Part shown: piece by piece, positions 1 through 64,000 of the stretch | Position numbering within the stretch: position 1 is the first letter of the stretch | Layout: each line of letters starts with the position of its first letter | Assembly: GCA_011049715.1 (NCBI GenBank) | Contig: DRHF01000057.1 | Location: forward strand, 797-64,796 | Direction: 5' to 3' | DNA length: 64,000 nucleotides | Source: Desulfobacterales bacterium | GTDB taxonomy: Bacteria; Desulfobacterota; Desulfobacteria; Desulfobacterales; UBA2156 | Position numbers and translations under genes: made by a program | Notes under the pieces: model-generated | The model's database searches: none | The model's input: the letters and a program-made list of their open reading frames with translations, nothing else | Told to the model about the DNA's origin: nothing

Positions 1-168
1 GCAACTGAACACAGAGCCTCCCCGTTGAGCGGCACCGAAGGTCTCTCCGATTGAGACGCTATAACCCTGTTTGGTTAAAATTCGGCCTATCAGCCTGGAT
101 ATCAGGATATTGCCTTGCCCGCCAACACCGCAGACCACAACGTTTGCCGGATCTTTTACGTTCTTCAT
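1..168 (-). CDS. iorB: indolepyruvate ferredoxin oxidoreductase beta subunit, N-terminal part (gene runs off the window start)
   Basis: Absent from the ORF track because it has no stop in the window. Manual minus-strand translation from ATG at 168 gives MKNVKDPANVVVCGVGGQGNILISRLIGRILTKQGYSVSIGETFGAAQRGGSVFSC, with the GxGGQG N-terminus of IorB/2-oxoacid oxidoreductase gamma-type subunits. ATGA start/stop overlap with iorA. GGGAGG lies 7 nt upstream. Confidence 0.7.
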   Translation of the reverse strand, partial: MKNVKDPANVVVCGVGGQGNILISRLIGRILTKQGYSVSIGETFGAAQRGGSVFSC

Positions 169-2066
169 CAAGAAACCTCCCTTTCTTTCTGAATCGTACC
201 AAATGGGCAAATATCGGTGCACACGCCGCACCCGCTGCAAATTTCGTCCAGAATTGCCGCCTTGCCGGTTTCAGGGTCCCAGGTCAGGCCTGGGCACTGG
301 AATTGGCTTGTACAAATCTGGCATTCTTCTCCACGGCATGAATCGTTATCCACTGTAATTGCGTAAGGTTTTGTCTTTTCCAGACGCATCCGCACCAACT
401 CACAGGGTCTTCTCATGATCAGCACTCGAACGCCGGTATCATCCTTCAGCAAATTTTGGACGGTTCGGATCGATTCACGTACATTGAAGGGGTCCGCAAC
501 TGTTACCTCGCATCCCAATGATTGACAAAGGGTCTCAATATCTATTCTTGGTGTCTTCTGTCCTAGTGCATTGAATCCAGTGCCAGGATTATTTTGAAAT
601 CCCGTCATGGCGGTCACCTGGTTGTCCAGCACCACCTGAATATAATTTGACTTGTTGGTAACTGCGTTGATCAGCGCAGGGATCGAGCTATGGAAAAACG
701 TCGAATCCCCACACATCGCCACCACCGGCTGTTTGTAACCGAATCGACGGAGTTGACCGAGACCGGATGCTAACCCGGCGCCGGAACCCATGGCATGAAG
801 CAAGTTCTGTTGTTTTTTTCCGCCCGGGAAAACATCAAGCGTATAACAACCAATGTCACCGGTAAGATAGGCATTGCGTCCATCCCGTTTCATGGCCTTC
901 TCCAGTGTCCAGAAGGTGGCTCTATGCGGGCAACCCGGGCACCAAGCGAGCCCTCGGCTGATAAGCAACTGATCGATCTCTTCGGAAAGCTTACGCTGAT
1001 CTGCTTCCAGTGACTTTTCATACGGAATCTCTAAAATTTGGGCCAGGGCTGCAATCACACGGTTCGGCGTAATTTCACCATAGTCCGGTATGTGTCCGGA
1101 CTCTCTGCCGAAGACATTCTTGTTGCTCAAGCGCGCGTCTGTCAGGGCAGCCTTTACGTAGACCTCGATGACTGGATCAACCTCTTCTGCAATCAGAACG
1201 CGCTCTGTTTGGGTAAGGAATTTTGTGACCAAATTGCTCGGAAACGGCCACAGCGTCGCAAGCTTCAGAATACCGACACTATTTTCGACACCAAGCGATT
1301 CCACCGCATCCCAGGCACACTGATACCCACTGCCACTGCAAATGATAACTACATCAGCGGGTTCAGGCCCTTCATACCGGTTGAAGGAAGAAGCTTCGAA
1401 ACGTTCTTTGATCCGGGCCAAGCGCTTTAGAACGGCGGCATGCTTGGGTCTGGCAAGATACGGGCTGATGGATGAATTGTTGTCTGTGCGGGCCTCGACC
1501 TCTTTTTTTTGTATTTTACCCAATTCGATGGGGTTGCTGGCATGGGAGAGGCGTGTATAACTTCTTAACATGACATGGCAATCGAATTCGTTGGACAATT
1601 CATAGGCCCATTTCACCAGGTCATTGGCTTCTGCAATAGTACTCGGCTCCAAAAGCGGCGCATAGCTGAAGCGAGCTAGCCATCGGGAATCGGTTTCATC
1701 ACCGCTGGAGTGACCATCTGGATCATCGCAAACCACCACTACCATGGAGCCTCCGTTTGCACCCAACCCTGTCATGCTGAGATGTGTCAGAAAATCCAAT
1801 GCAACACTTAAACCAGCATTTTTCATGGATGCCAAAGATTTGAGCCCAGCAAAGGCCGCTGCAGCCGCCCCTTCACAGGCTACCTTTTCGTTCACGGACC
1901 ATTCTACATAAACATCAGTCTCATCTGCGTAACCAACAATGGTGTTGATTATCTCAGATGAGGGGGTTCCCGGATAACCGGCTACAAATTTAACTCCAGC
2001 TTCCAGAGCAGAATGTGCGATCACCTCGTTGCCCAAAAGAAATTGAACGTCTTTTTTTTTGGTCAT
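168..2066 (-). CDS. iorA: indolepyruvate ferredoxin oxidoreductase alpha subunit
   Basis: ORF track 168..2156 (662 aa). TPP-enzyme architecture plus C-terminal ferredoxin motifs (CRGEECQICTSQFQCP, CSGCGVCTDICP). The long ORF starts at TTG 2156. I chose the first ATG (MTKKKDVQFLLGNEV) at 2066. Confidence 0.85.
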   Translation of the reverse strand: MTKKKDVQFLLGNEVIAHSALEAGVKFVAGYPGTPSSEIINTIVGYADETDVYVEWSVNEKVACEGAAAAAFAGLKSLASMKNAGLSVALDFLTHLSMTGLGANGGSMVVVVCDDPDGHSSGDETDSRWLARFSYAPLLEPSTIAEANDLVKWAYELSNEFDCHVMLRSYTRLSHASNPIELGKIQKKEVEARTDNNSSISPYLARPKHAAVLKRLARIKERFEASSFNRYEGPEPADVVIICSGSGYQCAWDAVESLGVENSVGILKLATLWPFPSNLVTKFLTQTERVLIAEEVDPVIEVYVKAALTDARLSNKNVFGRESGHIPDYGEITPNRVIAALAQILEIPYEKSLEADQRKLSEEIDQLLISRGLAWCPGCPHRATFWTLEKAMKRDGRNAYLTGDIGCYTLDVFPGGKKQQNLLHAMGSGAGLASGLGQLRRFGYKQPVVAMCGDSTFFHSSIPALINAVTNKSNYIQVVLDNQVTAMTGFQNNPGTGFNALGQKTPRIDIETLCQSLGCEVTVADPFNVRESIRTVQNLLKDDTGVRVLIMRRPCELVRMRLEKTKPYAITVDNDSCRGEECQICTSQFQCPGLTWDPETGKAAILDEICSGCGVCTDICPFGTIQKEREVS

Positions 2067-2196
2067 TTTTTTATCCAATCCATGGGGTAATGATTTTTTA
2101 GGGGGATTGAGCCATTCCTGTGACACGAAGGTAAAATATATCAGCTGCCTGGACAAAATTCTTCATGCCGGTCTCATTACAATCTAAAGTTAATTA

Positions 2197-2325
2197 ATTT
2201 GCCCCGATTACCGAACGGATAAATGATTCGTCTACGGGCATGAATTCCCCAGGTTCTTCAACTAAAAAGTGGCCGCCATAGCCTTCAATAATCTTTAGCT
2301 GAGAACCTCGTATCTGCGCATTCAT
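2197..2325 (-). pseudogene. possible C-terminal remnant of an alpha/beta-hydrolase gene
   Basis: 42-codon minus-strand ORF (below the track cut-off): MNAQIRGSQLKIIEGYGGHFLVEEPGEFMPVDESFIRSVIGAN. It resembles the ...GH....E.P..F......F tail of alpha/beta hydrolases. No N-terminal part is present. Confidence 0.3.
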
Positions 2326-2431
2326 TTGCCTTTAATTTAAGTGATTAAGGTTTCATTGAGTGGATGGCTCTATCTCTAAATTACATCTACCCAGATGTTA
2401 TGTTAGCTACTGACAACATTTTTTTTATTCT

Positions 2432-4162
2432 TCATTTTTCCAGATAGGCTCCTTTCATGGCCGACGTTGCCTGTCTGGAATAACGCTCAAGCACTCCTTG
2501 GGGTTGTTTAATGAGAGGTGGCTTCCATCGCTTTTTGCGATCTACAAGTAAGGCCTCAATTTCGCCTGCATTCTTCCGTTTATTATCCACAGCTACTATT
2601 GAAAGTACCCTATTTGGTATATCGATACGAATAAGATCCCCATCTTCAACCAAGGAGATAGGCCCTCCTATGGCCGCTTCGGGGGAGACATGTCCGACGC
2701 AGGGACCTCTTGTCGCCCCGGAAAATCGCCCGTCCGTTACGATGGCTGTATTACTGAGTGAGGGAATGGTAACAAGAGCCTCCGTGCAGGCGAGTATCTC
2801 CGGCATGCCGCTACCCCTTGGCCCCTCGTAGCGAAGAACTATCACAGAACCGGGTTCGACCTCACCGCTCAAGATGGCTGTCAGGGCCTTCTCCTCCTTA
2901 TTGAAGACTTTGGCCGGCCCTTCGTGGGTCAACATATCCGAAGGCACAGCTGAATATTTGATCACCGCCCCTTCAGGGGCAATGTTACCCTTTAAGACGG
3001 CGATCGATCCAAAACCCTTGCTTTTCTTTCTGGGATGGATCACATCCTCCCTTTTCAGGTGATAGTTGGCCAGATAGCCTTCTCCTCTTTGGAAAAATCC
3101 CTCTCTTTCGATCTCCTCAAGGTTTTCTTTGAGCGTCTTCCCCGTTACCGTCATGACGTTGAGATCCAGCATTTCTCTGAGTTCTATTTGGATACGGGGG
3201 ATGCTTCCAGCAAACCAAAAGAGTTCGCTCGTATACTCTCCTGAAGGCTGGACGTTTGCGAGATAGGGGACCTCATGGTTGATACGATCAAAAAGTTCGG
3301 CATCAATCTCGATGCCTAATTCTTGGGCAATGGCAGGGATGTGGAGAAGGACGTTGGTCGATCCGGATATAGCTGCATGGATCTTTATGGCGTTTTCAAA
3401 GGCCGCCTTTGTTAGGATATCCGAGGGCTTGATCCCCCTTTTGGAAAGGTCCAAAACCTTTCGTCCAGCCTTACGGGCCATGCGACGGATGTCGAACTGG
3501 CTCGCAGGGGAGAGCGCAGAGCCTGGAAAGGCCATGCCTAGAGCCTCAGACATGCATTGCATGGTGCTGGCGGTTCCCATGAACTGGCATGCTCCATAAC
3601 CGGGACAGCCAGTTAGTTTATAGTTCCTGATCTCTTTAGACACATCTTTTCCTTGCCGCATCTTTGTGGCTGTATCTCCTATCAAAATGCTGTGCCCCAT
3701 GTTAGGCCCGATCCGATTGCTGCCACCAGGGACATGAATAGCCGGAATGTTCAACCGAGATACAGCCATGAGATGCGCCGGAATGGACTTGTCACAGGAG
3801 GATATGACGATTAATCCGTCCCAAGGGATAACCCGGCCGTGGACCTCCACCAGATCGCAGAGGACCTCCCTGGAGAGTAAAATATAGTTCATTCCGTCAT
3901 GGAGCATGGCCCATCCATCACATATATCCGTCCCGTGAAAATTGGCCGGTTTGCCCCCTTCCTGATGGACACCAATCGAGGCCTCCTCGGCCAAGGAATT
4001 TAGGTGAAAGCTTCCAGGGTGGCTACTTCCATAAGCATCCTCCACCAGGATTTGAGGGCGACTGAGATCTCTCTCATCCCAGCCTGTGCCACAGGATAGG
4101 GCATCGATCTGGATCCAGTCCTCCCTTACCTTTTTGCTTCTTTGTTCTCTCTCACCCGACAT
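2432..4162 (-). CDS. IlvD/Edd family dehydratase (dihydroxy-acid / sugar-acid dehydratase)
   Basis: 583-aa ORF with IlvD/Edd signatures (SSCDKSIPAHLMA, GTASTMQCM, DGRFSGATRGPCVGHVSPEA). I preferred ATG 4162, preceded by AAGAGGA, over TTG 4183. Confidence 0.85.
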   Translation of the reverse strand: MSGEREQRSKKVREDWIQIDALSCGTGWDERDLSRPQILVEDAYGSSHPGSFHLNSLAEEASIGVHQEGGKPANFHGTDICDGWAMLHDGMNYILLSREVLCDLVEVHGRVIPWDGLIVISSCDKSIPAHLMAVSRLNIPAIHVPGGSNRIGPNMGHSILIGDTATKMRQGKDVSKEIRNYKLTGCPGYGACQFMGTASTMQCMSEALGMAFPGSALSPASQFDIRRMARKAGRKVLDLSKRGIKPSDILTKAAFENAIKIHAAISGSTNVLLHIPAIAQELGIEIDAELFDRINHEVPYLANVQPSGEYTSELFWFAGSIPRIQIELREMLDLNVMTVTGKTLKENLEEIEREGFFQRGEGYLANYHLKREDVIHPRKKSKGFGSIAVLKGNIAPEGAVIKYSAVPSDMLTHEGPAKVFNKEEKALTAILSGEVEPGSVIVLRYEGPRGSGMPEILACTEALVTIPSLSNTAIVTDGRFSGATRGPCVGHVSPEAAIGGPISLVEDGDLIRIDIPNRVLSIVAVDNKRKNAGEIEALLVDRKKRWKPPLIKQPQGVLERYSRQATSAMKGAYLEK

Positions 4163-4197
4163 AGAATTCCTCTTTCCGATCAAATCTCTTATTCATC

Positions 4198-5004
4198 TCA
4201 GTGTCTCAAGGAAGACACGACTTTGTTAGCACCCTGGAACAACATCCTTGTATCATATCCGACCACTATGTACCGGACACCCAAGTCAATCCATTTCTTG
4301 GCGGCGGCTTCGTTATCCGCAAAGGTCCCCACAACCATGTTTCTCTCATGGGCCTTAGCGATCACCTCTTTCATCTTTTGGATTACCGTGGGATGCTCCA
4401 CTTCTCCCGGGACTCCAGCTGATTGTGATAGGTCGTAGGGACCTAAAAAGACAATATCAAGACCGGGGGTATCAAGGATCGCATCGATATTTTTGACGCC
4501 CTCAAGGCCTTCCACATGCATAATGACCAGGTGGTTCTCGTTGGCCCAAGTCATATAGGTTCTGAAGAGCTCTGGGGAATAGCCTGAAGCGCGGACATAA
4601 GGATTAATTCCCCTTCCACCCATAGGATGGTACTTTGAATAGAAGACCGCCCTCTTGGCATCACCGGGAACGCAGATTTGAGGGATCTGTACTCCTATAG
4701 CACCGAAATCCAGCACTTCTGTCACCAGAGGCGCGGCATTTTCCTTGATCCTCACGACGGGCACGATGCCGCTAGCGTTGCAGGCCATGATCGACAATCT
4801 TGCGCTGTCAATGCCAAGGGGACCATGTTCAAAATCGATAATCACAAAATCGAAACCAGCAGATGCCAAAATCTCAATGACCATAGGATCCGACGACTGA
4901 ACAAAGGTTCCCAAGACAAAGGGTTTCTCCTCTAGCCACTCCCTCTTCTTCCATATCGACGGATCGGTAAATCCTCCATGGTTTCTTAATGCCTTAAAGA
5001 ACAT
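4198..5004 (-). CDS. HpcH/HpaI family 2-keto-3-deoxy-acid aldolase
   Basis: 268 aa with typical HpcH/HpaI blocks (FDFVIIDFEHGP, MHVEGLEGVKNIDAIL, VFLGPYDLSQS). Confidence 0.8.
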   Translation of the reverse strand: MFFKALRNHGGFTDPSIWKKREWLEEKPFVLGTFVQSSDPMVIEILASAGFDFVIIDFEHGPLGIDSARLSIMACNASGIVPVVRIKENAAPLVTEVLDFGAIGVQIPQICVPGDAKRAVFYSKYHPMGGRGINPYVRASGYSPELFRTYMTWANENHLVIMHVEGLEGVKNIDAILDTPGLDIVFLGPYDLSQSAGVPGEVEHPTVIQKMKEVIAKAHERNMVVGTFADNEAAAKKWIDLGVRYIVVGYDTRMLFQGANKVVSSLRH

Positions 5005-5051
5005 CTATTGTACCCCTTATAAAATCCTTGTCGGATCCTTTTTCTCAAGTC

Positions 5052-5954
5052 TTATGAATCAACGCCCGGACTGACCTCCGTGCCGGACATATACTCCAGT
5101 ACCCTGACAATAGAGGAATGATCCCAGTCAAGCCCGCCCTGAGCTGAAATCGCATTCCACAAATGTGAGACGTTAGCAGTGCCGGGCAGATACATTCCTA
5201 ACTCTTTTGCCATGTTCATGGCAATTTCATTATCCTTTTTGTGAAGTCTCACCATACCACCGGGAGTGAAGTTTCGATCAAGCATCCTTTGACCGTGGAG
5301 TTCTAGTACGCGGCTTTGAGCAAATCCACCGAGCAAAGCCTTGCGGACCCTTACAGGATCTACGCCAGATTTCCTGGCGAAGATTAAAGCCTCGGCAACT
5401 GCTTGAATCGTCATTGCAACAATGATTTGATTCGATGCCTTGGCCACTTGGCCAGCACCATGGACGCCCACGTAGGTAACATTCTTGCCCATCTTTTGGA
5501 GTATCGGCAAAGCTTGGTCAAAAACCGTTTTCTTTCCCCCCACCATGATAGATAATGTCCCCTCCCTGGCACCTGCTTCGCCGCCGCTCACCGGGGCATC
5601 GAGCATATCCATGCCAACTTTTTCAAGTTTTTCGGCGATCCGCCTTGCCGTAATAGGAGAAATAGTACTCATGTCGATAAGAATGGATCTCCTATTTTTA
5701 CTTTCAAGGACACCACCCTTACCCATAATCACTTTTTCCACGATATGATCATCCGGCAGCATAGTTATAAGTGCATCAGAAGACATCGCTGCCTCACTGG
5801 GTGAAAAAGCCTCCTCGACCTCAAACATTACCAAATCTTCCGATGCTCGCCGATTTACATCGTGCACAATTAACTGATAGCCACCATTTATAAGGTTTCT
5901 TGCCATGGGTTTACCCATGATACCAAGCCCTATGAATCCAATTCTTCTGATCAT
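5052..5954 (-). CDS. NAD(P)-dependent 2-hydroxy-3-oxopropionate (tartronate semialdehyde) / 3-hydroxyisobutyrate reductase family
   Basis: 300 aa with N-terminal Rossmann fold IGFIGLGIMGKPMARNL and beta-hydroxyacid dehydrogenase family blocks (DAPVSGG, GAGQVAKASNQ). Confidence 0.85.
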   Translation of the reverse strand: MIRRIGFIGLGIMGKPMARNLINGGYQLIVHDVNRRASEDLVMFEVEEAFSPSEAAMSSDALITMLPDDHIVEKVIMGKGGVLESKNRRSILIDMSTISPITARRIAEKLEKVGMDMLDAPVSGGEAGAREGTLSIMVGGKKTVFDQALPILQKMGKNVTYVGVHGAGQVAKASNQIIVAMTIQAVAEALIFARKSGVDPVRVRKALLGGFAQSRVLELHGQRMLDRNFTPGGMVRLHKKDNEIAMNMAKELGMYLPGTANVSHLWNAISAQGGLDWDHSSIVRVLEYMSGTEVSPGVDS

Positions 5955-5985
5955 TGAATCTCCTGCAGAAATTACTAAGTTGTAT

Positions 5986-6837
5986 TTATTTCATCACTAA
6001 TGTTTGGTAGCCTAACTTTATTGATATTTCATCTGTAACACTAAGAAGTGATTTTTTGATTTGAGCAAGTTTATCATTGTTCATGCGAACTGAAGGACCT
6101 GCAATACTAACAGATGCGATTACTTTCCTAGTGTGGTTTATAATTGGTGATGAAATACAACGAACTCCTTCGTAAAACTCCTCATTATCGATGGCATAAC
6201 CTTGCTCTTGGATTTGCGTTAAGCTTTTCATCAGTTTTTCAGGTGAATTGATCGTGTTGGTAGTGAGTTGTAAAAGATTATGGTCTTTCAGGTAGTCCTT
6301 AAGCTCCGCTTTACTCAGATGTGCAAGCAAAATCTTTCCTATGGCTGTACAATACGCTGGTACTCGAAATCCCACCTTAGTATCCATTCTTAGACTTTCA
6401 GTACTCTCCACCTTGTCAAGGTAAATGACTTCTCTTTTGTTAAGATATCCCAAATTGGCCGTTTCGCGAAATTGCTTCGCCAACTTTTCAAGAAATGGAT
6501 GGGCAACGGACAACAAACCTTTACGATTTATAACTGCGTTGCCAAGTTCAAATATTTTTAATGAAGCTGAGTAATTCCCTGTGTCTGGATTCTGTTCTAA
6601 ATACCCGAGATGGCGGAGGGTTGATAGAATGCGGTGAACATTTGATCTCTGCAAATTAAGTCTTTTTGCCAGTTCAGAGATGCTCTTTTCATGTTCCTCG
6701 CAAAGGATCTCCAAAATGGTGAAAACTTTTTTGGTGGAGCTAAGAAGAAAATAGGGTTTCTGCTCTGTTTCAGAAGGGATATCTTTCTTTTTCCCCCCCT
6801 TTTCCTGTAACGATGTTTTTGAATTAACCTCTTCCAT
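5986..6837 (-). CDS. IclR family transcriptional regulator
   Basis: 283 aa with an HTH (SISELAKRLNLQRSNVHRILSTLRHLGYL) and an IclR effector domain. It heads the minus-strand sugar-acid cluster. Confidence 0.85.
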   Translation of the reverse strand: MEEVNSKTSLQEKGGKKKDIPSETEQKPYFLLSSTKKVFTILEILCEEHEKSISELAKRLNLQRSNVHRILSTLRHLGYLEQNPDTGNYSASLKIFELGNAVINRKGLLSVAHPFLEKLAKQFRETANLGYLNKREVIYLDKVESTESLRMDTKVGFRVPAYCTAIGKILLAHLSKAELKDYLKDHNLLQLTTNTINSPEKLMKSLTQIQEQGYAIDNEEFYEGVRCISSPIINHTRKVIASVSIAGPSVRMNNDKLAQIKKSLLSVTDEISIKLGYQTLVMK

Positions 6838-7124
6838 CTTTGTTCATTCTCCTAAAGAGTTCCTATTTTACGAATTATACCTTGGTAACCGTTTATTTTT
6901 TCATTAACTCTTTCTTTTTTGTCTCATATAATAGAATAGGTATATTATATATTAGAACAAAGGCATTTGTCAAGGGATTTTTTCCGGCATAAAAACCAAC
7001 ATTAAAATTCAATGTGACGCCTTTGAAAGTCGTAGGAAATCCAAAAAATGATTTTACAGTTTCTGGTTAGTTGGCAGACACATTTAAAGCTTTTCAATGG
7101 TTTTCCATTTGTCTCACCTCTTAA

Positions 7125-7157
7125 AATTATTCTGTTTTCTTTAAACACAGAATAATT
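7125..7157. promoter_or_regulatory. perfect 11-bp inverted repeat (candidate operator) upstream of the toxin-antitoxin pair
   Basis: AATTATTCTGT (7125-7135) and ACAGAATAATT (7147-7157), spacer 11 nt, about 65 nt upstream of the 7222 ATG. Confidence 0.4.
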
Positions 7158-7221
7158 TCACTTTGATTTAATATTTTCAGGTCGATTTGAAAACTGTGAC
7201 GGAAAAAGGAGTGGTTGGAAG

Positions 7222-7467
7222 ATGTGTTACAACCATGATGTGCGGGAAAATGAGGTCGAGGAGGTACTCCAAAAGCCCGGTGAGGACCGGCCGGGCAAGG
7301 AAAACTCTCGAATTGCTATCGGACAGACACGGGGTGGGCGATATCTTCGAGTTATTTATGTCCCCGATCCTGAGCCCAACAGTGTATTTGTAATCACGGC
7401 ATATAAATTGGTAGGAAAACCCCTTAAAGCATATCGGCGTCGAGGCCGAAGGAGACAAAGACTATGA
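7222..7467 (+). CDS. small toxin-like protein (BrnT/DUF497- or DUF4258-like; family assignment tentative)
   Basis: 81 aa: ...ENEVEEVL...RIAIGQTRGGRYLRVIYVPDPEPNSVFVITAYKLVGKPLKAYRRR. ATGA overlap with the next small ORF, the typical TA layout. Confidence 0.6.
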   Translation: MCYNHDVRENEVEEVLQKPGEDRPGKENSRIAIGQTRGGRYLRVIYVPDPEPNSVFVITAYKLVGKPLKAYRRRGRRRQRL

Positions 7468-7661
7468 AACAAAATAGGTTCCCAAAAGGATGGGATGAAG
7501 AGCGCGTCAAGCGCGTTCTTGACCATTACGAAAACCAGACTGAGGATGAAGCGGTTGCCGAAGACGAAGCTGCTTGGGAAGATGCATCCCAGACTTTCGT
7601 CAAAGTTCCGAATGAACTGGTTCCTGCTGTGCGGGAATTGCTTGCAAAGAAGGTAGCCTGA
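7464..7661 (+). CDS. putative antitoxin (small acidic protein)
   Basis: 65 aa, acidic (WDEERVKRVLDHYENQTEDEAVAEDEAAWED). Translationally coupled (ATGA) to the upstream toxin-like gene. Confidence 0.55.
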   Translation: MKQNRFPKGWDEERVKRVLDHYENQTEDEAVAEDEAAWEDASQTFVKVPNELVPAVRELLAKKVA

Positions 7662-7829
7662 TCCTTCATTAACAAATATTGGGATTTACGTTTCAGAGCA
7701 CTTTAGCGGTCTAACTTTAATTTTGACAGCTTGATGCAATGGAGTTAGGGCTACCAATTTACTGATTCACAGAATTCACCCAGCTAAATTGATGATTTGG
7801 TTAATTTGCGTTTAACTGGTTTGACGGGC

Positions 7830-8228
7830 TTAATAAATGATATGAAGTTTCGAGAAGTATTTTTTGTAAAAGCCGCGGTCTCTTGTAAGGAGTTGATTCG
7901 CCTGTATCTCGGCATGTGCTCCTATTAAAAAATCAACCAGGATACGGTTGCGCCTGCCACCAGCTTTTCGATAATTTTTCCATATCCGTCCTGCATGGTA
8001 TGCCACCTTAAGATCCAAAGAGATGATACGAATGCTGAGGACTTTTAGCGCATCGTCCAGAAATGCTTTGCTGGAAAATTGTGGCGATAGTTCGGAATAT
8101 ATGATTTCATTGATGACTAGCGATCCCTGATTAAACGCCTGTTCTAAACCAATTTTTGATTTCTGCCCAAATTTGGGATCAGGTAAAAATACATCAAGCA
8201 ATACATTGGTGTCAACGAAGGTAATCAT
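7830..8228 (-). CDS. vapC: PIN-domain toxin VapC
   Basis: 132 aa with N-terminal MITFVDTNVLLD (PIN acidic residue). 4-nt overlap with the upstream antitoxin gene. Confidence 0.85.
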   Translation of the reverse strand: MITFVDTNVLLDVFLPDPKFGQKSKIGLEQAFNQGSLVINEIIYSELSPQFSSKAFLDDALKVLSIRIISLDLKVAYHAGRIWKNYRKAGGRRNRILVDFLIGAHAEIQANQLLTRDRGFYKKYFSKLHIIY

Positions 8229-8440
8229 CTGCCTCTTATCGACTCAATGTAAGGGTCCGTTCGGGCACTTTTTCTCAAAATTCCGTAGACTTGTTCCACA
8301 GGACTAACGTGGTGTGTTTTTTTTCGAATCAGCACACCTGTTTTTTTTGGGACGAAATCGACTTCGATTTGGTGCACAAGTCCATACTTTTCACGTATAT
8401 CCTTAGGAATGGTAACCTGTCCTCGCTCTCCAATTTTCAT
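8225..8440 (-). CDS. vapB: AbrB/MazE/SpoVT-type antitoxin VapB
   Basis: 71 aa. MKIGERGQVTIPKDIREKYGL is a SpoVT-AbrB swapped-hairpin motif. Overlaps the vapC start. Confidence 0.8.
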   Translation of the reverse strand: MKIGERGQVTIPKDIREKYGLVHQIEVDFVPKKTGVLIRKKTHHVSPVEQVYGILRKSARTDPYIESIRGR

Positions 8441-9513
8441 ATTGTATCACCCATACTTTCATAATTTAATTTACATATTAAAACTGTTTGATCCGAATGT
8501 CAATCGACCTTTGCAAAAACCCGAATTTTGTTCGTCTCAGGCGGGGAACTCGCGACCTTCCCGTCAGGAATGACGGGACAGTCTCACAAACGTTTCAATG
8601 AACTGTTTACTTTTACCCTGATTTTTCCCTTAAAATGCGCCCTATGTGGCTCCATGTTGCAAACCAGTGTAGAATCTCAGAAAAAATGAACAAGAAACCG
8701 GCAGTGTTTCTCAAGATAAATGATCTGAGTGCGGATATTCTCAAATAATTTGGACCGGCGTAAACGATATAACAATTAAAATAATTTGCCGATCAAATCG
8801 TTCGAGTCACTTTTAAAAAAACCAAATATTTGGTTTAATTTAATGTGAAAATCGCTATAATTCACTTGACTTGCCATCTTAAAATCATGATATCTGTAAT
8901 TGAAAGAACTGTGGTGAGTCCGGTGATACTGGCAAGGTATGTCAGGTTTTGATTCGGTCAAATTTGGGTCTGGATTTAGAGGATATCACAGGTTTCTTAA
9001 GATCTAAGGTACTCTCAATAAATCTTTATTCGCATGATATTTAGTTTTCTGGCCATAAACCTCCAAGACACCTCTACATTTTCCCAAATCATCCCAATTA
9101 GATATGATGCATTATACATTTAATTTACACTTAACCATAATTAGATTTATATACCACAATTTAACACATTGAAAATAAAGACAATTAACTATTGACATCA
9201 CGTAAAAACAATTCTATATCACATCGTGACATACATATTCCTCTCAATCTCATTTTATTCTCAAGTGAAACTTGGATTCCTTTTCTGATCTTCTAGCTGA
9301 GTTGTCCTCGTTTCTGAATTTCTGCTACACCGGAATATATTTGGTTCCCCTTTAGATTTAGCCTATGAAACAGGTAAAGATTCAATGGAGAAACCTCTCA
9401 AAATGTGCATACCTTGCTCCTGACAGGATATGGATGTCTTGTTAGGAGCTATTGTTTGTTTTCATCAATATAAAGTCCTTTTGAGATCAGAATTACAAAA
9501 TAGCTGATTGTAC

Positions 9514-9547
9514 AAGACAAGGGGGTCAGGTCTTCATTCTTCACTCT
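9514..9547 (+). repeat. 34-nt direct repeat, proximal copy (brackets potFGHI)
   Basis: AAGACAAGGGGGTCAGGTCTTCATTCTTCACTCT. 33/34 identical to 14187-14220. Confidence 0.9.
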
Positions 9548-9730
9548 TTTTAATGAAATTTTCTTATAAGGATACGAGATTACAGATAACAACATTAATA
9601 GGGTCTAATGCTTTTATTTGAAGCGTGCTTCATTAAGACCTGATTGGCACTCAAGCCACTGTGGCTTGGGAATTGTAATCCAGAGCGAATATTGCTCTTA
9701 TTTTTAAATGTTTAACTGAGGAGGTACGAT

Positions 9731-10846
9731 ATGCGTTACATATTTAAAAAATTGAATGCGCCCCTGATAGGTGCCATCGTATGTGCAATGATGCTTGGAG
9801 TGGGTAGTGTATCTGCTGAAGGTGTATTAAAAGTCTACAATTGGGCAGAGTACATCGCCAAGGACACAATTTCCAATTTTGAGAAAGAATATAATATAAA
9901 AGTCACCTACGACAGTTACGATTCTGCTGAAACGGTGGATGCCAAAATATTGACGGGTTCCACCGGTTATGACGTTATCTTACATGCGGGTAGTTTCGTT
10001 GGTCGTTTAGTTCCTGCCAATATCCTGATGAAACTGGATAAATCAAAATTACCCAACCTTAAACATATGCGTCCAGATATTATGAATCAGCTGTCAGCGA
10101 ACTGGGACCCAAATAACGATCACGTTATTCCCTATATGTGGGGAACCCATGGTGTGACTTATAATGCGGAAGCTGTCAAGAAAGTTTTCCCTGATGCGCC
10201 TATCGGCAGTATGGATTTAATTTTTGATCCAAAGAACATTGCCAAATTGGCCAAGTGTGGCGTGTCCTTCTTGGATTCCCCAACAGATATCATTCCCATG
10301 GCATTGACCTACATGGGCAAAGATCCAAGTTCCACAAATTTGCAAGATTACAAGGATGTGGAAGCAATGTTGCTTAAGATCCGGCCGTACATTAAAACTT
10401 TTGATAACTATGCTTATCAGAAAATGCCACAAAAGGAATTTTGCGTCTCGGTTACCTGGGGTCCGGATGGACTGCTCGCCATGTCCGGCGCGAAAGAAGC
10501 CAATACCGGTGTCATTCTGGATTTCTTTGCCCCACCGGGTAAAGACGCGTCAGTCTTGTGGATTGACGTCTGGCTCATTCCGCCTGATTCCAAGAATGTG
10601 GAAAATGCGCATCTTTTCTTGAATTACATGATGCGCCCGCAAGTAGGTGCCAATGATAGCAACTTAACCTGGTACGCTACTGCCAATAAGGATGCTTTCG
10701 ATCTGGTTAATGCAGCGGTGACTTCCAGCCCTGCAGCTTATCCACCAGCAAAAGCAGTGGCCTTGATGTACACTTTAAATATACTACCCGCAAAAGTGGA
10801 ACGTGCCCGTACCCGCGCCTGGACAAATTTTAAATCAGGCAAATAA
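9731..10846 (+). CDS. potF: putrescine/spermidine ABC transporter periplasmic binding protein (PotF/PotD family)
   Basis: 371 aa with a signal peptide. LKVYNWAEYIAKDTISNFEKEYNIKVTYDSYDS matches the PotF/PotD N-terminal block. SD GAGGAGG. Confidence 0.85.
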   Translation: MRYIFKKLNAPLIGAIVCAMMLGVGSVSAEGVLKVYNWAEYIAKDTISNFEKEYNIKVTYDSYDSAETVDAKILTGSTGYDVILHAGSFVGRLVPANILMKLDKSKLPNLKHMRPDIMNQLSANWDPNNDHVIPYMWGTHGVTYNAEAVKKVFPDAPIGSMDLIFDPKNIAKLAKCGVSFLDSPTDIIPMALTYMGKDPSSTNLQDYKDVEAMLLKIRPYIKTFDNYAYQKMPQKEFCVSVTWGPDGLLAMSGAKEANTGVILDFFAPPGKDASVLWIDVWLIPPDSKNVENAHLFLNYMMRPQVGANDSNLTWYATANKDAFDLVNAAVTSSPAAYPPAKAVALMYTLNILPAKVERARTRAWTNFKSGK

Positions 10847-11032
10847 GCCAGGTTAGGAATGAGATAAAAATAACTTAGAAAAGTTGGCGGAGACCGCTCC
10901 TTTGAATTTTTTACGATATTCAAGGCGCTTGATCGTTTGCGTAGCAGAGCTATGTGGGCGATTAAGTAACGAAGAAAATCGTAGAAAAGGCAAGCAAGTT
11001 TATCAAGTTATTTTTTGAACGTTCCTTAGTTC

Positions 11033-11064
11033 AAGTGCTGTCTTCGGACAGCACTTTTTTTTGC
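11033..11064 (+). terminator. intrinsic terminator/attenuator after potF
   Basis: AAGTGCTGTC-TTCG-GACAGCACTT (10-bp stem, UUCG loop) followed by TTTTTTGCG. Confidence 0.8.
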
Positions 11065-11102
11065 GTTAGTAAAAAGTAGATTAACGCTTCGGAGTACAAT
11101 CG

Positions 11103-12248
11103 ATGCCCCAAGAAACTTCCCCTGACAGTCAACCCTGGTTGAACCCTGATGCGAAACCTTTCATTAAGTTGCAGGGTGTTACCAAAAAATTTGGGAACTT
11201 TGCCGCAGTGGATAATGTGGATCTGGAGGTTTACAAGGGCGAACTGTTTTGCCTTCTGGGTGCATCGGGTTGTGGCAAGACCACCTTGTTAAGGATACTG
11301 GCCGGATTTGAGACGCCAAGCTCCGGAAAAATCACCATTGATGGTGTCGATATGACGGATGTACTACCTTATGAGCGCCCGGTGAATATGATGTTTCAGT
11401 CATACGCTTTGTTTCCACACATGACTGTGGAACAAAATGTGGCATACGGATTAAAACGTGATGGCCTAGGTAAGTCTGAAATCGAAGGACGGGTGCAGGA
11501 AATACTGGCCCTGGTTGAACTCACCGATTTGCCTCAACGTAAACCACACCAATTGTCCGGTGGTCAGCGACAGCGCGTTGCACTGGCAAGAGCATTGGTT
11601 AAAAAACCTAAAGCCCTATTGCTTGATGAACCACTGGCTGCTTTGGATAAACGCCTGCGTGAACAGACGCAGTTTGAATTAATGAACATTCAGGATCAAT
11701 TGGGTATTACTTTCATGGTGGTCACTCATGATCAGGAAGAGGCCATGACCCTTTCAACACGTATTGCGGTCATGGATAAGGGTCGCTTTATACAGGTGGG
11801 GACACCTACGAGCATATATGAATTCCCAGAGACTCGATTTATTGCCAACTTTATTGGTACTGCTAATATGTTTGAAGGTCGGGTGATTAAAAGCAATGCT
11901 GGTTTTTTGTTGATAAAAAGTGAGGCTGATAATACCGAACTAAGTGTGGATTATGGTGCTGCTATGAGCGAAGGCCGTCGGGTTTGGGTAGCGGTGCGTC
12001 CGGAAAAAATTCAAATATCCAAGCTGCCCTTTGATGAATCTGGCCCCAATCAGCTGAAAGGTGTGGTGCATGACATAGGCTACCTGGGCAGTGCTTCAAC
12101 CTATCGTGTAAAAATTGCGGGTGGTAAGATAATTCAAGTCAGTTTTCCCAATCAGCGTCGACCCACGGATGATCAGTTTGCGGTAGATTGGGATGATGAA
12201 GTCTACTTGAAATGGTATTCATCCTCAGCGGTATTGTTAACCAAATGA
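11103..12248 (+). CDS. potG: polyamine ABC transporter ATP-binding protein (PotA/PotG)
   Basis: 381 aa with Walker A GASGCGKTT, signature LSGGQRQRVALARAL, Walker B LLLDEP, and a C-terminal TOBE-like domain. Confidence 0.9.
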   Translation: MPQETSPDSQPWLNPDAKPFIKLQGVTKKFGNFAAVDNVDLEVYKGELFCLLGASGCGKTTLLRILAGFETPSSGKITIDGVDMTDVLPYERPVNMMFQSYALFPHMTVEQNVAYGLKRDGLGKSEIEGRVQEILALVELTDLPQRKPHQLSGGQRQRVALARALVKKPKALLLDEPLAALDKRLREQTQFELMNIQDQLGITFMVVTHDQEEAMTLSTRIAVMDKGRFIQVGTPTSIYEFPETRFIANFIGTANMFEGRVIKSNAGFLLIKSEADNTELSVDYGAAMSEGRRVWVAVRPEKIQISKLPFDESGPNQLKGVVHDIGYLGSASTYRVKIAGGKIIQVSFPNQRRPTDDQFAVDWDDEVYLKWYSSSAVLLTK

Positions 12249-13192
12249 TTGTTCAAAATTCCAGTAATGGCCTGGCACACATTTATCGTAGGTGGAGCAA
12301 TAAAATACAAGGCAGCTGGAAGCCCATCATAGTCACTATCCCCTACTTTTGGCTTCTCCTGTTTTTTCTTGCGCCCTTTTTTATTATCCTGAAAATAAGT
12401 CTGGCTGAATCCCTGATCGCCATCCCTCCATTTTCAGCATTATTGCAGTGGACCAGCGAGGGCGTACCACAGATTCAACTCGTTTTTGATAATTATTCTT
12501 ACCTATGGGAAGATGATCTTTATATTAAGACTTATTTAAATTCCTTAAGAATCTCAACGCTGTCCACTGTGATTTGCCTGCTCATTGGGTATCCCATCGC
12601 TTACCATATTGGAACGTCAACTCGGACCAAAAAAAATATTCTCTTGCTGATGGTTATTCTTCCATTTTGGACTTCGTTTCTTTTGCGTGTCTATGCCTGG
12701 ATGGGCTTACTGGCAGATCAAGGGACTATTAATGATATGCTAATCTGGTTGGGATTGATCGATGATCCCATCCGAATGATGTATTCGGAATTTGCGGTCT
12801 ACGTTGGCATTGTTTATTCCTACCTGCCTTTTATGATATTGCCCTTATATGCCAATATAGAAAAGTTGGACATGACTTTGAACGAGGCGGCGGCGGACTT
12901 AGGCGCCAAACCCTGGGTTACCTTTATCACCGTGACCTTGCCCTTGACTATCCCTGGAATAATTGCAGGTTCTTTATTAGTGTTCATACCCGCCACTGGA
13001 GAATTTATTATTCCCGACCTTTTGGGTGGCGGCAATGTGTTGATGATAGGAAGAGTATTATACAATGAGTTTAATTCCAACCATGATTGGCCCGTGGCCT
13101 CAGCAGTGGCCATCGCACTATTGCTGGCTCTGGTACTGCCTATGATGTGGTATCAGCACATTCAATCAAAACAAACAGATGCTGCATTATGA
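12245..13192 (+). CDS. potH: polyamine ABC transporter permease (PotB/PotH)
   Basis: ORF 12212..13192. I chose ATG 12245, which overlaps the potG stop (ATGA). EAA-loop block NEAAADLGAKPW. Confidence 0.85.
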   Translation: MIVQNSSNGLAHIYRRWSNKIQGSWKPIIVTIPYFWLLLFFLAPFFIILKISLAESLIAIPPFSALLQWTSEGVPQIQLVFDNYSYLWEDDLYIKTYLNSLRISTLSTVICLLIGYPIAYHIGTSTRTKKNILLLMVILPFWTSFLLRVYAWMGLLADQGTINDMLIWLGLIDDPIRMMYSEFAVYVGIVYSYLPFMILPLYANIEKLDMTLNEAAADLGAKPWVTFITVTLPLTIPGIIAGSLLVFIPATGEFIIPDLLGGGNVLMIGRVLYNEFNSNHDWPVASAVAIALLLALVLPMMWYQHIQSKQTDAAL

Positions 13193-14043
13193 AAAAGAAA
13201 CGGTTCAACTTTACTTTTTCTGTACTCTGCTTTGGCATGGCCTTTTTATATGTGCCAATGTTATCACTGATTATTTATTCCTTTAACTACTCTAAAATTG
13301 TGCCTATTTGGGGTGGTTTTTCCATTCGCTGGTATGTACGTCTATTTGAAAGTGAGGCGGTATGGGCGGCTGCCGGTTTAAGTCTGAGGATTGCCCTGGT
13401 GAACGCGACTTTTGCAACATTGATTGGAACCTTTGCAGCTTTGGCGATGGTACGTTTTGGAAAGTTTAAGGGTCGGACCTTATTTAGCGGCATGATTACA
13501 GCGCCCTTAGTGATGCCAGAAGTCATTACCGGACTTTCACTTCTACTACTGTTTATAACGCTAAAGGAATTTATAGGTTGGCCAGAATCCCGGGGATTCA
13601 CCACCATAACCATCGCACATATTACATTTTCCATGGCCTATGTGGCCGTCATAATACAATCACGCCTTGCAGGCATCGCTCTGACACTGGAGGAAGCGGC
13701 GGCGGACTTAGGCGCGAAACCTTTTCGTGTATTAATTGATATAACCTTCCCCTTGCTTGCGCCAGGAATGATTGCGGGATGGTTGCTGGCCTTTACTTTG
13801 TCGCTAGATGATCTCGTAATCGCTAGTTTTGTTTCTGGCCCAGGTTCTAATACTTTGCCTATACTGATTTATTCGCGCATTCGATTAGGCCTGCGTCCGG
13901 ATATTAATGCACTGGCTACCATCATTATTCTTGCCGTGACCATTGGCATGTGTATTGTCGGTTGGCTGATGCATCGTCAGCAGATACTGCGTGATCGTGA
14001 TTTACACATGGCTGGCATAGAAAATCAAAAGTTCGATATTTGA
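13189..14043 (+). CDS. potI: polyamine ABC transporter permease (PotC/PotI)
   Basis: ORF 13087..14043. ATG 13189 (MKKKRFNFTF...) overlaps the potH stop (ATGA). EAA-loop block EEAAADLGAKPF. Confidence 0.85.
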   Translation: MKKKRFNFTFSVLCFGMAFLYVPMLSLIIYSFNYSKIVPIWGGFSIRWYVRLFESEAVWAAAGLSLRIALVNATFATLIGTFAALAMVRFGKFKGRTLFSGMITAPLVMPEVITGLSLLLLFITLKEFIGWPESRGFTTITIAHITFSMAYVAVIIQSRLAGIALTLEEAAADLGAKPFRVLIDITFPLLAPGMIAGWLLAFTLSLDDLVIASFVSGPGSNTLPILIYSRIRLGLRPDINALATIIILAVTIGMCIVGWLMHRQQILRDRDLHMAGIENQKFDI

Positions 14044-14186
14044 CCCTCCTGAATCCACTCAACGAAACTCTTATCTTCTGCTTCGGTCGCCGCATTAATG
14101 CGCAAATTCAGATACCGCGTTGACCAGTTTCAATGCGATCGCTCTTCTCAGTTTCGACAAAGGTGGGCGGCGACTGCCAGATTGCG

Positions 14187-14247
14187 AAGACAAGAGGGTC
14201 AGGTCTTCATTCTTCACTCTCCATTAAATTCTGTCAAGAATGAAGAC
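14187..14247 (+). repeat. 34-nt direct repeat, distal copy, extended into a perfect 12-bp hairpin
   Basis: AAGACAAGAGGGTCAGGTCTTCATTCTTCACTCT (14187-14220). Stem GTCTTCATTCTT (14203-14214) / AAGAATGAAGAC (14236-14247), 21-nt loop. Confidence 0.9.
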
Positions 14248-14755
14248 ATGGCCCCGATGGGTTCGGCCCTGTGGAATGCAGGGTCTATTCCTCCAGGGTC
14301 AGAGAAGAATCTTTTTTTCGTTGTACCAAACCGTGCTGCAGTCAAACAGACGAGTAACGGTTTTTCTCGCTTTTTTTTGTTAATGATGATAAGTGGACAT
14401 AACTACTTCAAGTTTTTTAAATAATGAAAAGTTAAAGGATCCAACAACCTGAGAATTAGAAGCGATTTAAAAAACTGACACAGACCCGAGTGCATTGTTT
14501 ATAGATAAAGGATGCCATGGAATGAACATAAGAACCCTATTTTTCAAATAGAGAGGCGGGGTTTTGTTGTTTTAGGCACGAAACCATAGGGTGACTTACA
14601 ACGAAGGGTAGAAGTCGGGAGCGGGGGAACCGTCACCTCGCAGACGACACACAATATACGGTGAAATTCGGTTACGGTCTGGTGAGGGTTTCCGGTGGGC
14701 TTCGGGCCACGGAATTGTCTTTACCGTGGACGCGCAAGGGGACACATTCCATTAA

Positions 14756-15130
14756 CCGCAGGCCGATGTTGAAAAAGCCCTGGCCAGTGTCGACAGGAGC
14801 TTGCTGCTGTCAGAACGCGCCATGTTTTACCTGGAGCGCCTGCCACGGACGATAACGCTGCAAACCGAATTTATGATCGACCAGCTGACAACGATACCGG
14901 AAGTGGAAACGCTGCTTGCGGACACCAGTCGCCTTGCGAAGATGGCAGAGGATTTGCCCCGGCAGGTGAACAAAATGCGACGGGACACGATTACAGAACT
15001 TACCAGTTGGCTCGAAACCCAGAGACAAAAAATTTTCGCCGATTTGATCTTCCAAGAAAACCGGTTAAAAGGTGTTCTGTCGGAAGTCCGCCAGTCTCTT
15101 GAAGCGGGAAGCGAGCTGACCGATAAAATC
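14756..15130 (+). pseudogene. fragment of an unknown helical protein (no start, no partner domains)
   Basis: Open frame ...VEKALASVDRSLLLSERAMFYLERLPRTITLQTEFMIDQLTTIPEVETLLADTSRLAKMAEDLPRQVNKMRRDTITELTSWLETQRQKIFADL.... No credible start or SD. It sits in a visibly GC-richer patch and abuts the MFS fragment. Confidence 0.35.
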
Positions 15131-15521
15131 AACGCGACTGGTCGACCGTTTTGGCGCAGCTCGTATGGCTGTGCTTTATGCCGCTCTAACAGCGATGTTG
15201 CTTGCGCTCATTGGTGCGTTCCAGGACATTATGTTCTGGTTTCCCGCTCGCTTCGCGTTGGGTATTATGACCAATGGTACCTACGTCATAAGCGAGACTT
15301 GGGTTAATGAACTCGCAACTAGCCAAAACCGTGGACGTGTCATGGGTTTTTATACCACGATCCTTTCGGCCGGCTTCGCTTTAGGCCCTTTTATTCTAGC
15401 CATAACTGGAACAAGTGGTTGGCTGCCCTTTCTTGTTGTGATAACCATCATGTTGATAACAACCATAGGATTGTTTTTTATCTGTCACTGCCTACCGGAG
15501 TTCGCTAAGGATACAACATGA
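15120..15521 (+). pseudogene. truncated MFS transporter (about 4 TM helices only)
   Basis: The frame reads ...RLVDRFGAARMAVLYAALTAMLLALIGAFQD...ARFALGIMTNGTYVISETWVNELATSQNRGRVMGFYTTILSAGFALGPFIL. These are MFS motif A (DRxGRR-like) and the TM2-TM5 region. TM1 and the C-terminal half are missing. Confidence 0.55.
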
Positions 15522-16297
15522 ACGAAACTCAGAATTATGAATCATACACCAATGTGCTCAAAGAAAAGATCAAGGAATGGGGTGGAGATTTAGTGGGTGT
15601 TGCCGATGCTGAGCCCCTTAAAGCTCAACCTTTGGATCCTCCAGATCTTCTTGAACCATTTTCAAGGGCCGTATCCATAGCGGTCAGCCTACCCTGGGCC
15701 ACATTCGGTGAAATCAAGGACAAGCCGACGTTGATTTACGAGAATGTCTACCAGACTGCCAATCGAGTGTTGGACGAACTTGCATTCAAGACAGCAAAAA
15801 CCCTTGGAAATGACGAGTTTTACAGTTTGCCGATACCCGCTTCACAGGTTACGGATGAGAAGAACTGGTATGGAGCCATCAGTCACAAGGCGGTTGCAAG
15901 GATGGCCGGTTTGGGGTGGCAAGGAAAAAATCTGCTCCTCATCACTCGGCAATATGGTTCCACCGTGCGTTTAGTTACAGTATTGACCAACGCCCCTTTG
16001 GTGGTTGACGGACCTGTTGAAAATCGTTGCGGGAAATGTACGCTTTGCCAGAAAGCCTGCCCATCTGGGGCCATTAGGGGTGTTGGTACCAAGAATCATT
16101 ACATTGATCGGAATGAGGCTATGTTTTTCGATAAATGTGTAGCCCAGCTTAAGAAACATTCCATCATGCTTGAAACCTATTCATTAAAGGATGAAAACCG
16201 GGAGCCAACGCCAACTTATCATAAATTGATTTGCGGTCTTTGTATCAAAGCCTGTCCGTTCGGTAGAAAACCGAAAGGGAGGGCTGGTAAAGAATAA
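15518..16297 (+). CDS. QueG-like (epoxyqueuosine reductase family) 4Fe-4S protein
   Basis: 259 aa with HKAVARMAGLGWQGKNLLLITRQYGS plus ferredoxin motifs CGKCTLCQKACP and CGLCIKACP. Confidence 0.7.
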   Translation: MNETQNYESYTNVLKEKIKEWGGDLVGVADAEPLKAQPLDPPDLLEPFSRAVSIAVSLPWATFGEIKDKPTLIYENVYQTANRVLDELAFKTAKTLGNDEFYSLPIPASQVTDEKNWYGAISHKAVARMAGLGWQGKNLLLITRQYGSTVRLVTVLTNAPLVVDGPVENRCGKCTLCQKACPSGAIRGVGTKNHYIDRNEAMFFDKCVAQLKKHSIMLETYSLKDENREPTPTYHKLICGLCIKACPFGRKPKGRAGKE

Positions 16298-16628
16298 CCT
16301 GTCATTGGTTTTTATTCTCTGATGTAAGGATTGCTGTGGTTTTAAGCATCACAAAACTGGTGAAGGGGATTTCGATAAGTTGTACAATAAAAAATACTTG
16401 CTTATTATTCAGATTCCTCCATACAATTCGGTAAATATCAGTTCTGAAAATTTCTCTGGTTGGTCAGAAATTAAAAGAGCTTGCCGACGGCCTGAAAAAG
16501 TTCACAGAGGAAGCTGAAAAAAAAGAGGTAGGGATTCAGAGGTTCAGGGTTTGGGGTTCAAGATTGCTGATGCGGGAAAGGATGGGCGCTAACTATATTG
16601 GAAATGAGGGAAAAGAGGAGGCGGGAAC

Positions 16629-16901
16629 ATGGCTGAGGGGAAAAAGACGGTTAAAGTCAAAGGGGGATTCAGGTCTATGCTGGCGCTCCTGATCTCGATC
16701 ATCGCCCTGATTGTAGCTGTTATCGCCTACAATCGCACAGGCGGCGATATGGATATAAAAACGCAGTTGAATGAATTGCAGGGCACGATTGAAAAGATGA
16801 AGGGGGAAACGTCAAAGGGATTCAGCAAGTTCCGGGTGGAAACCTCCAAGGCTTTGGACAAGCTCAGTAAAATGATTAAGGGGAAGGAAACCGCTCAATA
16901 G
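16629..16901 (+). CDS. small membrane-anchored hypothetical protein
   Basis: 90 aa. SD GAGGAGG upstream. One TM helix (MLALLISIIALIVAVIAY) and a charged helical tail. No family recognised. Confidence 0.6.
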   Translation: MAEGKKTVKVKGGFRSMLALLISIIALIVAVIAYNRTGGDMDIKTQLNELQGTIEKMKGETSKGFSKFRVETSKALDKLSKMIKGKETAQ

Positions 16902-16938
16902 TGTTACCTCTGTGATCGAAGGACAATGACATTTCCCT

Positions 16939-17172
16939 TTTTACAATTTCACGGGCACCGGTATACCCTATTGGGAAAACTCGTTGATCCCCTTCAAAGC
17001 CATTCGTCCTGATATATTCTTTCAGACGGTCTGCAACCTTTTTGGGAATTAACACAACCTCGGATTATCTTCCGCTTTTGGGGCTTTGCAAGAATAATTT
17101 CCGATCATCGACATCCTTTGCGCGAAGCTTGAGGGCTTCACCAATCCGCATCCCTCCTCTGCCCAGCAAAAC
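16939..17172 (-). pseudogene. tyrosine recombinase (phage-integrase family) fragment with internal stop
   Basis: Manual minus-strand translation: VLLGRGGMRIGEALKLRAKDVDDRKLFLQSPKSGR*SEVVLIPKKVADRLKEYIRTNGFEGDQRVFPIGYTGAREIVK. This is the TGxRxxE(A/L)L...K.....v.ip block of integrase catalytic domains. TAA at 17065-17067. It is 5'-truncated (TAG at 17173-17175) and 3'-truncated (no H-R-Y region). Confidence 0.6.
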
Positions 17173-17174
17173 CT

Positions 17175-17224
17175 AAAATGCGATAGGTTGCATGTATCTG
17201 TTAACATATATGCAATAATCTCAT
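17175..17224 (+). promoter_or_regulatory. about 50-nt conserved upstream block, copy 1 (promoter-like)
   Basis: AAAATGCGATAGGTTGCATGTATC...ATATATGCAATAATCTCAT. Roughly 80% identical by hand alignment to 18358-18407. Contains TTGCAT and an AATAAT/TATAAT-like hexamer. Confidence 0.4.
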
Positions 17225-17434
17225 TAATTTTAATAGTTTGGATTATATCAATTAAATCTCAGCTTGACGTCAAACTGGGATAATGGCAAGGTATCTCCAT
17301 TTTGGGGCTGATCTTATTGAGATCGAGAGATAATGCTAAAAAAGTGAAAATTTTTCAGCGAATTTTTCATCCGGTAGTGGATTATGTATTTTGATTTGTG
17401 AAGTGAAACAAGTTTGACTTAAAAGGAGGAAGTT

Positions 17435-17770
17435 ATGACCGGAAAACGAGTTTCTGTTAAGATTCAACCGAAAAAAGGATCTGAAGAAGCATATTTTGCA
17501 GAACGAGATCAACATAAACTCAGGAAGCTCAGGAAAAAGGCAGCTGAAGAATCAACCAAAAAATATTGCGAAGAACATAAGCATCACTGTTTTCGGTGTG
17601 GTACACTGAGCTTAGCTGAAATCGACGAGGGCAATGTCAAAATTGACATATGTGTAAATGAAAACTGCGGTGCGATTCATTTGGATCCGGGGGAGCTAAA
17701 AGAAATTATTAAAGATCAAAGTGTTCTTTCAGCAGCAAAAAATACTTTCTTATCTGTATTTAAGAAATAG
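17435..17770 (+). CDS. zinc-ribbon protein (TFIIB-type zf, PF13453-like)
   Basis: 111 aa. SD AAGGAGG. CFRCG...CVNENCGAIHLDPGELKEII resembles the CxxC...CxxC-G-WLD-GEL zinc-ribbon family. Confidence 0.65.
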   Translation: MTGKRVSVKIQPKKGSEEAYFAERDQHKLRKLRKKAAEESTKKYCEEHKHHCFRCGTLSLAEIDEGNVKIDICVNENCGAIHLDPGELKEIIKDQSVLSAAKNTFLSVFKK

Positions 17771-18357
17771 TAATTTTGTAAACAACTTGTGATCTCCAAC
17801 TAATCCCCACAATCTAGCTGTCCCCCAGGATCTGAGATTGACAAAACATATCCCCACCATTATCTCTTCTCCAAAACCCGGGATATTCGTGTCGGTTTGG
17901 ATGAACAGATATAGAGCATTTAAAACTAAATACCAATCGCAGGAATATGTCTATAAAATGCACTATTCCTGATTCTCAAAAAGTGAGCAATGCCAAATAC
18001 ATTCCTCGGAAATCAAAGAAAAATCTCTTCAATCCCGATATTTCATTTTTGAGTCTCCAATTTTTCTATTTTTCTGACATTTGAATACGAATTCTATAGA
18101 ATACACATTGTAATAAGCACGGCGCACCCGGGGATATCACAGGTTTTCCTAACCCTGGTGATTATCTCAATTTACCACAGGTTTCCTATGTGTCTTAAAA
18201 CCTGATATATCTCCAACGATTCGGTATATATCAGTTCTGAAAATTCCTGAGATTTGATTTTAATCACAGGTTGATAGGGTGAATCTTATCGCATGGATTT
18301 GCCCTTTTTATTTGCCAAAACCCCCATTTTTCGGGACTATGGTTTGACAACAAATAC

Positions 18358-18407
18358 AAAAATGCAATAAGTTGCATGTATCAATTTGGTATATGCTATA
18401 ATTTCAT
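18358..18407 (+). promoter_or_regulatory. about 50-nt conserved upstream block, copy 2 (promoter-like)
   Basis: AAAATGCAATAAGTTGCATGTATC...GTATATGCTATAATTTCAT. TTGCAT (18372-18377) and TATAAT (18397-18402) have a 19-nt spacer. About 70 nt upstream of the PilZ gene ATG. Confidence 0.4.
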
Positions 18408-18474
18408 AAAGTTCGATAGCTTATATATTCTCAATATCTCAACAAATGCAAGGCATAAGATACGGAAAGGGTAT

Positions 18475-18720
18475 ATGACAACCAAAGATAAAAGACAGCA
18501 TGTCAGGCACGCTGCCCACATACCGGTGGATTTTAGTGTACAGGGTCGCTTTTATGATGGAGTGATCAAGAATATAAGCAAAGGCGGGGTTTTTATCAAA
18601 ACAAGTGGAAGGTTTTCAGTTGGACAGGATATTTCATTTTATTTTGGAAAAGAAAATATGGATGGCACGATTGTTTGGGTTCATCCGCAGGGTATTGGAG
18701 TGAAATTTGAAAAACCATAA
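18475..18720 (+). CDS. PilZ-domain (c-di-GMP-binding type) protein
   Basis: The track ORF starts at 18376. I chose ATG 18475 (MTTKDKRQHVRH...), preceded by GGAAAGGG. PilZ motifs RxxxR (RQHVR) and N-x-S-x-x-G (NISKGG). Confidence 0.75.
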   Translation: MTTKDKRQHVRHAAHIPVDFSVQGRFYDGVIKNISKGGVFIKTSGRFSVGQDISFYFGKENMDGTIVWVHPQGIGVKFEKP

Positions 18721-18753
18721 TATCACGTGTAGTGTTGCCACCTTTCATAAATT

Positions 18754-19026
18754 TTATTTGTTGTTTTCCGGCGTTTCAAATTTTACGCCGATAACTTGAG
18801 AGCCAACCCAGATAATCCGGCCGGCTCTGTTTTCCTGCCCAAAAAGATGGAACGAATATATCATCGAGATGTTCTGTCCAACCGAAAATGTCCCTTCGGT
18901 TTCGATTAAAAACCCGTCTTCGCTTATGTTTCTGATCCATCCTTGGTAAAGACGACCTTGGACGATAAAATCTACCGGTACGTCAACAGGGCGCCTGACA
19001 TATTCTCGTTTGTCTTTAGTCGTCAT
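18754..19026 (-). CDS. PilZ-domain protein, paralogue of 18475..18720
   Basis: 90 aa. MTTKDKREYVRRPVDVPVDFIVQGRLYQGWIRNISEDG, with motifs REYVR and NISEDG. Colinear with the convergent neighbour. Confidence 0.75.
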   Translation of the reverse strand: MTTKDKREYVRRPVDVPVDFIVQGRLYQGWIRNISEDGFLIETEGTFSVGQNISMIYSFHLFGQENRAGRIIWVGSQVIGVKFETPENNK

Positions 19027-19070
19027 GCTTCCCCGCGGTCGCGCCTTTTTTCGCTAAACGGTGGTTATAG

Positions 19071-20282
19071 TCACCACCCAAAGTCCAGATGGGGCAAACC
19101 ATAACGCAAGCTCGCCATGTAATACTTTTCAAAGGCGATCTTCATCCAGTGCGCCCTCTTCCCCTTTTTGTGAACCAACTTATTGCGAGGCGGAAACAGA
19201 GGGCTTGCCGAAAGGTAAAACCCGGTGTCACCGGCATCGGCAATGCAAATAACCGAAAAATCTTTTCCCCGCTTTTTCGGACCCCCATTAATGTCCGCTG
19301 CGATATTGTGAGCCGCAACACCGGCCATCTCCGCGGACATCTGCCCTGTTTTTGGTACACCGACCGGCACCCGCGTTTCGAAGGGAGGGGGAAAGGCCAG
19401 AGACACACCAACCGCGTATACGTTTTGGTATTTGGGATTGGCCAGGTAATCGTCTCCAGGAATAAAACCACGTGGATTGGAAAGCCCCTCTATGCCGATG
19501 TATGCATGGCTGCCAAAAAAGGCCGGCACAATGAGGCTGAAATCGTTCTTTAATTTTTCTCCATCTTCCAGTTCCACATTTTCAGGTGTCACCTGTGCCA
19601 GTTTGCAGTTCACTTTCCATTCAACATCCCTGTCGGCGAATTCATCCTCAAGCATCCTCGTCATCATACCGAACCCGTTCACTCCGAAATGACCGAGATA
19701 CGGCTCGTTTGTGAACAAAGAAAGCTTGAACCTGTTTCGCAGCAGTTTCCTGCGCAGGTATGCATCCACCATCATTGCCATTTCATATACGGGACCAAGA
19801 CAGGACGCACCCTGTGCATTACCGAATACCAGTGAGCCGGACCCCTTGTCTATTGCGCCCATTAAGGCGTCTCTGGCATTAAGGGCTTCTTCAACGGAAA
19901 AAATTGAATAACTGTAACCTTTTTTAGGGCCCAGACCGGGTATGGCTTCAAAATCGAGTTCTGATCCGGTGGCCGCTATTAGGTAGTGGTACTCGTATTC
20001 TCCTTTTTCACCAATAACCCGATTGTTTTCCGGATCGGCCCTGACAATGGTGTCCTGAACAAAGTCTATACCTTTGCGACGTAAACTTCCGGCTACCGGA
20101 AACTGGATCGCAGAGGGTTTGCGCCAACCCATCACAACCCAAGGTAAAGATGGGATAAACGTGAATTCATTATCCGATGAAACCACTGTGATTGAATGTT
20201 CCCGGGAAAGGTGCTTTCGTAAATTTAGTGCCGAATGATATCCACCAAAGGATGAACCCAGAACAAGTATTTTTTCCCCCAT
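19071..20282 (-). CDS. sulfide:quinone oxidoreductase-like FAD-dependent oxidoreductase
   Basis: 403 aa. Rossmann N-terminus KILVLGSSFGGYHSA, a pyridine-nucleotide-disulfide oxidoreductase fold, and Cys residues in GASCLGPVYE and VICIADAGDTG as in SQR-type enzymes. Confidence 0.7.
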   Translation of the reverse strand: MGEKILVLGSSFGGYHSALNLRKHLSREHSITVVSSDNEFTFIPSLPWVVMGWRKPSAIQFPVAGSLRRKGIDFVQDTIVRADPENNRVIGEKGEYEYHYLIAATGSELDFEAIPGLGPKKGYSYSIFSVEEALNARDALMGAIDKGSGSLVFGNAQGASCLGPVYEMAMMVDAYLRRKLLRNRFKLSLFTNEPYLGHFGVNGFGMMTRMLEDEFADRDVEWKVNCKLAQVTPENVELEDGEKLKNDFSLIVPAFFGSHAYIGIEGLSNPRGFIPGDDYLANPKYQNVYAVGVSLAFPPPFETRVPVGVPKTGQMSAEMAGVAAHNIAADINGGPKKRGKDFSVICIADAGDTGFYLSASPLFPPRNKLVHKKGKRAHWMKIAFEKYYMASLRYGLPHLDFGW

Positions 20283-20308
20283 TGCATCCTCCTAATAAAG
20301 GCAAGTAC

Positions 20309-20361
20309 TCAAGTTTCACACCCCCAATGGGGCACGGTGCCGTATCTGGTGTGGGGTAAGC
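20309..20361 (-). repeat. R2 structured repeat, copy C (in the 5' leader of the SQR-like gene)
   Basis: Plus strand: CTCAAGTTTCACACCCCCAATGGGGCACGGTGCCGTATCTGGTGTGGGGTAAG. Homologous to 61019-61080. Its GGTGTGAAACTTGAG box (minus strand) ends 25 nt before the ATG at 20282. Confidence 0.7.
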
Positions 20362-20720
20362 AGTAGATCCTTAAAAGTTATTTTTGTGTATTTTGTGGCA
20401 AGAAAATTATATGAGAATATTTTTCCAATCTACTCATAATTGAATATTTTCGATTGAATATTGAATATTTAAGGTCCGCCTGCGGCGGATCAATTATAAA
20501 AATAACGATCATAAAAATGACGGAGCAACACGCGGCGCCTGCGCTGCGCGAGCGACATCCACAAATATTCAATTATCAGTATTCATTTTGGTTCCCCGAT
20601 AAATCGGGATTTCCGCTTCGCTGCAACCGGCTTGTCCGGGTTAGAACCGGTATCCATAAAGTAATCACCGTGCACAGGCACTCGATGGTCTGGTTTCTTT
20701 TGTAATATCAGTTGCTTCTG

Positions 20721-20846
20721 AAATGATAACTCTTAAAAGGTTTTGTGCCGTCGGCAAAGCGCTCATCATTAATTTTTTTCAGAAAAATTTCTTTTTACCC
20801 TATGCCTGATGCGACTTTCCTTAAAATATCAGGTGCAAAACTTGAG
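20721..20846 (+). repeat. R1 intergenic repeat (about 125 nt), copy 1
   Basis: About 94% identical by hand alignment (6 substitutions, one 1-nt indel) to 24531-24655. Ends in GGTGCAAAACTTGAG. Confidence 0.9.
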
Positions 20847-21269
20847 GTAAGCACTTTACCGAACAGTCATTTCCCATCGCCGTTTTCTATAGAAACATCT
20901 TTTTGAGACCAGATGAAGTGATTGAAAACAATTAAAAACAGGTAGCATTTATGCTATTTACAGTCAACATAAGAGAAATTTTGTGTAATGGATACCAAAT
21001 TGAAGAACCTCGCAGCCCTGTATGTCGGGATCTTCGCCGCGAATCGACAAGCTTCGGGAAATGCGCTCGCTGTTTGAGTTCAAATTGACATAGGCCCCTC
21101 ATAATTGCTTTTGACCCTTGTAATAAAAAAATGTATATAAATCGATTAAAGACCCCGATCTATTTCTGAAATGGGTTCAACCTATGATTTGCGGGTTTAG
21201 ATCGGCTTTAATCACAGGCAAAGGTTTGGCCCTGGATGCGCCTATAGATGAGTTAAAGGGAGGCATAAT

Positions 21270-21878
21270 ATGGAATACGATTTTCTTGTTGACACCTATA
21301 ACACCGAACGGATTAAGACCCTTAGCGTTTGGAGTACGTTCAAGGATGACGATCTTTTAATTCGCCCTCAACCTTTGGACCAAAGAGATCGGAATCCACT
21401 TGAGCACATGGTACATCAGTGCCTTAGTGAAGAGAAATGGTTCCACAATATGTTCGGTATTGATGTGGGCACAGCGCCTTTGCCTGAGAAGGAAACACGC
21501 CTTGAATTTATTAAACAATATGCTGGAGATTCCGGAAAACGACTTACCATTTTGAAAGCAAAGGACAAAGTCTGGTGGGAACAAGAGGTTTCTTTTTTTG
21601 AAACCAAGCGAATCAGAAGTTGGATTATGGTGAGGAGGATAGCACATACAGCATATCACCGGGGGGAACAGACGGCGATTCTAAGAATATTGGGAAGAGA
21701 AATCCATAGTATTTATGGGCCGTCTGCTGATACAGGTGGTTTACCACAAAATAATGCATTAACCATATACGCATACCCGGACATAAAATCTCTTATTGAA
21801 GGCGAATCCAAAGGCGGTTTAAAAGCATCTTTACCCGGACCTGGAAACGCGCCTAGCACAGAGCGGCCGGATCTTTAA
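21270..21878 (+). CDS. DinB/YfiT-like metal-dependent hydrolase family protein
   Basis: 202 aa. SD AAGGGAGG. His-containing helices (EHMVHQ, HTAYHRGEQTAILR) are typical of the DinB_2 superfamily. Confidence 0.65.
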   Translation: MEYDFLVDTYNTERIKTLSVWSTFKDDDLLIRPQPLDQRDRNPLEHMVHQCLSEEKWFHNMFGIDVGTAPLPEKETRLEFIKQYAGDSGKRLTILKAKDKVWWEQEVSFFETKRIRSWIMVRRIAHTAYHRGEQTAILRILGREIHSIYGPSADTGGLPQNNALTIYAYPDIKSLIEGESKGGLKASLPGPGNAPSTERPDL

Positions 21879-21996
21879 GAGACGCATTCAGTTCACAGGC
21901 GTTTTCTCCACATTTTAACCTGGCCATCGAATAAAGCGGATAGGGTCCCATGGACCGTGATTTCGAATTGGCAGAATCGTAAGGAGATGTAACACC

Positions 21997-23271
21997 ATGT
22001 CAAAATTGGTTCCACCCCATGGCGGGAAAGGGTTGGCCATCTGCCTGCTGGAGGGCGATGAACTGGCTACAGAAAAGCAAAAAGCGGTGGGATTAAAAAA
22101 AATAACCATCTCACAACGGGTGAAAGGTGATTTGATAATGATCGGTATCGGTGGATTCAGTCCACTGACCGGTTTTATGACGAAAGCCGATTGGAAACGC
22201 GTCTGCGAGGAGTTCCTGCTGGCTGATGGCACCTTCTGGCCGGTGCCGGTCACTTTGGATGTAGCCGGGAAAGAGGCGGTTACCGTCAGTGAAGGGGATG
22301 AAATTGCCTTATTCGATCCGAAGAACGACGAGACCATGGCCACAATGAAAGTCACTGAAAAGTTCAAGCTTACCGAAACGGACAAAAAATGGGAATGTGA
22401 AAAGGTCTTCATGGGTGAAGGAACCCCCACTAAAGATGAGTTTTGGAAAGTCGCAACGGAGGATCACCCGGGTGTCCGGATGGTCATGGACCAGGAGGAA
22501 TTCTACTTTGCCGGACCCGTCAAGGTTCTTAGTGAAGGGGAATACCCAACCAAATACGCCGGTGTCTACCATCGCCCGGCGGAATCCAGACAAATCTTTG
22601 AGGATAATGGCTGGAGCGATGTCGCCGCCCTGCAACTTAGAAATCCCATGCACCGCTCCCACGAATACCTCTGCAAAATCGCTGTCGAAGTATGCGATGG
22701 TGTCTACATCCACTCTCTGGTCGGCAACCTGAAGCCGGGCGACATCCCGGCTGAGGTCAGGGTAAAGTGCATCGATACCTTGGTGAAAAACTACTTCGTT
22801 GCGGCCAATGTCGTACAGGGCGGCTATCCGCTTGACATGAGATATGCCGGACCCAGAGAAGGTTTGCTACATGCAACTTTCCGGCAAAACTACGGCTGTT
22901 CCAAAATGATTATCGGCCGGGACCATGCCGGGGTGGGTGATTTCTACGGGATGTTCGAGGCACAGACAATCTTCGACAAAATCCCTAAGCCCGAACAACC
23001 CGGGCGGGCTTTGCTTTGCACACCGTTAAAGATCGACTGGACCTTCTATTGCTCTAAATGTGATGGAATGGCATCCCTTAGAACCTGCCCTCATGAAAAA
23101 GAAGACAGGATACTACTCAGCGGGACCATGCTGCGCAAGCTGCTTTCTGAGGGCGGCAAGATTCCGGATCACTTCGGTCGGGATGAAGTTCTGGTCATTC
23201 TTCGAGAGTATTACAAGGGTTTGACTGAAAAGGTTGAAATCAAGACCCACCGGGCGGCTACCGGCACCTGA
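21997..23271 (+). CDS. sat: sulfate adenylyltransferase (ATP sulfurylase)
   Basis: 424 aa with motifs [11 protein letters not shown] and [17 protein letters not shown]. Confidence 0.95.
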
Positions 23272-23368
23272 AACCCGGCAGGGTGCCAAATTTGTCAGCC
23301 TGTGCCGAATTTAAAGAAAAAGGGAGCCTGAAAACGGGTCTTTTTTTTAATCGGCAAAGCGTCAATCG

Positions 23369-24502
23369 TTACATTCTGCCCGTGTATTCGTTATAGGCAA
23401 GAGCGGTCGTACGGTATACCAGGTGTGCCAACATGGAAAACGGCGTGTAGGCAAATAGGCAAAAAACAAACATCAGATGGACAAAATAGATAAAATAGGA
23501 TAGTTCGCCCCATCCAGCCAGTCTTGTTATTTCCGTTAACATGCCCGAAAGACCCAAAGCCAGTGCTAGCCCCAGCAGGTACCAATCCTTATAAATAGAG
23601 AACTGGTCGGTTTTGACCAACCGATTTTTGATCATGAGGCTGCTGCCGACAATCAAGGCGACGCCACTGATATTGGCAAGCCATTTTACCGGGTTCAGCT
23701 GCGAATAGGGGCCGTGATTTTGAAAGCCATAAATGGCAAAAAAGAAAATACTGGTAACCATAAAAAGCCCGATAAATCCGAATAGAACCATCATGTGGGT
23801 CAGTTCACGGTCCTTGTTTTCAGAACAATCTGAAAACTTGGTATGTTTGAGAATAGTCGGAATCACACGGAAAAAAGCCAGGATAAATCCGGCGGGTTCG
23901 ATCTCTTTTTTCTCGGTTTTTCCCTCCATCAGTGCATTTTGATGGATATCCTTCAAAAAGCGTTTGAGACCCAATGCAAAAATGGCGACGGCCCAAAAAA
24001 CGGCCGGAATCATGACAAGATCGACCAGCCAGGTGGAAAAGAACTTGGCGTGTACAATTTCGTCTCCTTCCGGCGAAAAATTGAGCAAACCGGTCACGAG
24101 ACCCAGAACCAGGAATAAAATAGCGGGGATTGCCAACAAAATAGGCAAAAATTTCGGGTTATTTACTGCTTTTTCCAAGAATTTGGGGGCGGCGTATTCG
24201 GTAATGGCCAATGATCGGAGTGCCCCGAGAACATCCCCGGGTTTGGCACCGCGCGGGCAATTTGTGGTGCAATCGCCGCAATTGTGGCACAACCAGATAT
24301 CCGGGCTGCCAATCAATCTATCCTTCAGTCCCCATGATGCGGCAACCATTTCCTTTCTGGGAAAGGGTTTGTTGTCCGGAGAAATGGGACAGATGACCGA
24401 ACAGGTAGCGCATTGATAGCACTTTTTCAAATCTTCGCCGCCAAACGCGCCAATTTTTTTGATAAAATCTAAATCAGGTTCAATATGGTACCTCTGCGCC
24501 AT
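23369..24502 (-). CDS. qmoC: quinone-interacting membrane-bound oxidoreductase subunit C
   Basis: 377 aa. N-terminal HdrC-like motifs CYQCATCSVICP and CHNCGDCTTNCP, followed by a multi-TM haem-b (HdrE/NarI-like) domain. Last gene of the apr-qmo string. Confidence 0.9.
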   Translation of the reverse strand: MAQRYHIEPDLDFIKKIGAFGGEDLKKCYQCATCSVICPISPDNKPFPRKEMVAASWGLKDRLIGSPDIWLCHNCGDCTTNCPRGAKPGDVLGALRSLAITEYAAPKFLEKAVNNPKFLPILLAIPAILFLVLGLVTGLLNFSPEGDEIVHAKFFSTWLVDLVMIPAVFWAVAIFALGLKRFLKDIHQNALMEGKTEKKEIEPAGFILAFFRVIPTILKHTKFSDCSENKDRELTHMMVLFGFIGLFMVTSIFFFAIYGFQNHGPYSQLNPVKWLANISGVALIVGSSLMIKNRLVKTDQFSIYKDWYLLGLALALGLSGMLTEITRLAGWGELSYFIYFVHLMFVFCLFAYTPFSMLAHLVYRTTALAYNEYTGRM

Positions 24503-24530
24503 ATTTAGAGCTCCTATGACTACATTAAAA

Positions 24531-24655
24531 AATGATAACTCTTAAAAGGTTTTGTGCCGTTGTCAAAGCGCTCATCATCAATTTTTCCAGAAAAATTTCT
24601 TTTTACCCGATGCCTGATGCGACTTTCCTTAAAATATCAGGTGCGAAACTTGAGT
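24531..24655 (+). repeat. R1 intergenic repeat, copy 2 (between qmoB and qmoC, antisense to the operon)
   Basis: AAATGATAACTCTTAAAAGGTTTTGTGCCGTTGTCAAAGCGCTCATCATC...CCTTAAAATATCAGGTGCGAAACTTGAG. It accounts for most of the 201-nt qmoB-qmoC spacer. Confidence 0.9.
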
Positions 24656-24703
24656 AAAAACTCTGACTTAACCCAACGGTCCTCCATCGAAAATCTTCAA
24701 TTT

Positions 24704-26005
24704 CTAGAATCCTTTGAACGGGTTTGGACCCATTTCCTCTATACTGGCGACGAAATCATCAATGATCTGGGGAAGTTTATCATATTCATCGATCGTCACC
24801 TGGAATTGCATCACTCGCTCTTCTTCAAGGGCTAAGCTCGACAGAGCCTCACCGATCTTTTTCATCCTTACATCGGCGAGTTCGCTTCCTTTTACGAAGT
24901 GACACTGATAATCATCCCCGTGCTTGCACCCCAGAAGAAAAACCCCGTCCAGTCCCTGGGCGAGGGCATCTTTAATCCAAATCACGTTCACCGATCCAAG
25001 ACATCTAACCGCGATAATCCGGACATCCGCAGAATAGCTGAGCCGGTTCAGCCCCACAATATCAAGGGCCGGATAGGCGTCATTTTCGCAAACCAGGGCC
25101 AAAATCCTCAACGGTGGTTCATCATAATCGTCTTCGGATGGCACGCCGATGGCTTTGACCATCGACCCGATACTATCGATACTGTAATCGGAAAAGTTGA
25201 TAATCCGTTCGGGGCAGCACCCCAGGCAGGTGCCACAGCGTCGACAGCGGGTCGGATTTGACTTTGGTGTCGCCTTCTCATCATCATCGATCGCTCCGAA
25301 AGGACATTCTTCAGTACACCGTTTGCACTGGGTACATCTTTGGAAGAAAAAGTCAGGAAAGGTCATATCACCGGATCTCGGGTGAACGGAAACGCCGCGG
25401 TTGACCGACTCTGTGCACTGAATGGCTTTTAGCACCGCACCAGCGGCATCCTCAATTGATTCTTCCACAGTCATAGAGCGCCGAATGGCGCCGGCAGCAT
25501 AAATTCCGGTCCGCTGCGTTTCATAGGGGAAACAGATAAAATTCGAGTCGGCATATTCATCAAAAATCGCATTATCCCGGAACCCCGGACCCTGCCGGTA
25601 AGCCAGGTTGACCACCGGGTCATCTTTGGTGACCGGGACCATGCCGGTGGCCAGTACAGCCAAATCGGCTTTGACCTGAACTTTTTCACCCAGCAGGGTG
25701 TTGTCGGCTTCAACAATCAGGCCATCCTCACCTTTGGAGATGCCGGTCACCTCTCCTTTGGTCAGAAATATACCTTCGTCCTGCTGGATACCCGCATAAA
25801 AATATTCTGTGAGGCCGAGTGTGCGCATATGCTGATAGAAGACAAAGGCCTTGCCGTCAGGATAATCTTCCCTTACATACTTGGCCTGTTTGAGTGCCAC
25901 CAGGCTGGTTACTGCGCCGGTATACTGAAAGTCTTTATCATCCCCCTGACCCGGGCTTTGGATGAAGACCACTGATTTAGCTTCCTTTCCGTCAGACGGT
26001 CTCAC
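24704..26005 (-). CDS. qmoB: QmoB, C-terminal part (ferredoxin + MvhD-like domains), downstream of an in-frame TAA
   Basis: 433-aa ORF from GTG 26005, in the same frame as 26027..27040. CTQCKRCTEECP and CRRCGTCLGCCP ferredoxin motifs, and a C-terminal MvhD-like block LLGCKHGDDYQCHF. Confidence 0.85.
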   Translation of the reverse strand: MRPSDGKEAKSVVFIQSPGQGDDKDFQYTGAVTSLVALKQAKYVREDYPDGKAFVFYQHMRTLGLTEYFYAGIQQDEGIFLTKGEVTGISKGEDGLIVEADNTLLGEKVQVKADLAVLATGMVPVTKDDPVVNLAYRQGPGFRDNAIFDEYADSNFICFPYETQRTGIYAAGAIRRSMTVEESIEDAAGAVLKAIQCTESVNRGVSVHPRSGDMTFPDFFFQRCTQCKRCTEECPFGAIDDDEKATPKSNPTRCRRCGTCLGCCPERIINFSDYSIDSIGSMVKAIGVPSEDDYDEPPLRILALVCENDAYPALDIVGLNRLSYSADVRIIAVRCLGSVNVIWIKDALAQGLDGVFLLGCKHGDDYQCHFVKGSELADVRMKKIGEALSSLALEEERVMQFQVTIDEYDKLPQIIDDFVASIEEMGPNPFKGF

Positions 26006-26026
26006 GATTTTACCGCTATGGGCAAT

Positions 26027-27040
26027 TTACTCAAACTGGCTGTTGGTAACAACATCCGGAATCTCGCCAAAACCGAGATGAGCAAATTCCCCTTCTTCAG
26101 GCTGATACGGCCGCCACCCGGCGGCCAGAATGACGGCACCGAACAATTCGCCGTCAGGGTCAATTGTCAAGATATCCCGTCTGCCTTTATTGTATTCCAG
26201 GAACCTTTCATGGACTTTTTCGGCATCAAGCTCTTTGCCGTTTTCATCAAACTTCATTTCATCCGGCAATGGAAAAGGAACATCAAATTCTATCTTTTCA
26301 CCGGGTTTTTTAAATGTCACGGTAAATGCGCCCGGTTGACCGGCAATCCGCGCAACCACAGTATCGGTTTTGACTGTTATTCTGGAATAGTTTTTGAGTT
26401 CTTCTATCTTGGATTCGATGGTTGGCGGAATCAGGCTGTCAAATACGTAAGGTCCCGGCAACTGCTTGCGCCATCTTTTGGCATGGCCTCCCAATGCAGA
26501 CTCCTTTTCGACGATTGTCACATCATAACCCAACTTTGCCGCATCGATGGCCGCTGTGATTCCGGTGATGCCGCCGCCGATAACCAGTATTTTTCGGCTG
26601 AGCGTTTCAAGTTTATAAGGCTCGGGCAGATCAATTTTTTCTACTTTGGCCATGCCCATTCTCAGATAATCTTCTGCCATCATTTGAACGTGATCAATGA
26701 ACTCTTCATCGTCTTTTTGTTCTTCGGTGGGCGCCGGATATTTTGTCCTGGGATGGGACCAGACCACCTGTTCTCTCAGATTTACCCGATCGACTATACA
26801 GCCGTCAAACCGGAAGACATCATAAAGTACCCGGCGCGAACAGGCTGCTATCACCAAGGTATTGACGCTTTCGTCAGCGATATCCTTATTGAGGATCTCA
26901 AGGCCTTCTATACTGCACAGAATCGGGGAAGTTTTCACCGAAAACCCTTTTTCTTTAGGCACCTCGATCAGCTTTTCAATATCGAGGGCTTCACCGATCC
27001 CACAACCTTCGCAGATATAAACACCATACTTTTTGTCCAT
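26027..27040 (-). CDS. qmoB: QmoB, N-terminal HdrA-like FAD domain, ended by an in-frame TAA
   Basis: 337 aa. CEGCGIGE N-terminus, FAD fold ILVIGGGITGITAA. Ends ...VVTNSQFE-TAA(26027-26029), and the same frame continues IAHSGKIVRPSDGK.... Confidence 0.85.
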   Translation of the reverse strand: MDKKYGVYICEGCGIGEALDIEKLIEVPKEKGFSVKTSPILCSIEGLEILNKDIADESVNTLVIAACSRRVLYDVFRFDGCIVDRVNLREQVVWSHPRTKYPAPTEEQKDDEEFIDHVQMMAEDYLRMGMAKVEKIDLPEPYKLETLSRKILVIGGGITGITAAIDAAKLGYDVTIVEKESALGGHAKRWRKQLPGPYVFDSLIPPTIESKIEELKNYSRITVKTDTVVARIAGQPGAFTVTFKKPGEKIEFDVPFPLPDEMKFDENGKELDAEKVHERFLEYNKGRRDILTIDPDGELFGAVILAAGWRPYQPEEGEFAHLGFGEIPDVVTNSQFE

Positions 27041-27050
27041 GTTTATCTTC

Positions 27051-28328
27051 CTAACGATTCATCAGGGTCTGAATAGCCTTTAGGGCAATACCGGTGGCAT
27101 TCTGGTTTGATGAAAACACATCTCTTGGTTTGTTGGCGCATCCCGCAGCAAACATTCCGCCTTTTTCAAAATCATTCATGATGAAACCGTCCTCGGTATA
27201 ATTCAAATCAGCGGCAGGCTTAGCAGCAGCGGCTGTTGGTTGTATCCCGGTGGCCAGTACCGCCATTTCCACCGTCTGTTCGATCTTTTCAGCGGTTATG
27301 GCATTCTCGGCAACCACTGTGATATCTTTGGTCTCCGGATCTTCACTCACTTGGGCCACCTTCCCTTTAATAAAAAAGACATTTTCATCTGTTTTGATTT
27401 TGCTGTAAAATTTTTCATACCGCTGACCCGGCGCCCTGACGTCGATATAGAATATATAAACCTTGGCATCCGGATACCTTTCTCTGATATATGTCGTATG
27501 TTTCAAGGAAGCCATACAGCAGATATACGAACAATACGGCAAGTAATTCTCGTCCCTTGAGCCCGCGCATTGAACAAAGGCCACACTTTGCGGTGCTTTA
27601 TCATCCGAAGGCCGCAGAATCTTTCCGGCAGTCGGCCCGTTTGGCGATGCCATCCGTTCCAGCATCATGTTGGTCACAACATTCGGATATGTCCCAAACC
27701 CGAGATTGTTTATCTTCTTTGCATCGTACGGCTCCCATCCTGTTGCCCAGACAATGGCGCCAACTTTCAAGCGGATTGTCTTTGCCTGCATTTCAAGATC
27801 AATCGCATCGTATTTGCAGGCTTTCCAACATCGCTTGGCATCCTCGGTTCCGATGATCAGGGGAGAAAGCGCATATCGGGCGGGAAAAGCCATCTCAAAG
27901 GGAAGATAAGCCCCCTTCATCTTGTTCATGCCGAAATTGAAATCATTGGGGATTTCTGTTTCACATGCAGTGGCGCATTCGCCACAGCAGGTACAGTTTT
28001 CATTTACATATCTGGGAGTTAGCCTTACCGAAACATCATAGTTTCCGGGTGCGCCGTCAACACGTTCAATTTCACCCAAGGTAAAAACCTTTATCCGTGG
28101 ATTGTCCTTAATTCTCCTAAAATTTATCTCAAGGCCGCAAGTCGGGGGACACAACTTGGGAAAGTATTGATTCAACTGCGAAACTCTTCCACCCAGATAA
28201 GGATTTTTTTCAACCAAAAAGACTTCATATCCAACTTCAGCCGCTTCGAGGGTTGTGGTCAAACCGCTGATCCCTCCGCCGACAACCAAGATACTGCCAT
28301 TGGCAGAAAGTATGTTCCCTTCTGTCAT
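27051..28328 (-). CDS. qmoA: quinone-interacting membrane-bound oxidoreductase subunit A (HdrA-like flavoprotein)
   Basis: 425 aa. ILVVGGGISGLTTT FAD fold. VVTNMMLERMASPNGPTAGKILRPSD HdrA-type block. Confidence 0.9.
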   Translation of the reverse strand: MTEGNILSANGSILVVGGGISGLTTTLEAAEVGYEVFLVEKNPYLGGRVSQLNQYFPKLCPPTCGLEINFRRIKDNPRIKVFTLGEIERVDGAPGNYDVSVRLTPRYVNENCTCCGECATACETEIPNDFNFGMNKMKGAYLPFEMAFPARYALSPLIIGTEDAKRCWKACKYDAIDLEMQAKTIRLKVGAIVWATGWEPYDAKKINNLGFGTYPNVVTNMMLERMASPNGPTAGKILRPSDDKAPQSVAFVQCAGSRDENYLPYCSYICCMASLKHTTYIRERYPDAKVYIFYIDVRAPGQRYEKFYSKIKTDENVFFIKGKVAQVSEDPETKDITVVAENAITAEKIEQTVEMAVLATGIQPTAAAAKPAADLNYTEDGFIMNDFEKGGMFAAGCANKPRDVFSSNQNATGIALKAIQTLMNR

Positions 28329-28397
28329 CGCGATCCCTCCATGTGATAACGAGTAACATCTAAACGAGTTTTGACTCGATTAGCGTAACACCTCGCT

Positions 28398-28437
28398 TAA
28401 TAAAAACCTCCAAAAGTCAAAGGACACCTGGAGGTTT
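28398..28437 (-). terminator. intrinsic-terminator-like hairpin between aprA and qmoA
   Basis: Minus strand: AAACCTCCA-(16 nt)-TGGAGGTTT followed by TTATTAAG (U-rich), starting about 28 nt after the aprA stop. Confidence 0.6.
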
Positions 28438-28464
28438 ATCATGATTTACGCACTCTCGTGGATT

Positions 28465-30444
28465 TTAGTCCGAAATGATTTTGATGTAATCTTTTTTAAA
28501 AACATCCCACTTTCCGGTTTTCGGATCATACTTGGAGTTGCTGAAACAGAACCAGTTCTCGTCATCCGTGTTCGGATAGTCCATCTGATAATAGAATCCA
28601 GGATAACGGGTTTCCTTACGGAACTGGATATGACGTAGATGGGATTCAACGGTCCAGATACGGTGATAGATTTCCCATGCCCTCATCAGTTCGTGGAGGT
28701 CGCCGGCCGCCAGTTTCTCGCAGTCCTCCCGCATGCAGTGCAGGAGTTCCATGACGATCTCAAGATTTTTATTGTTGGTTGTATAGAATGTCGCCGTACC
28801 GGCGCCATACTCATTGGTGGCCTTCATCATGCGATACATCATCCCGTTGGGTTTGATGTAGTTGGGGTTAATGTCATCCGCCGTGGTGTACTCACAATGA
28901 TCAAGGTATACTCTGACCGGCCTATAGATCAAATCCACCAGTTCTTGACTGGTTTGATTAATACTCGGCGTGAAGTCGGCATGATCACGGGCGTATCTAA
29001 CCATTGATTTACCAGCCAGCCTTCCTTCGGTATGGGATCCGGAAGAAAACTTATGGCCCGAACAGCCCACACCATCTCCGGCCGTAAACAGTCCATTGAC
29101 CGTCGTCATACGGTTGTAAATCTTGCCGTTGTCTGCTTTGACCTTGTAAGCATCCGGGACCCAGTCATAGTCCGGCCCGGAAACCCAGAAGCCACAGCAG
29201 CCGGAATGGGATCCAAGCAGGTAGGGTTCTGTAGGCATCACTTCGGAATTCTTATTCTCCGGCTCGGTGTTGGTTGCACACCAGAGATTGGCCTGGCCGC
29301 AGGTCATGTCTAGAAAATCTTCCCAGGCTTCCGACTCTATATGCCTGAGCTCTCTCTTACTCAAACCCTCGCCCAGCTTTGCCATTGCTGAAACCGTATC
29401 CATTATGATGGGACCGCGACCTTCTTGCATTTCGAAAAGCATAAGGTGGTTTCGCAGACACGTTGGCGTGATGGCTGCGGTTCCATAAGGCGCATACTTT
29501 TCAAGTTCGGCCTTGGCGGCATCACTCTCCACATAAGACTCGCCCAGACCGTTGAGTGCCTTGGCCTTGAACAGCAGGAACCATGCCCCCACCGGCCCGT
29601 ATCCGTCTTTAAAACGGGCCGGGGTGAAACGGTTTTCCATCATGGAAAGCTCGGCCCCCACTTTCATCCCCAGGGTATAGGTGGAGCCGGAGTTCCATAC
29701 CGGATACCAGGCACGGCCCTTGCCCTCACCCACTGATCTGGGCTGATAGATGTTTACCGCGCCGCCGCAGGCAATAAGCATGCTTTTACATTTGATGATG
29801 TAAACCTTGTTTTCACGGACGGAAAAACCGACGGCGCCGGCGATTTGATTCTCCTTGTCGGCATCTAGGAGAAGCTCAACAATGAAAACACGTTCTAAAA
29901 TGTTATCTTCCCCGATGGAAAGCTTGGCCGCTTCTGCGACAATCCGTTTGTAGGACTCACCGTTGATCATGATTTGCCACTTGCCCGTGCGAACAGGGGC
30001 GGCGCCGGATTTTAGTGTTCCCATTGACTGGCCTTTTTTACCATCCAGATTTTTCCCCTCTTGAGTTTTTTTCCAGATCGGAAGCCCCCATTCCTCAAAC
30101 AGATGGACAGAATCATCGACATGACAACCCAGATCAAAGATCAGGTCTTCACGAACGATGCCCATCAGGTCGTTTCGAACCATTCGCACGTAATCGTCAG
30201 GCGTATTATCGCCAATATAGGTGTTGATAGCGGAAAGACCCTGGGCAACCGCACCGCTTCTCTCCATGGCGGCTTTATCAACAATCAGGATCGTCTGGTC
30301 ATCAGACATCCATTTCCTGACTTCAAAAGCAGCACCACAGGCAGCCATCCCTCCACCCACGATCAGCATATCGACCTCACGCTCCTCAACTTCGGGATCT
30401 CTCACAGTCTTGGTTTCGCCTTTTGGTCTATTTGGTAATGTCAT
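28465..30444 (-). CDS. aprA: adenylylsulfate (APS) reductase alpha subunit
   Basis: 659 aa. FAD fold DMLIVGGGMAACGAAFE, fumarate-reductase-like flavoprotein, directly downstream of aprB. Confidence 0.95.
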   Translation of the reverse strand: MTLPNRPKGETKTVRDPEVEEREVDMLIVGGGMAACGAAFEVRKWMSDDQTILIVDKAAMERSGAVAQGLSAINTYIGDNTPDDYVRMVRNDLMGIVREDLIFDLGCHVDDSVHLFEEWGLPIWKKTQEGKNLDGKKGQSMGTLKSGAAPVRTGKWQIMINGESYKRIVAEAAKLSIGEDNILERVFIVELLLDADKENQIAGAVGFSVRENKVYIIKCKSMLIACGGAVNIYQPRSVGEGKGRAWYPVWNSGSTYTLGMKVGAELSMMENRFTPARFKDGYGPVGAWFLLFKAKALNGLGESYVESDAAKAELEKYAPYGTAAITPTCLRNHLMLFEMQEGRGPIIMDTVSAMAKLGEGLSKRELRHIESEAWEDFLDMTCGQANLWCATNTEPENKNSEVMPTEPYLLGSHSGCCGFWVSGPDYDWVPDAYKVKADNGKIYNRMTTVNGLFTAGDGVGCSGHKFSSGSHTEGRLAGKSMVRYARDHADFTPSINQTSQELVDLIYRPVRVYLDHCEYTTADDINPNYIKPNGMMYRMMKATNEYGAGTATFYTTNNKNLEIVMELLHCMREDCEKLAAGDLHELMRAWEIYHRIWTVESHLRHIQFRKETRYPGFYYQMDYPNTDDENWFCFSNSKYDPKTGKWDVFKKDYIKIISD

Positions 30445-30512
30445 ATTACATCCTCCTTGAACAATATTTCATGCTTCAGCTCTCGACTACTTCAAAACAC
30501 AGCTTGATCGAA

Positions 30513-30950
30513 TTAAACCGTTGCAGCAGGCTTTGGGATTTCATATCCATCTGCCTCTTCTGTGGAAAGCAAACCACTCTCGAGGTCTTTTCCCTTCAGG
30601 TCCTGATAGGCGTTGGCGGTGCCTTCAGGTGTTGTCCGTATGGGGAACTTAAAACGTTTGATGTTTCCGTTCCTGAATTTGCAGGTCCACATGACGTCTT
30701 CTGTACCCAACATCGGCATGATGCTGCTTCCAAGCGGCACAAAGTCGGAATAACCCCTCACCTCGATGGCCTGGGTGGGACAGATTTTTACGCATGAAAA
30801 ACATTCCCAGCACTGATCAGGCTCTTGATTGTATGCCTTCATGGTATTGGCCTCAAGCACCATCAGATCGTTGGGGCAAATGTACATGCAAGCTGTCTTG
30901 TCTCCGCCTTTGCACCCGTCACATTTTTCATCGATCACAAAACTTGGCAT
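30513..30950 (-). CDS. aprB: adenylylsulfate (APS) reductase beta subunit
   Basis: 145 aa. MPSFVIDEKCDGCKGGDKTACMYICPNDLM and CWECFSCVKICP, the two [4Fe-4S] motifs typical of AprB. Confidence 0.95.
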   Translation of the reverse strand: MPSFVIDEKCDGCKGGDKTACMYICPNDLMVLEANTMKAYNQEPDQCWECFSCVKICPTQAIEVRGYSDFVPLGSSIMPMLGTEDVMWTCKFRNGNIKRFKFPIRTTPEGTANAYQDLKGKDLESGLLSTEEADGYEIPKPAATV

Positions 30951-31448
30951 TTATAATACCTCCTAATTTTTATAAACCGATTCCATATTGGATCTATCAT
31001 TAATGAAATCGGTCTGTCAGTATATCGGATTTTTTCTTGTCGGGAGAGGAAAAAGCCATTCATACTCACTGTCCATGTCCATGGAATCAGATAGCACCCA
31101 ACATTTTACATGTCAAGCGCTTTTGGGCCGGCAACTCACCACTTTTACAGGCAATTACATTCCCCTACATTGTAACCTTTTTTCACTTGACACACCAGGT
31201 GATCTTTTTTATTCTTCCAGACGGAAAAAGGGAATTCTTATCACTGGTCATTGGTCTGCTCCCTATCCCTCCTCAACTTGGGCCACCTTTGATTTTAACT
31301 CCATTTGGCGCCTGGAAGAGGTGCGGGACACTGCAGAAACCGGCGCCAATTTGGCTTCTTAATATTTTTCAATTGATCAACGACATATTTTCTGATTCCA
31401 TTCGAGGGTGAATAAGGCGTCTAATAACAAAACCAAAGGAGGATTTCA

Positions 31449-33026
31449 ATGCGCACAAAAACATTATTGATGGTACTCGTGTTGTCGGTTGTCTTAGCGC
31501 TGCCGGCTTGGGCAAAAACGCTCAGATTCGCCTTCCAGGGCGACGCCAAATCCATGGATCCTTACAGCTTGAACGAAACATTTCAATTGGGATTCTTGAA
31601 TAACATTTATGAAGGACTGATCCAGCGTGCGCCCAATCTTGATATTAAACCGTCCTTAGCTGAAAGCTGGGAAGTGATGGAGCCGACACGTTGGCGTTTT
31701 TACTTGCGAAAAGGCGTAAAATTTCATGACGGCAGTCCGTTTACGGCAGATGATGTGATATTTTCAGCAACCCGGGTCCGTGCAAAAGGTTCAGACTTAA
31801 AGACAAGGATTGCCGCCGACACCAAGGTCGTCAAGGTGGATGACTACACGGTCGATTTCATCACATCGGCGCCAAATCCGATTCTTTATGTGGAATGGGG
31901 CACCTGGTACATCATGTCAAAAAGCTGGACGGAAAAGAATAACGCCGTGACTCCGGAATCTGCCACAGGGGAGGATGAAAATTACGCCACGCGTCATGCC
32001 AACGGTACCGGACCCTTCAAATTGGTCAGCCACGAAGCAGGAGTGAAAACCGTGAGTGAGGTCAATCCGGACTGGTGGGATAAGGCAAATCATAATGTCA
32101 CTAAAATCATCTTTACACAGGTTAGCAATGATGCCACCCGCGTGGCGGCACTGTTGTCAGGACAGGTCGATATGGCTTATCCGATCCCGGTGCAGGACAT
32201 GAAGCGTGTCGATGGTAATGCGGACAGCCGCATGCTCGTCGGACCGGAGCTGCGCACAATTTTTCTGGGAATGGATCAGTATCGTGATGAATTGCTCCAT
32301 TCCAGTGTCAAAGGCAAAAACCCGTTTAAAGACAAACGGGTCCGTCAAGCCTTTTTTCAAGCCATCGATATTGAAGCCATCAAGAAGAAGATCATGCGCG
32401 GATTGTCAGAACCCTCTGCGATGATGATTGCTCCGGGCGTAAATGGTGGTGGAAACCCGAAATTCAAGCGGCTCCCCTATGATCCGGCCGCATCCAAGAA
32501 GCTTCTTGCAGAGGCGGGTTATCCCAACGGGTTTGAAGTGGGCATGGATTGTCCCAACGATCGCTACGTCAATGACGAGGCAATTTGTTTGGCCGTGGTT
32601 TCCATGATGGCAAAGGTGGGGATAAAAGTGAACTTGCTGGCACAACCCAAAGCCAAATACTTCCCGAAAGTATTGGCGCCCAAGCTCGACACCAGTTTCT
32701 ACCTTCTGGGCTGGACCCCAGGCAGCATCGATTCATGGAATGTGATCTACAATATACATGGTTGCCCCTCCGATACCGGTTCAGGCAAGTTCAATTTGGG
32801 GCGCTATTGCAATCCCAAAGTCGACGCTTTGGCAGTTAAAATCTTAAGCGAAACCGATCAGGCCAAACGCAATGCGATGATTGAAGAAGCATGGACGATG
32901 ACGATCAACGACATCTCCTATATCCCCCTCCATCAACAGGCATTGGCCTGGGGAGTTCGGAACAATGTGGAGCTCAAACAGCGTCCGGATAATCAATTTG
33001 ATTGGCGTCACGTCGTGATCAAGTAG
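31449..33026 (+). CDS. ABC transporter substrate-binding protein, family 5 (peptide/nickel/opine type)
   Basis: 525 aa with a signal peptide and SBP_bac_5-type blocks (LAESWE, FHDGSPFTADDV). SD AAGGAGG. Confidence 0.85.
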   Translation: MRTKTLLMVLVLSVVLALPAWAKTLRFAFQGDAKSMDPYSLNETFQLGFLNNIYEGLIQRAPNLDIKPSLAESWEVMEPTRWRFYLRKGVKFHDGSPFTADDVIFSATRVRAKGSDLKTRIAADTKVVKVDDYTVDFITSAPNPILYVEWGTWYIMSKSWTEKNNAVTPESATGEDENYATRHANGTGPFKLVSHEAGVKTVSEVNPDWWDKANHNVTKIIFTQVSNDATRVAALLSGQVDMAYPIPVQDMKRVDGNADSRMLVGPELRTIFLGMDQYRDELLHSSVKGKNPFKDKRVRQAFFQAIDIEAIKKKIMRGLSEPSAMMIAPGVNGGGNPKFKRLPYDPAASKKLLAEAGYPNGFEVGMDCPNDRYVNDEAICLAVVSMMAKVGIKVNLLAQPKAKYFPKVLAPKLDTSFYLLGWTPGSIDSWNVIYNIHGCPSDTGSGKFNLGRYCNPKVDALAVKILSETDQAKRNAMIEEAWTMTINDISYIPLHQQALAWGVRNNVELKQRPDNQFDWRHVVIK

Positions 33027-33040
33027 CTTAAAGTGATTTA

Positions 33041-33088
33041 AAAAGCCCGGAATTCGGCCCTGTCGAGCGGCATTCCGGGCTTTTTCCC
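33041..33088 (+). terminator. intrinsic terminator/attenuator after the binding-protein gene
   Basis: AAAAGCCCGGAAT (33041-33053) / ATTCCGGGCTTTT (33072-33084), then a T-run. Confidence 0.7.
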
Positions 33089-33118
33089 TTCATTTTCTGA
33101 AAAATTATAACTTTAATA

Positions 33119-34105
33119 ATGCCTGCACTGATCATCCGCCGCATCATCCAGTCGGTTCTCGTTATGCTCACCGTTGCAGTGGTTGCTTTCACATTGTTTC
33201 GTTATGTGGGCGATCCTGTTTCTCAAATGGTTGGACAGGAAACAACCATCGCCGAGCGGGAACAACTCAGAGAAGACTTGGGGCTAAACGACCCGATCAT
33301 CGTTCAGTTTGCGCGTTTTGCCCTCAACACCGTTCAAGGCAAATTCGGCATCTCCTTTGCCCTCGGCCGCCCCGTCAACGAATTGTTTGCCGAGCGGCTC
33401 CCGGCCACTTTGGAATTGAGTTTGGTCGCTGCCTTATTTTCGCTGATAGTCGGGATTCCGATGGGGGTTTACACCGGTCTGTATCCGGATAGGGTTTTAA
33501 GCAAAGTCTTTCAAACGATTTCACTCATCGGCATCTCCTTGCCGACCTTTTTAATCGGGATCTTATTAATTCTTTTCTTTGGCGTCCTCTTGAGTTGGCT
33601 GCCGACCTTCGGTCGGGGGGACGTCATCCAGCTGGGTTGGTGGTCGACCGGGCTGCTGACCGCGAGCGGATTGAAAGCCATTGTTATGCCGGCCTTTACC
33701 CTCGGCATGTTTCAACTTACATTGATCATGCGCCTGGTGCGTTCGGAAATGATGGAGGTGCTGCGGACCGATTATATCAAATTTGCCCGGGCGCGCGGTT
33801 TGACCAATCGAGCGGTTAATTTCGGCCATGCCTTAAAAAATACCTTGGTCCCGGTCATTACCATCACCGGACTTCAACTGGGTTCGATTATTGCCTTTGC
33901 GATCATTACCGAAACCGTGTTTCAATGGCCGGGGATGGGGCTGTTGTTTCTTCAATCGATCCAATTTGCCGATGTCCCGGTGATGTCGACCTATCTCATT
34001 TTGATTGCCTTTTTCTTTGTCGTGATCAATTTGATTGTCGATATTCTCTATCACGTGGTGGACCCGCGTCTGAGATTTGATAAATCCGTGGTATCGAGCC
34101 ATTGA
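33119..34105 (+). CDS. ABC transporter permease (DppB/OppB-like)
   Basis: 328 aa. N-terminal IIRRIIQSVLVMLTV and a BPD_transp_1 core. Confidence 0.85.
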   Translation: MPALIIRRIIQSVLVMLTVAVVAFTLFRYVGDPVSQMVGQETTIAEREQLREDLGLNDPIIVQFARFALNTVQGKFGISFALGRPVNELFAERLPATLELSLVAALFSLIVGIPMGVYTGLYPDRVLSKVFQTISLIGISLPTFLIGILLILFFGVLLSWLPTFGRGDVIQLGWWSTGLLTASGLKAIVMPAFTLGMFQLTLIMRLVRSEMMEVLRTDYIKFARARGLTNRAVNFGHALKNTLVPVITITGLQLGSIIAFAIITETVFQWPGMGLLFLQSIQFADVPVMSTYLILIAFFFVVINLIVDILYHVVDPRLRFDKSVVSSH

Positions 34106-34106
34106 T

Positions 34107-35039
34107 ATGAAAAGTGTAGCGCGTATTCAGGATACCGTTCATCGATTTTTCGATTCCGATATCTGGTACAGTTTTAAAAAATCCAAAGTCACAATTGCAG
34201 CAGCATGTGTCACCGTCATAATGATCTTATCCGCATTTACGGCGCCTTGGATCGCGCCCCATAATACCTTTGATCCGGCCACGCTGGACCTTATGGATGC
34301 TTTCACGCCGCCGGCCTGGTACGAAGACGGAACATCAAAGTTTCTGCTCGGAACCGATGATCAGGGGCGGGATATCTTTTCAACAATCCTCTACGGATCG
34401 CGAATCTCACTGTTTGTCGCTTTTGCCTCCATGTTGCTGGCGATGCTTCTGGGGGTATCTCTTGGTTTGGTCTCCGGTTATCTCGGTGGTGCGATAGAAT
34501 CAATTATCATGCGGATCGCTGATGTGCTGATCAGTTTCCCGGCCATTCTCATTGTCTTGCTGATCAGTGGCGTTGCCCGAAGTGTGCTGCCCAATGTACG
34601 TCATGAAGAAATGGCGGTATGGGTTCTTATTTTTGCCATCGGCATCTCAAACTGGGTTCACTTTGCACGTACGGTGCGCGGTTCGACCATGGTGGAGAAG
34701 AACAAGGAGTATGTACAGGCTGCGCGCGTGATCGGACGCAGGCGCGCCACCATCATGTTCCGTCATATTTTGCCCAATGTGATGGGTCCCGTATTGGTCA
34801 TAGGAACGATCGGGCTGGCGGTTGCGGTCCTAACCGAGGCTACAATATCTTTTTTGGGTGTCGGTGTTCCGCCGACGGAACCCTCCTTGGGAACACTCAT
34901 TCGGATCGGTCAAAGCTTCCTCTTTGCCGGGGAATGGTGGATCGTGATTTTTCCCGGCGTTGCCCTGGCGATTTTAGTCCTGGCTGTCAACCTCCTGGGG
35001 GATTGGATGCGTGATGCCTTGAACCCAAAACTGAGATAA
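34107..35039 (+). CDS. ABC transporter permease (DppC/OppC-like)
   Basis: Track ORF 34077..35039. I chose ATG 34107, just after the upstream stop. LGTDDQGRDIFS block. Confidence 0.85.
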   Translation: MKSVARIQDTVHRFFDSDIWYSFKKSKVTIAAACVTVIMILSAFTAPWIAPHNTFDPATLDLMDAFTPPAWYEDGTSKFLLGTDDQGRDIFSTILYGSRISLFVAFASMLLAMLLGVSLGLVSGYLGGAIESIIMRIADVLISFPAILIVLLISGVARSVLPNVRHEEMAVWVLIFAIGISNWVHFARTVRGSTMVEKNKEYVQAARVIGRRRATIMFRHILPNVMGPVLVIGTIGLAVAVLTEATISFLGVGVPPTEPSLGTLIRIGQSFLFAGEWWIVIFPGVALAILVLAVNLLGDWMRDALNPKLR

Positions 35040-36025
35040 TGACAGAGCCTTTACTGAAAATCGAACATCTTAGAATCGAGTTCAATACCCGCCGTGGTAC
35101 GTTGGTGGCAGTCGACGACATATCATTTGATGTCCGGCCCGGAGAGGTGTTTGGTATCGTTGGAGAATCCGGCGCCGGTAAAACCCTCACAGGATTGGCC
35201 ATTATCGGGCTGCTCGATCCTCCGGGTCGGATCGGTGCAGGTCGTATTTTTTTAAACACCCAGCGCATCGACAAATTGCCGTATCATCAAATGCGCAAAA
35301 TTCGCGGCAAGAAGATCGGCATGATATTTCAGGACCCTCTGACCAGCTTAAACCCTCTTTACTCCGTCGGCAAACAGTTGATTGAAACCATCTTAACCCA
35401 TTCAGAAATGGGCACGCATGAGGCGCGCCAAAGGGCCATCACGCTTTTGGATGAAGTCGGCATTCCGGCTGCCGACAAACGGATCGACCATTATCCCCAT
35501 CAGTTTTCCGGTGGCATGCGCCAGCGGGTGGTCATTGCCCTGGCCCTGTGCGTCAATCCCAGTCTGATCATCGCCGACGAGCCAACCACGGCACTGGATG
35601 TTTCCATCCAGGCCCAGATCATCGCCCTGTTAAAGCGTCTTTGCACAAATCACGATACTGCCGTAATACTGATCACCCATGACATGGGGGTTATCGCCGA
35701 AATTTCCGATCGGGTGGCGGTGATGTATGCGGGGCGACTGGTGGAGATCGGAACTGTACACGACGTCATCAAAACTCCGAAACACCCCTATGCCAAAGGG
35801 TTGATGGGCTCCATTCCGTCGTTGCATACCAGGGCCGATCAGCTCATGCAGATCGAAGGCGCCATGCCGCGGTTGATGGAAATACCACCGGGATGCGCTT
35901 TTCACCCGCGCTGCCCGTACAGCTTTGATCGCTGCCGACAGGAGCGTCCTGACCTAATCGACACCAAACCGTCAAAGGTCGCCTGCTGGCTTTTTAAAAA
36001 TGAGGACGAAAGTGGCAACACCTGA
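35039..36025 (+). CDS. ABC transporter ATP-binding protein (DppD/OppD-like)
   Basis: 328 aa. Walker A GESGAGKT, signature [10 protein letters not shown]-terminal oligopeptide_TM-type CAFHPRCP. Confidence 0.9.
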
Positions 36026-37037
36026 CCAGTTGAAAACCAACACACCGCTGCTGCGCGTTACCGGACTAAAACGTTATTTTGATGTTTCCGAACCGTTGCT
36101 TAACCGTTTGCTGGAGGGCAAATCCCGCCTGATTCTAAAAGCCGTCATCGGCATTGATTTTAAAATCAACAGGGGGCAGACCTTCGCCCTGGTCGGAGAG
36201 TCGGGATGCGGTAAATCAACGGTGGCCTATCTGGTGGTGGGTCTTTACCAGCCGACAGCGGGAAAAATCGAGTTCGACGGAATCGATGTGGCATCTCTGA
36301 CCAGCCGCGCTCAAATAGCGCTGTTACGCCGGCGAATGGCCATGATTTTCCAGGATCCTTACGCCAGCCTGAACCCGCGCTGGCGAGTGGATGCAATTGT
36401 CGGTGAACCGATCCGGGCCTTTGGTCTGCTAAAAGGAACACAAGCTATTTCCCGGCGTATCGGCGAGTTGCTCACCCAGGTGGGTCTTTCACCTGCCGAC
36501 CGTGAAAAATATCCCCATGAATTTTCGGGCGGGCAACGCCAGCGAATTTCCATTGCCAGGGCGCTGGCCAGCGAGCCCGACTTTATCGTCTGTGACGAAC
36601 CCACGTCTGCCCTGGACGTTTCCGTCCAGGCCCAGATATTGAATTTGATGAAGAACCTTCAGAAAAAATTCGATCTATCCTACCTGTTCATTTCCCATGA
36701 TCTGGCCGTGGTGCGCCATATGGCCGACCGTGTAGGGGTGATGTACCTGGGCCGGCTCTGTGAAGTAGCGCCGGTGGATGCAATCTTTGACTCTCCGCTA
36801 CATCCATACACCCGCCTGCTGTTGGACACCATCCCGGACGTGGAAATGACCGGCCGCGCTACCCAACCGGTTGCCGGCGAAATCCCCAACCCCATTGACC
36901 CGCCGAGCGGCTGTGCCTTCCATCCGCGCTGCCCGAAAACCACAGATAAATGCCGCAGGGAGGGCCCGGAATTGACGACCCTGGATAGTGGGGTGCAGGT
37001 GGCCTGTCATGCGATATCGGCATTTTCCGAAAAGTAA
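36000..37037 (+). CDS. ABC transporter ATP-binding protein (DppF/OppF-like)
   Basis: 345 aa. Walker A GESGCGKST, signature [17 protein letters not shown]. The start could instead be GTG 36012. Confidence 0.9.
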   Translation: MRTKVATPDQLKTNTPLLRVTGLKRYFDVSEPLLNRLLEGKSRLILKAVIGIDFKINRGQTFALVGESGCGKSTVAYLVVGLYQPTAGKIEFDGIDVASLTSRAQIALLRRRMAMIFQDPYASLNPRWRVDAIVGEPIRAFGLLKGTQAISRRIGELLTQVGLSPADREKYPHEFSGGQRQRISIARALASEPDFIVCDEPTSALDVSVQAQILNLMKNLQKKFDLSYLFISHDLAVVRHMADRVGVMYLGRLCEVAPVDAIFDSPLHPYTRLLLDTIPDVEMTGRATQPVAGEIPNPIDPPSGCAFHPRCPKTTDKCRREGPELTTLDSGVQVACHAISAFSEK

Positions 37038-38194
37038 CGTTTAACCGCTTCACTGAAAACCTCGACACCTACTTCCAGTACCGACTCGTCAATATCAAAA
37101 CGCGGGGAATGGAGTGGATAAACGATATCTTTTTTTTGGTTACCGCATCCGATTCGAATGATGGCGCTCGGGCGTTCAATTGAAAAGTAGGCAAAATCTT
37201 CGGCTCCGGTGGAGGGCGAAAGATACTGAACATTCTCTGAACCCAATACAGAGGCCGCTGTTTTATATAGGAATGTTGCTACATCTTTATCGTTGGTGCA
37301 GGCTGATACACCCTCATGAATTTCAAAATCACATGCCACGCCGAAGGTCTTTTCCATTCCTGAAACAATCTCCTTCAACCGTCGGATGACAAAGGTTCGC
37401 GTATCAATGGAAAGGGCTCGAATCGTACCTTCCAGTTGTGCGGATTCAGGAATTACATTGGACACATCTCCCGCAACAAATTTACCCACCGTGAGGACTG
37501 CGGTGTCTGTAGGGCTGATATTTCGACCGATTACGGTTTGAATATGGGTCACAAAAAACGACCCCGCAACAATGGGATCAATCCCCTCGTTGGGCCGTCC
37601 GCCATGGGCGCCTTTTCCCTTGATAAGGAGGGAAAACCGATCGGCCGAAGCATGGCTTTGGCCTTGAAAAATTCCCACCTGCCCGGCGGGCAAATCAGAT
37701 CCCATGTGGCCGGCAATGACGCGATCGACTTTGGGGTTTTCTAAAACCCCTTCTGCTATCATGGCTTTTGCACCAAAAACGCGCTCTTCTGCCGGCTGGA
37801 AAAGAAACTTCACATTCCCTTTCATTTTCGAACCGAATCCGGATTCCACTATTTTTTTGGCAACGCCCAGCATGATCGTCGTGTGTGCATCGTGACCGCA
37901 GGCATGCATCACCCCATCATTGATCGATTTGTACGGGATGTTGTTTAACTCCTGAATGGGTAAGGCATCGATATCCGCTCTGAGGGCAATGGTTGGTCCG
38001 CCACCTGATCCTCTGATCAGACCGACAGCGCCCGACATCTTCTGGAACTTTTGAACTTCGATGTCGAGTCCCTTCAAGATTTCTATGATTTTATTTGTGG
38101 TTCTCTTTTCCTCATGTGAAACTTCAGGATGCATGTGAAAGTCTCGACGAACATCTATCAGCCATTTAAGAAAATCCGGGTTGCTGGGGATCAT
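37007..38194 (-). CDS. M20-family amidohydrolase (N-acyl-amino-acid / hippurate hydrolase type)
   Basis: 395 aa with RRDFHMHPE and MHACGHDAHT blocks. Its 3' end overlaps the convergent dppF-like gene by 31 nt. Confidence 0.85.
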   Translation of the reverse strand: MIPSNPDFLKWLIDVRRDFHMHPEVSHEEKRTTNKIIEILKGLDIEVQKFQKMSGAVGLIRGSGGGPTIALRADIDALPIQELNNIPYKSINDGVMHACGHDAHTTIMLGVAKKIVESGFGSKMKGNVKFLFQPAEERVFGAKAMIAEGVLENPKVDRVIAGHMGSDLPAGQVGIFQGQSHASADRFSLLIKGKGAHGGRPNEGIDPIVAGSFFVTHIQTVIGRNISPTDTAVLTVGKFVAGDVSNVIPESAQLEGTIRALSIDTRTFVIRRLKEIVSGMEKTFGVACDFEIHEGVSACTNDKDVATFLYKTAASVLGSENVQYLSPSTGAEDFAYFSIERPSAIIRIGCGNQKKDIVYPLHSPRFDIDESVLEVGVEVFSEAVKRYFSENADIA

Positions 38195-38235
38195 TGCCGC
38201 TCTCCTTCATAATTTCTAGTTGTTCATATGCAACA

Positions 38236-38335
38236 CTAGTTTCGCACCTGATATTTTAAGGAAAGTTGCATCAGGCATAGGGTAAAAAGAAATTTTTCTG
38301 AAAAAAATTAATGATGAGCGCTTTGACAAACAAAA
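38236..38335 (-). repeat. R1 intergenic repeat, copy 3 (5'-truncated), directly upstream of the amidohydrolase gene
   Basis: The reverse complement reads TTTTGTTTGTCAAAGCGCTCATCATTAATTTTTTTCAGAAAAATTTCTTTTTACCCTATGCCTGATGCAACTTTCCTTAAAATATCAGGTGCGAAACTAG. The box ends about 40 nt before the ATG at 38194. Confidence 0.9.
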
Positions 38336-38512
38336 TAGATATTTCATCCAAAATTCTATTGCAACAATCATTATTTCTCCATCCACTTGATGATGCAAAA
38401 ACGTTTTTTGGATCCGAAAAAGTCCGATTTCGGATCTTAATTTGTCGCTAAACTCAAAAGATGCTATACAGGGTAAAATAAGTTTTGGCTAAATTAAACC
38501 GGGAGGATAATT

Positions 38513-38764
38513 ATGGTGTTTGATCCTGAAAAGGATAAGATTTTAAAAAAATGGCGATGCGAGGAGACCGGACTTGTTATTTCAATCAATCAATATGGAG
38601 ATGGTGATCCAAAACTCCAGATAGGTCCCAGGGTATTTGTAAAAAAAGATGGTACAGAGTCTCAGAGAAAGGCGGGACGTCTTTCGTTGGAGGATTTGTT
38701 GTGGTTTTACGAACTTATTGACGATGTAAGAGATGAACTCATGAGTTTGATAAAACCGGCCTGA
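38513..38764 (+). CDS. small hypothetical protein (possibly PC4/YdbC-like ssDNA-binding fold)
   Basis: 83 aa. SD GGGAGG. LVISINQYGDGDPKLQIGPRVF...KAGRLSLEDLLWF loosely resembles bacterial PC4-like proteins. The function call is weak. Confidence 0.55.
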   Translation: MVFDPEKDKILKKWRCEETGLVISINQYGDGDPKLQIGPRVFVKKDGTESQRKAGRLSLEDLLWFYELIDDVRDELMSLIKPA

Positions 38765-38819
38765 TCCATTATCCAAAGGTTTCAAGCGAACGCCGCCAAT
38801 GCGCGTTGAATTTCTAAAG

Positions 38820-39572
38820 TTAAGACTTTTGTTTCGCAGCCGATTTTGAAGCTCGAATAAAAGAATGGAAAAGTTTTTTTGAAAAAGGATCCTTTTCCCA
38901 GGTCCCTTCCGGATGCCACTGTACCCCGATGACAAAAGATTTTGAGGGGTTTTCAGCCGCCTCGATAAGGCCGTCTTGGGCCCATGTCGTGGCAATCAGA
39001 CTTGACGCTAGATCCTTGATGGCCTGATGATGTCTGCTGTTGACCCGTATTTTTCTTCTTTTGAAAATCGAGTGGAGAACCGTATTTCCATCTATACGGA
39101 CATTGTGGGTATTTACGCGCTTGTCTTTCTTCTGAAGGTGATTAATGCTCTCTCTCACCTGGCTCGGGATGTCCTGGTAGAGCGTTCCCCCTTCCGAGAC
39201 ATTCAGCACCTGGAGCCCTCTACAAATGCCGAGGATCGGAAGATCTTTTTTAAGTGCTATTTTTACTACCGCTAGCTCAGTCAAGTCTACTGCTTCATCG
39301 ATTTCACGCAATCCCGACAGGGGTTCTTCACCGTAAAAATGCGGGTCAACATCCGGCCCGCCGGTTAAAATGACACCATCGAGACGTTCACAAATCGATT
39401 GTAGCGATTCATGGTTTTGAGTTGTAGGAATAAGGATCGGGGCTCCCCCACAATGATGGACAGCGCTGCTGTATTCATCAAAAGTATAGTCCATAAAATG
39501 CCCTGGAGAATTCTGACTCCAGGCGCCTCCGACCACTCTTGAGCATGTAATTCCGATCACCGGCCGCATCAT
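38820..39572 (-). CDS. gamma-glutamyl-GABA hydrolase-like class I glutamine amidotransferase (peptidase C26)
   Basis: Track ORF 38820..39587. I preferred the internal ATG 39572, preceded by AAGGAG. GICRGLQVLNV nucleophile elbow and HHQAI. Confidence 0.8.
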   Translation of the reverse strand: MMRPVIGITCSRVVGGAWSQNSPGHFMDYTFDEYSSAVHHCGGAPILIPTTQNHESLQSICERLDGVILTGGPDVDPHFYGEEPLSGLREIDEAVDLTELAVVKIALKKDLPILGICRGLQVLNVSEGGTLYQDIPSQVRESINHLQKKDKRVNTHNVRIDGNTVLHSIFKRRKIRVNSRHHQAIKDLASSLIATTWAQDGLIEAAENPSKSFVIGVQWHPEGTWEKDPFSKKLFHSFIRASKSAAKQKS

Positions 39573-39893
39573 TTTAGCTCCTTTCATCCCATCAACCCCT
39601 TGCTTAAACTACATGTAAAGGAAAAAATAAAAATTCCTTTGTTTTTGTCTATCCGACATATTATCTTAAACTGAGTCTTTATAACCATCGTTTTATTTCA
39701 GATGGTTGGAATGATGTAAATAACAATTTTTCCGATGCCCTATGCCGTTGCCTTGATGGAACGTTTATTTTGTTTTCATTTTTCACTTGCATTCCTTAAT
39801 GGAATTATATATGTTATTGTTATTTATTTCAAAATCCGGTTTTAACAACATGTTGATATTAAATAAAAACACAACCAACAGGAGGTGACGGGC

Positions 39894-40424
39894 ATAGCTA
39901 TACCAAGGCGACAAAATAGACAAAACCGAACAAATATTAATCAGAGCATAAAAGCAAAAGAGGTGAGAGTCATAGATCCAGAAGGTAACCAGATCGGTAT
40001 TATTCCAACTCACAGAGCGCTTGCAACTGCAGCTGATTTTGGCCTCGATCTGGTGGAAATCTCTCCCACCGCAACCCCACCTGTTTGCAAAATAATGGAT
40101 TATGGTCGGCATAAATATAAAGAGACCAAAAAAAAACAGGAGGCCAAAAAAAAACAGAGTACTTTTCAGGTAAAGGAAATAAAGGTACGCCCAAAAACCG
40201 GAGAGCATGACCTTGAGGTCAAAATTGGTCATATAAAAAAGTTTATTGGGAGAAAAGACAAGGTTAAAGTAACGGTGATTTTCAGGGGGCGTGAAATTAC
40301 ACTTTCCCAGTTCGGTAGGAATTTGCTCGGCAAAATTGCCGAAAAGACTGAAGAGATCGCATTTGTAGAGCAAGAGCCCAAATTTGAGGGACGGACAATG
40401 ATGATGATTTTGGCGCCAAAATAA
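39894..40424 (+). CDS. infC: translation initiation factor IF-3 (probable non-AUG start)
   Basis: The frame of track ORF 39885..40424 has IF3 N- and C-domain blocks (EVRVIDPEGNQIGII, DLVEISP, PPVCKIMDYGRHKY, KEIKVRP). AGGAGG at 39880-39885 overlaps the GTG at 39885. ATA at 39894 has an 8-nt spacing. Confidence 0.85.
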   Translation: MAIPRRQNRQNRTNINQSIKAKEVRVIDPEGNQIGIIPTHRALATAADFGLDLVEISPTATPPVCKIMDYGRHKYKETKKKQEAKKKQSTFQVKEIKVRPKTGEHDLEVKIGHIKKFIGRKDKVKVTVIFRGREITLSQFGRNLLGKIAEKTEEIAFVEQEPKFEGRTMMMILAPK

Positions 40425-40519
40425 TCTGTTTTTGCGCCTTAAACTTTGTTGCAGACAACACACAAATCTGTTGACTTTGAAGATGTTATCAGGTTAGGTA
40501 TAGACGTATCAGGAAAAGT

Positions 40520-40563
40520 GGCGTGAGCTGATAAACGGAGGGTGCTCACGCCATCTATTTTTG
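40520..40563 (+). promoter_or_regulatory. stem-loop with T-tract in the infC-rpmI spacer (attenuator/terminator-like)
   Basis: GGCGTGAGC (40520-40528) / GCTCACGCC (40544-40552), 15-nt loop, then ATCTATTTTTG. 18 nt before the rpmI ATG. Confidence 0.5.
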
Positions 40564-40580
40564 AAAGACAAGGAGAAAAA

Positions 40581-40778
40581 ATGCCAAAGATAAAAACAAA
40601 TCGAGCTGCTGCAAAACGTTTCAGAAAAACAGGTACGGGCAAATTTGTTTTTTCAAAATCCCATGCCAATCATATTTTGACCAAGAAGACCACCAAACGC
40701 AAACGGTCTTTGCGGCAAAGCCAAATACTCAGCAACTCGAACAAAAAAATGATAAAGCTGCTTCTTCCGAACGGATAG
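40581..40778 (+). CDS. rpmI: 50S ribosomal protein L35
   Basis: [22 protein letters not shown].... ATG 40581 lies inside track ORF 40542..40778. SD AAGGAG. Confidence 0.95.
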
Positions 40779-40803
40779 CGGCCATCTATTTAGGAGTAAG
40801 ATA

Positions 40804-41154
40804 ATGAGAGTCAAAAGGGGTTTCAAAGCAAGAAAACGTCGAAAGAAGGTCTTGGAGCTGGCCAGGGGATTCCGCGGGGGCCGAAGCAAATTATTTCGTA
40901 CAGCCACTGTCGCGGTGGACAAAGCCCTCATGTATGCTTATCGAGATCGCAGGGTGCGAAAGCGTGATTTTCGGCGGCTTTGGATTATCAGGATTAATGC
41001 GGCAGCTCGGATGAATAGCCTCTCTTATAGCAAATTCATGCACGGTATAAAATTGGCCGGTATTGAACTTGACCGTAAAGTTCTTGCGGACCTGGCGATC
41101 TCTGATCCATCCGGGTTTACGCATATCGCCAACCTTGCCGCACAGCAGTTATAA
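40804..41154 (+). CDS. rplT: 50S ribosomal protein L20
   Basis: 116 aa. [25 protein letters not shown].... Confidence 0.95.
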
Positions 41155-41223
41155 TCCCGAATAAAAAATAAAAAGCGATTTGTTATTTGAATCCTGATCT
41201 GGTTATCAAAGGTATCACTCAAG

Positions 41224-42231
41224 GTGGGGAAACCAATTGAACAGATAAAAAATGAAGCGTTAAAAGCCATTGACGCTGCATCTGATGTCGAGAGAATAAA
41301 AGTCCTTTCCAACCGTTATTTGGGTCGAAAAGGCGTTGTAACTCATTTTTTGAGAAATATTTCAGCACTTCCCCCTGAAAAAAGATCGGCAGTCGGAAAA
41401 AAAGCAAATGAGATAAAAAGAGGGCTCGATAAAGCTTTCAAAGCTGCCCTGATCCAACTTCAAACACGCGCCCATCCGGCCGATGGTCGGATTGATGTAT
41501 CTTTACCCGGAAGAACAGCAACTCCCGGTTCACTGCATCCCATTACCCAGATTAACGAGGAAATATGTGATATCTTCACGGGTCTGGGTTTTGATATTGC
41601 CGAAGGGCCCGAGGTAGAAACCGATTTTTATAATTTCGAGGCATTAAATATTCCTAAAGACCATCCTGCACGTGATATGCAGGATACTTTTTATGTTTCC
41701 GATAATATCGTTTTGAGGACCCATACCTCACCCGTTCAGATCCGGACCATGGAAAATCAGCTCCCGCCGGTGAGGGTGATTGTGCCAGGAAAAGTATTCC
41801 GCCGTGATTCCGACCTGACGCATACCCCCATGTTCCATCAGGTGGAGGGGCTTTTGGTGGACGAAAACATCTCCTTCGGGGATCTGAAAGGAACGTTGAC
41901 TACTTTTGTGCATCAGATGTTTGATGACCGAACCAGCCTACGGTTCCGACCCAGTTTTTTCCCATTTACCGAACCGAGTGCTGAGGTGGATATTCTTTGT
42001 GTGATGTGCAGAGGTAAAGGTTGCAGAGTTTGTTCCCAGACCGGATGGCTGGAAGTGCTGGGTTCTGGCATGGTTCATCCTGCACTGTTTGAGCAAGTGG
42101 GATATGATACCGATCGCTATAATGGGTTTGCTTTTGGAATGGGTGTTGAACGGATTGCCATGCTGAAGTATGGTATCGACGACATCCGAAAATTTTTTGA
42201 AAATGATTTCAGATTCTTAGCGCAGTTTTGA
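41224..42231 (+). CDS. pheS: phenylalanine--tRNA ligase alpha subunit
   Basis: 335 aa with class II aaRS motifs (FRRDSDLTHTPMFHQVEG, GFAFGMGVERIAM). GTG start. Confidence 0.95.
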   Translation: MGKPIEQIKNEALKAIDAASDVERIKVLSNRYLGRKGVVTHFLRNISALPPEKRSAVGKKANEIKRGLDKAFKAALIQLQTRAHPADGRIDVSLPGRTATPGSLHPITQINEEICDIFTGLGFDIAEGPEVETDFYNFEALNIPKDHPARDMQDTFYVSDNIVLRTHTSPVQIRTMENQLPPVRVIVPGKVFRRDSDLTHTPMFHQVEGLLVDENISFGDLKGTLTTFVHQMFDDRTSLRFRPSFFPFTEPSAEVDILCVMCRGKGCRVCSQTGWLEVLGSGMVHPALFEQVGYDTDRYNGFAFGMGVERIAMLKYGIDDIRKFFENDFRFLAQF

Positions 42232-42232
42232 T

Positions 42233-44647
42233 ATGATAGTTAGCTTAAGTTGGCTGAAAGAATATGTTCCCATTGAAATGGAGGTCCATCGTCTTGCCGA
42301 TGCGTTAACCATGGTGGGGCTGGAAGTTGCATCCATATCAGACCGGTATGATTACATGGACAGCGTTGTTGTGGGAAAACTGAATCAAATCGACCTCTTT
42401 CCGAATGCGGACACGTTGAAGACCTGCCGTGTAGATATCGGCAATCGAATGGTATCAATTGTATGCGGCGCCCCTAACCTCGAAAAAAATATGCTTGTAC
42501 CGGTTGCCCTGCCGGGTACGCTTTTTCCAGATGGATTACTCCTTGAAAAGACAGTTGTTCATGGGGTGACCTCTGAGGGTATGATTTGCAGTGAAAAAGA
42601 ATTGGGACTGGGGACAGATCAAAGCGGTGTTTTGGCCCTCAACCAGCAGTTGTCGGTGGGAGACAAACTCGGGAAGGCGCTTGCGCTTTCAGATACGATT
42701 TTTGATATTGACCTAACCCCGAATAGATCCGATTGTCTTAGCATTCTGGGCATCGCCCGGGAAATAGCGGCAATTCAGAAAACAAAATTAACGTATCCGG
42801 ATATCCATCTTCCCGGTACCGAAAATCATATTTCCAAGTTTACATCCGTTGAAATTGAAGCACCTGACCACTGTCCTCGGTACGCCGCCCGTCTTTTATT
42901 TGATGTTTCTGCAGCACCCTCCCCTTTCTGGCTTCAGGACCGGTTGATTTCAGTGGGGTTAAGACCGATCAATAATATCGTTGACGTGACCAACTTTGTG
43001 CTGATGGAAACCGGTCAACCGCTTCATGCATTTGATTTGGATAGACTGGCAGAAAACAGAATCGTTGTCCGCCTGGCAAAAAAGGGAGAGATTTTTACCG
43101 CCCTCGATCAGAAGGATCGAATTCTCTCTTCCGATACACTGATGATCTGCGACGGAGAGAAGGCGGTCGCCATCGGTGGGGTGATAGGCGGTCTTAACTC
43201 CGAAATCGAAACAAGCACGACCCGGGTCCTGATTGAAAGCGCATACTTCAGCCCGCTCAGCATTCGAAGAACATCAAAAAAACTAAACCTGGCGACAGAG
43301 GCCTCATACCGTTTTGAGCGTGGCGTAGACCCTGAAGGCACCATAAAAGCTCTGGACAGAGCCGCTCAACTTATGACACAAATTAGCGATGGCAAGTTAA
43401 TAGGAGGAATTGTCGATGAATACCCCACGACGATCCCAAAAAAAAGAATCGTTTTGAGTACAAAACAAACCAATCGCCTTCTCGGTACCGACCTCAACAG
43501 GGATGAAATAAACAACTTTTTAAAATCAATCGAATTCAACGTCGAAACGGTTGATAAGGACAATCTGGCGGTGGTTCCGCCTGACTTTAGAGTTGATATC
43601 AAGAGACCGGAAGATGCCATGGAAGAGATTGCGCGTCTTGCCGGTTACAACAACATTCCCACCACCTTCCCTCTGATGCCGACCGATGGAAGGCACCGAA
43701 ATAGGCGTCTGTATTTAAGAAACAGGATCAAACGTCTTATGATCGGCTTCGGCTTTTCGGAGGCGATCAATTACAGTTTTGATGATAGAGAATCATGTGA
43801 CCACCTCGGACTCGGGCCGAAAGATCCGAGGAGAAATTTGGTCGATATTTTAAACCCATTAACCGAAGAACAGGCGGCGATGAGGACTTCCCTAATTCCG
43901 GGTCTGCTTCGGACGGTCCAAGGCAATATCTTCCAGCAGATCAAAAACTTGAAACTGTTTGAAGTCGGCAAAATATTTATCAGCGTCGGCAGGGAAAGCC
44001 TCCCTGATGAAAAAGAGATAGTCGCGATTCTTTGGACAGGAACAAGATCGGATCCGGCATGGCATTCAAAGGAAACACCCTGTGATTTTTTTGACATCAA
44101 AGGGGTCATCGAAGGCCTTTTCAAAGGCTTGAATTTTAAAGATACTGTATTCACCAATATGCCGGACAACGACTGTGATTACACCCGGCCAGGTGAAACC
44201 GCTCAAATTCTTTATAATAATGAACTTATCGGTATGGTGGGCATGGTGGCGACAAGCGTCCTTCAAAATTTCGGGTTGAAGCAAACCGTTTACATTGCCG
44301 AAATCAATCTAGATTCGCTGTTTCCGCTTTTACCTGAGATAAAACAGTCCAAGCCGATTCCAAAATATCCAGCTGTTTATCGGGATTTTACGATTATTGT
44401 CGATAAAGAGGTCGCATCAGGAAAGATACTGGCATGCGTCGAAGACACCCAGGAAAAGCTGGTGGAAAGCACTTTCCTTTTTGACGTTTTCCAAGGCAAT
44501 CCGATTCCCGAAGACAAGAAAAGCATTTCATTTCGAATCACCTATCGATCAACTTCCAGAACGTTGGCGGACGAAGAAGTAAATCAGGTTCATCAAAAAA
44601 TTTCGGGCCGACTGCTGAAATCGTTTGATGCAACGCTACCTGTTTGA
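42233..44647 (+). CDS. pheT: phenylalanine--tRNA ligase beta subunit
   Basis: 804 aa. N-terminal MIVSLSWLKEYV, with tRNA-binding, B3/4, B5 and FDX-ACB domain order. Confidence 0.95.
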   Translation: MIVSLSWLKEYVPIEMEVHRLADALTMVGLEVASISDRYDYMDSVVVGKLNQIDLFPNADTLKTCRVDIGNRMVSIVCGAPNLEKNMLVPVALPGTLFPDGLLLEKTVVHGVTSEGMICSEKELGLGTDQSGVLALNQQLSVGDKLGKALALSDTIFDIDLTPNRSDCLSILGIAREIAAIQKTKLTYPDIHLPGTENHISKFTSVEIEAPDHCPRYAARLLFDVSAAPSPFWLQDRLISVGLRPINNIVDVTNFVLMETGQPLHAFDLDRLAENRIVVRLAKKGEIFTALDQKDRILSSDTLMICDGEKAVAIGGVIGGLNSEIETSTTRVLIESAYFSPLSIRRTSKKLNLATEASYRFERGVDPEGTIKALDRAAQLMTQISDGKLIGGIVDEYPTTIPKKRIVLSTKQTNRLLGTDLNRDEINNFLKSIEFNVETVDKDNLAVVPPDFRVDIKRPEDAMEEIARLAGYNNIPTTFPLMPTDGRHRNRRLYLRNRIKRLMIGFGFSEAINYSFDDRESCDHLGLGPKDPRRNLVDILNPLTEEQAAMRTSLIPGLLRTVQGNIFQQIKNLKLFEVGKIFISVGRESLPDEKEIVAILWTGTRSDPAWHSKETPCDFFDIKGVIEGLFKGLNFKDTVFTNMPDNDCDYTRPGETAQILYNNELIGMVGMVATSVLQNFGLKQTVYIAEINLDSLFPLLPEIKQSKPIPKYPAVYRDFTIIVDKEVASGKILACVEDTQEKLVESTFLFDVFQGNPIPEDKKSISFRITYRSTSRTLADEEVNQVHQKISGRLLKSFDATLPV

Positions 44648-44670
44648 TATTGATTCTGAATTTTAATAAA

Positions 44671-45033
44671 ATGGAAAGTAAAAGACCCCATCAAATAGAT
44701 TTTCCCGATAAACTGTATTACAAAATCGGTGAAGTCAGTGAAATTGCAGATGTCCCCACATATGTCCTCAGGTTCTGGCAAACTGAATTCAAAAAGATAA
44801 AGCCGACGCGAACCCCATCAGGCCAACGGCTTTACAGAAAAAAAGATGTCGATCTGGTCCTTAAAATCAAACATCTTCTTTACAATAAAAAATTCACGAT
44901 TCAGGGTGCAAAACAACACTTGCGCGGTTATGAAAAGGACAGCGAGGAAAAAATCCCCGCTCAAACACTTGATGAAATTCGTTCAGAGCTTGAAAACATC
45001 CGTGCACTGCTTAATAAAGACGATAAAAAATAA
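44671..45033 (+). CDS. MerR family transcriptional regulator
   Basis: ATG 44671 lies within track ORF 44644..45033. YKIGEVSEIADVPTYVLRFWQTEF...RTPSGQRLYRKKDV is a MerR HTH. Confidence 0.85.
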   Translation: MESKRPHQIDFPDKLYYKIGEVSEIADVPTYVLRFWQTEFKKIKPTRTPSGQRLYRKKDVDLVLKIKHLLYNKKFTIQGAKQHLRGYEKDSEEKIPAQTLDEIRSELENIRALLNKDDKK

Positions 45034-45058
45034 ATCGTTTCGCCGCTATTTTCCCCCC

Positions 45059-46297
45059 TTAAAAATGGGCCCGGATTCCACCACCGAATCTACCCAGTTC
45101 TGATATGTTATCAAACTCATCATATGCCGATCTTCCCTCAAGGTAAATTGAAAAGTTGGGTCCATTGGGATTGTCGGTGAGCTGGTAGCCTGTATTCAGG
45201 ATGAAATCTGCTCTTGTCTTAAACGTCGTATGCCACATACCATGACCCGCACTGAGAAAGAATCTGGGCGCCGGGTAGTAGGAGAGCATTATGTCCGCTA
45301 TGGTTGCCGGATTATCACTGCAACCGTTCAGTAAGGGAGCACCTCCCACCAACGCGGTTATAGCGACTTTCTCAGTGATCTTATGCATATATCCAACTCT
45401 TATCGGTAAAAACGTCGCTGGATCAAATTGTTGCAACAGGCCGATATCTGCGACAAAAAATCCTCTCTTTAGGACGGTTACTTCTCTGGTGCAACTGTTC
45501 ACGGGGCTTTCGTCCCCGGCATCATCCTTTACCACTGCCTGTATCTTGTGAACACCGGCCTTTTTCATTTTCGTTTTGTAAATAAAGGGTGCCTCTTCAA
45601 CAACTTTCTCTTCCACTACGCTCCCTTTGGAATCGATAATTGTAAAGGTAACAGATATGATTTTTCCGTCAGAATCAACCGATTTTGACGCGTCAGACAT
45701 AACGGTGGTTCCGGTTAAAAACCTTTCGGGTGAGACCGTTAGATTACATTGCGGGGGCTGATTTTTCGGAGCTTCAACGACTTTAGCCACCTCTTTTTTC
45801 GGTTCGGTTTTAATCGGTTCGGTTTTAACGGGTGCTTTCACCGGGATATCGGTAACGCTTTTCAATGCAATATTAAAGCAGACGCTAGGGATAATGAATT
45901 CATAGGCCCGATTATTGTGCTCAATGACAAACCGATATCCTTCAAAGGGAGCCTTCCCTGCCCATTCCACATCGTTTAATACGAAAACCTTTTTCTTTTT
46001 TTTAAAGATCATCCACATGAAGGTTTCACCCGGTGAGACCTGAACTGCATCAATTTTTGCGGTCTTGAGTTGCTCCATAAACGGATGAAACAGATTTACG
46101 GCCCCGGCTTTTATAAAACCAAGCCTGGCATCCTCTTTATTTTTCATTATAATCGGATAAATCGCTTCGGCTTGCAGGTCCTCGACCTTGAAAAAAGGGC
46201 TGATTCCAAGCCGTTTTAACTGGGTTGAGGCATAAAGCGGGCGGATTCCAAAGAGAAAGGACAAGGCCAAAACAAGAAAAATAACTTTCTTTTTCAT
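45059..46297 (-). CDS. exported protein with Ig/PKD-like middle region and beta-barrel-like C-terminus ending in Phe (outer-membrane-like)
   Basis: Track ORF 45059..46363. I chose ATG 46297 (MKKKVIFLVLALSFLFG signal peptide), preceded by AAGGAGGG. C-terminal ...GGGIRAHF. Confidence 0.7.
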   Translation of the reverse strand: MKKKVIFLVLALSFLFGIRPLYASTQLKRLGISPFFKVEDLQAEAIYPIIMKNKEDARLGFIKAGAVNLFHPFMEQLKTAKIDAVQVSPGETFMWMIFKKKKKVFVLNDVEWAGKAPFEGYRFVIEHNNRAYEFIIPSVCFNIALKSVTDIPVKAPVKTEPIKTEPKKEVAKVVEAPKNQPPQCNLTVSPERFLTGTTVMSDASKSVDSDGKIISVTFTIIDSKGSVVEEKVVEEAPFIYKTKMKKAGVHKIQAVVKDDAGDESPVNSCTREVTVLKRGFFVADIGLLQQFDPATFLPIRVGYMHKITEKVAITALVGGAPLLNGCSDNPATIADIMLSYYPAPRFFLSAGHGMWHTTFKTRADFILNTGYQLTDNPNGPNFSIYLEGRSAYDEFDNISELGRFGGGIRAHF

Positions 46298-46524
46298 TTT
46301 ACCCTCCTTAGGATATCGAGCGATATCTATCAAAATTATAAATGGCTGCAATACCGGGTTCAATGGCCGATTTTGAAAAAACTGCTGATTTCATCCCCAC
46401 ACATAAATCCAGAAAACTCAACGATCGGTCAAATTACTAGGTAACTATATAATCCCAGTCTTAAAATATCAAGCTATAAACACTATTTTTGTTGGTTCTA
46501 TGTAAATAACATCGGTAGGCCTTC

Positions 46525-46613
46525 AAGTTTCTCCCCATTTATTTTACGAAGACCCGCTTTCGGCGTGGGCCGGATACAACTCTCCGGTGGATTGGAGGTG
46601 CGAAACTTAAATT
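46525..46613 (+). repeat. R2 structured repeat, copy A (complete imperfect palindrome) upstream of tRNA-Gly
   Basis: Left arm AAGTTTCTCCCCA (46525-46537), central GC hairpins (CCCGCTTTCGGCGTGGG; CCGGA..TCCGG), right arm TGGAGGTGCGAAACTTAAATT (46593-46613). Confidence 0.75.
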
Positions 46614-46642
46614 GTATAAATAAAAATAATTTGTTAAAAATA

Positions 46643-46671
46643 TTGACAATAATTATTTTGTGGAATATCCT
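46643..46671 (+). promoter_or_regulatory. sigma70-type promoter of tRNA-Gly
   Basis: TTGACA (46643-46648), 17-nt spacer, TATCCT (46666-46671). The tRNA starts at 46683. Confidence 0.65.
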
Positions 46672-46682
46672 ATCTTATTCGG

Positions 46683-46758
46683 GCGGGCATAGCTCAGCTG
46701 GTAGAGTACAAGCTTCCCAAGCTTGGTGTCGCGAGTTCGAATCTCGTTGCCCGCTCCA
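46683..46758 (+). tRNA. tRNA-Gly (anticodon CCC)
   Basis: Hand-folded cloverleaf: acceptor GCGGGCA/TGCCCGC, D-arm GCTC/GAGT, anticodon stem CAAGC/GCTTG with loop TTCCCAA, T-arm GCGAG-TTCGAAT-CTCGT, discriminator U, encoded CCA. 76 nt. Confidence 0.95.
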
Positions 46759-46902
46759 AGGATGTCCGTCTTTTCATTTGTCTGGGGTGTTTGGGTAGAG
46801 CTTTTATTTATGTATATGTGGTTTGTAGCTACTTCTTTCTGATGGTTGTCTTTATGAAAAGGTAATTTTTACTCACAACAAAAGATCTACCTGGATGAAA
46901 GG

Positions 46903-46931
46903 AAACGGGCAATAGCCCGTTTTGTGCTTTT
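46903..46931 (+). terminator. intrinsic terminator downstream of tRNA-Gly
   Basis: AAACGGGC-AATA-GCCCGTTT followed by TGTGCTTTT. Confidence 0.65.
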
Positions 46932-46946
46932 GGATTCAGCTGAACA

Positions 46947-47504
46947 GTGAACCAAGTGGTGAAAGATCAAAGAAAAAATAAAAAAGTAAAAAGATCAAAG
47001 CATGATCTTTCTGCAACTCCTTCCTATTCTGAAAAGGAAATGATTGACAGGGCAAAAGGTTTTGCCGAAACCTTGTGTGAAGTCGAGGGAATGGAGCTGG
47101 TACATGTTGAATACCAGCGGGAACCTTCAGGAAGGGTACTTCGGATATATATCGACAAATCCGAGGGGATTACGTTGGCTGATTGCGTTCATATAAGCCA
47201 CCAGTTAAATGATATCCTGGATGTATATTTTGAAAATGGAATATCGCATCGTCTTGAAGTTTCATCTCCCGGACCGGATCGCCCCTTGGGGAAACCGGAT
47301 GACTTTGACAGATTTAAAGGGGAAGTAGCAAGGATAAAAACCAAACAATCTTTCGATGGACAAAAAAATTTTAAAGGTGCCCTTCAGGGTATCTCAGATG
47401 GAAATGTTCAGCTCCTGGTAGGTAATAAGACAGTTGCGATTCCTTTCATCAACATTGGCAGGGCACGGCTTGTGAATTATCGTGGAGAAAATAAATGTTT
47501 ATAG
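46947..47504 (+). CDS. rimP: ribosome maturation factor RimP
   Basis: 185-aa ORF (GTG). LVHVEYQREPSGRVLRIYIDK and RLEVSSPG blocks. The true start may be the internal ATG at 47040. Confidence 0.85.
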   Translation: MNQVVKDQRKNKKVKRSKHDLSATPSYSEKEMIDRAKGFAETLCEVEGMELVHVEYQREPSGRVLRIYIDKSEGITLADCVHISHQLNDILDVYFENGISHRLEVSSPGPDRPLGKPDDFDRFKGEVARIKTKQSFDGQKNFKGALQGISDGNVQLLVGNKTVAIPFINIGRARLVNYRGENKCL

Positions 47505-48880
47505 CAGATGTGAAACGCGTTATTGAGGAGGTCAGCCGCAACAAGGGCATTGACCGGGAAATCCTGATTCAAGCGCTTGAAGAAGCGCTCCGATCGGCTG
47601 CCAGAAAAAAATTCGGGGGCAAAATCGATATTGAAGTCCAGTACAGTGAAGAATCAGGAGAAATCGAGGTTTTTCAATTTAAGGATGTGATGGAAGAAAT
47701 CACGGAACCGGATCTTCAGATCGGTTTTGAAGAAGCGCGTATACTCGATCCGAACTGTGAAATTGGAGATAGTATCGGCACAAAAATGGACACCTCAACC
47801 TTCGGACGAATCGCCGCACAGTCGGCCAAACAGGTCATTATTCAGAAAATGAAAGACGCGGAAAGAGATGCGGTTTATTCCAGTTTCATCAACCGGAAAG
47901 GTGAAATAATCAATGGAATCGTCCAACGGGTGGATCGGGGTGATATCATCGTTAACCTGGGTCAAACAGAAGGTGTCTTGCCGACTCGGGACCAGATCCC
48001 AAAGGAAACCTATCGAAGGGGCGATCGGTTGAGAGCCTATATTTTGGATGTTCTCCACGATACGCGGGGCCCTCAGATTGTACTTACCCGAACCCATGCT
48101 GAATTCCTGATCAATCTTTTTAAAACAGAAGTTCCTGAAATCTCAGAAGGTATCGTAAAGATCATGGGAGCCTCCCGCGAACCGGGTAGCCGGGCAAAAA
48201 TTTCGGTCGCTTCAAACGATTCCGACATAGACCCGGTGGGAGCCTGCGTTGGAATGAAAGGAAGTCGTGTACAGGCTGTTGTTCAAGAACTCAGAGGTGA
48301 AAAAATAGATATCATTTCCTGGCATGTGGATGCAGCAAAGTTTGTTTGCAGTGCACTGGCTCCCGCCGACATATCTCGGGTGATTATCGATGAAGCAAAC
48401 CGTTCGATGGAAGTCATCGTCCCGGACGAATCACTTTCTGTAGCGATTGGTAAACGCGGCCAAAATGTGCGACTCGCTTCCAGATTGACCGGATGGCATT
48501 TGGATGTGACAAGTGAATCCCGTTACAGCCAAGCAATGAAAGACGGTTACGACTCACTGATCGCATTACCCGGAATCGGTGTAAGCTCGGCAGATGCATT
48601 ATATGAAAAGGGGTTTTTTTCAGTGGAGGAACTCAGCCAATCCACTGTTGAGGATTTGATTCAAATCCGTGGCATTGCAGAGGATAAAGCTAAAAAATTG
48701 ATTGAAACTGCAAAAGAGGCCGTGGAAAGACTTGCGGCAGTCGATGAAATACCTGATGATGTATCACCGGATGAAATAAGTGAATCGCCAGAAGGCTTGG
48801 AAACCCCGGCGCAAGGGACTTCTGAGCTCAAAGTGACAAATGATGAAACTTCGCCCTCGGATAACTTGACAGCTGACTAG
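47495..48880 (+). CDS. nusA: transcription termination/antitermination factor NusA
   Basis: 461 aa with S1 and KH domains (ACVGMKGSRVQAVVQELRGEKIDI) and a C-terminal acidic extension. Confidence 0.95.
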   Translation: MFIADVKRVIEEVSRNKGIDREILIQALEEALRSAARKKFGGKIDIEVQYSEESGEIEVFQFKDVMEEITEPDLQIGFEEARILDPNCEIGDSIGTKMDTSTFGRIAAQSAKQVIIQKMKDAERDAVYSSFINRKGEIINGIVQRVDRGDIIVNLGQTEGVLPTRDQIPKETYRRGDRLRAYILDVLHDTRGPQIVLTRTHAEFLINLFKTEVPEISEGIVKIMGASREPGSRAKISVASNDSDIDPVGACVGMKGSRVQAVVQELRGEKIDIISWHVDAAKFVCSALAPADISRVIIDEANRSMEVIVPDESLSVAIGKRGQNVRLASRLTGWHLDVTSESRYSQAMKDGYDSLIALPGIGVSSADALYEKGFFSVEELSQSTVEDLIQIRGIAEDKAKKLIETAKEAVERLAAVDEIPDDVSPDEISESPEGLETPAQGTSELKVTNDETSPSDNLTAD

Positions 48881-48965
48881 AAGTAAAAAAATAAAACCGG
48901 TTGAATTGGATGAATAATAGAGTTGATCGTCTTTAAAAGCTTTAAAAGTAAACGATGGGGACTGG

Positions 48966-51500
48966 ATGTCAAATATAAGAATATATGAACTTGCCAGGGA
49001 ACTTAATATGCCCAATATGGCGCTCCTTGAAAAGTTGAAGGAAATGGATATCCTTGTGAGCAGTCACATGAGCGCTGTAGATCCTGAAACCGTGACCCGG
49101 ATAAAGGACGATCTCATGGGTACAAAGCAGGAAGAGCTTGAAGTAACGCGTATCAAACCGACGGTGATCCGAAGACGCAGAAGGACGCTGAAAAAGGAAG
49201 TCGCACCCGAAAAACCTGATGCTGAACCAGAAGCCCCTATCGAAAAAGAAGTAGCACCTTTAGAACCCGAAAACCCCGTGAAGAAAAGTGATGAAGAAGC
49301 GATCGAGCCAAAAGCTGAAGAGCTGCCTGACTTAAAGATTATAAAGCCGGAAAAGGTAAAAAAAGCAAAAAAGAAAAAGGGACCATCGGCAAAAATTATA
49401 AAACTCCCTGTATCTCCAAAGCCAAAAGTATCCGAAGTAGAAGAGGTTCAAGCTAAAAAGCCCCCAAAAAAACACGAACAGGCTGCTGTTTCTATAAAGA
49501 AAAAACCGGTTGTCCCCTCTCCGCCACCAGAGCAGGTGGAAGCGAAAAAGAAAACAAAAAAAAGACCTGAAGAACCAATAAAGGATAAAAAATTTTTCAA
49601 AAAGAAAATCTCATTCCGGCGAAAAGAAGTGGTTGAAGGTGCAGCCCTTTATTCCGAAAGGCAACGCATACGTAAGACCCGAAAGGGTGCAAAAGGCAAA
49701 ATTGCAATCTCGCCACAAAAACCACAGATTACCGTTCCCAAAGCAATCAAACGAAAATTCAAAATTGATGAAACCATCGTCCTCTCGGATCTTGCAAGAC
49801 GCATGGGTATAAAAGCCGGCGAACTCATAAAACAACTGATGTCGTTAGGTGCCATAGCAACGGTCAACCAGACGATCGATTTTGATACTGCAGCACTTGT
49901 TGCAGCGGAGTTTGACTATGAGTTGGAAAAAGCCTCTTTTGAAGAGGAGTCGATCATAAAGATTGAAGAGGATGACCCGAGCAAATTGATGCTGAGACCT
50001 CCGGTGGTTACCATCATGGGCCATGTTGACCACGGTAAAACATCTCTTTTAGATGTGATACGTAAAACAAGGGTAACCGATTCTGAGGCGGGGGGAATCA
50101 CACAACACATCGCTGCGTATTTTGTTTCTACCGAAAAGGGCCATATTGTTTTTTTGGATACACCGGGCCATGAAGCGTTTACGGCAATGCGCGCAAGGGG
50201 AGCCAAGGTTACCGATCTAGTTGTTTTGGTGGTTGCGGCTGACGATGGCGTAATGCCACAGACCATTGAAGCTATCAACCACTCCAAAGCTGCGGAAGTC
50301 CCGATTATTGTTGCGATCAACAAAATCGACAAACAAAATGCGGATCCTGAACGTGTGCGTCGTGAACTTTCAGAAGCAGGGATTCTGTCTGAAGACTGGG
50401 GAGGCGACACAATATTTTTGGAAGTATCCGCCAAGGAGAACCAGGGTATAGACAATCTTTTGGAGATGATACTTTTACAGGCAGAGTTATTGGAGTTAAA
50501 GGCCAATCCTGAGAAACTGGCCAGAGGCCACGTAATTGAAGCAAAGTTAGACTCGGGTCGAGGACCCGTCGCCACGGTACTGATCAAGGATGGAACTATC
50601 CATACCGGTGAATCTGTGGTGTGCGGGATACACCATGGGAAAGTTCGTGCCCTGCTGAACGAAAGGAGCATTCGGGTCGAAAAAGCCGGTCCATCCATAC
50701 CGGTAAGGATATTAGGTCTCTCCGGCGTTCCTTTGGCGGGTGACGAATTGATTGCACTCCCATTTGATAAAAGCGCCAAACAGGTCAGCATTTTCCGCAG
50801 TCAGAAACAGCGATCAAAAAATCTTTCGAAAACGAGCAGGTTAAGCCTTGAAAAACTCCACGAGAAGATGCAAGAGGGTGAAATCAAGGATCTGAATCTG
50901 ATTATTAAGGCGGATGTGCAAGGTTCGATTGAAGCCCTGAGCGACTCCTTAACAAAACTCGGCAATGAAGAAGTCAAAATAAATGTGATCCATTCCGCAA
51001 CCGGCACTATTGTTGAATCCGATGTCTTTCTAGCGGCTGGATCAAATGCAATAATTGTCGGCTTTAACGTTCGCCCGGGTCTAAAAGTTGTTGATTTGGC
51101 CAATGAAGAGAATGTTGATATTCGTTTTTATGATGTTATTTACAACGTGATAAAAGAAATTAAGGATGCGATTGTCGGAATGATGTCATCCACTTTTAAA
51201 GAGCAGAATTTGGGCAGGGCTGAGATCAGAGAAGTGTTTCGTATTCCAAAAGTCGGCGCCATCGCAGGCTGTTATGTGACCGACGGGAAAATAGAGCGGG
51301 GGCAGCGTGCTAGAATCGTGAGAGATGGAGTCGTCGGCTATGATGGGAAAATTGCATCACTTCGGCGCTATAAAGATGATGCCAAAGAGGTCCAAACCGG
51401 CTACGAATGCGGTATCGGCATTGAGAATTACCATGACTTTAAAATCGGGGATATAATTGAATGTTATTATCTGGAGGAAATTAAACCCAAAATCGATTGA
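48966..51500 (+). CDS. infB: translation initiation factor IF-2
   Basis: 844 aa. Lys/Pro-rich N-terminal region and a GTPase domain ([21 protein letters not shown]). Confidence 0.95.
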
Positions 51501-51552
51501 GGGTTGAAGGACGGCTTCCCCTGATTTGTTTATTAATAGCAGATAATAAAAA

Positions 51553-51840
51553 ATGGTCATTGGTTACGGGATTATCAAGTTCAGATTGCATGATTGCCAT
51601 TCTTTAAAAGGTAAAAGAAGGATTGTAAGATCTATTATCAGCAATTTGCGTAATAATTTTAACGCTTCGGTAGCTGAAGTCGCTTCAAATGATCTTCATC
51701 AGAGAGCAGAAATCGGTTTCGCCCTGGTGGGCAATAATCGGGGATTGATAAACTCCAAAATAGACAAGCTGATCAATTTGACGGATGACCTGGGAATTGC
51801 TGAGATTATCGATACTGAGATGGAAATTTTCAACCTATGA
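51553..51840 (+). CDS. DUF503 (YlxP-like) protein
   Basis: 95 aa. LHDCHSLKGKRRIV...ASVAEV. The usual occupant of the infB-rbfA gap. Confidence 0.8.
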   Translation: MVIGYGIIKFRLHDCHSLKGKRRIVRSIISNLRNNFNASVAEVASNDLHQRAEIGFALVGNNRGLINSKIDKLINLTDDLGIAEIIDTEMEIFNL

Positions 51841-52214
51841 GACCTTTTACCCGTGCCGAAAGGGTCAGCGGTCTGATCCAGAGGGCGTTGTCAGAGTTAT
51901 TGCAAAAAAATATCAAAGATCCTCGACTTGAGATGGTTACCATCACCTCGGTAAAAATGTCCCGGGATTTAAGAATTGCCAAGGTTTACTTTTCAACTTC
52001 TGGCGGAAAAATCAGCAAGGATAAGGCAATCAAAGGATTCCAGAATGCGTTTGGGTATATCAAGCGATCCCTCGGCAATCAACTCGGTCTGCGATACATA
52101 CCGGATCTTAATTTTTTTTACGATGAATCTTTTGATTATGGATCACATATTGATAAGGTTCTAAAATCCATAAAAATAGAAAATGAATCAGATCATCAAT
52201 CTTTTGAAAAATAG
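51837..52214 (+). CDS. rbfA: ribosome-binding factor A
   Basis: 125 aa. RAERVSGLIQRALSELLQ...DPRL..VTITSVKMSRDLRIAKVYF. Confidence 0.9.
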   Translation: MRPFTRAERVSGLIQRALSELLQKNIKDPRLEMVTITSVKMSRDLRIAKVYFSTSGGKISKDKAIKGFQNAFGYIKRSLGNQLGLRYIPDLNFFYDESFDYGSHIDKVLKSIKIENESDHQSFEK

Positions 52215-53154
52215 CAACCATATTTTAATTGCCTCCCACGCCAACCCTGACGGTGATGCAATAGGGGCACTGGTCGCCCTAGGGATTTCACTTGATGCCC
52301 TGAATAATAAAACCACGCTATACAACGAAAGTCCTATCCCTGCGATCTATCGATTTCTTCCGGAGGTTGATCGTATTGTCAGGCACATCGATGATCAGAA
52401 TTTTTTTGATACTGCAGTTGTACTTGACTGCGGTGAACTTGAACGCATTGGAAATGCTTTTTCGACCATCAGCCGTATTCCGCATATTATCAATATCGAC
52501 CATCATGTGACCAATACTCGGTTTGGTGAATTTCATCTCATAGACCCTTCCGCCTGCGCCACATCAGAAATTGTATACCGCCTAATAAGACGGATGGAAA
52601 CCGCCATCGATCTGGCAACAGCCACTTCCATCTATACGGGAATCTTAACAGATACAGGTTCATTTCGTTTTTCAAATACAAACAAAGCTGCCTTCGATAT
52701 CTGTGCAGAAATGGTCGCGTTGGGGGTAGAACCTTACAGTATCGCTCAACTTGTATACGGAACTTACTCTTTGGGCCGTATAAAACTTCTCAACCTGGCG
52801 CTGGACTCCATCGAAATTTCAAAAAACGGCAAATTATCGATGATGGCAGTCACTCAAAAAATGCTGAATGAAACTGGTACGAAGTCCGAGGATATCGATG
52901 GCTTTATCAATTATGCCAAAGGGCTAGAAGATGTTCAGGTCGCTGTTCTGATCCAAGAGATTTTCAATGATAAGAAAGAAGTTCAATCGCACGAACATTT
53001 CCATGTTAGCCTCCGTTCCAATGGAACGATTAATGTGGCTGAGATCGCTTCCACCTTTGGCGGCGGCGGGCATTCCAATGCTGCAGGTTTTAGTATTGAA
53101 TCAACACTGAATCACTTAAAATCTCGAATCGGCAAATTGGCTGAGACATTGTGA
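52183..53154 (+). CDS. nrnA: DHH/DHHA1 family phosphoesterase (NrnA-like oligoribonuclease/pAp phosphatase)
   Basis: 323 aa with motifs SHANPDGDAIGA, DHH (NIDHHVTN) and GGGHSNAAG. Confidence 0.85.
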   Translation: MNQIINLLKNSNHILIASHANPDGDAIGALVALGISLDALNNKTTLYNESPIPAIYRFLPEVDRIVRHIDDQNFFDTAVVLDCGELERIGNAFSTISRIPHIINIDHHVTNTRFGEFHLIDPSACATSEIVYRLIRRMETAIDLATATSIYTGILTDTGSFRFSNTNKAAFDICAEMVALGVEPYSIAQLVYGTYSLGRIKLLNLALDSIEISKNGKLSMMAVTQKMLNETGTKSEDIDGFINYAKGLEDVQVAVLIQEIFNDKKEVQSHEHFHVSLRSNGTINVAEIASTFGGGGHSNAAGFSIESTLNHLKSRIGKLAETL

Positions 53155-54074
53155 CCCGGACGATGCAATATCAACCCAGCGGGATTTTAATAGTTGATAA
53201 ACCCGCGGATGTGACTTCGGCCAAAGTGGTTGCACGGGTAAAGAAGTCTCTGAAGGCGAAAAAAGTAGGGCATGCGGGAACATTAGATCCACTTGCAACC
53301 GGCGTTTTGGTCTGTTTGATTAACCGGGCGACCCGAATTGCCCGGTTTTTTTTACAAGGGAACAAAAAATATGAAGCAGTGCTTTGCTTAGGCATCGAGA
53401 CCGATACACAGGATGCAACAGGGAAGGTCATTTCAAGATGTGACGAAATAACAGTTTCTGCAAGATCATTACGGACGGCATTCAAAATGATTGAAGGAGA
53501 AAATCAGCAGGTTCCGCCGGTTTTTTCAGCGCTCAAACAAAATGGGATTCCGCTTTATAAGCTTGCAAGAAGTGGAAAACCGGTTCAGAAACCGGCAAGA
53601 AGAGTTTTTATTTCATCTGTTCGCATGCTGGAGATAAATCTGCCAATCATTCGTTTTGAAGTCTCCTGTACTTCAGGGACATATATTCGGACACTCTGCG
53701 CAGATATTGGAAGAACATTAGGATGCGGAGGCCATCTTAAAGAACTGAGAAGACTGGAAAGCAGCGGATTTACACTTGAGAAATCCGTAACCGTAACTGA
53801 ACTTGAAAAACTTGCATCGTCCGGAAAACTATCAGAGCAAATCATAGGGATGTCAAAAGCCTTGGAAGACTTTCCTGAGATTGTGGCAGATCATACATTA
53901 GCCCAAAAAATACGGCACGGCCAAACCATCACGCGAGCTGATTTTCGTTCCGGCCAAACCGACTGCCGGCGCCCGGGCGATTTTATAAAGATCGTTGATA
54001 AAAAGGATCATCTTCTTGCAATTATAAATGAACAAAGAGATAATTGCGTGTATAAATATTGCTGCGTTCTATAA
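53151..54074 (+). CDS. truB: tRNA pseudouridine(55) synthase
   Basis: 307 aa. GILIVDKPADVTS, KVGHAGTLDPLATGVL. Confidence 0.95.
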   Translation: MTRTMQYQPSGILIVDKPADVTSAKVVARVKKSLKAKKVGHAGTLDPLATGVLVCLINRATRIARFFLQGNKKYEAVLCLGIETDTQDATGKVISRCDEITVSARSLRTAFKMIEGENQQVPPVFSALKQNGIPLYKLARSGKPVQKPARRVFISSVRMLEINLPIIRFEVSCTSGTYIRTLCADIGRTLGCGGHLKELRRLESSGFTLEKSVTVTELEKLASSGKLSEQIIGMSKALEDFPEIVADHTLAQKIRHGQTITRADFRSGQTDCRRPGDFIKIVDKKDHLLAIINEQRDNCVYKYCCVL

Positions 54075-54153
54075 TTGGGTTCTTTGTTTGGAGCCGATAA
54101 TTAAAAATAGACCTGTATAAACCTAATTTTAAGAGCTGGGAGGGAAAAAGAGA

Positions 54154-54423
54154 GTGGTTCTGACATCAGAAAACAAAAAAACGCTGATCGATCGATTCAA
54201 GCTTCACGACAGCGATACCGGGTCACCTGAAGTGCAAATTGGGCTTTTGACCCACCGGATCAATTATCTGACCGAGCACCTGAAGATTCATAAAAAAGAC
54301 CACCATTCAAGAAGGGGTTTATTGATCCTGGTCGGCAGGCGGCGGAGGCTCTTGGATTATGTAAAAAACAATAACGTAAACCGATACCGGACCATCATTG
54401 AGGCGCTGGGGTTGAGGCGATAG
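54154..54423 (+). CDS. rpsO: 30S ribosomal protein S15
   Basis: 89 aa. [37 protein letters not shown]. Confidence 0.95.
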
Positions 54424-54521
54424 ACCGTTTGTCAAAAGCTTAATTATGCGTCGATGAAAAGTGTTATGTTTTCGCCCTGGGATAGTGATCGGTATCGATT
54501 ATTTCAATTTTGGAGGAATTT

Positions 54522-56630
54522 ATGGAAATTTTATTAAAGACCGAGATCGGTGGTAAATCATTAAGCATACAGACCGGAAAAGTGGCCAAACAGGCTTCAG
54601 GTTCGGTGGTGGTTCAATATGGAGAGACTATCGTTCTCATCACCGCTGTATCATCTAACGAAGTAAGAGCCGGTATAGATTTTTTACCTCTTACCGTTGA
54701 CTATCAGGAGAAAATATATTCAGCCGGGCGTATACCCGGTAATTATTTCAGACGCGAGATTGGAAGGCCAAGTGAAAAAGAAACATTAACCGCCCGTTTG
54801 ATCGACCGTCCCATCCGGCCGTTATTTCCTAAACACTACGGGTATGAAACACAGGTAATCGCAACTGTCCTATCGATGGATAAGGAAAACGATCCGGATA
54901 CGTTGGCGATGATTGGCGCATCTGCAGCGCTCCAGATTTCCGACATTCCGTTTGAAGGACCGATCGCCAGTGTTCGTGTGGGCCGTATTGACGGGAAGCT
55001 AAAAATAAATCCGACCATCGGCGAATACGAAATTTCAGACATCAATATCATCGTTACCGGTACCAAGACAGGTGTTGTCATGGTGGAAGGGAGTGCCAAC
55101 ATTGTTAGTGAGGTGGATTTGCTCGAAGCGATCTTTTACGGTCATCAAGAGATGCAGCCGGTCATCGATTTACAGATAGAACTTCATGAATCGGCCGGAA
55201 AACCGAAACGTTCATTTGTGCCACCTGAAAGAGACGAAAATTTAGTTCAAAGAATCGAGAACGAAACGGCGCAACACATTCATGAAACCATATTGATACC
55301 TGATAAGATCGGTCGAAACGCCGGTTTTCAATTGTTGAAATCTGAACTGATGGAAAGACTTGGGGAAGATTTTTCAGAACGCAGGGGTGAGGTCAATGAG
55401 ATCATTGGCGACATCAAGAAGAGGATCTGCAGAGATCTTATTCTGAAAGAAAACCGTCGTATCGATAACCGGAAACCCGATGAAATCAGACCCATAACCT
55501 GTGAAGTCGGTCTTCTGCCTAGACCCCACGGTAGCGCCCTCTTTACTCGGGGGGAGACCCAAGTTCTCGGGGTTCTAACACTCGGTTCAGGACCGGACGA
55601 ACAACGGGTCGAAACTTTAATGGGGGAAGAATTCAGACCGTTTATGCTCCATTACAATTTTCCGCCGTACTCGGTGGGTGAGGCGCGGCGTATGATGGGA
55701 CCCAGCCGCAGAGATATCGGGCATGGCGGTCTATCGACCAGAGCCATTGAAAAAGTGTTACCTTCAAAGGAGGCATTTGACTATACCATCCGTATTGTTT
55801 CAGAAGTATTGGAATCCAATGGCTCTTCATCCATGGGCACCGTCTGTTCTGCAACCTTGGCCCTTATGGACGGAGGCGTGCCGCTGAAAGCACCGGTATC
55901 GGGTATTGCAATGGGGCTTGTAAAAGAGGGGGATCAGGTGGTTATTCTGTCTGACATCCTCGGAGATGAGGACCATATGGGTGATATGGATTTTAAGGTA
56001 GCCGGTACCAGTGAAGGCATTACCGCGCTTCAGATGGATATTAAAATTCATGAGCTTTCAAGAGATATTATTGAAAAAGCCCTGGAGCAAGCCCGTGTCG
56101 GCCGGCTTTTTATACTGGATAAGATGATGGAAGCGTTGCGCGAATCCCGAAAGGAAATCTCTCCCTATGCGCCCAAAATAATCACAATCAATATTAATCC
56201 GGATAAGATTCGGGAGGTCATCGGGCCTGGAGGAAAAATAATTCGAGCACTCCAAAATGAAACCAACACCCGCATAGAGATAGATGATTCCGGACTTATT
56301 AAAATCGCAGCCTTGTCCCAAGAAGAGGGTGATGATGTCTTGCGACGGATAAAAGAGATCGTCGCCGAGCCGGAAGTGGGGGCTATTTACGAAGGAACGG
56401 TTGTGAAAATCATGGACTTTGGAGCCTTTGTGGAAATACTTCCCGGTACAGACGGTCTTGTTCATATCTCACAACTCGCCAATCACCACGTTAAAAAGGT
56501 AACCGATATTGTCAAGGAAGGCGAAAAGTTAAAAGTCAAGGTGCTCGAGGTGTCCCGCGACGGAAAAATCCGTTTGAGTCGAAAGGCTGTTCTTGCTGAA
56601 GAAGGTGAAAATGGCATCGAAGATAAATAA
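54522..56630 (+). CDS. pnp: polyribonucleotide nucleotidyltransferase (PNPase)
   Basis: The track ORF starts at TTG 54510. I chose ATG 54522, preceded by GGAGG. Two RNase PH domains, KH and S1 ([18 protein letters not shown]). Confidence 0.95.
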
Positions 56631-57876
56631 AACTGTTCTTGACAACGGCATCCGGGTTTTGACAAACAGGATGCCCCATATCCGCAGCATTTCAATGGGG
56701 GTCTGGGTTAATGTTGGGGCCCGGGATGAAACCCCGGATGAAAACGGGCTTTCCCATTTCATTGAGCACATGATTTTTAAAGGAACAAAAAGGAGGACAT
56801 CCTATCAGATTGCCAAAGAATTTGATGCCATCGGCGGGCATAGCAACGCCTTTACGTCAATGGAGAATACGTGCTATCACGCAAAGGTGATGGACACCCA
56901 TCTCACCACAATGGTCGACATCCTCTCCGATATATTTTTAAATTCAGTATTTGATCCTAAAGAGTTTGAAAAGGAGCGGCCGATCATATTTCAGGAAATA
57001 GGAATGGTTGAAGATAATCCTGAAGATTACATCCATGTTCTTTCCGGAAATGCTTTTTGGGGCGAGAACCCCCTGGGTCGCTCGATCATTGGAAGCCGTG
57101 AGAACATTGCCCGTTTCAATGCAAAAACTCTCAAAAAGTTCTTCCAACGCTTCTACCAGCCGGAACGCATCGTCATATCGGCTTCCGGCAATCTGTCGCA
57201 CGACGCTTTTGTAAATCTTATCAGAAAGGCCTTCGAGTCGATTCACCCCAGTAACAACTTTCCCGAACGGATCACCCCAACCGGTCAGTTTAACATTCGT
57301 CTTCATCATAGAAAACTTGAACAGGTTCATGTCTGTATTGGAACAAAAGGGTTAGCCATAGTCGACCCTAAGCGGTATGCTTTTTCACTCTTAAATACCA
57401 TTCTCGGCGGCAATATGAGTTCAAGGCTCTTTCAGGAAATCCGTGAACGTCGGGGACTTGCCTATTCCATCTATTCCTTTATCTCATCCCACGTGGATAC
57501 CGGAATGTTTGGTGTCTATATCGCCGTGGACCCCAAAACATCACTCAAATCAACGAAATTGATTTTAAGAGAAATGCGAAAGCTAAAAGAGATGCGGGTC
57601 GACCCAACCGATTTGAACAATGCGAAGGAGTATACCAAAGGAGGCCTTTTGCTTGCTGCTGAGAGTGTGGATAACCATATGGTGCGTTTGGCACAAAATG
57701 AGATCCATTTTGGCCGCCAAATACCGTTGAAATCGGTGATAGATAAAATAGAAGCGGTCACCGGCGATGAAATCATCGATTTGGCTAGATATCTTTTCCA
57801 ATCCGAACAGCTTGCCCTGACGATGCTCGGGCCGGTTTCCGATAAAAAGTCATTTGAAGATGTCCTGTTCCTTTAG
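56611..57876 (+). CDS. M16-family (pitrilysin/insulinase-like) zinc peptidase
   Basis: ATG 56611 lies within track ORF 56593..57876. HFIEH zinc motif (inverted HxxEH). Overlaps the pnp 3' end by 20 nt. Confidence 0.85.
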
Positions 57877-57974
57877 CCCGTTTCACTTTTTAGCTGTATC
57901 AATCGAATGGCGAAATCGCCACCCGCATTTTTCGTAAAACACCCCAAAGGGAAAATCAAAATACCCTGCCGATC

Positions 57975-58433
57975 ATGGAAGAGGACCCTACAATTCAATT
58001 TTCTCGTTTGAGACCGGAATCAGATAAAGACATTCCGCTTCCGAGGTACATGACAGACCAAGCAGCTGGGATGGATATTCATGCTGCCATCGAAAAAGAG
58101 ATCATCCTTTCGCCTGGAGAGATTTTTTTGATTCCCTCGGGTTTTGCCATTGCCATTCCCAAGGGATTTGAAGCCCAGATCCGTCCGCGAAGCGGCTTAG
58201 CGGTAAAACACGGTATCGGTCTGATAAATTCGCCTGGGACCATAGATGCGGATTATCGAGGTGAAATTAAAGTTGCGGTGATCAACTTCGGTAAAAAGCG
58301 TTATACATTTCACCGGGGTGACAGGATTGCCCAGATGGTGATTCAAAAGGTCTTTCAGGCCAGATTAAAAATTGTGGAACGACTCGATGAAACAGTTCGC
58401 AATAGCGGCGGGTTCGGACATACAGGCAAATAG
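57975..58433 (+). CDS. dut: dUTP diphosphatase
   Basis: 152 aa. AAGMDIHA, RPRSGLA, GTIDADYRGE, RGGFGHTG motifs. Confidence 0.95.
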   Translation: MEEDPTIQFSRLRPESDKDIPLPRYMTDQAAGMDIHAAIEKEIILSPGEIFLIPSGFAIAIPKGFEAQIRPRSGLAVKHGIGLINSPGTIDADYRGEIKVAVINFGKKRYTFHRGDRIAQMVIQKVFQARLKIVERLDETVRNSGGFGHTGK

Positions 58434-59244
58434 AACGGATCAGCTTCAAAATTCCCGGCTGAATTCCGATATTAAACTTATTGTATGTATGTTGGCCAGC
58501 GGGAGCAAAGGGAATGCCATTTATATTTCCGACAATTCAACGTCAATCCTTGTTGATTCTGGCCTCTCAGGGGTTGAAATTGAAAAGAGGCTAAAATCGA
58601 GGGGTCTGAACCCGTCAGAACTGGATGCCATCCTTGTTACCCATGAACATGCGGATCACATTCATGGGGTTGGCATCCTTTCCCGCCGGTTTTCTCTGCC
58701 GGTTTATATCAGCCGAAAAACCGGTATGGGAATTCCCGCCAAGACCGGACATATTAGTGATATGATCAATTTTGAGTGCGGATCCACGTTTATGTTAAAA
58801 ACGCTAAAAATTCATCCTTTCTCGATATCCCATGATGCGGCAGACCCGGCGGGATTTACCATAACACAAAACGGGGCTAAAATCGGTATTGCAACCGACC
58901 TCGGCATCGCGACTTCCATGGCCATTGAGCATCTAAAGGGTTGTTCATTGTTAATTCTTGAAGCGAATCATGACCCCGATATGCTGGTCAACGGACCTTA
59001 TCCATGGCCGATTAAACAACGGATAAAAAGCAGAATCGGCCACCTTTCCAACGAAGATTCAAAAAAATTGGTCATGAAAGTCAAACACCCCCGACTGAAA
59101 CATATCATTCTGGCCCATTTGAGCGAAATAAACAACACCCCGAAAAAAGCCTTAAGCATTGTTTGTGAGGCAATAAATCCTTCTGAAACTGAGATCGATG
59201 TGGCCGTGCAGGATCGATGTGGAAAATTGTTCTGTCTTCGATAG
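58372..59244 (+). CDS. MBL-fold metallo-hydrolase (YycJ/PhnP-like)
   Basis: 290-aa ORF with LASGSKGNAIYI and HEHADH motifs. The start is uncertain: the long ORF overlaps dut by 62 nt, and the first ATG after the dut stop is 58489. Confidence 0.8.
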   Translation: MWNDSMKQFAIAAGSDIQANRTDQLQNSRLNSDIKLIVCMLASGSKGNAIYISDNSTSILVDSGLSGVEIEKRLKSRGLNPSELDAILVTHEHADHIHGVGILSRRFSLPVYISRKTGMGIPAKTGHISDMINFECGSTFMLKTLKIHPFSISHDAADPAGFTITQNGAKIGIATDLGIATSMAIEHLKGCSLLILEANHDPDMLVNGPYPWPIKQRIKSRIGHLSNEDSKKLVMKVKHPRLKHIILAHLSEINNTPKKALSIVCEAINPSETEIDVAVQDRCGKLFCLR

Positions 59245-59446
59245 TTCGATTTTTTATACTTTTTACTCGGGTTTCGTCCTTTTGGTTTTACGAAGGCCCC
59301 TGAATCTTAAGAAAACTCTCCGGTTTGCTGGCCGCCGAACCGGCGACGGTGTTGGCGAAGAGTTCAATCGTCCATGATGACCGGAATACCCGCAGCTTCC
59401 GCTATTAATAATGTGAACCTGAGAACCACTAAAAGGGTGAACTGTC

Positions 59447-60976
59447 ATGAATAACCGGGCCCCGATTATTGTGGGAGTTGGGCAACTGACTCATAAACCA
59501 AAAAATCCCAGGGATTTTTTACATCCGCTGCAAGGGATGAAAACAGCTGTGAAGCGTGCGGCTGATGATGCAGGATGCAAGGACCTGATCGGTACCGCCG
59601 ATGCATTGCATGTGGTTAATATTTTCACATGGAATTACCGTAAAGTCCCTCGGATGCTGGCTGAACTGCTTGATATCAACCCAGCTTTAAAAGAATATAC
59701 CACCATTGGCGGTGACACTCCTCAATGGTTGGTGAATCGGGTGGCGGACAATCTTGTATCCGGGAAAAATGACGTATCAATCCTTGCAGGTTGTGAGGTT
59801 ATGCACTCTGTTAAATCTGCTTTAGCCTCCGGTAGGCCACCGGAGGGTTTTCAGGACAATTTCCAGGACATCACACCGATTGGGGACGACTCAGAGGGCG
59901 TCCTTATCGGAAACAAAAGATTTGGCAATAGTGGGGATGAATTGGACCATTTTATGGATATGCCGATTCGAATTTATCCTTTAATAGAAAATGCGCTGCG
60001 GGCTAAGGAAGGTCTCACAATTGAACAACAAATTGAAAATCTGGGTAAATTTGGTGAAACCTTCAGTGCTGTTGCAGCAAAAAATCCTTATGCTTGGTCG
60101 AGAGATCCATTAACAGCCACACAGACCACCACACCGTCACCCAAAAACAGGATGATTTCTTTTCCTTACACCAAATTATTGAATGCCAATCTATATGTTG
60201 ACCAAGCGGCCGCACTTATTATGACCACTCCGCATATGGCCCGGAAACTCGGCATTCCAAAAGAAAAATGGGTTTACCTCCATGGCGGACAAGATGCAAC
60301 CGACATCTGGTTTATCAGTGAACGCAAAGATATAGCCGACTCACCGGCAATAAAAGCCAGTGTGCAGGACGCCTTGCGCCAGGCTCAATTAACATTGGCG
60401 GATGTCAGTTTTTTCGATTTTTACAGCTGCTTCCCTTGCATGCCCCGTTTATATCGTCTTGTTTTAGGAATTGAACATGCGGACCCCAGACCAATGACCT
60501 TGACAGGAGGGTTACCTTATTTTGGAGGTCCTGGAAGTAATTACGTGATGCATTCAATCGCTGAAGCGGTCGACCGTTGTCGAATTGAGCCTGAAAAATT
60601 CGGTTTGATCACTTCAAATGGTTGGTATTGTACAAAACATTCCGCAGGGATTTATAGCTGCCGGAATCCCACAAAAACGTGGAATCGCGCACCGCCTGCT
60701 TCATTTCAAAAGCGACTATCTCTTCCGAAAAGCCTGGAAATTGATAAAGCGCCTTCAGGAAGCTTCCTGGTCGATAGCTATACCGTATGGTTTAGCCGCC
60801 AGGGAGAACCTGAAACAGGCATTTTGATCGGCCGGACTGAATCCGGTAAACGGGCATTGGCCCATACACCAAAAGGCAATAAAGATATTCTGTATACCAT
60901 GATGCAGAAAGAGTGGATTGGCGCCAAAGGAAAGGTTGTGGGACAAAAGGATAAAATCAATATTGTAGATTTTTAA
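59447..60976 (+). CDS. thiolase-like (SCP-x/acetyl-CoA acetyltransferase-related) protein with C-terminal extension
   Basis: 509 aa. IIVGVGQ N-terminus, FDFYSCFPC and GGPGSNYVMHSIAE blocks resembling the thiolase C-terminal domain. Function not assignable by eye. Confidence 0.6.
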   Translation: MNNRAPIIVGVGQLTHKPKNPRDFLHPLQGMKTAVKRAADDAGCKDLIGTADALHVVNIFTWNYRKVPRMLAELLDINPALKEYTTIGGDTPQWLVNRVADNLVSGKNDVSILAGCEVMHSVKSALASGRPPEGFQDNFQDITPIGDDSEGVLIGNKRFGNSGDELDHFMDMPIRIYPLIENALRAKEGLTIEQQIENLGKFGETFSAVAAKNPYAWSRDPLTATQTTTPSPKNRMISFPYTKLLNANLYVDQAAALIMTTPHMARKLGIPKEKWVYLHGGQDATDIWFISERKDIADSPAIKASVQDALRQAQLTLADVSFFDFYSCFPCMPRLYRLVLGIEHADPRPMTLTGGLPYFGGPGSNYVMHSIAEAVDRCRIEPEKFGLITSNGWYCTKHSAGIYSCRNPTKTWNRAPPASFQKRLSLPKSLEIDKAPSGSFLVDSYTVWFSRQGEPETGILIGRTESGKRALAHTPKGNKDILYTMMQKEWIGAKGKVVGQKDKINIVDF

Positions 60977-61018
60977 TATTCATCTTTTTACTTGTCAAAC
61001 CATATGATTATATATAAG

Positions 61019-61080
61019 AATTTAAGTTTCGCACCCCCAATCAATCGGAGCACCGCCTTCGGCGTGGGGCGAATAAAATC
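61019..61080 (-). repeat. R2 structured repeat, copy B
   Basis: Plus strand: AATTTAAGTTTCGCACCCCCAATCAATCGGAGCACCGCCTTCGGCGTGGGGCGAATAAAATC. The reverse complement carries GGGGGTGCGAAACTTAAATT, identical in its last 17 nt to copy A. Confidence 0.75.
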
Positions 61081-61143
61081 AAGAGAAATTCCTTCATTGC
61101 CATGCAATGATAAAAGCCATTTGAAAGAAAGGAGGAAAGATAA

Positions 61144-62205
61144 ATGAACGACCAGGACATCATATCTGTTGCCGCTGTACAGGCAGCTCCGGTTTTCCTC
61201 GACAAAGACGCCACCATCGAAAAGGCCTGCAGGCTCATTGCCGAGGCAGGTGAAAACGGTGCAAAACTCATTGTGTTCCCTGAAACCTTTATCCCGACTT
61301 TCCCTTATTGGAGCAATTATCATCCGGAAGGCCCCCCCTGGGCCCGTACTTTTACCAAGTTGTTCAAGAACTCGGTTGAAATTCCCAGTCCTGATACCGA
61401 TATCCTAGGACAAGCAGCCCGAAAAGCCGGCGCATATTTGGTCATGGGACTAAACGAGCGTGACCGGGTCTACGGTGGGACCCTGTACAATACACTGCTG
61501 TTCTTCGATCCGGAGGGACGCATTTTGGGCAAACATCGTAAACTGATGCCAACCCACCACGAACGACTTTTCTGGGGATTTGGAGACGGGTCAGGCTTGA
61601 ACGTATATCCAACTTCATTGGGTAAACTGGGTGGGCTCATCTGCTACGAACACCACATGACCCTCTCTAAATATGCGCTTTATGCCCAGGGAGAGCAGAT
61701 CCATTGTGGGGTCTGGCCGGGATGGCCCGGGAATCCGGACTACGACAATATCGATATAGTGCACACGGCCAGCCGCCAGTACGCTTTTGAGGGTCAGTGC
61801 TTTGTGATTTGCGCATGTGGCTGGATTCATCCTGACATGATCCCTGAAGATTTTGAGTTCAAAGATGAAATGGACTGCCGGAGCCGGGGTGGGACGACTA
61901 TCATCAGCCCCTTGGGGCATTTGGTGGCCGAACCGCTTCTGGATAAGGAGGGGATCGTCTATGCAAAATTGAAAATGGATCATATCATCAAGGCCAAAGC
62001 CTTTGTTGACTGTACCGGGCACTATGCGCGTTGGGATGTGTTAAATCTTAATTTTAACCGCCGTCCCAATCAAGCTATCGCCACCCCTCGCCGACCGGTC
62101 GAACTGCAACTGCGGGAAGAGCTGACAGAACTCCTGGCCCGGGCCAATACGCTCACCCACGAGGATCTCCTTGGTGAACTCCATCGATTGACGGGTGCAG
62201 ACTAG
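61144..62205 (+). CDS. nitrilase / carbon-nitrogen hydrolase family protein
   Basis: 353 aa. FPETF (Glu), HRKLMPT (Lys) and GGLICYEH (Cys) form the catalytic triad context. SD AAGGAGG. Confidence 0.85.
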   Translation: MNDQDIISVAAVQAAPVFLDKDATIEKACRLIAEAGENGAKLIVFPETFIPTFPYWSNYHPEGPPWARTFTKLFKNSVEIPSPDTDILGQAARKAGAYLVMGLNERDRVYGGTLYNTLLFFDPEGRILGKHRKLMPTHHERLFWGFGDGSGLNVYPTSLGKLGGLICYEHHMTLSKYALYAQGEQIHCGVWPGWPGNPDYDNIDIVHTASRQYAFEGQCFVICACGWIHPDMIPEDFEFKDEMDCRSRGGTTIISPLGHLVAEPLLDKEGIVYAKLKMDHIIKAKAFVDCTGHYARWDVLNLNFNRRPNQAIATPRRPVELQLREELTELLARANTLTHEDLLGELHRLTGAD

Positions 62206-62225
62206 AGCTGTGTCCCCAAAATTAA

Positions 62226-62837
62226 TCATAGCAGCCCCAGGCCATAACCTTTCAGCTTTTTATCCAAGGCTTTTCTATTACTTACCAGTCGATCCATCTC
62301 AATATAAAATTTCAAGCCGTGGTTTTTAACTCGCGTATGAACAAGTTCGTGTAGAATAACATAATCCATCAATTTTTCAGGTAATCTGGCCAGTTTCATA
62401 TTGAGGCTGATATTATTTTTTGGGGAACAACTTCCCCAACGCGTTTTTTGATTTCTGATAAATAGACGATTATATGTGAAGCAGTGTTTTTTTGCCCATT
62501 TCTCCAGTTTTTGAGCAAGAATCTTTTCGGCTTCCTGTTGATCGATGTCATTGAAATTCAAGGAAAGAAATTTATAATTTCTTTCCATTTCTCTCATTTT
62601 ATTCACATTTTTTTGTATCCACTTTTTTTTGGAGTTGGCAAACGTTTTGGCTTTGTCGTATGAAATCCTGTAAGGTACTGCAACTCGGACCCCCTTAAAA
62701 GGTCTTACAGAAATATTGATCCGTTTGGCCTTTCCGCTTCGTTCAAACCTGATTTCGCCGATACCTTCAATCCAAAATAGATGATGACGCATCCTTTCCC
62801 GCCTTATCCCCTTCTGTTTGATCAACCCATAGCCCAT
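62226..62837 (-). CDS. YgjP-like (DUF45/M48-related) metal-dependent hydrolase
   Basis: 203 aa. RWGSCSPKNNISLN and the HELVHTRVKNH zinc motif. Confidence 0.8.
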   Translation of the reverse strand: MGYGLIKQKGIRRERMRHHLFWIEGIGEIRFERSGKAKRINISVRPFKGVRVAVPYRISYDKAKTFANSKKKWIQKNVNKMREMERNYKFLSLNFNDIDQQEAEKILAQKLEKWAKKHCFTYNRLFIRNQKTRWGSCSPKNNISLNMKLARLPEKLMDYVILHELVHTRVKNHGLKFYIEMDRLVSNRKALDKKLKGYGLGLL

Positions 62838-63056
62838 ATGGACACCTTCTATATCCTTTTAGGGAGAACATTTCAATGTTGACATCTTATACCTTATTTT
62901 GTAATCACTCGACTCTTGTTGGATCAAACAGACATCTCGAAACGATAGCTTATTAAAGAGATTGTGGGAAATATCCAAAGGGTAGAAAAAAATCGGAAAC
63001 CGCTGCAACTGAAATCCGGACAATAAACCGTCTGGACTTTGAATGAAGGTCAACAA

Positions 63057-63743
63057 ATGAAACTAATAGAGGAAGCGATAAAAAAGGGACAGACCATACT
63101 TTCAGAATATGAATCCAAACAATTACTTGCTTACTATGACATTCCGGTGACAAGGGAAGCGCCGGTGAAAAACAGGGGAAGCCTTTTGGAAGCCGCAGGG
63201 AAAATCGGCTATCCGGTCGTTTTTAAAGGCTGTTCTTCCGAGATTACCCATAAAACGGAAAAGGGATTGATCCGGCTGGATATTCGAAACAGTGAGGAGG
63301 CTGCAATCGCATTTGATGAAATCACGGCTGCGATGAACGGATCTGGAAATTTCATACTGGTCCAGGAAATGATCCGTGGAAAAAGAGAACTGGTTGCGGG
63401 ATTGACCCGGGACCCCCAGTTCGGTCCGTGCGTTATGTTTGGACTTGGAGGGATATTTACCGAAATATTAAAAGACATCTCATTTCGCGTAGCTCCTTTG
63501 AAAAAGTATGACGCACTTGAGATGATGCATGAAATACGGGGATGCAGGATTCTGGACGCCGTCCGTGGAATGGAACCCGTTGATCTGGAGATGCTGGCAG
63601 ACATCCTGATCACTCTGGGAAAAATCGGCATTGAGAATGAAGAGATCAAAGAAATCGATATCAACCCGCTTATCATATCAGGGAACAAACCGGTTGCAGT
63701 AGATGCCCTTGTGGTATTGGAATCCCCTCAAACATTGGATTGA
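63057..63743 (+). CDS. acetate--CoA ligase (ADP-forming) beta-type ATP-grasp domain protein
   Basis: ATG 63057 lies within track ORF 63039..63743. LSEYESKQLLAYYDIPV, YPVVFKG, VQEMI, INPLI. ATP-grasp_5-type layout. Confidence 0.75.
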   Translation: MKLIEEAIKKGQTILSEYESKQLLAYYDIPVTREAPVKNRGSLLEAAGKIGYPVVFKGCSSEITHKTEKGLIRLDIRNSEEAAIAFDEITAAMNGSGNFILVQEMIRGKRELVAGLTRDPQFGPCVMFGLGGIFTEILKDISFRVAPLKKYDALEMMHEIRGCRILDAVRGMEPVDLEMLADILITLGKIGIENEEIKEIDINPLIISGNKPVAVDALVVLESPQTLD

Positions 63744-64000
63744 TCACCTCCGGCAGCGCTGAAAAATTTCCGGGGCGCAGATAATCGTTGACTGACTATG
63801 GGACGGGGATGGAAGCACCATCAATGACCAACTGGTCCGTCGGACATTCGAAATCGGAGATAATTTGGACTGCTTTTAACAGAAATGTTTTTTTGAGTTG
63901 TTTGATGTTTTGGTTGTTAAGACCTCTTAGATGTGAGGTGTTTCTTGGGTGTAGCTTGATGGAGATCGCATCGACCCCGGACCTTCTATGATTTAAATGG

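Follow-up and report, generated by a model that had tools for sequence, protein, structure and literature searches.

The systems closest to the repeats described here are the REP/REPIN-RAYT systems, of which Nunvar et al. reportedly gave an account in 2010. Classical IS200/IS605 elements lack terminal inverted repeats and carry like-oriented subterminal hairpins at both ends. REP/REPIN-RAYT systems have been treated by Bertels & Rainey 2011 (PMC3116915) and Bertels et al. 2017 (PMC5581495). The REP unit, in itself an imperfect palindrome, bears a 5' GTAG/CGTC tag (PMC3733652), and RAYT Groups 1 and 4 show modest 16-mer counts, with 12-14 occurrences (PMC5581495). The locus considered here lies in a 64,000-nt stretch of a Desulfobacterales genome (the window), where a potFGHI operon stands between two 34-nt direct repeats. 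We favor, at a probability of about 0.8, the reading that these 34-mers are arms of two separate non-autonomous RAYT-type elements flanking an imported potFGHI. The two 34-mers would then be the terminal arms of two small inverted doublets of the REPIN/MITE type, and the corresponding autonomous form would be a Y1 (HUH) transposase gene of RAYT type that has inverted copies of this arm at its two ends. Each doublet would have landed, or been locally copied, in non-coding DNA beside potFGHI, thereby leaving the operon, itself a presumed horizontally acquired putrescine/polyamine ABC importer of Pseudomonadota type, between two like-oriented copies.

The 34-mer AAGACAAGGGGGTCAGGTCTTCATTCTTCACTCT is found at 9514-9547 and recurs at 14187-14220 with one substitution (33/34). 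At up to three mismatches these are the only matches in the window (0 expected, 100 shuffles), confirming the sequence-only reading of a repeat pair around a complete potFGHI with no other copy in the window. Both repeats are present at the same spacing on ENA contig L108, and Logan contig L109, from another run, holds the operon and the proximal copy. The window 34-mer belongs to a dispersed family, with the core sequence GGGGTCAGGTCTTCATTCTTGAC, of which it forms the terminal arm. At E ≤ 0.01, an nhmmer profile detects 26 arms in the genome (G000, 5.38 Mb), and the 22-mer core occurs there 22 times within two mismatches, as against 0 for the reversed control, counts that are approximate because the assembly is fragmented (461 contigs, 5.35% contamination). 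Further family copies are carried by 9 of 30 relatives (10 in G001, 4 in G002, 15 in G004, 6 in G013 and 4 in G025, with four more relatives positive), and the carriers include congeners as well as other families of the same order. The motif is found in none of 160 pot loci of other organisms, and thus the repeats belong to the host lineage and did not come with the imported operon. Both window copies carry the commonest base throughout the core in the seed alignment, and their CACTCT tail is shared by the family member on C354. Their 33/34 identity arises because both are near-consensus copies in one subfamily, and not from duplication of an att site.

Both window copies are inverted doublets of this family, the distal one well kept and the proximal one decayed. 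The distal doublet has a left arm at 14187..14220 (+ strand; nhmmer E = 2.2e-9) and a right arm at 14228..14264 (− strand; E = 5.6e-8), an inverted copy of the same motif that forms a hairpin with the left arm (inverted repeat I2). As single-stranded DNA this doublet folds at -16.8 kcal/mol (z = -3.5), and 0 of 200 shuffles fold as well. The hairpin reported earlier at this site is therefore real, but its second arm, a third and inverted occurrence of the motif, reaches beyond the 12-bp stem then described. No T-run follows the distal doublet and the terminator scan made no call, and a role as an intrinsic terminator was accordingly rejected. The proximal left arm at 9514..9547 (+ strand), the exact 34-mer with a family-profile E-value of 1.8e-9, aligns with family members on C354, C350, C399 and C216. 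Contrary to the earlier view that this copy has no second arm, a MAFFT alignment that includes the distal doublet and those on C354 and C350 points, if weakly, to a decayed inverted right arm at 9561..9579 (− strand) that matches the distal right arm across a 3-nt indel. A possible further partner fragment of the proximal element, CATTAAGACCTGATTGG at 9631-9647, is suggested by a weak DNA fold pairing 9526-9534 with 9635-9643. The similar hairpin previously proposed at 9602-9640 gives a weak fold of -4.1 kcal/mol (z = -0.9). Elsewhere in G000, inverted pairs are present on C354, C350 and C399, and two are found on C216. The doublets of relatives (L123, L126) fold at about -29.5 kcal/mol (z = -9 to -10), and a single arm alone folds poorly (-3.3 kcal/mol, z = -0.27).

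The transposase of the family is encoded at C110:14536-15474 as a protein of at least 313 aa, beginning MARPLRI, whose frame reaches the contig end. It scores 85.9 bits against the NF047646 model for REP-associated tyrosine transposases (cut-off 80), matches Pfam Y1_Tnp (PF01797) at 4.2e-15, and displays an HUH motif (NHYHLL) and a Tyr motif (SRYIHLNP); phmmer returned no solved structure at E ≤ 0.01. A complete orthologue of 317-337 aa lies between inverted arms about 1.0 kb apart in L122 (G025), L124 (G004) and L125 (G013). The left arm stops about 30-50 nt ahead of the MARPLRI/MSRPLRI start, the right arm contains the last five transposase codons together with the stop codon (L122, L124), and the end of the family is defined to a base or two. 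The same arrangement is seen in pieces in G000, with the left end on C110 and the right end on C344, C416 and C420. RAYT-type genes in this genome comprise at least three close N-terminal copies (C110, C444 and C344; 84-100% identical) in addition to diverged ones. On C444 an arm-plus-RAYT unit splits a gene that is intact on C208, and the homology between C444 and C208 ends directly before CGAAGACAACAGGGTCAGG, which is the point at which the window's 34-mer starts. The RAYT-type enzyme would be the likely mover of the doublets, and the two window copies probably arrived later than the operon. Congeners share no synteny around the locus, and no empty site was found for either copy; we therefore infer independent insertion from the behavior of the family.

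The family resembles the REP/REPIN-RAYT systems in several respects. Its Y1/HUH transposase scores above the cut-off of the NCBIfam RayT model and is encoded between inverted copies of a short repeat; that repeat is scattered through non-coding DNA, where it clusters locally and often forms inverted doublets with long hairpins. It differs in having tens of copies and not hundreds, in arms that are singly non-palindromic and that start (C)GAAGACAA.. or ..AACATAGGGG without a GTAG/CGTC tag, and in a transposase with an extra C-terminal ~170 aa containing a weak DnaA-C-like HTH. The arm structure and a copy number that is modest for a REP family count against our preferred reading; the family's about 20-26 copies are at the bottom of the range, on a par with RAYT Groups 1 and 4 (PMC5581495). 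Unlike a domesticated single-copy RAYT, the transposase is multi-copy and has once inserted in a gene, and it therefore behaves like an IS. There is likewise a resemblance to IS200/IS605 elements and their MITEs, in the Y1_Tnp domain, the length of about 1.05 kb, the multiple copies and the short derivatives without a transposase. However, the ends here are inverted arms of 25-35 nt and the score against the transpos_IS200 model (NF033573) is 18.2 bits, below the cut-off of 55, and we therefore do not assign the family to IS200/IS605. The family documented here is REPIN/RAYT-like and previously undescribed, and it belongs to marine sediment bacteria of sulfate-reducer type.

The operon between the repeats has the full gene set of an importer, with a binding protein, a TOBE ATPase and two permeases. 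All four genes are on the + strand. potF (9731..10846, 371 aa; Pfam SBP_bac_8 and SBP_bac_1) encodes a periplasmic polyamine-binding protein of predicted putrescine type, and potG (11103..12248, 381 aa; ABC_tran and TOBE_2) encodes the ABC ATPase with its TOBE domain. The permease genes are potH (12245..13192, 315 aa) and potI (13189..14043, 284 aa), both with BPD_transp_1 matches and both also called as genes in L108, an independent assembly. In gene order and domain set the operon matches E. coli PotFGHI, and its PotF is 44% identical to the annotated E. coli PotF; the closest operons, at 70-80%, are uncharacterised ones from marine Alpha-/Gammaproteobacteria, in which the potF-G-H-I order is also found. 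Identity to Pseudomonadota loci is 65-74% for PotF, 70-72% for PotG, 73-77% for PotH and up to 80% for PotI, and the corresponding values for PotF/G/H/I of G020, from the same order, are 36/61/56/57%. Among the 30 relatives no PotF exceeds 37% identity, the genus has none, and the operon is missing from all genus- and family-level relatives. PotF falls inside a clade made up of Pseudomonadota only (SH-aLRT 100). These observations independently support the earlier view of potFGHI as foreign cargo, and the PotF phylogeny proposed as a check on it bears it out. The operon was probably imported from Proteobacteria (Pseudomonadota-type), and the locus thus documents the probable transfer of a polyamine importer between phyla. 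No PotF homologue above 74% identity turned up in GTDB genomes or JGI metagenomes, and no close plasmid-borne potF relative was found, every match being below 60% identity. Base composition and codon usage were set aside as evidence of transfer: the GC content of the operon (0.43-0.46) is close to that of the genome (0.457), and its codon usage is mildly atypical (80th-97th percentile of distance), partly as an effect of gene length.

The sequence-only reading had likened the 34-mers to duplicated att sites of an integrated or immobilised element; on this view they would be the attL and attR of a potFGHI island, made by a site-specific recombinase. The locus does share with att-flanked islands a pair of direct repeats, tens of bases long, around a self-contained foreign gene set, with 33/34 identity between the copies and TA modules and gene debris close by. 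Such islands are integrase-mediated and often located at tRNA genes, whereas the repeat here is not unique to the junctions and belongs to a transposon family of the host lineage. Many genomic copies of the 34-mer had been named beforehand as grounds for abandoning att sites, and since 26 arms of the 34-mer's family are scattered over the genome and 9/30 relatives have members too, that interpretation is refuted; the alternative offered alongside it, of dispersed repeats, was correct, and the earlier interpretation as a whole is partly supported. Further observations are difficult to reconcile with att sites. The 34-mer is the end of a Y1-transposase unit, and each copy has an inverted partner arm of its own. 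The only credible genes in 9514-14247 are potFGHI, and no recombinase gene lies between or adjoining the copies. Neither ORF piece (16.9-17.2 kb) of the supposed integrase fragment, 2.7 kb past the distal copy, matches Pfam at E ≤ 0.01. ARAGORN finds no tRNA or tmRNA in positions 1-25000 of the window. Within the bracket, adjoining the distal arm at 14118..14184 (− strand), is a host-type repeat remnant comprising the first ~23 codons of a multi-copy 54-aa helix-turn-helix gene, with the start codon lost; it is 88-97% identical to copies on C435, C266 and C20, the last of which is intact and has Sigma70_r4_2 and HTH_23 matches. We consider the att interpretation extremely improbable. A false island call is thus avoided: att-like direct repeats around a foreign operon may be copies of a miniature transposon of the host, and short direct repeats can mislead in repeat-rich genomes.

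Other explanations take the repeat family as given. Local copying or gene conversion could have derived one window copy from the other, and the pair may mediate RecA-dependent deletion of the operon. The two copies are mutually closest (33/34, against ≤29/34 for other family copies), an observation that counts against two separate elements and also fits a direct duplicative relationship; both moreover have GATTG a few bases upstream, and family members form local clusters in other genomes, for example on G004:C127 and G013:C70. Beyond the 34-mer, however, the two elements are only loosely alike: their spacers differ by an indel, and only one of them keeps an intact right arm, the other's being decayed. 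In addition, 34 bp is close to the lower limit for homologous recombination. We regard direct derivation as possible but rather unlikely, and as a refinement compatible with the RAYT-type elements proposed above, not a replacement for them. It is also conceivable that 9514-14264 as a whole is a giant non-autonomous element in which potFGHI replaces the transposase and which a RAYT-type enzyme could move or duplicate. The proximal left and distal right arms do pair as inverted repeats around the operon, with 79% complementarity over 34 nt (I1), a dehydrogenase gene in G013 is placed between two near-identical doublets, and in G000 a VRR-NUC-like module (3 copies) and a 456-aa gene (2 copies) belong to repeated segments that begin at or near an arm. 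Against this, the operon is single-copy in the genome, no arm-bounded copy of it was found in relatives or metagenomes, the proximal element is decayed, and a complete small doublet explains each end more simply. We know of no case in which a Y1 transposase has mobilised 4.7 kb of cargo bounded by arms of this kind. We judge this explanation to be a long shot, and equally doubtful is the broader proposal that the arms let a RAYT-type Y1 transposase move gene cassettes, with potFGHI, the G013 dehydrogenase gene and the arm-initiated modules of G000 as examples. Were the arms, against the odds, to move cargo, this would be a new route of operon mobility, with a REP-type element as the vehicle for operon-sized cargo. 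Finally, the motif might be mainly a regulatory site of the host, acting as promoter or operator of several genes. Many arms end in TTGACA, arms lie 58-184 nt upstream of same-orientation genes (RAYT, potF, the C38/C387 gene and the C444/C208 gene), and a TATAAT-like box is visible by eye at a promoter-like distance in C98 and C110. But the window copies have TTCACT and not TTGACA, the promoter scan called no + strand site at either arm, on which ground a promoter role of the window arms was rejected, and the family also includes arms paired in inverted doublets, located at gene 3' ends or lying within a disrupted gene. Any promoter would most plausibly serve the transposase gene, and we hold a mainly regulatory role to be very improbable.

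The DNA around the two RAYT-type elements is itself repetitive. Directly upstream of the proximal arm, the region described earlier as AT-rich and non-coding is indeed AT-rich, but proves to be a different dispersed repeat of about 490 nt (8935..9428, + strand), with seven long copies at 74-83% identity and about 20 short ones elsewhere in the genome. Each of the eight copies that were read, the window's included, is followed at a distance of at most about 300 nt by an ORF of at least 97 aa in the same orientation. This repeated 'upstream module' probably supplies the region in front of potF. No Rfam match at E ≤ 1 is present in 7000-17000, and the region upstream cannot be attributed to any known riboswitch or RNA. 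The two TA modules reported upstream are confirmed as PIN/MazE and DUF4258. For the 8.9 kb upstream, G001, G004, G013 and G020 give no DNA match, and G002 gives only two weak ones. Downstream, a Fer4 gene and its G002 orthologue are 82% identical but have no neighboring genes in common. The genome, which is from marine sediment, carries dsrA, and the stretch around the locus is variable and ridden with repeats.

The four genes lying between the two 34-nucleotide repeats encode an SBP_bac_8 binding protein, an ABC ATPase with a TOBE domain and two BPD_transp_1 permeases. The name potFGHI is a fair one for this polyamine-uptake operon because the PotF protein is 44% identical to the annotated E. 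coli PotF. The repeats are found as originally described, with AAGACAAGGGGGTCAGGTCTTCATTCTTCACTCT at 9514-9547 (proximal) and a second copy with one substitution at 14187-14220 (distal). No third match with up to three mismatches is present in the window, and none arose in 100 shuffles. The sequence at the locus is backed by two assemblies, an ENA assembly (L108) that contains both copies of the 34-mer, and a Logan assembly from a separate run (L109) that contains the operon and the proximal copy. The locus is present in two sequencing runs from marine sediment, SRR1555744 and SRR7787409.

These 34-mers are the ends of a REPIN/RAYT-like family of selfish elements belonging to the host lineage. 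A family profile built from 18 copies detects 26 arms (single copies of the 34-mer-type motif) at E <= 0.01 in the 5.38 Mb, 461-contig assembly of the source genome, where the window occupies C57:797-64796. A degenerate 22-mer core, GGGTCAGGTCTTSAWWCTTSAC, has 22 matches in this genome at up to two mismatches, compared with 0 for a reversed control. Relatives carry the core too: the two congeners have 10 and 4 copies, a different genus of the family has 15, and several further families of the order have it as well. The presence of the core in both congeners ties the arm family to the genus. The source assembly has 5.35% contamination and is larger than the two congeners (2.9 and 3.6 Mb), an excess that may be due partly to repeats, accessory DNA or bin contamination.

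Several arms are followed, ~58 nt downstream, by a gene whose product starts MARPLRI. The representative on contig C110, of at least 313 amino acids, scores 85.9 bits against the NCBIfam model for REP-associated tyrosine transposases (RAYTs; NF047646, cut-off 80) and matches Pfam Y1_Tnp at 4e-15. A HUH motif (NHYHLL) and a tyrosine motif (SRYIHLNP) are readable in its sequence, and there is a weak DnaA-C-like helix-turn-helix near the C-terminus. The source assembly breaks inside the multi-copy RAYT genes, and the whole arm-RAYT-arm unit was seen in relatives with better assemblies. In three such loci (L122, L124 and L125, from genomes G025, G004 and G013) an orthologue of 317-337 residues lies between inverted arms ~1.0 kb apart, a geometry matched by the pieces in the source genome (C110 for the left end; C344, C416 and C420 for the right end). 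In L122 and L124 the last five RAYT codons and the stop codon come from the right arm (TCAAGAATGAAGACCTGA, encoding SRMKT and the stop), as is also seen at C344:1671-1705 in the source genome, and the end of the element and the end of the gene are thus locked together.

A gene of 456 codons and unknown function is whole on contig C208, while its paralogue on C444 is split by an arm plus RAYT (C444:1290-1400 versus C208:4655-4765), with homology between the two ending directly before CGAAGACAACAGGGTCAGG. The comparison demonstrates mobility and places the element's left terminus before CGAAGACAAC. The window 34-mers start at that terminus to within a base or two, AAGACAAG being preceded directly by gattgCG in one copy and by gattgtaC in the other. 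The first arm on C444 matches the second arm on C208, which suggests recombination at the arms. Homology also begins at the arm core in a module present three times in the source genome (C387:1047-1529, C38:4529-5011 and C339:966-1407), whose copies differ in length and carry a VRR-NUC nuclease-like gene of 122-200 amino acids (..FLEIKLPGD..).

At other sites the arms form doublets, pairs of inverted arms separated by spacers of ~10-80 nt. These doublets fold as long hairpins (~-29 kcal/mol and z = -9 to -10 for those of relatives), the same anatomy as REPINs and MITEs. Alignment shows that both window copies are likewise doublets and fall in one subfamily with copies on C354 and C350, laid out as left arm, CACTCT.., ..TTAAATTCTGTC, right arm. 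Of the two, the distal one has kept both arms in good condition (14187-14220 and 14228-14264), and the right arm of the proximal element (9561-9579) is decayed and has a 3-nt indel. The distal hairpin is real (single-stranded DNA fold -16.8 kcal/mol, z = -3.5), but the similar hairpin proposed at 9602-9640 does not rise above shuffled sequence (z = -0.9).

The sequence-only reading took the 34-mers for duplicated att sites of an integrated element, an interpretation that is refuted by the dispersal of the repeat, with its 26 arms in the source genome, and by the setting of the bracket. Many further copies in the genome were the very outcome that this reading had named as counting against it. 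There is no recombinase gene inside or at the bracket and no tRNA within 25 kb, and neither ORF piece of the supposed integrase fragment 2.7 kb away has a Pfam match. Inside the bracket, adjoining the distal arm, is a minus-strand remnant of ~23 codons with its start lost (14118-14184). It derives from a multi-copy host gene for a 54-residue helix-turn-helix protein (Sigma70_r4_2 / HTH_23-like), of which intact or longer copies lie on C20, C435 and C266. The arm motif is present in none of 160 fetched pot loci of other organisms. No empty site was found, the congeners lacking synteny at the locus and the collections lacking a close strain. That arms of this type can mobilise cargo is highly improbable.

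For ~20 loci placed independently in a genome of 5.4 Mb, the estimated number of chance pairs no more than 5 kb apart is ~0.3, and family members cluster in any case (on C208, C416 and C444 in the source genome; on G004:C127 and G013:C70 in relatives). The non-coding DNA of the source genome is a patchwork of dispersed repeats, a background against which one family flanking the operon is unremarkable. Both window copies carry the commonest base across the core in the seed alignment, which accounts for much of the 33/34 match between them. Even so, each is closer to the other than to any further copy (at most 29/34), and one may possibly have arisen from the other by local copying or gene conversion. 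Gene bracketing by these elements recurs: in G013, from another family of the same order, two near-identical perfect doublets 990 bp apart (348-403 and 1340-1395 of L123, G013:C70:7100-8850) bracket a dehydrogenase-like gene of 294 codons with an NAD-binding (Rossmann) glycine motif, an arrangement paralleling that of the window operon.

While the att-site interpretation falls, the observation of paired repeats stands, and the accompanying idea of a foreign cargo is backed by phylogeny. Apart from one 29% match, PotF has no homologue in genus- and family-level relatives, and across the order identity to PotF reaches at most 37%; the same-order genome G020 has identities of 36, 61, 56 and 57% to PotF, G, H and I. 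Each of the four proteins shares 70-80% identity with its counterparts at marine Alpha- and Gammaproteobacteria loci that have this gene order. In a maximum-likelihood tree PotF lies in a clade (SH-aLRT 100) whose other members are either labelled Pseudomonadota or unlabelled metagenome contigs. Inside that clade it groups with Kiloniellales and Rhodospirillales in a starred seven-row subclade, and the homologues of relatives fall outside. On this phylogenetic evidence the operon is foreign to the host, a genome with dsrA above the curated cut-off that we read as belonging to a sulfate reducer. The host-like GC content of the operon and its only mildly atypical codon usage indicate that the transfer is not recent. 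The potF-potG spacer (10847-11102) is 256 nt long, compared with ~100-125 nt in the closest foreign loci, and contains two 32-nt inverted repeats that pair with each other (10855-10886 and 10995-11026), as well as a strong hairpin of terminator type (11033-11056) followed by T8.

Just upstream of the proximal arm is an AT-rich repeat of ~490 nt (8935-9428) from a separate family, with 8 long copies (74-83% identity) and ~20 short or partial copies in the source genome and further representation in congener G001. It has no Rfam match. In 8/8 copies read, the window's included, an ORF of at least 97 codons in the same orientation follows within ~300 nt. Judged by their N-termini, the genes that follow appear unrelated; they include potF, one for a secreted-looking protein and two with hydrophobic N-termini. 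A tiny Cys-bearing ORF is kept in four copies (12 codons where the stop is visible; MEKPLKMCIPCS at 9385-9423 in the window), and one possible role for the repeat is that of a mobile module serving as promoter or leader. An element of ~50 nt, with no relation to the 34-mer family, occurs over 100 times in the source genome at 80-96% identity (for example C233:12110-12160 and window ~20306-20353). A further dispersed repeat, ~140 nt long, is present at least 20 times, with one copy directly upstream of an arm (C387:900-1040) and one in the window (18271-18404) that corresponds to the boxes flagged earlier upstream of the PilZ gene.

Follow-up and report, generated by a model that had tools for sequence, protein, structure and literature searches.

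A 125-nt repeat in the qmo operon of a Desulfobacterales bacterium is probably the right arm of a 292-bp MITE with IS4-family ends

In the 64,000-nt stretch of Desulfobacterales DNA analysed here, which we call the window, a repeat of about 125 nt (R1) stands between qmoB and qmoC, and nearly the same sequence returns at two other sites. What is this repeat, how did it reach the three sites, and does it have a function there? An initial annotation of the window had described R1 as non-coding DNA with a MITE-like layout and had named a conserved regulatory leader as the alternative. Our results indicate that a 292-bp non-coding MITE with IS4-family ends, probably moved by an IS4-family (ISPepr1-type) transposase, has R1 as its right arm; we give this reading a probability of roughly 85%. 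The R1 family is ordinary selfish DNA, and each of its three insertions in the window stands a short way upstream of a gene, in one case within the qmo operon.

The 125-nt repeat is real, and the three copies in the window are 94–98% identical. BLASTN aligns copies 1 and 2 with 94.4% identity over 126 nt (E 9e-51) and copies 1 and 3 with 97.7% identity over 88 nt (E 3e-38), a similarity far beyond chance. These identities agree with the six substitutions and one indel counted earlier for copy 2 and with the two to three differences counted for copy 3. A repeat finder also confirmed the three near-identical copies, pairing 20755–20842 with 38238–38325 (88 nt, 98%) as well as the two plus-strand copies with each other. 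The sites given by the initial annotation hold, and their boundaries move (Table 1): copy 2 ends at 24654 and not at 24655, copy 3 occupies 38234–38329, and copy 1 begins at 20308 and not at 20721. A supposed fourth, degenerate piece at 8606–8645 finds no support: a search with the family profile did not recover it at E ≤ 10, and its alignment by eye needs several gaps. Two other pieces of the family, absent from the initial annotation, were seen in the window. One is a solo left-arm module. The other is a tentative stretch with a tRNA gene ~70 nt downstream, in which the weak nhmmer match (46538–46609) covers family positions 219–290.

All three R1 copies lie in non-coding DNA. Copy 1 is situated between a DinB-family gene and a Pyr_redox_2 (SQR-like) gene, homologues of which carry the name sulfide:quinone oxidoreductase; the insertion point is 18 nt before the ATG of the SQR-like gene, and 25 nt separate this ATG from the element's left end. 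Copy 2 occupies the qmoB–qmoC spacer, antisense to the operon, with its inner end 27 nt from the qmoC ATG. Copy 3 precedes the ATG of an M20 amidohydrolase (peptidase) gene in gene-sense orientation; the distance, earlier put at about 40 nt, is 39 nt. Ribosome-binding sites are untouched by all three insertions, which are 25–40 nt away from the start codons.

Table 1. Positions of R1-family features in the window
Feature	Position	Strand	Evidence or remark
Copy 1, complete composite MITE, 539 bp	20308..20846	+	nhmmer, ends read directly, empty orthologous site
Copy 1, left part (family positions 1-53)	20308-20360	+	nhmmer E 7.6e-12
Copy 1, right part (family positions 85-292)	20639-20846	+	nhmmer E 1.8e-69
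Left terminal inverted repeat of copy 1, CTCAAGTTTCACACC, 1 mismatch to consensus	20308..20322	+	
Right terminal inverted repeat of copy 1, GGTGCAAAACTTGAG, 1 mismatch to consensus	20832..20846	+	
Target-site duplication of copy 1, left, GCAAGTA	20301..20307	+	reverse complement of TACTTGC at the L142 empty site
Target-site duplication of copy 1, right, GTAAGCA	20847..20853	+	5/7 positions match the left copy
R1 within copy 1, MITE right arm (family positions ~167-292)	20721..20846	+	
Unrelated small repeat inside copy 1, with ATTGAATATT arrays on one side and AATATTCAAT in inverted form on the other	20431..20588	.	
Copy 2, right arm only (family positions 167-292)	24530..24654	+	nhmmer E 1.4e-40
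Copy 3, right arm only (family positions ~199-292)	38234..38329	-	nhmmer E 1.5e-27 (38329-38236, family positions 197-290)
Solo left-arm module TTTAAGTTTCGCACCCCC...GGGGCGAATAAAATC (family positions ~3-59)	61021..61085	+	nhmmer E 1.2e-6 (61023-61079)
Tentative mini-element-like stretch, degenerate ends TTCAAGTTTCTCCCC ... GGTGCGAAACTTAAA	46522..46611	+	nhmmer E 0.17

The initial annotation had paired the 5′ end of R1, CTCTTAAAAGGTTTTGTGCC, with its 3′ end, GGTGCGAAACTTGAG, as the inverted ends of the element. The 5′ sequence is an internal look-alike only. An exact scan with the R1 core 23-mer ACTTTCCTTAAAATATCAGGTGC, run on one genome per species, gave nine loci, all in two MAGs (Desulfobacteraceae bacterium UBA2156 and an uncultured Desulfobacter). 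When these copies are aligned, they stop sharply at ...GGTGCGAAACTTGAG, and most of them, together with window copy 1, extend the homology leftwards. By BLAST and direct reading the element is 292 bp long, and its left end, CTCAAGTTTCGCACCCCC, is an inverted copy of its right end. The terminal inverted repeats measure 15–18 bp (CTCAAGTTTCGCACC(CCC) ... GGTGCGAAACTTGAG) and the two arms are imperfect inverted copies over ~73 nt. More specifically, the true inverted partner of the R1 3′ end is CTCAAGTTTC(A/G)CACC, an inverted repeat of the perfect type; copy 1 has it 524 nt further upstream, and copies 2 and 3 lack it. The family and copy 1 carry terminal inverted repeats on both sides (CTCAAGTTTC(A/G)CACC / GGTGC(A/G)AAACTTGAG); copies 2 and 3 have the right end only and are therefore remnants, not MITEs in their own right. 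In copy 3 even this terminal repeat is mutated, to GGTGCGAAACTAGTG. The MITE-like layout was thus correctly seen as mobile-element DNA, but R1 is not a MITE of its own, since the real left end lies far upstream. As had been proposed, R1 is non-coding: the reading frame varies between copies, and the element contains short spurious ORFs only.

Copy 1 is composite. A foreign middle of 278 nt stands in for family positions 54–84. A transposase remnant was considered for this middle and rejected: it has no similarity to the IS and holds a different small repeat (Table 1), relatives of which occur at five other loci (L058, L101, L137, L050 and L123).

How widespread is the element? The 18-nt left end occurs at no fewer than 120 metagenome loci, and a family profile for nhmmer was built from five 292-nt copies. 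Among the matches listed, the end-to-end distances fall into classes of 67–97, 112–134, 197–199, 288–308 (the commonest) and 1583–1596 bp. Internal deletion of the 292-bp form accounts for the shorter classes, e.g. with positions 1–147 joined to 235–292 or 1–63 joined to 231–292, and the deletion forms as a whole span ~67–350 bp. The mean pairwise identity of 19 full-length copies is 88.5%, with conservation even along the element. Flanking direct repeats of 7 nt were compared in 62 end-to-end pairs among the matches listed: 17 are perfect (7/7) and a further 6 match at 6/7, while permutation of the flanks leads us to expect 0.39 and 1.0, respectively. The perfect duplications (TATTTTA, TAAAGAA, TTCATAT, TCAATTA and TTACTTA are examples) are 82% A+T and mostly begin with T. 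No recognisable duplication is present in 39 of the 62 bounded elements; we assume that metagenome assemblies merge the flanks of different copies and that duplications decay. There was no match to the 292-bp element in the plasmid collection, and a literature search on MITEs in Desulfobacter did not find a description of the family. The 292-bp MITE is apparently undescribed; its kind, the bacterial MITE, is already known.

The longest size class points to a likely source of mobility. At eight metagenome loci among the matches listed, the same ends, 15–17 bp long, lie 1583–1596 bp apart around one ORF of 466–483 aa; counted from a TTG start, the ORF of L079 has 493 aa. Two of these ORFs were scanned against profiles, and each has hits to Pfam DDE_5 and DDE_Tnp_1; with the NCBIfam equivalog NF049925 ('IS4 family transposase', cut-off 250 bits) their scores are 305.8 and 300.3 bits. 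The motif Y-x2-R-x3-E-x6-K (YREK) is present in 8/8 transposase ORFs, and 8/8 terminate in ...GCET*, encoded within the terminal repeat itself (GGG TGC GAA ACT TGA). Duplications of 7 bp flank the IS copies L066 (TCAATTA) and L125 (TTACTTA). By tblastn, related transposases, 34–74% identical, are found in at least 12 of the loci; the 64-kb window (tblastn) and the MAG loci fetched hold no transposase gene of this IS4 type. The IS copies and the MITE have the terminal 15–18 bp alone in common and differ in their interiors, and for this reason we do not name an exact parent IS. MITEs commonly share just their outer ends with an IS.

The ISPepr1 subgroup of the IS4 family, as given in Table 1 of 'IS4 family goes genomic', comprises elements of 1500–1600 bp with ends YT-AA-YTT---A, the YREK motif and direct repeats of 7–8 bp, and the text of that paper adds AT-rich targets and 5′-CT ends (PMC2266710). 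The sequence CTCAAGTTTCGCA fits 8/8 specified ISPepr1 end positions, at both ends, in eight copies. By size, ends, YREK, duplication and AT-rich targets, the autonomous relatives appear to fit this subgroup. The IS4-family IS that would mobilise the MITE is common in Desulfobacter-like sulfate reducers. Earlier in the analysis GGTGCGAAACTT had been considered as a sigma-54 promoter, an IHF site, a group II intron 5′ end (GTGCG) or an IS200/IS605-type hairpin end; these four readings were dropped when both ends, 7-bp duplications and a DDE transposase had been found.

Are there relatives in which the sites are empty? The locus L142 is syntenic with the window (qmoB-qmoC-sat-DinB-SQR) and its SQR-like protein is 94% identical to that of the window; L143 and L144 are equivalent. 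The DinB–SQR spacer is 428 nt in L142 against 987 nt in the window, and L143 has the same gene spacing as L142. Aligned with L142 and L144, the flanks run on without a break: where the window reads TGCTTAC, the 539-bp element and TACTTGC, these relatives have TACTTGC once. The copy 1 site is a clean empty site in L142 and L144, and the window carries a slightly decayed 7-bp duplication.

The qmoB–qmoC spacer, 201 nt long in the window, measures 98 nt in both L011 and L142 and is shorter still in L017 (69 nt) and L018 (70 nt). R1 is absent from it in all four relatives, which bears out the view that copy 2 is an addition to a spacer otherwise 69–98 nt long. QmoC of L011 and L142 is ~95% identical to that of the window, L017 and L018 are more distant, and the Desulfobacter MAG from which L018 comes has seven other loci with the R1 family. 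The flanks in L011 and L142 agree with those of the window, and 20 unrelated nt replace R1, on the truncated side of R1. Copy 2 is flanked by TAAAAA(A/C), and the relatives without R1 have both of these repeats around the 20 unrelated nt. Before the M20 gene, L140 and L139 (proteins 98% and 93% identical) have no R1 and ~53 unrelated nt in its place; here too the replacement is on the truncated side, and the junction at the intact end of R1 is common with the relatives. By eye the 20-nt and ~53-nt replacements bear some resemblance to decayed family members (...CAAACTTAAAT); blastn-short and nhmmer gave nothing significant for them, and this reading was rejected. In qmoB, an apparent in-frame stop at window position 26029 was considered as a selenocysteine codon; this was rejected, since TAA is the codon and a relative has Glu at the aligned position. 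A look-up found no independent record of the truncated qmoB product.

The relatives keep the family elsewhere. The contig end of L011 is R1-like sequence, and the metagenome of L143 (Ga0255058) is the source of many 292-bp copies. The initial annotation had asked of a mobile element that it occur beyond the three sites and leave empty sites in relatives. Nine MAG loci, at least 120 metagenome loci and the empty copy 1 site speak for mobility in this sense, and the orthologous spacers of relatives, which are without R1 at all three sites, go against a conserved leader.

These observations can be put into a provisional history. The IS4-family DDE transposase of a 1.6-kb ISPepr1-type IS with the same ends would act in trans on the MITE, presumably by cut-and-paste transposition, by analogy with characterised IS4-family elements. 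The element would enter AT-rich 7-bp targets, and the target would be duplicated. In the case of copy 1, the whole element would have inserted into TACTTGC upstream of the SQR-like gene, and the second small repeat would later have entered its middle. For copies 2 and 3, a complete element may first have inserted at TAAAAAC (qmoB–qmoC) and at ~TTAGATA (M20 leader); one deletion per site would then have taken the left arm, the left duplication and 20 or ~50 nt of host DNA. Short shared bases are present at the putative deletion breakpoints (AAAT; GT/T), and long inverted repeats are deletion-prone. With only two sites to draw on, we consider insertion followed by deletion somewhat the better bet for how copies 2 and 3 came about. 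Having lost one end, these two copies should no longer be able to transpose. Copy 2 would be transcribed antisense within the qmoABC mRNA and copy 3 sense within the M20 5′ leader. It is most likely that both are dead remnants, and we infer that they are neutral.

As a separate observation, the left boundaries of arm-only copies (family positions 167, 182 in L003 and ~199) lie near the internal end-like sequence, and this could point to a cryptic end. The strongest competing explanation takes up this point and holds that the ~125-nt R1 is itself mobile, with CTCTTAAAAGGTTTTGTGCC, the look-alike inside the element, serving as a cryptic left end opposite the true right end, so that copies 2 and 3 are direct transposition products and not deletion remnants. 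The three boundaries (167, 182 and ~199) belong to independent copies and do cluster around the look-alike, but they are up to 30 nt apart and none is at its start. When the R1 sense strand is folded as a single RNA sequence, the look-alike base-pairs with the 3′ end; the alignment of the look-alike with the real end, on the other hand, requires several indels. The flanks of copy 2, TAAAAAA and TAAAAAC, match at 6/7 like a target duplication, yet TAAAAA repeats are already present at the qmo site in relatives without R1, so they were not made by the insertion, and the arm-only copy in L003 has no flanking repeat at all. Moreover, host DNA is missing on the truncated side only, at both sites, which is explained by deletion and not by simple insertion. 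We therefore regard a cryptic end as improbable.

Could a cis-regulatory or RNA function have preserved R1, or led to its copying by gene conversion? A qmoC internal promoter or processing site, an M20 5′ leader and a small RNA are the candidates. All three copies stand 25–40 nt before start codons and outside the ribosome-binding sites, and copy 3, 98% identical to copy 1, is absent beside an M20 protein that is 98% identical, which makes it a recent event. The nearness to start codons is accounted for by the AT-rich target preference, with which insertions at 25–40 nt are in keeping. The orientation to the downstream gene is inconsistent, antisense for qmoC and sense for M20, and in close relatives R1 is absent from each of the three sites.

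The qmoC-sense strand of copy 2 does contain a TTGACA hexamer, and the initial annotation had built an internal qmoC promoter on it, TTGACA-N17-TAAGAG. The spacer is N16, TAAGAG is without the conserved last T, and both hexamers vary in the family alignment (TTGACA/TTGGCA/TTAACA and TAAGAG/GAAAAG/AAAGAG/TACGAG). A simple sigma-70 consensus scan in and around copy 2 gave no promoter-like site on either strand, nor was an intrinsic terminator found in or around it on either strand, and the proposed promoter finds no support. In the interior of copy 1 there is no promoter-like site facing the SQR-like gene. Upstream of R1 in copy 3, promoter-like sites lie at 38399–38353 (-), in sequence that is also present in relatives without R1; it follows that R1 is most likely part of the M20 5′ leader there.

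Structure in the RNA, for which the initial annotation had advised a search, gives the regulatory explanation no more help. Rfam 15 has nothing at gathering thresholds across the window except one tRNA, and no match at E ≤ 1 in 20280–20900. R1 folds no better than its shuffles on either strand (z -1.6 to +1.3). The consensus fold of the 19 full copies is a hairpin of the left arm against the right arm, with compensatory pairs at 2/74 and a covariation term of -0.46 kcal/mol, i.e. without covariation support. Finally, even conservation over 292 bp is expected of recent spread and not of selection on one segment. A regulatory or RNA element maintained by selection is thus very unlikely, and no role beyond that of a transposon is indicated for R1, from which we infer the neutrality of the remnants. 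It is also very unlikely that the one-armed remnants, once the arm needed for the hairpin was gone, were co-opted as leader or intercistronic modules tuning the downstream genes. If this were true, qmoC could be uncoupled from qmoAB, e.g. by weak initiation inside the operon or by a processing site in antisense orientation, and a transposon fragment would have rewired a core sulfate-reduction operon in this lineage.

That the repeat pattern is a metagenome assembly artefact, with collapsed or chimeric joins at the repeat, is scarcely credible: the window is MAG sequence, short-read contigs break inside R1 and many bounded elements have no matching flanks, but the sequence on either side of each copy is collinear with its counterpart in relatives that were assembled independently, so that the copies stand within orthologous DNA that is otherwise unbroken. 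Window positions 20817–24559 also return without a difference, as far as the repeats, in a separate Logan assembly of SRR7787409, and the three R1 copies differ from each other by 2–7 nt and hence are not one collapsed sequence.

What do these results mean for Desulfobacter-type genomes? R1 gives a name to a repeat that breaks their short-read assemblies, and an abundant 292-bp MITE with derivatives of ~67–350 bp can be tied to an ISPepr1-type IS4 transposase. Standing beside sat, aprBA and qmoABC, R1 can be mistaken for a regulatory motif or a small RNA. With three polymorphic sites in 18 kb, filled and empty sites can serve as a strain-typing marker. Between qmoB and qmoC the operon tolerates 125 nt of foreign sequence, which could serve as a probe of how much coupling of the two cistrons is needed. 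The insertion into the qmo operon is a curiosity more than a surprise and does not imply new biology.

Bacterial MITEs such as the Correia elements of Neisseria, ERIC, RUP and Nezha are small, non-coding and bounded by terminal inverted repeats, and they duplicate their target. They have many intergenic copies, often beside genes and co-transcribed with them; internal-deletion variants are found, and the whole element may form a hairpin. The R1 family resembles them in being small and non-coding, in its inverted ends, target duplication, many copies and deletion variants, and in its one long hairpin. It differs from Correia elements and the others in terminal sequence and in its 7-bp duplication (Correia elements duplicate TA). 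Its host is of the Desulfobacter type, and an autonomous IS with matching ends is identifiable here.

Among IS4-family members, IS10 and IS50 (of Tn10 and Tn5) are the studied cut-and-paste elements, with a YREK DDE transposase and 9-bp duplications. Their short terminal inverted repeats are the sole requirement in cis. If the ends are all that is needed, a two-ended non-coding derivative can be moved in trans and a one-ended remnant cannot. The IS of the R1 family has different ends from IS10 and IS50 and a 7-bp, not a 9-bp, duplication, and its mechanism is assigned by homology only. The closest likeness is with the ISPepr1 subgroup (PMC2266710): the 1.58–1.60-kb elements agree with it in every tabulated feature, the features on which their placement rests, and the duplication is here 7 bp. 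R1 and the 292-bp element, in contrast to ISPepr1, encode nothing and have in common with such elements only the outer 15–18 bp.

The reading frame of the transposase extends into the terminal inverted repeat in all autonomous IS copies, i.e. the 1583–1596-bp elements that carry the MITE's ends around one transposase ORF (loci L028, L059, L066, L079, L089, L105, L111 and L125). In every one of them GGGTGCGAAACTTGA encodes the final four transposase residues and the stop (GCET*). Because the terminal repeat encodes this C-terminus, the IS end sequence is constrained doubly, as protein-coding sequence and as the site of transposase binding.

The interior of the composite MITE copy 1 holds a second, nested family of small repeats (Table). 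A GC-rich hairpin, GATCCGCCTGCGGCGGATC, lies between its two ends. Kin of this repeat are present in the metagenome loci L058 (twice), L101, L137, L050 and L123, and it is probably a further MITE or a binding-site array. Two more pieces related to the arm of the MITE were noticed in the window, both with a variant end, and each is followed by a TTGACA-type promoter-like sequence located outside the element. Further short repeats of 33–35 nt, 83–97% identical and not related to R1 (the right arm of the MITE), were also found.

Repeats in the window
Feature	Position	Detail	Source
Nested repeat of MITE copy 1	~20431-20588	one end, tandem ATTGAATATT units; opposite end, inverted AATATTCAAT	
Arm-related piece	61021-61085	variant end GGTGCGAAACTTAAATT; in spacer ahead of nitrilase-like gene	
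Tentative arm-related piece	46522-46611	variant end GGTGCGAAACTTAAATT; ~70 nt upstream of tRNA gene (46683-46755)	
Short repeat pair	9514-9547 / 14187-14220	inverted partners 14222-14265	repeat finder
Short repeat pair	16423-16455 / 18216-18248		repeat finder
Short repeat pair	17164-17198 / 18348-18382		repeat finder

Regarding the qmo genes, the 778-aa QmoB is broken into ORFs of 337 and ~433 aa in the window due to an in-frame TAA at 26027-26029 (− strand) within qmoB (24704-27040). In L011, a 95%-type relative, this codon is GAA (Glu338). Selenocysteine is ruled out, since the codon is not TGA. Either the TAA is genuine, in which case a core gene of sulfate reduction carries a nonsense mutation, or the MAG consensus is wrong at this codon; there is no record of a truncated QmoB product among other assemblies.

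The relatives L011 and L142 share the same qmoB-qmoC spacer, yet the genes downstream of sat are different: hemerythrin/DUF438 genes in L011, DinB and an SQR-like gene in L142 and in the window. This difference points to a rearrangement adjoining the sulfate-reduction cluster. Short-read Logan contigs terminate within R1-type sequence both in the window organism (L001, corresponding to window 20817-24559) and in its close relative (L011, 10493-10527). Thus, R1 breaks up the assemblies of these genomes.

Follow-up and report, generated by a model that had tools for sequence, protein, structure and literature searches.

The QmoABC complex takes up electrons from the menaquinone pool and passes them on to APS reductase, and the partners of its QmoB subunit are QmoA, QmoC and AprAB. 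The closest described counterpart of the gene studied here is the QmoB of sulfate-reducing Deltaproteobacteria (Desulfovibrio type), with which it shares the place in the operon, the order of the domains and a read-through length of 778 amino acids; the only difference is a TAA at codon 338 of this assembly. When compared to hundreds of QmoB proteins from the Desulfobacterales it is 74-100% identical to them. The HdrA of methanogens (5ODC, 7BKB and 8RVU) is a more distant relative, whose FAD and C-terminal ferredoxin domains are homologous to those of QmoB (E = 2e-46 to 7e-43) and within which the interrupted block of QmoB can be aligned; QmoB, however, does not have the ferredoxin domain inserted in HdrA and has a fused MvhD-like domain, and the partners of HdrA are HdrBC. 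The locus also resembles the apparent pseudogenes that single-base errors or minor-allele calls produce in metagenome-assembled genomes (MAGs), in which other assemblies of the population lack the private, isolated stop of a conserved gene; here too the population is strain-mixed and at least one library was MDA-amplified, and a second example was detected in L013, one of the related MAGs described below.

The window, by which we mean the whole stretch of 64,000 nucleotides analyzed, carries on its minus strand the genes aprB-aprA-qmoA-qmoB-qmoC in that order, with sat adjoining, which is the operon position of a qmoB gene. The features of the locus are the following.

21997..23271, plus strand: sat (ATP sulfurylase), intact; PF01747 at E = 8e-83, plus PUA_2.
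23369..24502, minus strand: qmoC, intact, 377 aa; NF038018 at 500.7 bits (cut-off 300), positions 1-360 of the 360 in the model.
24530..24654, minus strand: copy of a dispersed repeat of ~125 bp in the qmoB-qmoC spacer (BLAST).
24704..26026, minus strand: 3' part of qmoB, codons 339-778 and the terminal TAG; rest of the FAD domain, 2x[4Fe-4S] ferredoxin and MvhD/FlpD-like tail.
26003..26005, minus strand: GTG, the first in-frame start-type codon after the stop; upstream sequence tttgagtaaattgcccatagcggtaaaatc, with no Shine-Dalgarno.
26027..26029, minus strand: in-frame TAA, qmoB codon 338; one G->T change from GAA (C->A on the plus strand, position 26029).
26030..27040, minus strand: 5' part of qmoB, codons 1-337; N-terminal Cys-rich domain and start of the HdrA-type FAD domain.
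27051..28328, minus strand: qmoA, intact, 425 aa; an identical protein is present on contig L082 (Logan, SRR7787409).
28465-30444, minus strand: aprA (APS reductase), intact; TIGR02061 at 953.8 bits.
30513-30950, minus strand: aprB (APS reductase), intact; TIGR02060 at 198.9 bits.

Both the sequence and its translation place the minus-strand TAA (26027-26029) at codon 338 of qmoB, in the context AAC AGC CAG TTT GAG TAA ATT GCC CAT AGC GGT AAA ATC GTG, and the open reading frames 26027..27040 and 24704..26005 are in a common frame, as had been proposed from the DNA letters only (hereafter, the sequence-only reading). Translation from 27040 to 24704 yields 779 codons, in which the TAA separates 337 sense codons from a further 440 and a TAG stands at the end, thus the read-through product has 778 positions, the length of the orthologues (778 aa); the sequence-only reading was right in calling the two pieces a normal full-length QmoB, while its count of 777 codons left out the position of the stop. 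This TAA is the sole departure from a one-frame qmoB in the window.

The domains that had been assigned to QmoB (FAD, ferredoxin and MvhD-like) were all recovered. Pfam families of the FAD/NAD Rossmann type (NAD_binding_8, DAO and Pyr_redox_2) match residues 150-200 of the 5' part, and HdrA models match its positions 2-240 in the profile search; the 3' part is matched by Fer4 families and by the MvhD/FlpD domain PF02662 (E = 3e-40), and in the PDB comparison it aligns with residues 329-651 of HdrA and with MvhD chains. The order of the domains is then that of QmoB, with an HdrA-like FAD domain, a 2x[4Fe-4S] ferredoxin and an MvhD/FlpD-like C-terminus. Colinearity with QmoA across the stop also holds, QmoA 'VVTNMMLERMASPNGPTAGKILRPSD' aligning with QmoB 'VVTNSQFE[E]IAH-----SGKIVRPSD'; the stop coincides with the R of 'LER' in QmoA and with 'LELERM' in the HdrA structures. 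The interruption had been described as falling inside a conserved HdrA-type motif, and the block around it is indeed conserved (DVVTNxQFE-x-IAxxGKIxRPSDG), although the position of codon 338 itself varies among 80 relatives. The gene in the window is qmoB: HdrA-like, located in an aprBA-qmoABC cluster, and of full length once it is read through.

Profile matches also bear out that sat, aprBA, qmoA and qmoC are intact, as first suggested. The synteny is kept in the relatives L002, L005 and L010; L011 has qmoA-qmoB-qmoC and sat in common with the window, with only a partial aprB and no match to aprA.

The window belongs to a contig of 75,824 bp from an NCBI third-party (TPA) MAG, its Sat, AprA, PheT and IF-2 being identical to HEA65838.1, HEA65841.1, HEA65856.1 and HEA65861.1 ('MAG TPA', Desulfobacterales bacterium), respectively. 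Between the accessions of sat (HEA65838) and aprA (HEA65841) there are only two others, leaving room for qmoC and qmoA only, which suggests that no QmoB protein was deposited and that NCBI treats the gene as a pseudogene. Run SRR1555744, in which this population occurs, belongs to PRJNA259156, the Lokiarchaeum / Loki's Castle sediment project. It is listed as 'Loki_GC14_75_MG_MDA', with MDA as the library selection, and is among the SRA sets from which MAGs were obtained by MEGAHIT re-assembly (Zhou et al. 2020, PMC6946796, Table S1). Two further sequences under comparison, L086 and L090, match the window at 99.96-99.97%. From the match of the population, and from the accession series, the window is probably one of the MAGs of that re-assembly.

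Four Logan contigs of run SRR7787409 together account for 38,179 bp of the window, and proteins identical to its QmoA and its QmoC are encoded on contigs of this assembly. In L083 (3,743 bp), L084 (16,360 bp) and L089 (4,882 bp) every base agrees with the window (100% identity). The remaining contig, L082 (13,194 bp), differs from it at 5 sites and reads GAA (Glu) at codon 338; the gene call for its qmoB runs for 655 aa to the end of the contig without a stop. The 5 differences are the stop site, position 34528, and three SNPs of the type found in a second contig, L081, clustered at the contig end, so that L082 is a mosaic of the window and L081 haplotypes. Since L082 is nearly identical to the window and has GAA, the same strain, independently assembled, has an intact codon.

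Contig L081 itself (4.1 kb, ENA ERZ940452, run SRR1555744) shares 99.4% identity with the window along 3.6 kb, and it also reads GAA at codon 338, with a G opposite the T of the window. The QmoB encoded on it (P0001, 778 aa) differs from the read-through product of the window only at E338 and T749S. Divergence between both sequences is 0% in the 5' half of qmoB, 1.3% in its 3' half and 4% in qmoC; in the 5' part there is no nucleotide difference besides the stop site, while in the 3' half we counted 13 synonymous and 1 non-synonymous codon differences and no indels. Judging from these codon changes, the downstream half of qmoB has not decayed and gives no sign of relaxed selection, and the haplotypes indicate that the population is strain-mixed. 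The stop is present in the window and absent from all other assemblies examined, including the assembly of the same strain. It had been stated at the outset that a sense codon at this site in independent assemblies would make qmoB an ordinary gene; such a codon was found twice, as GAA in L082 and in L081.

Apart from the stop site, the window and the Logan contigs show just one more isolated discrepancy, at position 34528, which is also a radical transversion, with a Leu codon in the window and CAG (Gln) in Logan. In this case it is the Logan contig that has the odd allele, a Gln at a conserved hydrophobic position of DppC where E. coli and M. tuberculosis have Met or Phe. This discrepancy suggests that isolated single-base differences of deleterious appearance are ordinary noise between assemblies of this material.

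We also scanned GTDB species representatives, obtaining 80 Desulfobacterales loci whose qmoB products are 74-86% identical in amino acids. Relative to the query the gene is continuous in all 80 (full length in 78, cut by contig ends in 2). Alignment with orthologues had been proposed as a check on codon 338, and it returned a sense codon at the site in 80 of 80 loci: GAA in 28, GAG in 30 and others (GCN, AAR, CAR, GGN, CGG) in the remaining 22, which translates into Glu in 58, Ala in 8, Lys in 7, Gln in 4, Gly in 2 and Arg in 1. Likewise, the best 120 matches from a collection of 5.8 billion proteins are all 764-779 aa long, i.e. full length, and the 778-aa proteins that bear the JGI name 'quinone-modifying oxidoreductase subunit QmoB' are colinear with the window product over its full length (100% coverage, 82-100% identity). 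The five closest homologues (P0001-P0005, 95-100% identical) read FEEIA(H/Y)SGKI, with Glu at the site; P0002-P0005 are 95-97% identical to the QmoB of the window.

Searches aimed at the interrupted form gave a concordant picture. In an exact look-up, the truncated products of 337 and 433 aa were absent from all public assemblies. A TAA-specific degenerate pattern (DVVTNxQFE-TAA-IAxxGKI) had zero matches in 241 M JGI metagenome records, the corresponding Glu (GAR) control pattern catching 22 of the 82 fetched loci in which qmoB is covered (~27%); among the fetched loci, the window itself was the only match to the TAA pattern. No JGI metagenome contig was matched by a 50-mer in which the variable base was set to N, thus the strain of the window is not in that collection. 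The portions of the literature on qmoB and pseudogenes covered by our search describe no disrupted qmoB.

In the qmoB of L013, which is among the 80 related MAGs, there is likewise a private internal stop, a TGA at Cys605. Selenocysteine was considered for this codon and discarded, as the downstream RNA folds no better than shuffled sequences (z = -0.36) and is not SECIS-like; the TGA is more likely another lesion at the level of the MAG.

The sequence-only reading had named a sequencing error, a very recent pseudogenisation, a functional two-piece QmoB and readthrough, with no choice among the four. As two independent assemblies of this deep-sea sediment bacterium read GAA, we most likely deal with a normal gene, the stop being either an error or a rare variant. 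By comparison with its relatives, the qmoB of this organism is most likely an ordinary, uninterrupted gene of 778 codons encoding the HdrA-like flavo-iron-sulfur subunit of QmoABC. Regarding the TAA, we consider that it is a technical artefact, a G->T consensus error private to this MAG, with a probability of roughly 0.55. A single G->T change in the Glu-338 codon, GAA to TAA, would have been introduced while the MAG was produced. Candidate routes are a damaged base that was miscopied and then propagated by amplification, a sequencing error at low depth, or an assembler that strain mixture led into a path of the de Bruijn graph with little support; MDA or G->T damage of the 8-oxoG type may have provided the technical route, while the phi29 polymerase itself is of high fidelity, which counts against an artefact.

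Several observations lead us to infer a technical cause and not a real allele. Private internal stops have a base rate of 1 in 80 in the qmoB copies of other MAGs, as given by L013, and noise of the kind seen at position 34528 occurs between assemblies of this strain-mixed population. In addition, neither truncated product is on record and the TAA pattern is unmatched in the JGI records, the 3' half of qmoB has not decayed, and the sequence is a TPA MAG of a population that occurs in an MDA-amplified library (SRR1555744). A private stop in a MAG should not be taken for pseudogenisation, recoding or a split enzyme before other assemblies or the reads are checked, a caution which is strongest for a third-party re-assembly of a strain-mixed, probably MDA-amplified sample; for qmoB, near-identical public contigs were sufficient to settle most of the question.

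Somewhat less probable than an error, although a serious competitor, is a real but unfixed nonsense allele, according to which one of the co-existing strains recently gained GAA->TAA and the assembler took its path, making qmoB a very young pseudogene in that strain. De Bruijn assemblers emit only k-mers that are found in reads, so some of the source reads must carry the T, and a real minor allele would look alike. Several haplotypes of qmoB are present in the sample, given that its 3' half differs from L081 in 14 codons and that L082 is a mosaic, and the accession gap suggests that NCBI treats the gene as a pseudogene. Against such an allele, the TAA is missing from the L081 and L082 assemblies and from all public gene calls, and in the 5' half of qmoB there are no linked variants that would mark a distinct haplotype. 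Moreover, of the two signs that a genuine pseudogene should leave, a lesion in independent assemblies and relaxed selection downstream, neither was observed, the latter being at odds with 13 synonymous against 1 non-synonymous differences and no indels. Deletion of qmoABC reportedly abolishes growth on sulfate, and a null allele in this main energy pathway should thus be purged quickly. If the allele were real, APS reduction dependent on QmoABC would be lost in the strain bearing it, unless a paralogue elsewhere compensates. Neither an artefact nor an unfixed allele amounts to a new kind of biology. A stop that was both real and fixed would mean that a sulfate reducer lives with a Qmo complex that is not intact, a reading that the evidence does not support. 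We hold it highly improbable that the TAA is real in one persisting strain which uses a two-piece QmoB or a QmoB-free route of electrons to APS reductase; if this were the case, the integrity of QmoB would be dispensable in some natural sulfate reducers.

The sequence-only reading had also listed a functional two-piece QmoB. In such a scheme translation would stop at the TAA and re-initiate 22 nt downstream at the GTG at 26005, and the polypeptides of ~37 kDa and ~48 kDa would together form an active subunit. Bacteria are known to terminate and re-initiate translation at nearby start codons that lack a strong Shine-Dalgarno, which is a precedent for this scheme. Furthermore, the closest complete relative (CP070746.1) has a free-standing ORF of 370 aa corresponding to QmoB residues 1-287, adjoining the full operon of that genome, which indicates that N-terminal fragments of QmoB can exist as ORFs. 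However, we confirmed that no Shine-Dalgarno precedes the GTG, unlike every genuine gene of the operon, as sequences of the AGGAGG/GGAGG/AGGA type are present at aprB, aprA, qmoA, qmoB and qmoC; on its upstream sequence, the GTG does not look like a credible independent start. The cut would also interrupt the thioredoxin-reductase-like FAD domain, a continuous unit in the HdrA structures, and seven residues of the conserved block (IAHSGKI) would be lost. A split gene should have a downstream start with a ribosome-binding site and a split common to relatives, and we found neither: no relative is split at this site or shares the stop, and the same strain has an uninterrupted gene. We therefore regard the proposal, for which no support was obtained, as highly improbable.

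Least probable of all is a full-length QmoB produced by decoding of the TAA, be it through programmed stop-codon readthrough or codon reassignment, for although the frame is kept perfectly across the stop and the product would be of normal length, 15 of the 42 long ORFs in the window have TAA as their ordinary terminator, UAA is recognized by both release factors and leaks less than the other stops, TAA is not known to be reassigned in bacteria, and the stop is not conserved in the 80 relatives, the five closest homologues or the JGI scan; on non-conservation and normal TAA usage this proposal, likewise raised by the sequence-only reading, appears effectively refuted. Even when a functional split gene and readthrough are taken together, their joint probability is very small.

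Three ORFs antisense to qmoB on the plus strand (26018-27076, 24554-24835 and 24899-25261) were considered and set aside as shadow ORFs, with no Pfam match. Finally, the dispersed repeat found between qmoB and qmoC is missing from the corresponding spacer of L081, which measures 17 bp in comparison with 120 bp in the window; further copies, 94% identical (BLAST), are located at 20721-20846 and 38238-38329.

The divergence between strains was highly uneven along the qmo genes when positions 24013-25607 of the window were compared with L081, a 99.4%-identical contig of ENA assembly ERZ940452. The first 1,011 bp of qmoB showed 0 differences, the in-frame stop excepted, and qmoA only 2, while the last ~1.3 kb of qmoB carried 17 nucleotide differences and qmoC diverged by 4%. 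Moreover, L082, the 13,194-bp Logan contig of run SRR7787409, combines alleles of both haplotypes. The pattern suggests that recombination took place, or that two haplotypes meet, midway through qmoB, or else that the assembly paths are mosaic.

The spacer between qmoB and qmoC also differs between the strains, being 120 bp in the window, where it houses one copy of a dispersed repeat, and 17 bp in L081, where the repeat is absent. The copies of this repeat are as follows:

Window 24530-24654, 20721-20846 and 38238-38329: dispersed repeat of ~125 bp, 3 copies, 94% identity.

It appears to be a small, MITE-like mobile element, polymorphic within the population; its copies lie where short-k Logan contigs end.

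Besides the stop, the sole other isolated difference between the window and the SRR7787409 assembly is at position 34528, within the following ORF:

Window 34077-35039, plus strand: DppC/OppC-like permease ORF.

The codon is CTG (Leu) in the window and CAG (Gln) in Logan, and solved DppC proteins have Met or Phe at the matching residue. The odd allele is Logan's Gln and not that of the window, which means that private radical SNVs are present in both assemblies.

An internal stop was also found in qmoB of L013, one of the 80 related loci compared:

L013 nt 2717-2719 (JBECKW010000198.1, Desulfobacterales MAG ETDI60): private in-frame TGA in qmoB.

This TGA stands in place of Cys605, which is the third Cys in QmoB's second ferredoxin motif (CxxCxxCxxxCP). 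Selenocysteine found no support here, since the fold of the RNA downstream of the TGA is no more stable than those of shuffled sequences (z = -0.36); the stop is probably another MAG-level lesion.

Partial qmo copies were found in L001, which belongs to the closest complete relative:

L001 nt 2-2120 and 2160-3712 (CP070746.1, Desulfobacterales bin36 chromosome): partial qmoA/qmoB copies and two CxxCxxCC-domain genes.

The second qmoA copy covers aa 95-425, and a 370-aa ORF joins QmoB residues 1-287 to an unrelated tail; both are followed by two CxxCxxCC-domain genes in divergent orientation. All of these lie upstream of the full qmoABC, a place occupied by aprBA in other relatives.

Follow-up and report, generated by a model that had tools for sequence, protein, structure and literature searches.

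Insertion sequences of the ISPepr1 subgroup of the IS4 family are 1500-1600 bp long, terminate in the consensus YT-AA-YTT---A with 5'-CT ends, encode a transposase with a complete YREK signature, prefer AT-rich targets and are flanked by 7-8-bp direct repeats (De Palmenaer, Siguier & Mahillon, 2008; PMC2266710). One member of the subgroup, ISTeha8, has been described in the genus Tetragenococcus (PMC10269466). Bacterial MITEs derived from insertion sequences (IS) have been reviewed (PMC10969869, PMC3184786); MIC231, which derives from IS231, is an example from the IS4 family. REP/BIME/REPIN elements are dispersed repeats of another kind: they have a conserved GTAG-type head, produce no target duplication and are tied to a Y1/HUH transposase (RAYT) (PMC2817692).

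We analysed a 64-kb stretch of DNA (the window) in which the original prediction had recognized two sets of intergenic repeats, R1 and R2, ending in the same box. The pattern GGTGYRAAACT occurs seven times in the window, compared with 0.09 ± 0.29 expected from dinucleotide-preserving shuffles (a count of seven was reached by 0 of 100), and the box is therefore far commoner than composition predicts. The repeat is real and strongly non-random. Six of the seven occurrences are intergenic, with similarity extending past the box. The seventh, which had been missed in a total given as six, lies at 61258-61268 (+), reads GGTGCAAAACTC and falls within the nitrilase gene at 61144-62205 (Pfam CN_hydrolase); the sequences flanking the 11-mer are unlike those of the family, and the site was dropped as a chance match in coding sequence. 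All six sites listed originally are indeed intergenic, but some of their coordinates were 1-2 nt off and are corrected here to 24640-24654 and 38234-38248 (-). The R2 sequences were located correctly: the left arm of copy A, AAGTTTCTCCCCA, lies at 46525-46537 and its right arm extends to 46613, and copies B and C are present at 61019-61080 (-) and 20309-20361 (-). The distances to neighbouring genes were also borne out, the box ending 25 nt upstream of the ATG (20282) of an SQR-like gene (pyridine-nucleotide-disulphide oxidoreductase) and, in copy A, 69 nt upstream of tRNA-Gly(CCC) at 46683-46758.

R1 and R2 had been regarded as related elements with the box in common; they share far more than this. 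A repeat finder (family D2) aligned R1 with copy A at 70% identity across 40 nt, well past the box. By all-against-all BLAST and multiple alignment, the long copies of the family form a unit of 291-293 bp whose start, CTCAAGTTTCGCACCTGATATTTTAAGGAAAGTCGCATCAGGCATAGGGTAAAAAG..., is the reverse complement of R1 and whose end, ...TTTACCCCACACCAGATGCGGCACCGTGCCCCATTGGGGGTGCGAAACTTGAG, is R2 copy C. The outer G of each terminus marks the precise point at which the 292-bp copies cease to be similar. The non-autonomous unit of about 292 bp is bounded by CTCAAGTTTCGCACC...GGTGCGAAACTTGAG, and each terminus is followed by a subterminal segment of about 35 nt that is either of the left type (...CACCTGATATTTTAAGGAAAGTCGCATCAGG) or of the right type (...CACCCCCAATGGGGCACGGTGCCGCATCTGG). 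The shorter size classes keep both ends and have lost the interior, and the two termini were found at both ends in 69 unique copies. R1 and R2 are thus two ends, left and right, of the same non-autonomous transposon and not separate families; the box, 15 bp long, is the terminal inverted repeat of an insertion sequence belonging to the IS4 family. The suggestion that the box is a protein-recognition site agrees with this, the protein probably being a transposase that binds the terminal inverted repeat. The copies in the window are as follows.

20308..20846, minus strand: composite MITE copy of 539 bp, aligned with the 292-bp copies at loci L001, L028, L002, L036 and L013
20308-20361, minus strand: right-type end of the 539-bp copy (copy C)
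20308..20322, minus strand: right-type terminal inverted repeat, GGTGTGAAACTTGAG, 25 nt upstream of the SQR-like ATG
20362-20650: unrelated repeat of about 289 bp nested in the 539-bp copy
about 20649-20846, minus strand: left-type end and interior of the 539-bp copy (R1 copy 1)
20832..20846, plus strand: left-type terminal inverted repeat of the 539-bp copy, GGTGCAAAACTTGAG
24530..24654, minus strand: R1 copy 2, truncated left end of 125 bp, terminus at 24640-24654, without a second terminus
38234..38329, plus strand: R1 copy 3, truncated left end of 96 bp, without a second terminus
46522..46611, plus strand: copy A, short MITE of 90 bp, left end fused directly to right end
61021..61093, minus strand: copy B, decayed short MITE of about 73 bp, far boundary approximate

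Copy C is not a complete element of 55 nt whose second arm has decayed, as had been described. The arm that belongs with it is R1 copy 1, 0.5 kb away, and the two point outward because both are termini of a single 539-bp insertion. This copy matches the copy at locus L182 at 94% across 198 nt and 90% across 52 nt (BLAST), and its flanks, GCAAGTA and GTAAGCA, agree at 5 of 7 positions. The same L182 copy matches R1 copy 2 at 95% across 126 nt and R1 copy 3 at 93% across 92 nt (BLAST). The latter, whose terminus is mutated to CACTAGTTTCGCACC, lies upstream of an M20 peptidase gene. Copy A lies upstream of the tRNA-Gly promoter region and has the same architecture as 18 other short copies in the alignment; its left terminus is decayed (TTCAAGTTTCTCCCC), its right terminus is strong (GGTGCGAAACTTAAA) and its flanks contain no recognizable target-site duplication. 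Copy B, between thiolase-like and nitrilase genes, retains a strong terminus at 61021-61035, and of its other terminus only GAGAAATT is left, at about 61083-61090. The interior similarity of B to A is weak (alignment score 3.5, compared with -6.0 ± 3.5 for shuffles).

No perfect target-site duplication was found at any copy in the window (the best is the 5/7 match at the 539-bp copy, with none at A or B). Neither tblastn nor Pfam analysis of the larger ORFs (about 40) detected a transposase homologue in the window, and the Pfam matches were to housekeeping functions only. The mutated termini, the truncations, the nested insertion and the absence of perfect duplications indicate that the window copies are most probably fossils of old insertions, no longer mobile and tolerated between genes. 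The sequence of about 289 bp nested at 20362-20650 is a dispersed repeat in its own right, with 78-91% matches at unrelated metagenome loci (L238 2381-2629, L183 4574-4696, L202 and L161).

The family extends well beyond the window. An 18-mer, ATTGGRGGTGYGAAACTT, was scanned against 185,579 genomes, one per species; no locus overlaps the window, whose own genome is absent from this set. The scan returned 44 loci, approximately 19 of them in Desulfobacterales MAGs (11 from Desulfobacteraceae bacterium UBA2156, three from uncultured Desulfobacter and several single matches). Most of the Desulfobacterales loci share sequence context far past the box. Singleton matches in other phyla lack the family context and are about as numerous as chance would give, the exception being L009, where a MAG labelled Cytophagia carries a 57-bp copy complete with both termini. 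When metagenomes were scanned with ATWKSRGGTGYGAAACTTGAG, a sequence that fits both end types, at least 120 loci were found. Among the matches listed, inward-facing pairs of termini fall into discrete sizes of 56-97, 116-117, 128-134, 148, 197-199 and 288-296 bp; the largest class comprises 24 copies, and the 117-bp and 198-bp classes each occur six times at unrelated loci. Of 197 boxes across the family, 15 (7.6%) fall within an open frame of 600 nt or longer, compared with 66% of positions drawn at random from the loci concerned, so the box is not equally frequent inside coding regions. At least some of these 15 are transposase ORFs that run into the terminus of a full-length element.

Perfect direct repeats flank many of the 69 unique copies: 12 have 7-bp and 13 have 6-bp repeats, whereas permuted flanks gave expectations of 0.27 and 0.57 respectively. 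These target-site duplications are AT-rich (TTATTTA, TAACTAA, TAAGTCA, TATTTGA, GACGTAA). In several of the 6-bp cases (L144, L174, L207 and L240) the terminus ends in ...CTTGAA instead of ...CTTGAG, consistent with a 7-bp duplication combined with a mutated last base. Short-read assemblies break inside the element at L046, L050, L018, L019 and L005. Such breaks inside or at copies, including those at L046 and L050, which come from the same population as the window, are the usual behaviour of a dispersed repeat. The organism of the window is the population present in marine-sediment run SRR1555744 (ERZ940452) and in SRR7787409, and the window copies are present in all of the same-strain contigs L045, L047, L048 and L049. 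Among the fetched loci, all of them chosen for carrying the box, sites are filled, or filled at another length, and none is empty; movement of the element is accordingly inferred, not observed. The 292-bp consensus had no blastn match in 72,556 plasmids. A 15-mer scan of viral contigs gave 85 loci, essentially all with unrelated context and hence chance matches; one alone (L116) has a short left-type-like lead-in. As a side observation, L031, from an 'uncultured Nitrospina sp.' bin, and L034, from Desulfobacteraceae UBA2156, are 100% identical across 2818 nt, which is most likely an artefact of binning or co-assembly of the public MAGs.

Among the matches listed from metagenome contigs, outside the window's own genome, the family's termini also enclose three complete elements of about 1.6 kb: L227 471-2071 (1601 bp), L220 5252-6843 (1592 bp) and L225 98-1682 (1585 bp). 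Each contains one long ORF. The ORF of L227 encodes a protein of 483 aa, for which the NCBIfam model NF049925 'IS4 family transposase' gave 332.9 bits (cut-off 250) and in which Pfam recognized DDE_5 and DDE_Tnp_1. By tblastn we identified a fourth, nearly complete transposase copy at L176 and fragments at L247, L173 and L014. The transposase copies (four compared) are 51-58% identical to that of L227. D131/D132, D237 and E366 are invariant in all four, as is the intact YREK signature, Y359-x2-R362-x3-E366-x6-K373. The ORF stops inside the terminal repeat, GGG TGC GAA ACT TGA encoding G-C-E-T-stop (L227 472-486, and likewise in L220 and L225). One terminus, in which GGGTGCGAAACTTGA encodes these residues, is thus under both coding and transposase-binding constraint. 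DNA similarity between the full-length elements and the MITE is confined to approximately 21-26 nt at each terminus, so the true parent copy is not among the elements recovered. Among 80 ORFs within ± 4 kb of 19 Desulfobacterales copies, Pfam revealed no recurrent transposase. Three other arrangements of inverted boxes were rejected as larger transposons. The L021 pair (4.2 kb) encloses host ECF sigma, anti-sigma, cysteine synthase and nitrilase genes; the L190 and L188 pairs (3.6 kb) enclose host DNA with a DinG-like helicase and an HD protein; and the L139 pair (7.6 kb) encloses housekeeping genes. In each case host DNA simply lies between two separate copies.

The full-length elements resemble the ISPepr1 subgroup closely. 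Their length of 1585-1601 bp lies within the published range, and their termini, CTCAAGTTTCGCA, begin with 5'-CT and fit the end consensus at 8 of 8 specified positions. They have a single transposase ORF with the DDE residues and the complete Y(2)R(3)E(6)K motif, and the family's duplications of 7 bp at AT-rich targets match the published 7-8 bp. By every feature compared, the parent IS would appear to belong to this subgroup, an assignment that uses end consensus, size, duplication length and YREK and not a phylogeny of reference transposases. The window differs in carrying transposase-less derivatives alone. A relative with 32% identity on a Desulfolutivibrio plasmid has the termini CTCGACTTTCGG and an 8-bp duplication, TTACTTGA, so that this type of end persists across deep divergence; Tetragenococcus plasmids are also among the tblastn matches.

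The miniature copies likewise share the properties of IS-derived MITEs: they are 56-296 bp long, have inverted termini in common with an autonomous IS, and are flanked by target-site duplications. They are also multicopy, intergenic and without coding capacity, and occur in discrete deletion classes. Unlike MIC231, which carries passenger genes, the family here has none. A literature search, including a full-text search for the terminus sequence, found no paper on this Desulfobacteraceae MITE family or its terminus. An IS-derived MITE is a thoroughly known kind of element, and the family appears undescribed. The original prediction did not recognize the repeat as a described motif; this holds for the MITE family itself, but the type of terminus is the described ISPepr1 end consensus.

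We therefore consider it very likely that the elements are non-autonomous IS4-family derivatives, comprising MITEs, internally deleted MITEs and truncated solo ends. Tn5 and Tn10, which belong to the IS4 family, transpose by cut-and-paste via a hairpin intermediate and serve as a model for the mechanism here. By analogy, a transposase supplied in trans from a full-length copy would bind the termini of approximately 15-21 bp and excise the element by cut-and-paste through a hairpin intermediate. Insertion at a 7-bp staggered cut, followed by repair, would then generate the target-site duplication. Miniature copies could be mobilized in trans by the same transposase.

A different history for the window copies, in which they never moved as miniature units and are instead a full-length IS or a 292-bp MITE eroded in place, is the alternative that survives best, and we regard it as unlikely. 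In its favour, R1 copies 2 and 3 have a single terminus each and B is strongly decayed. Orthologous sites (flanks 87-96% identical) are occupied by elements of unequal length: L214 3543-3834 (292 bp) corresponds to L184 3830-3946 (117 bp), and L245 10515-10807 (293 bp) corresponds to copies of about 91 bp at L136 and L152. Internal deletion therefore also happens in place. However, copies of one and the same size class occur at unrelated loci, and each has a duplication of its own, a pattern that erosion alone cannot explain. Copy A is 76% identical, ungapped, to a 90-bp copy at L007 2387-2476 (Desulfobacteraceae UBA2156), and 43 of 60 interior positions are the same (72%; alignment score 26, compared with -5.9 ± 3.4 for shuffles). 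As L007 represents another locus and another genome, this similarity indicates that the 90-bp form spread as a unit. Erosion in place holds for some copies; it refines the account of individual copies and is no alternative for the family.

The window also contains, at 21997-30950, the core cluster for dissimilatory sulfate reduction.

21997-23271: sat
23369-24502, minus strand: qmoC-like
26027-27040 and 24704-26005, minus strand: qmoB-like, two ORFs
27051-28328, minus strand: qmoA-like
28465-30444, minus strand: aprA-like
30513-30950, minus strand: aprB

The MITE left-end fragment 24530-24654 (R1 copy 2) occupies the spacer between the qmoB-like and qmoC-like genes of the aprBA-qmoABC cluster, 28 nt upstream of the ATG at 24502. 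Judging from their positions, some copies might have been co-opted by the host, namely the right end in front of the SQR-like gene and the left-end fragment between qmoB and qmoC; we think this improbable. If it were true, the co-opted pieces could act as promoters or processing sites or contribute structure to the 5'-UTR, and the expression of sulfur-metabolism genes would be tied to mobile-element sequence. Neither promoter prediction in the ends nor the folding analysis lent this reading support. Separately, we note that the qmoB/HdrA-like frame is split by a single in-frame TAA at 26027-26029 (-), ...NSQFE*IAHSGKIVRPSDG.... Selenocysteine was rejected as an explanation because the stop codon is TAA and not TGA; the split could be a nonsense mutation, a sequencing error or a genuinely split gene.

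We place little credence in the proposal that the box is a cis-regulatory or RNA motif, that is, a host transcription- or sigma-factor site (GAAAC resembles an ECF -35 element), a structured 5'-leader or a small RNA. It derives some appeal from the box lying, at the SQR-like, M20 peptidase and qmoC genes (the last with a fragment), 25-45 nt ahead of the start codon in gene sense, and from the conservation of 21 nt, ATTGGGGGTGCGAAACTTGAG, even in otherwise diverged copies. However, B, R1 copy 2 (relative to qmoB) and L021 lie downstream of a neighbouring gene or in antisense to it, the copies keep no constant orientation or distance relative to genes, and the neighbouring genes are functionally unrelated. 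Recognition by the transposase accounts for the conserved box, together with the coding of the transposase C-terminus (G-C-E-T-stop) at one end. Promoter prediction gave no sigma-70-like site in the ends of the element. Rfam gave no match to the element: at the gathering threshold only tRNA was found in the whole window, and at E ≤ 5 the region 20200-20950 returned nothing credible (one noise match). The copies had been described as structured and palindromic, but single-strand folding of A, B and C is not above that of shuffles (z-scores of -0.03, -0.13 and -0.64; range -0.03 to -1.3 over the sequences folded). Base pairing in copy A is confined to the terminal 7-nt arms, and the central hairpins attributed to it cannot be told apart from shuffled sequence in thermodynamic terms.

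We attach even less weight to REP/REPIN-type elements, inverted palindromic pairs moved as single-stranded DNA by RAYT, an IS200/IS605-like Y1/HUH transposase. The elements do resemble REP/BIME/REPIN sequences in being short, GC-rich and intergenic inverted pairs of a conserved unit, with a short subterminal stem at each end (CCTGAT...ATCAGG or CCAGATG...CATTGGG) and no transposase adjoining the copies. They differ in their flanking direct repeats of 6-7 bp, which are far above expectation and which HUH/Y1 transposition does not make; these duplications come close to refuting the REP/RAYT explanation. In addition, the same termini bound the 1.6-kb elements that encode a DDE transposase, a conserved GTAG-type head is absent, and folding of the window copies is no better than that of shuffles. 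Both a RAYT/IS200-IS605-type and another transposase had been envisaged as the mobilizing enzyme: the partner found is the DDE transposase in metagenome contigs, and no Y1_Tnp or RAYT was detected in the window or among the recurrent neighbours of the copies. The original prediction was therefore right that one family of MITE-like elements with common termini is present, but its REP, RAYT and IS200/IS605 suggestion was wrong, given the duplications and the IS4-family DDE partner.

Further identities were rejected: a solitary CRISPR repeat (type I-C-like, ...ATTGAAAC) on account of loose resemblance and no array, an integron attC because the R'/R'' cores do not fit, an ECF -35 element because the RBS spacing is impossible and the box in L021 is directed away from the ECF sigma gene, an IS5-type terminus (GGAAGGTGCGAA) because of its opposite orientation, and an IS91 CTTG target because the ends are symmetric and duplications are present.

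With the repeats assigned to IS4-family MITEs, Desulfobacteraceae now have a defined MITE family that had no name before, together with its partner of IS4/ISPepr1 type. The assignment accounts for intergenic repeats that would otherwise count as candidate regulatory or RNA motifs, and it explains why short-read assemblies of these organisms break at element positions. The 21-bp terminus can be used as a marker for repeat masking, for scaffolding of MAGs and for insertion-site strain typing of marine-sediment sulfate reducers. The copy in the apr-qmo cluster and the copy abutting the sqr start are candidates for MITE effects on sulfur-gene expression.

Other features of the window were recorded in passing. 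A 34-nt repeat, AAGACAAG(G/A)GGGTCAGGTCTTCATTCTTCACTCT, 97% identical and with an inverted partner, occurs at 9514-9547, 14187-14220 and 14222-14265, flanking both sides of an ABC-transporter operon (9731-14043); it may be a further family of small repeats or two paired regulatory sites. Direct-repeat pairs of 33-35 nt are found at 16423-16455 and 18216-18248 (91%) and at 17164-17198 and 18348-18382 (83%). Their position upstream of small ORFs (16.4-18.7 kb) suggests duplicated promoter/operator regions. A gene for a PIN-domain protein (VapC-like toxin) is located at 7830-8228 (-), in a gene-poor stretch between an IclR regulator and the ABC-transporter operon.
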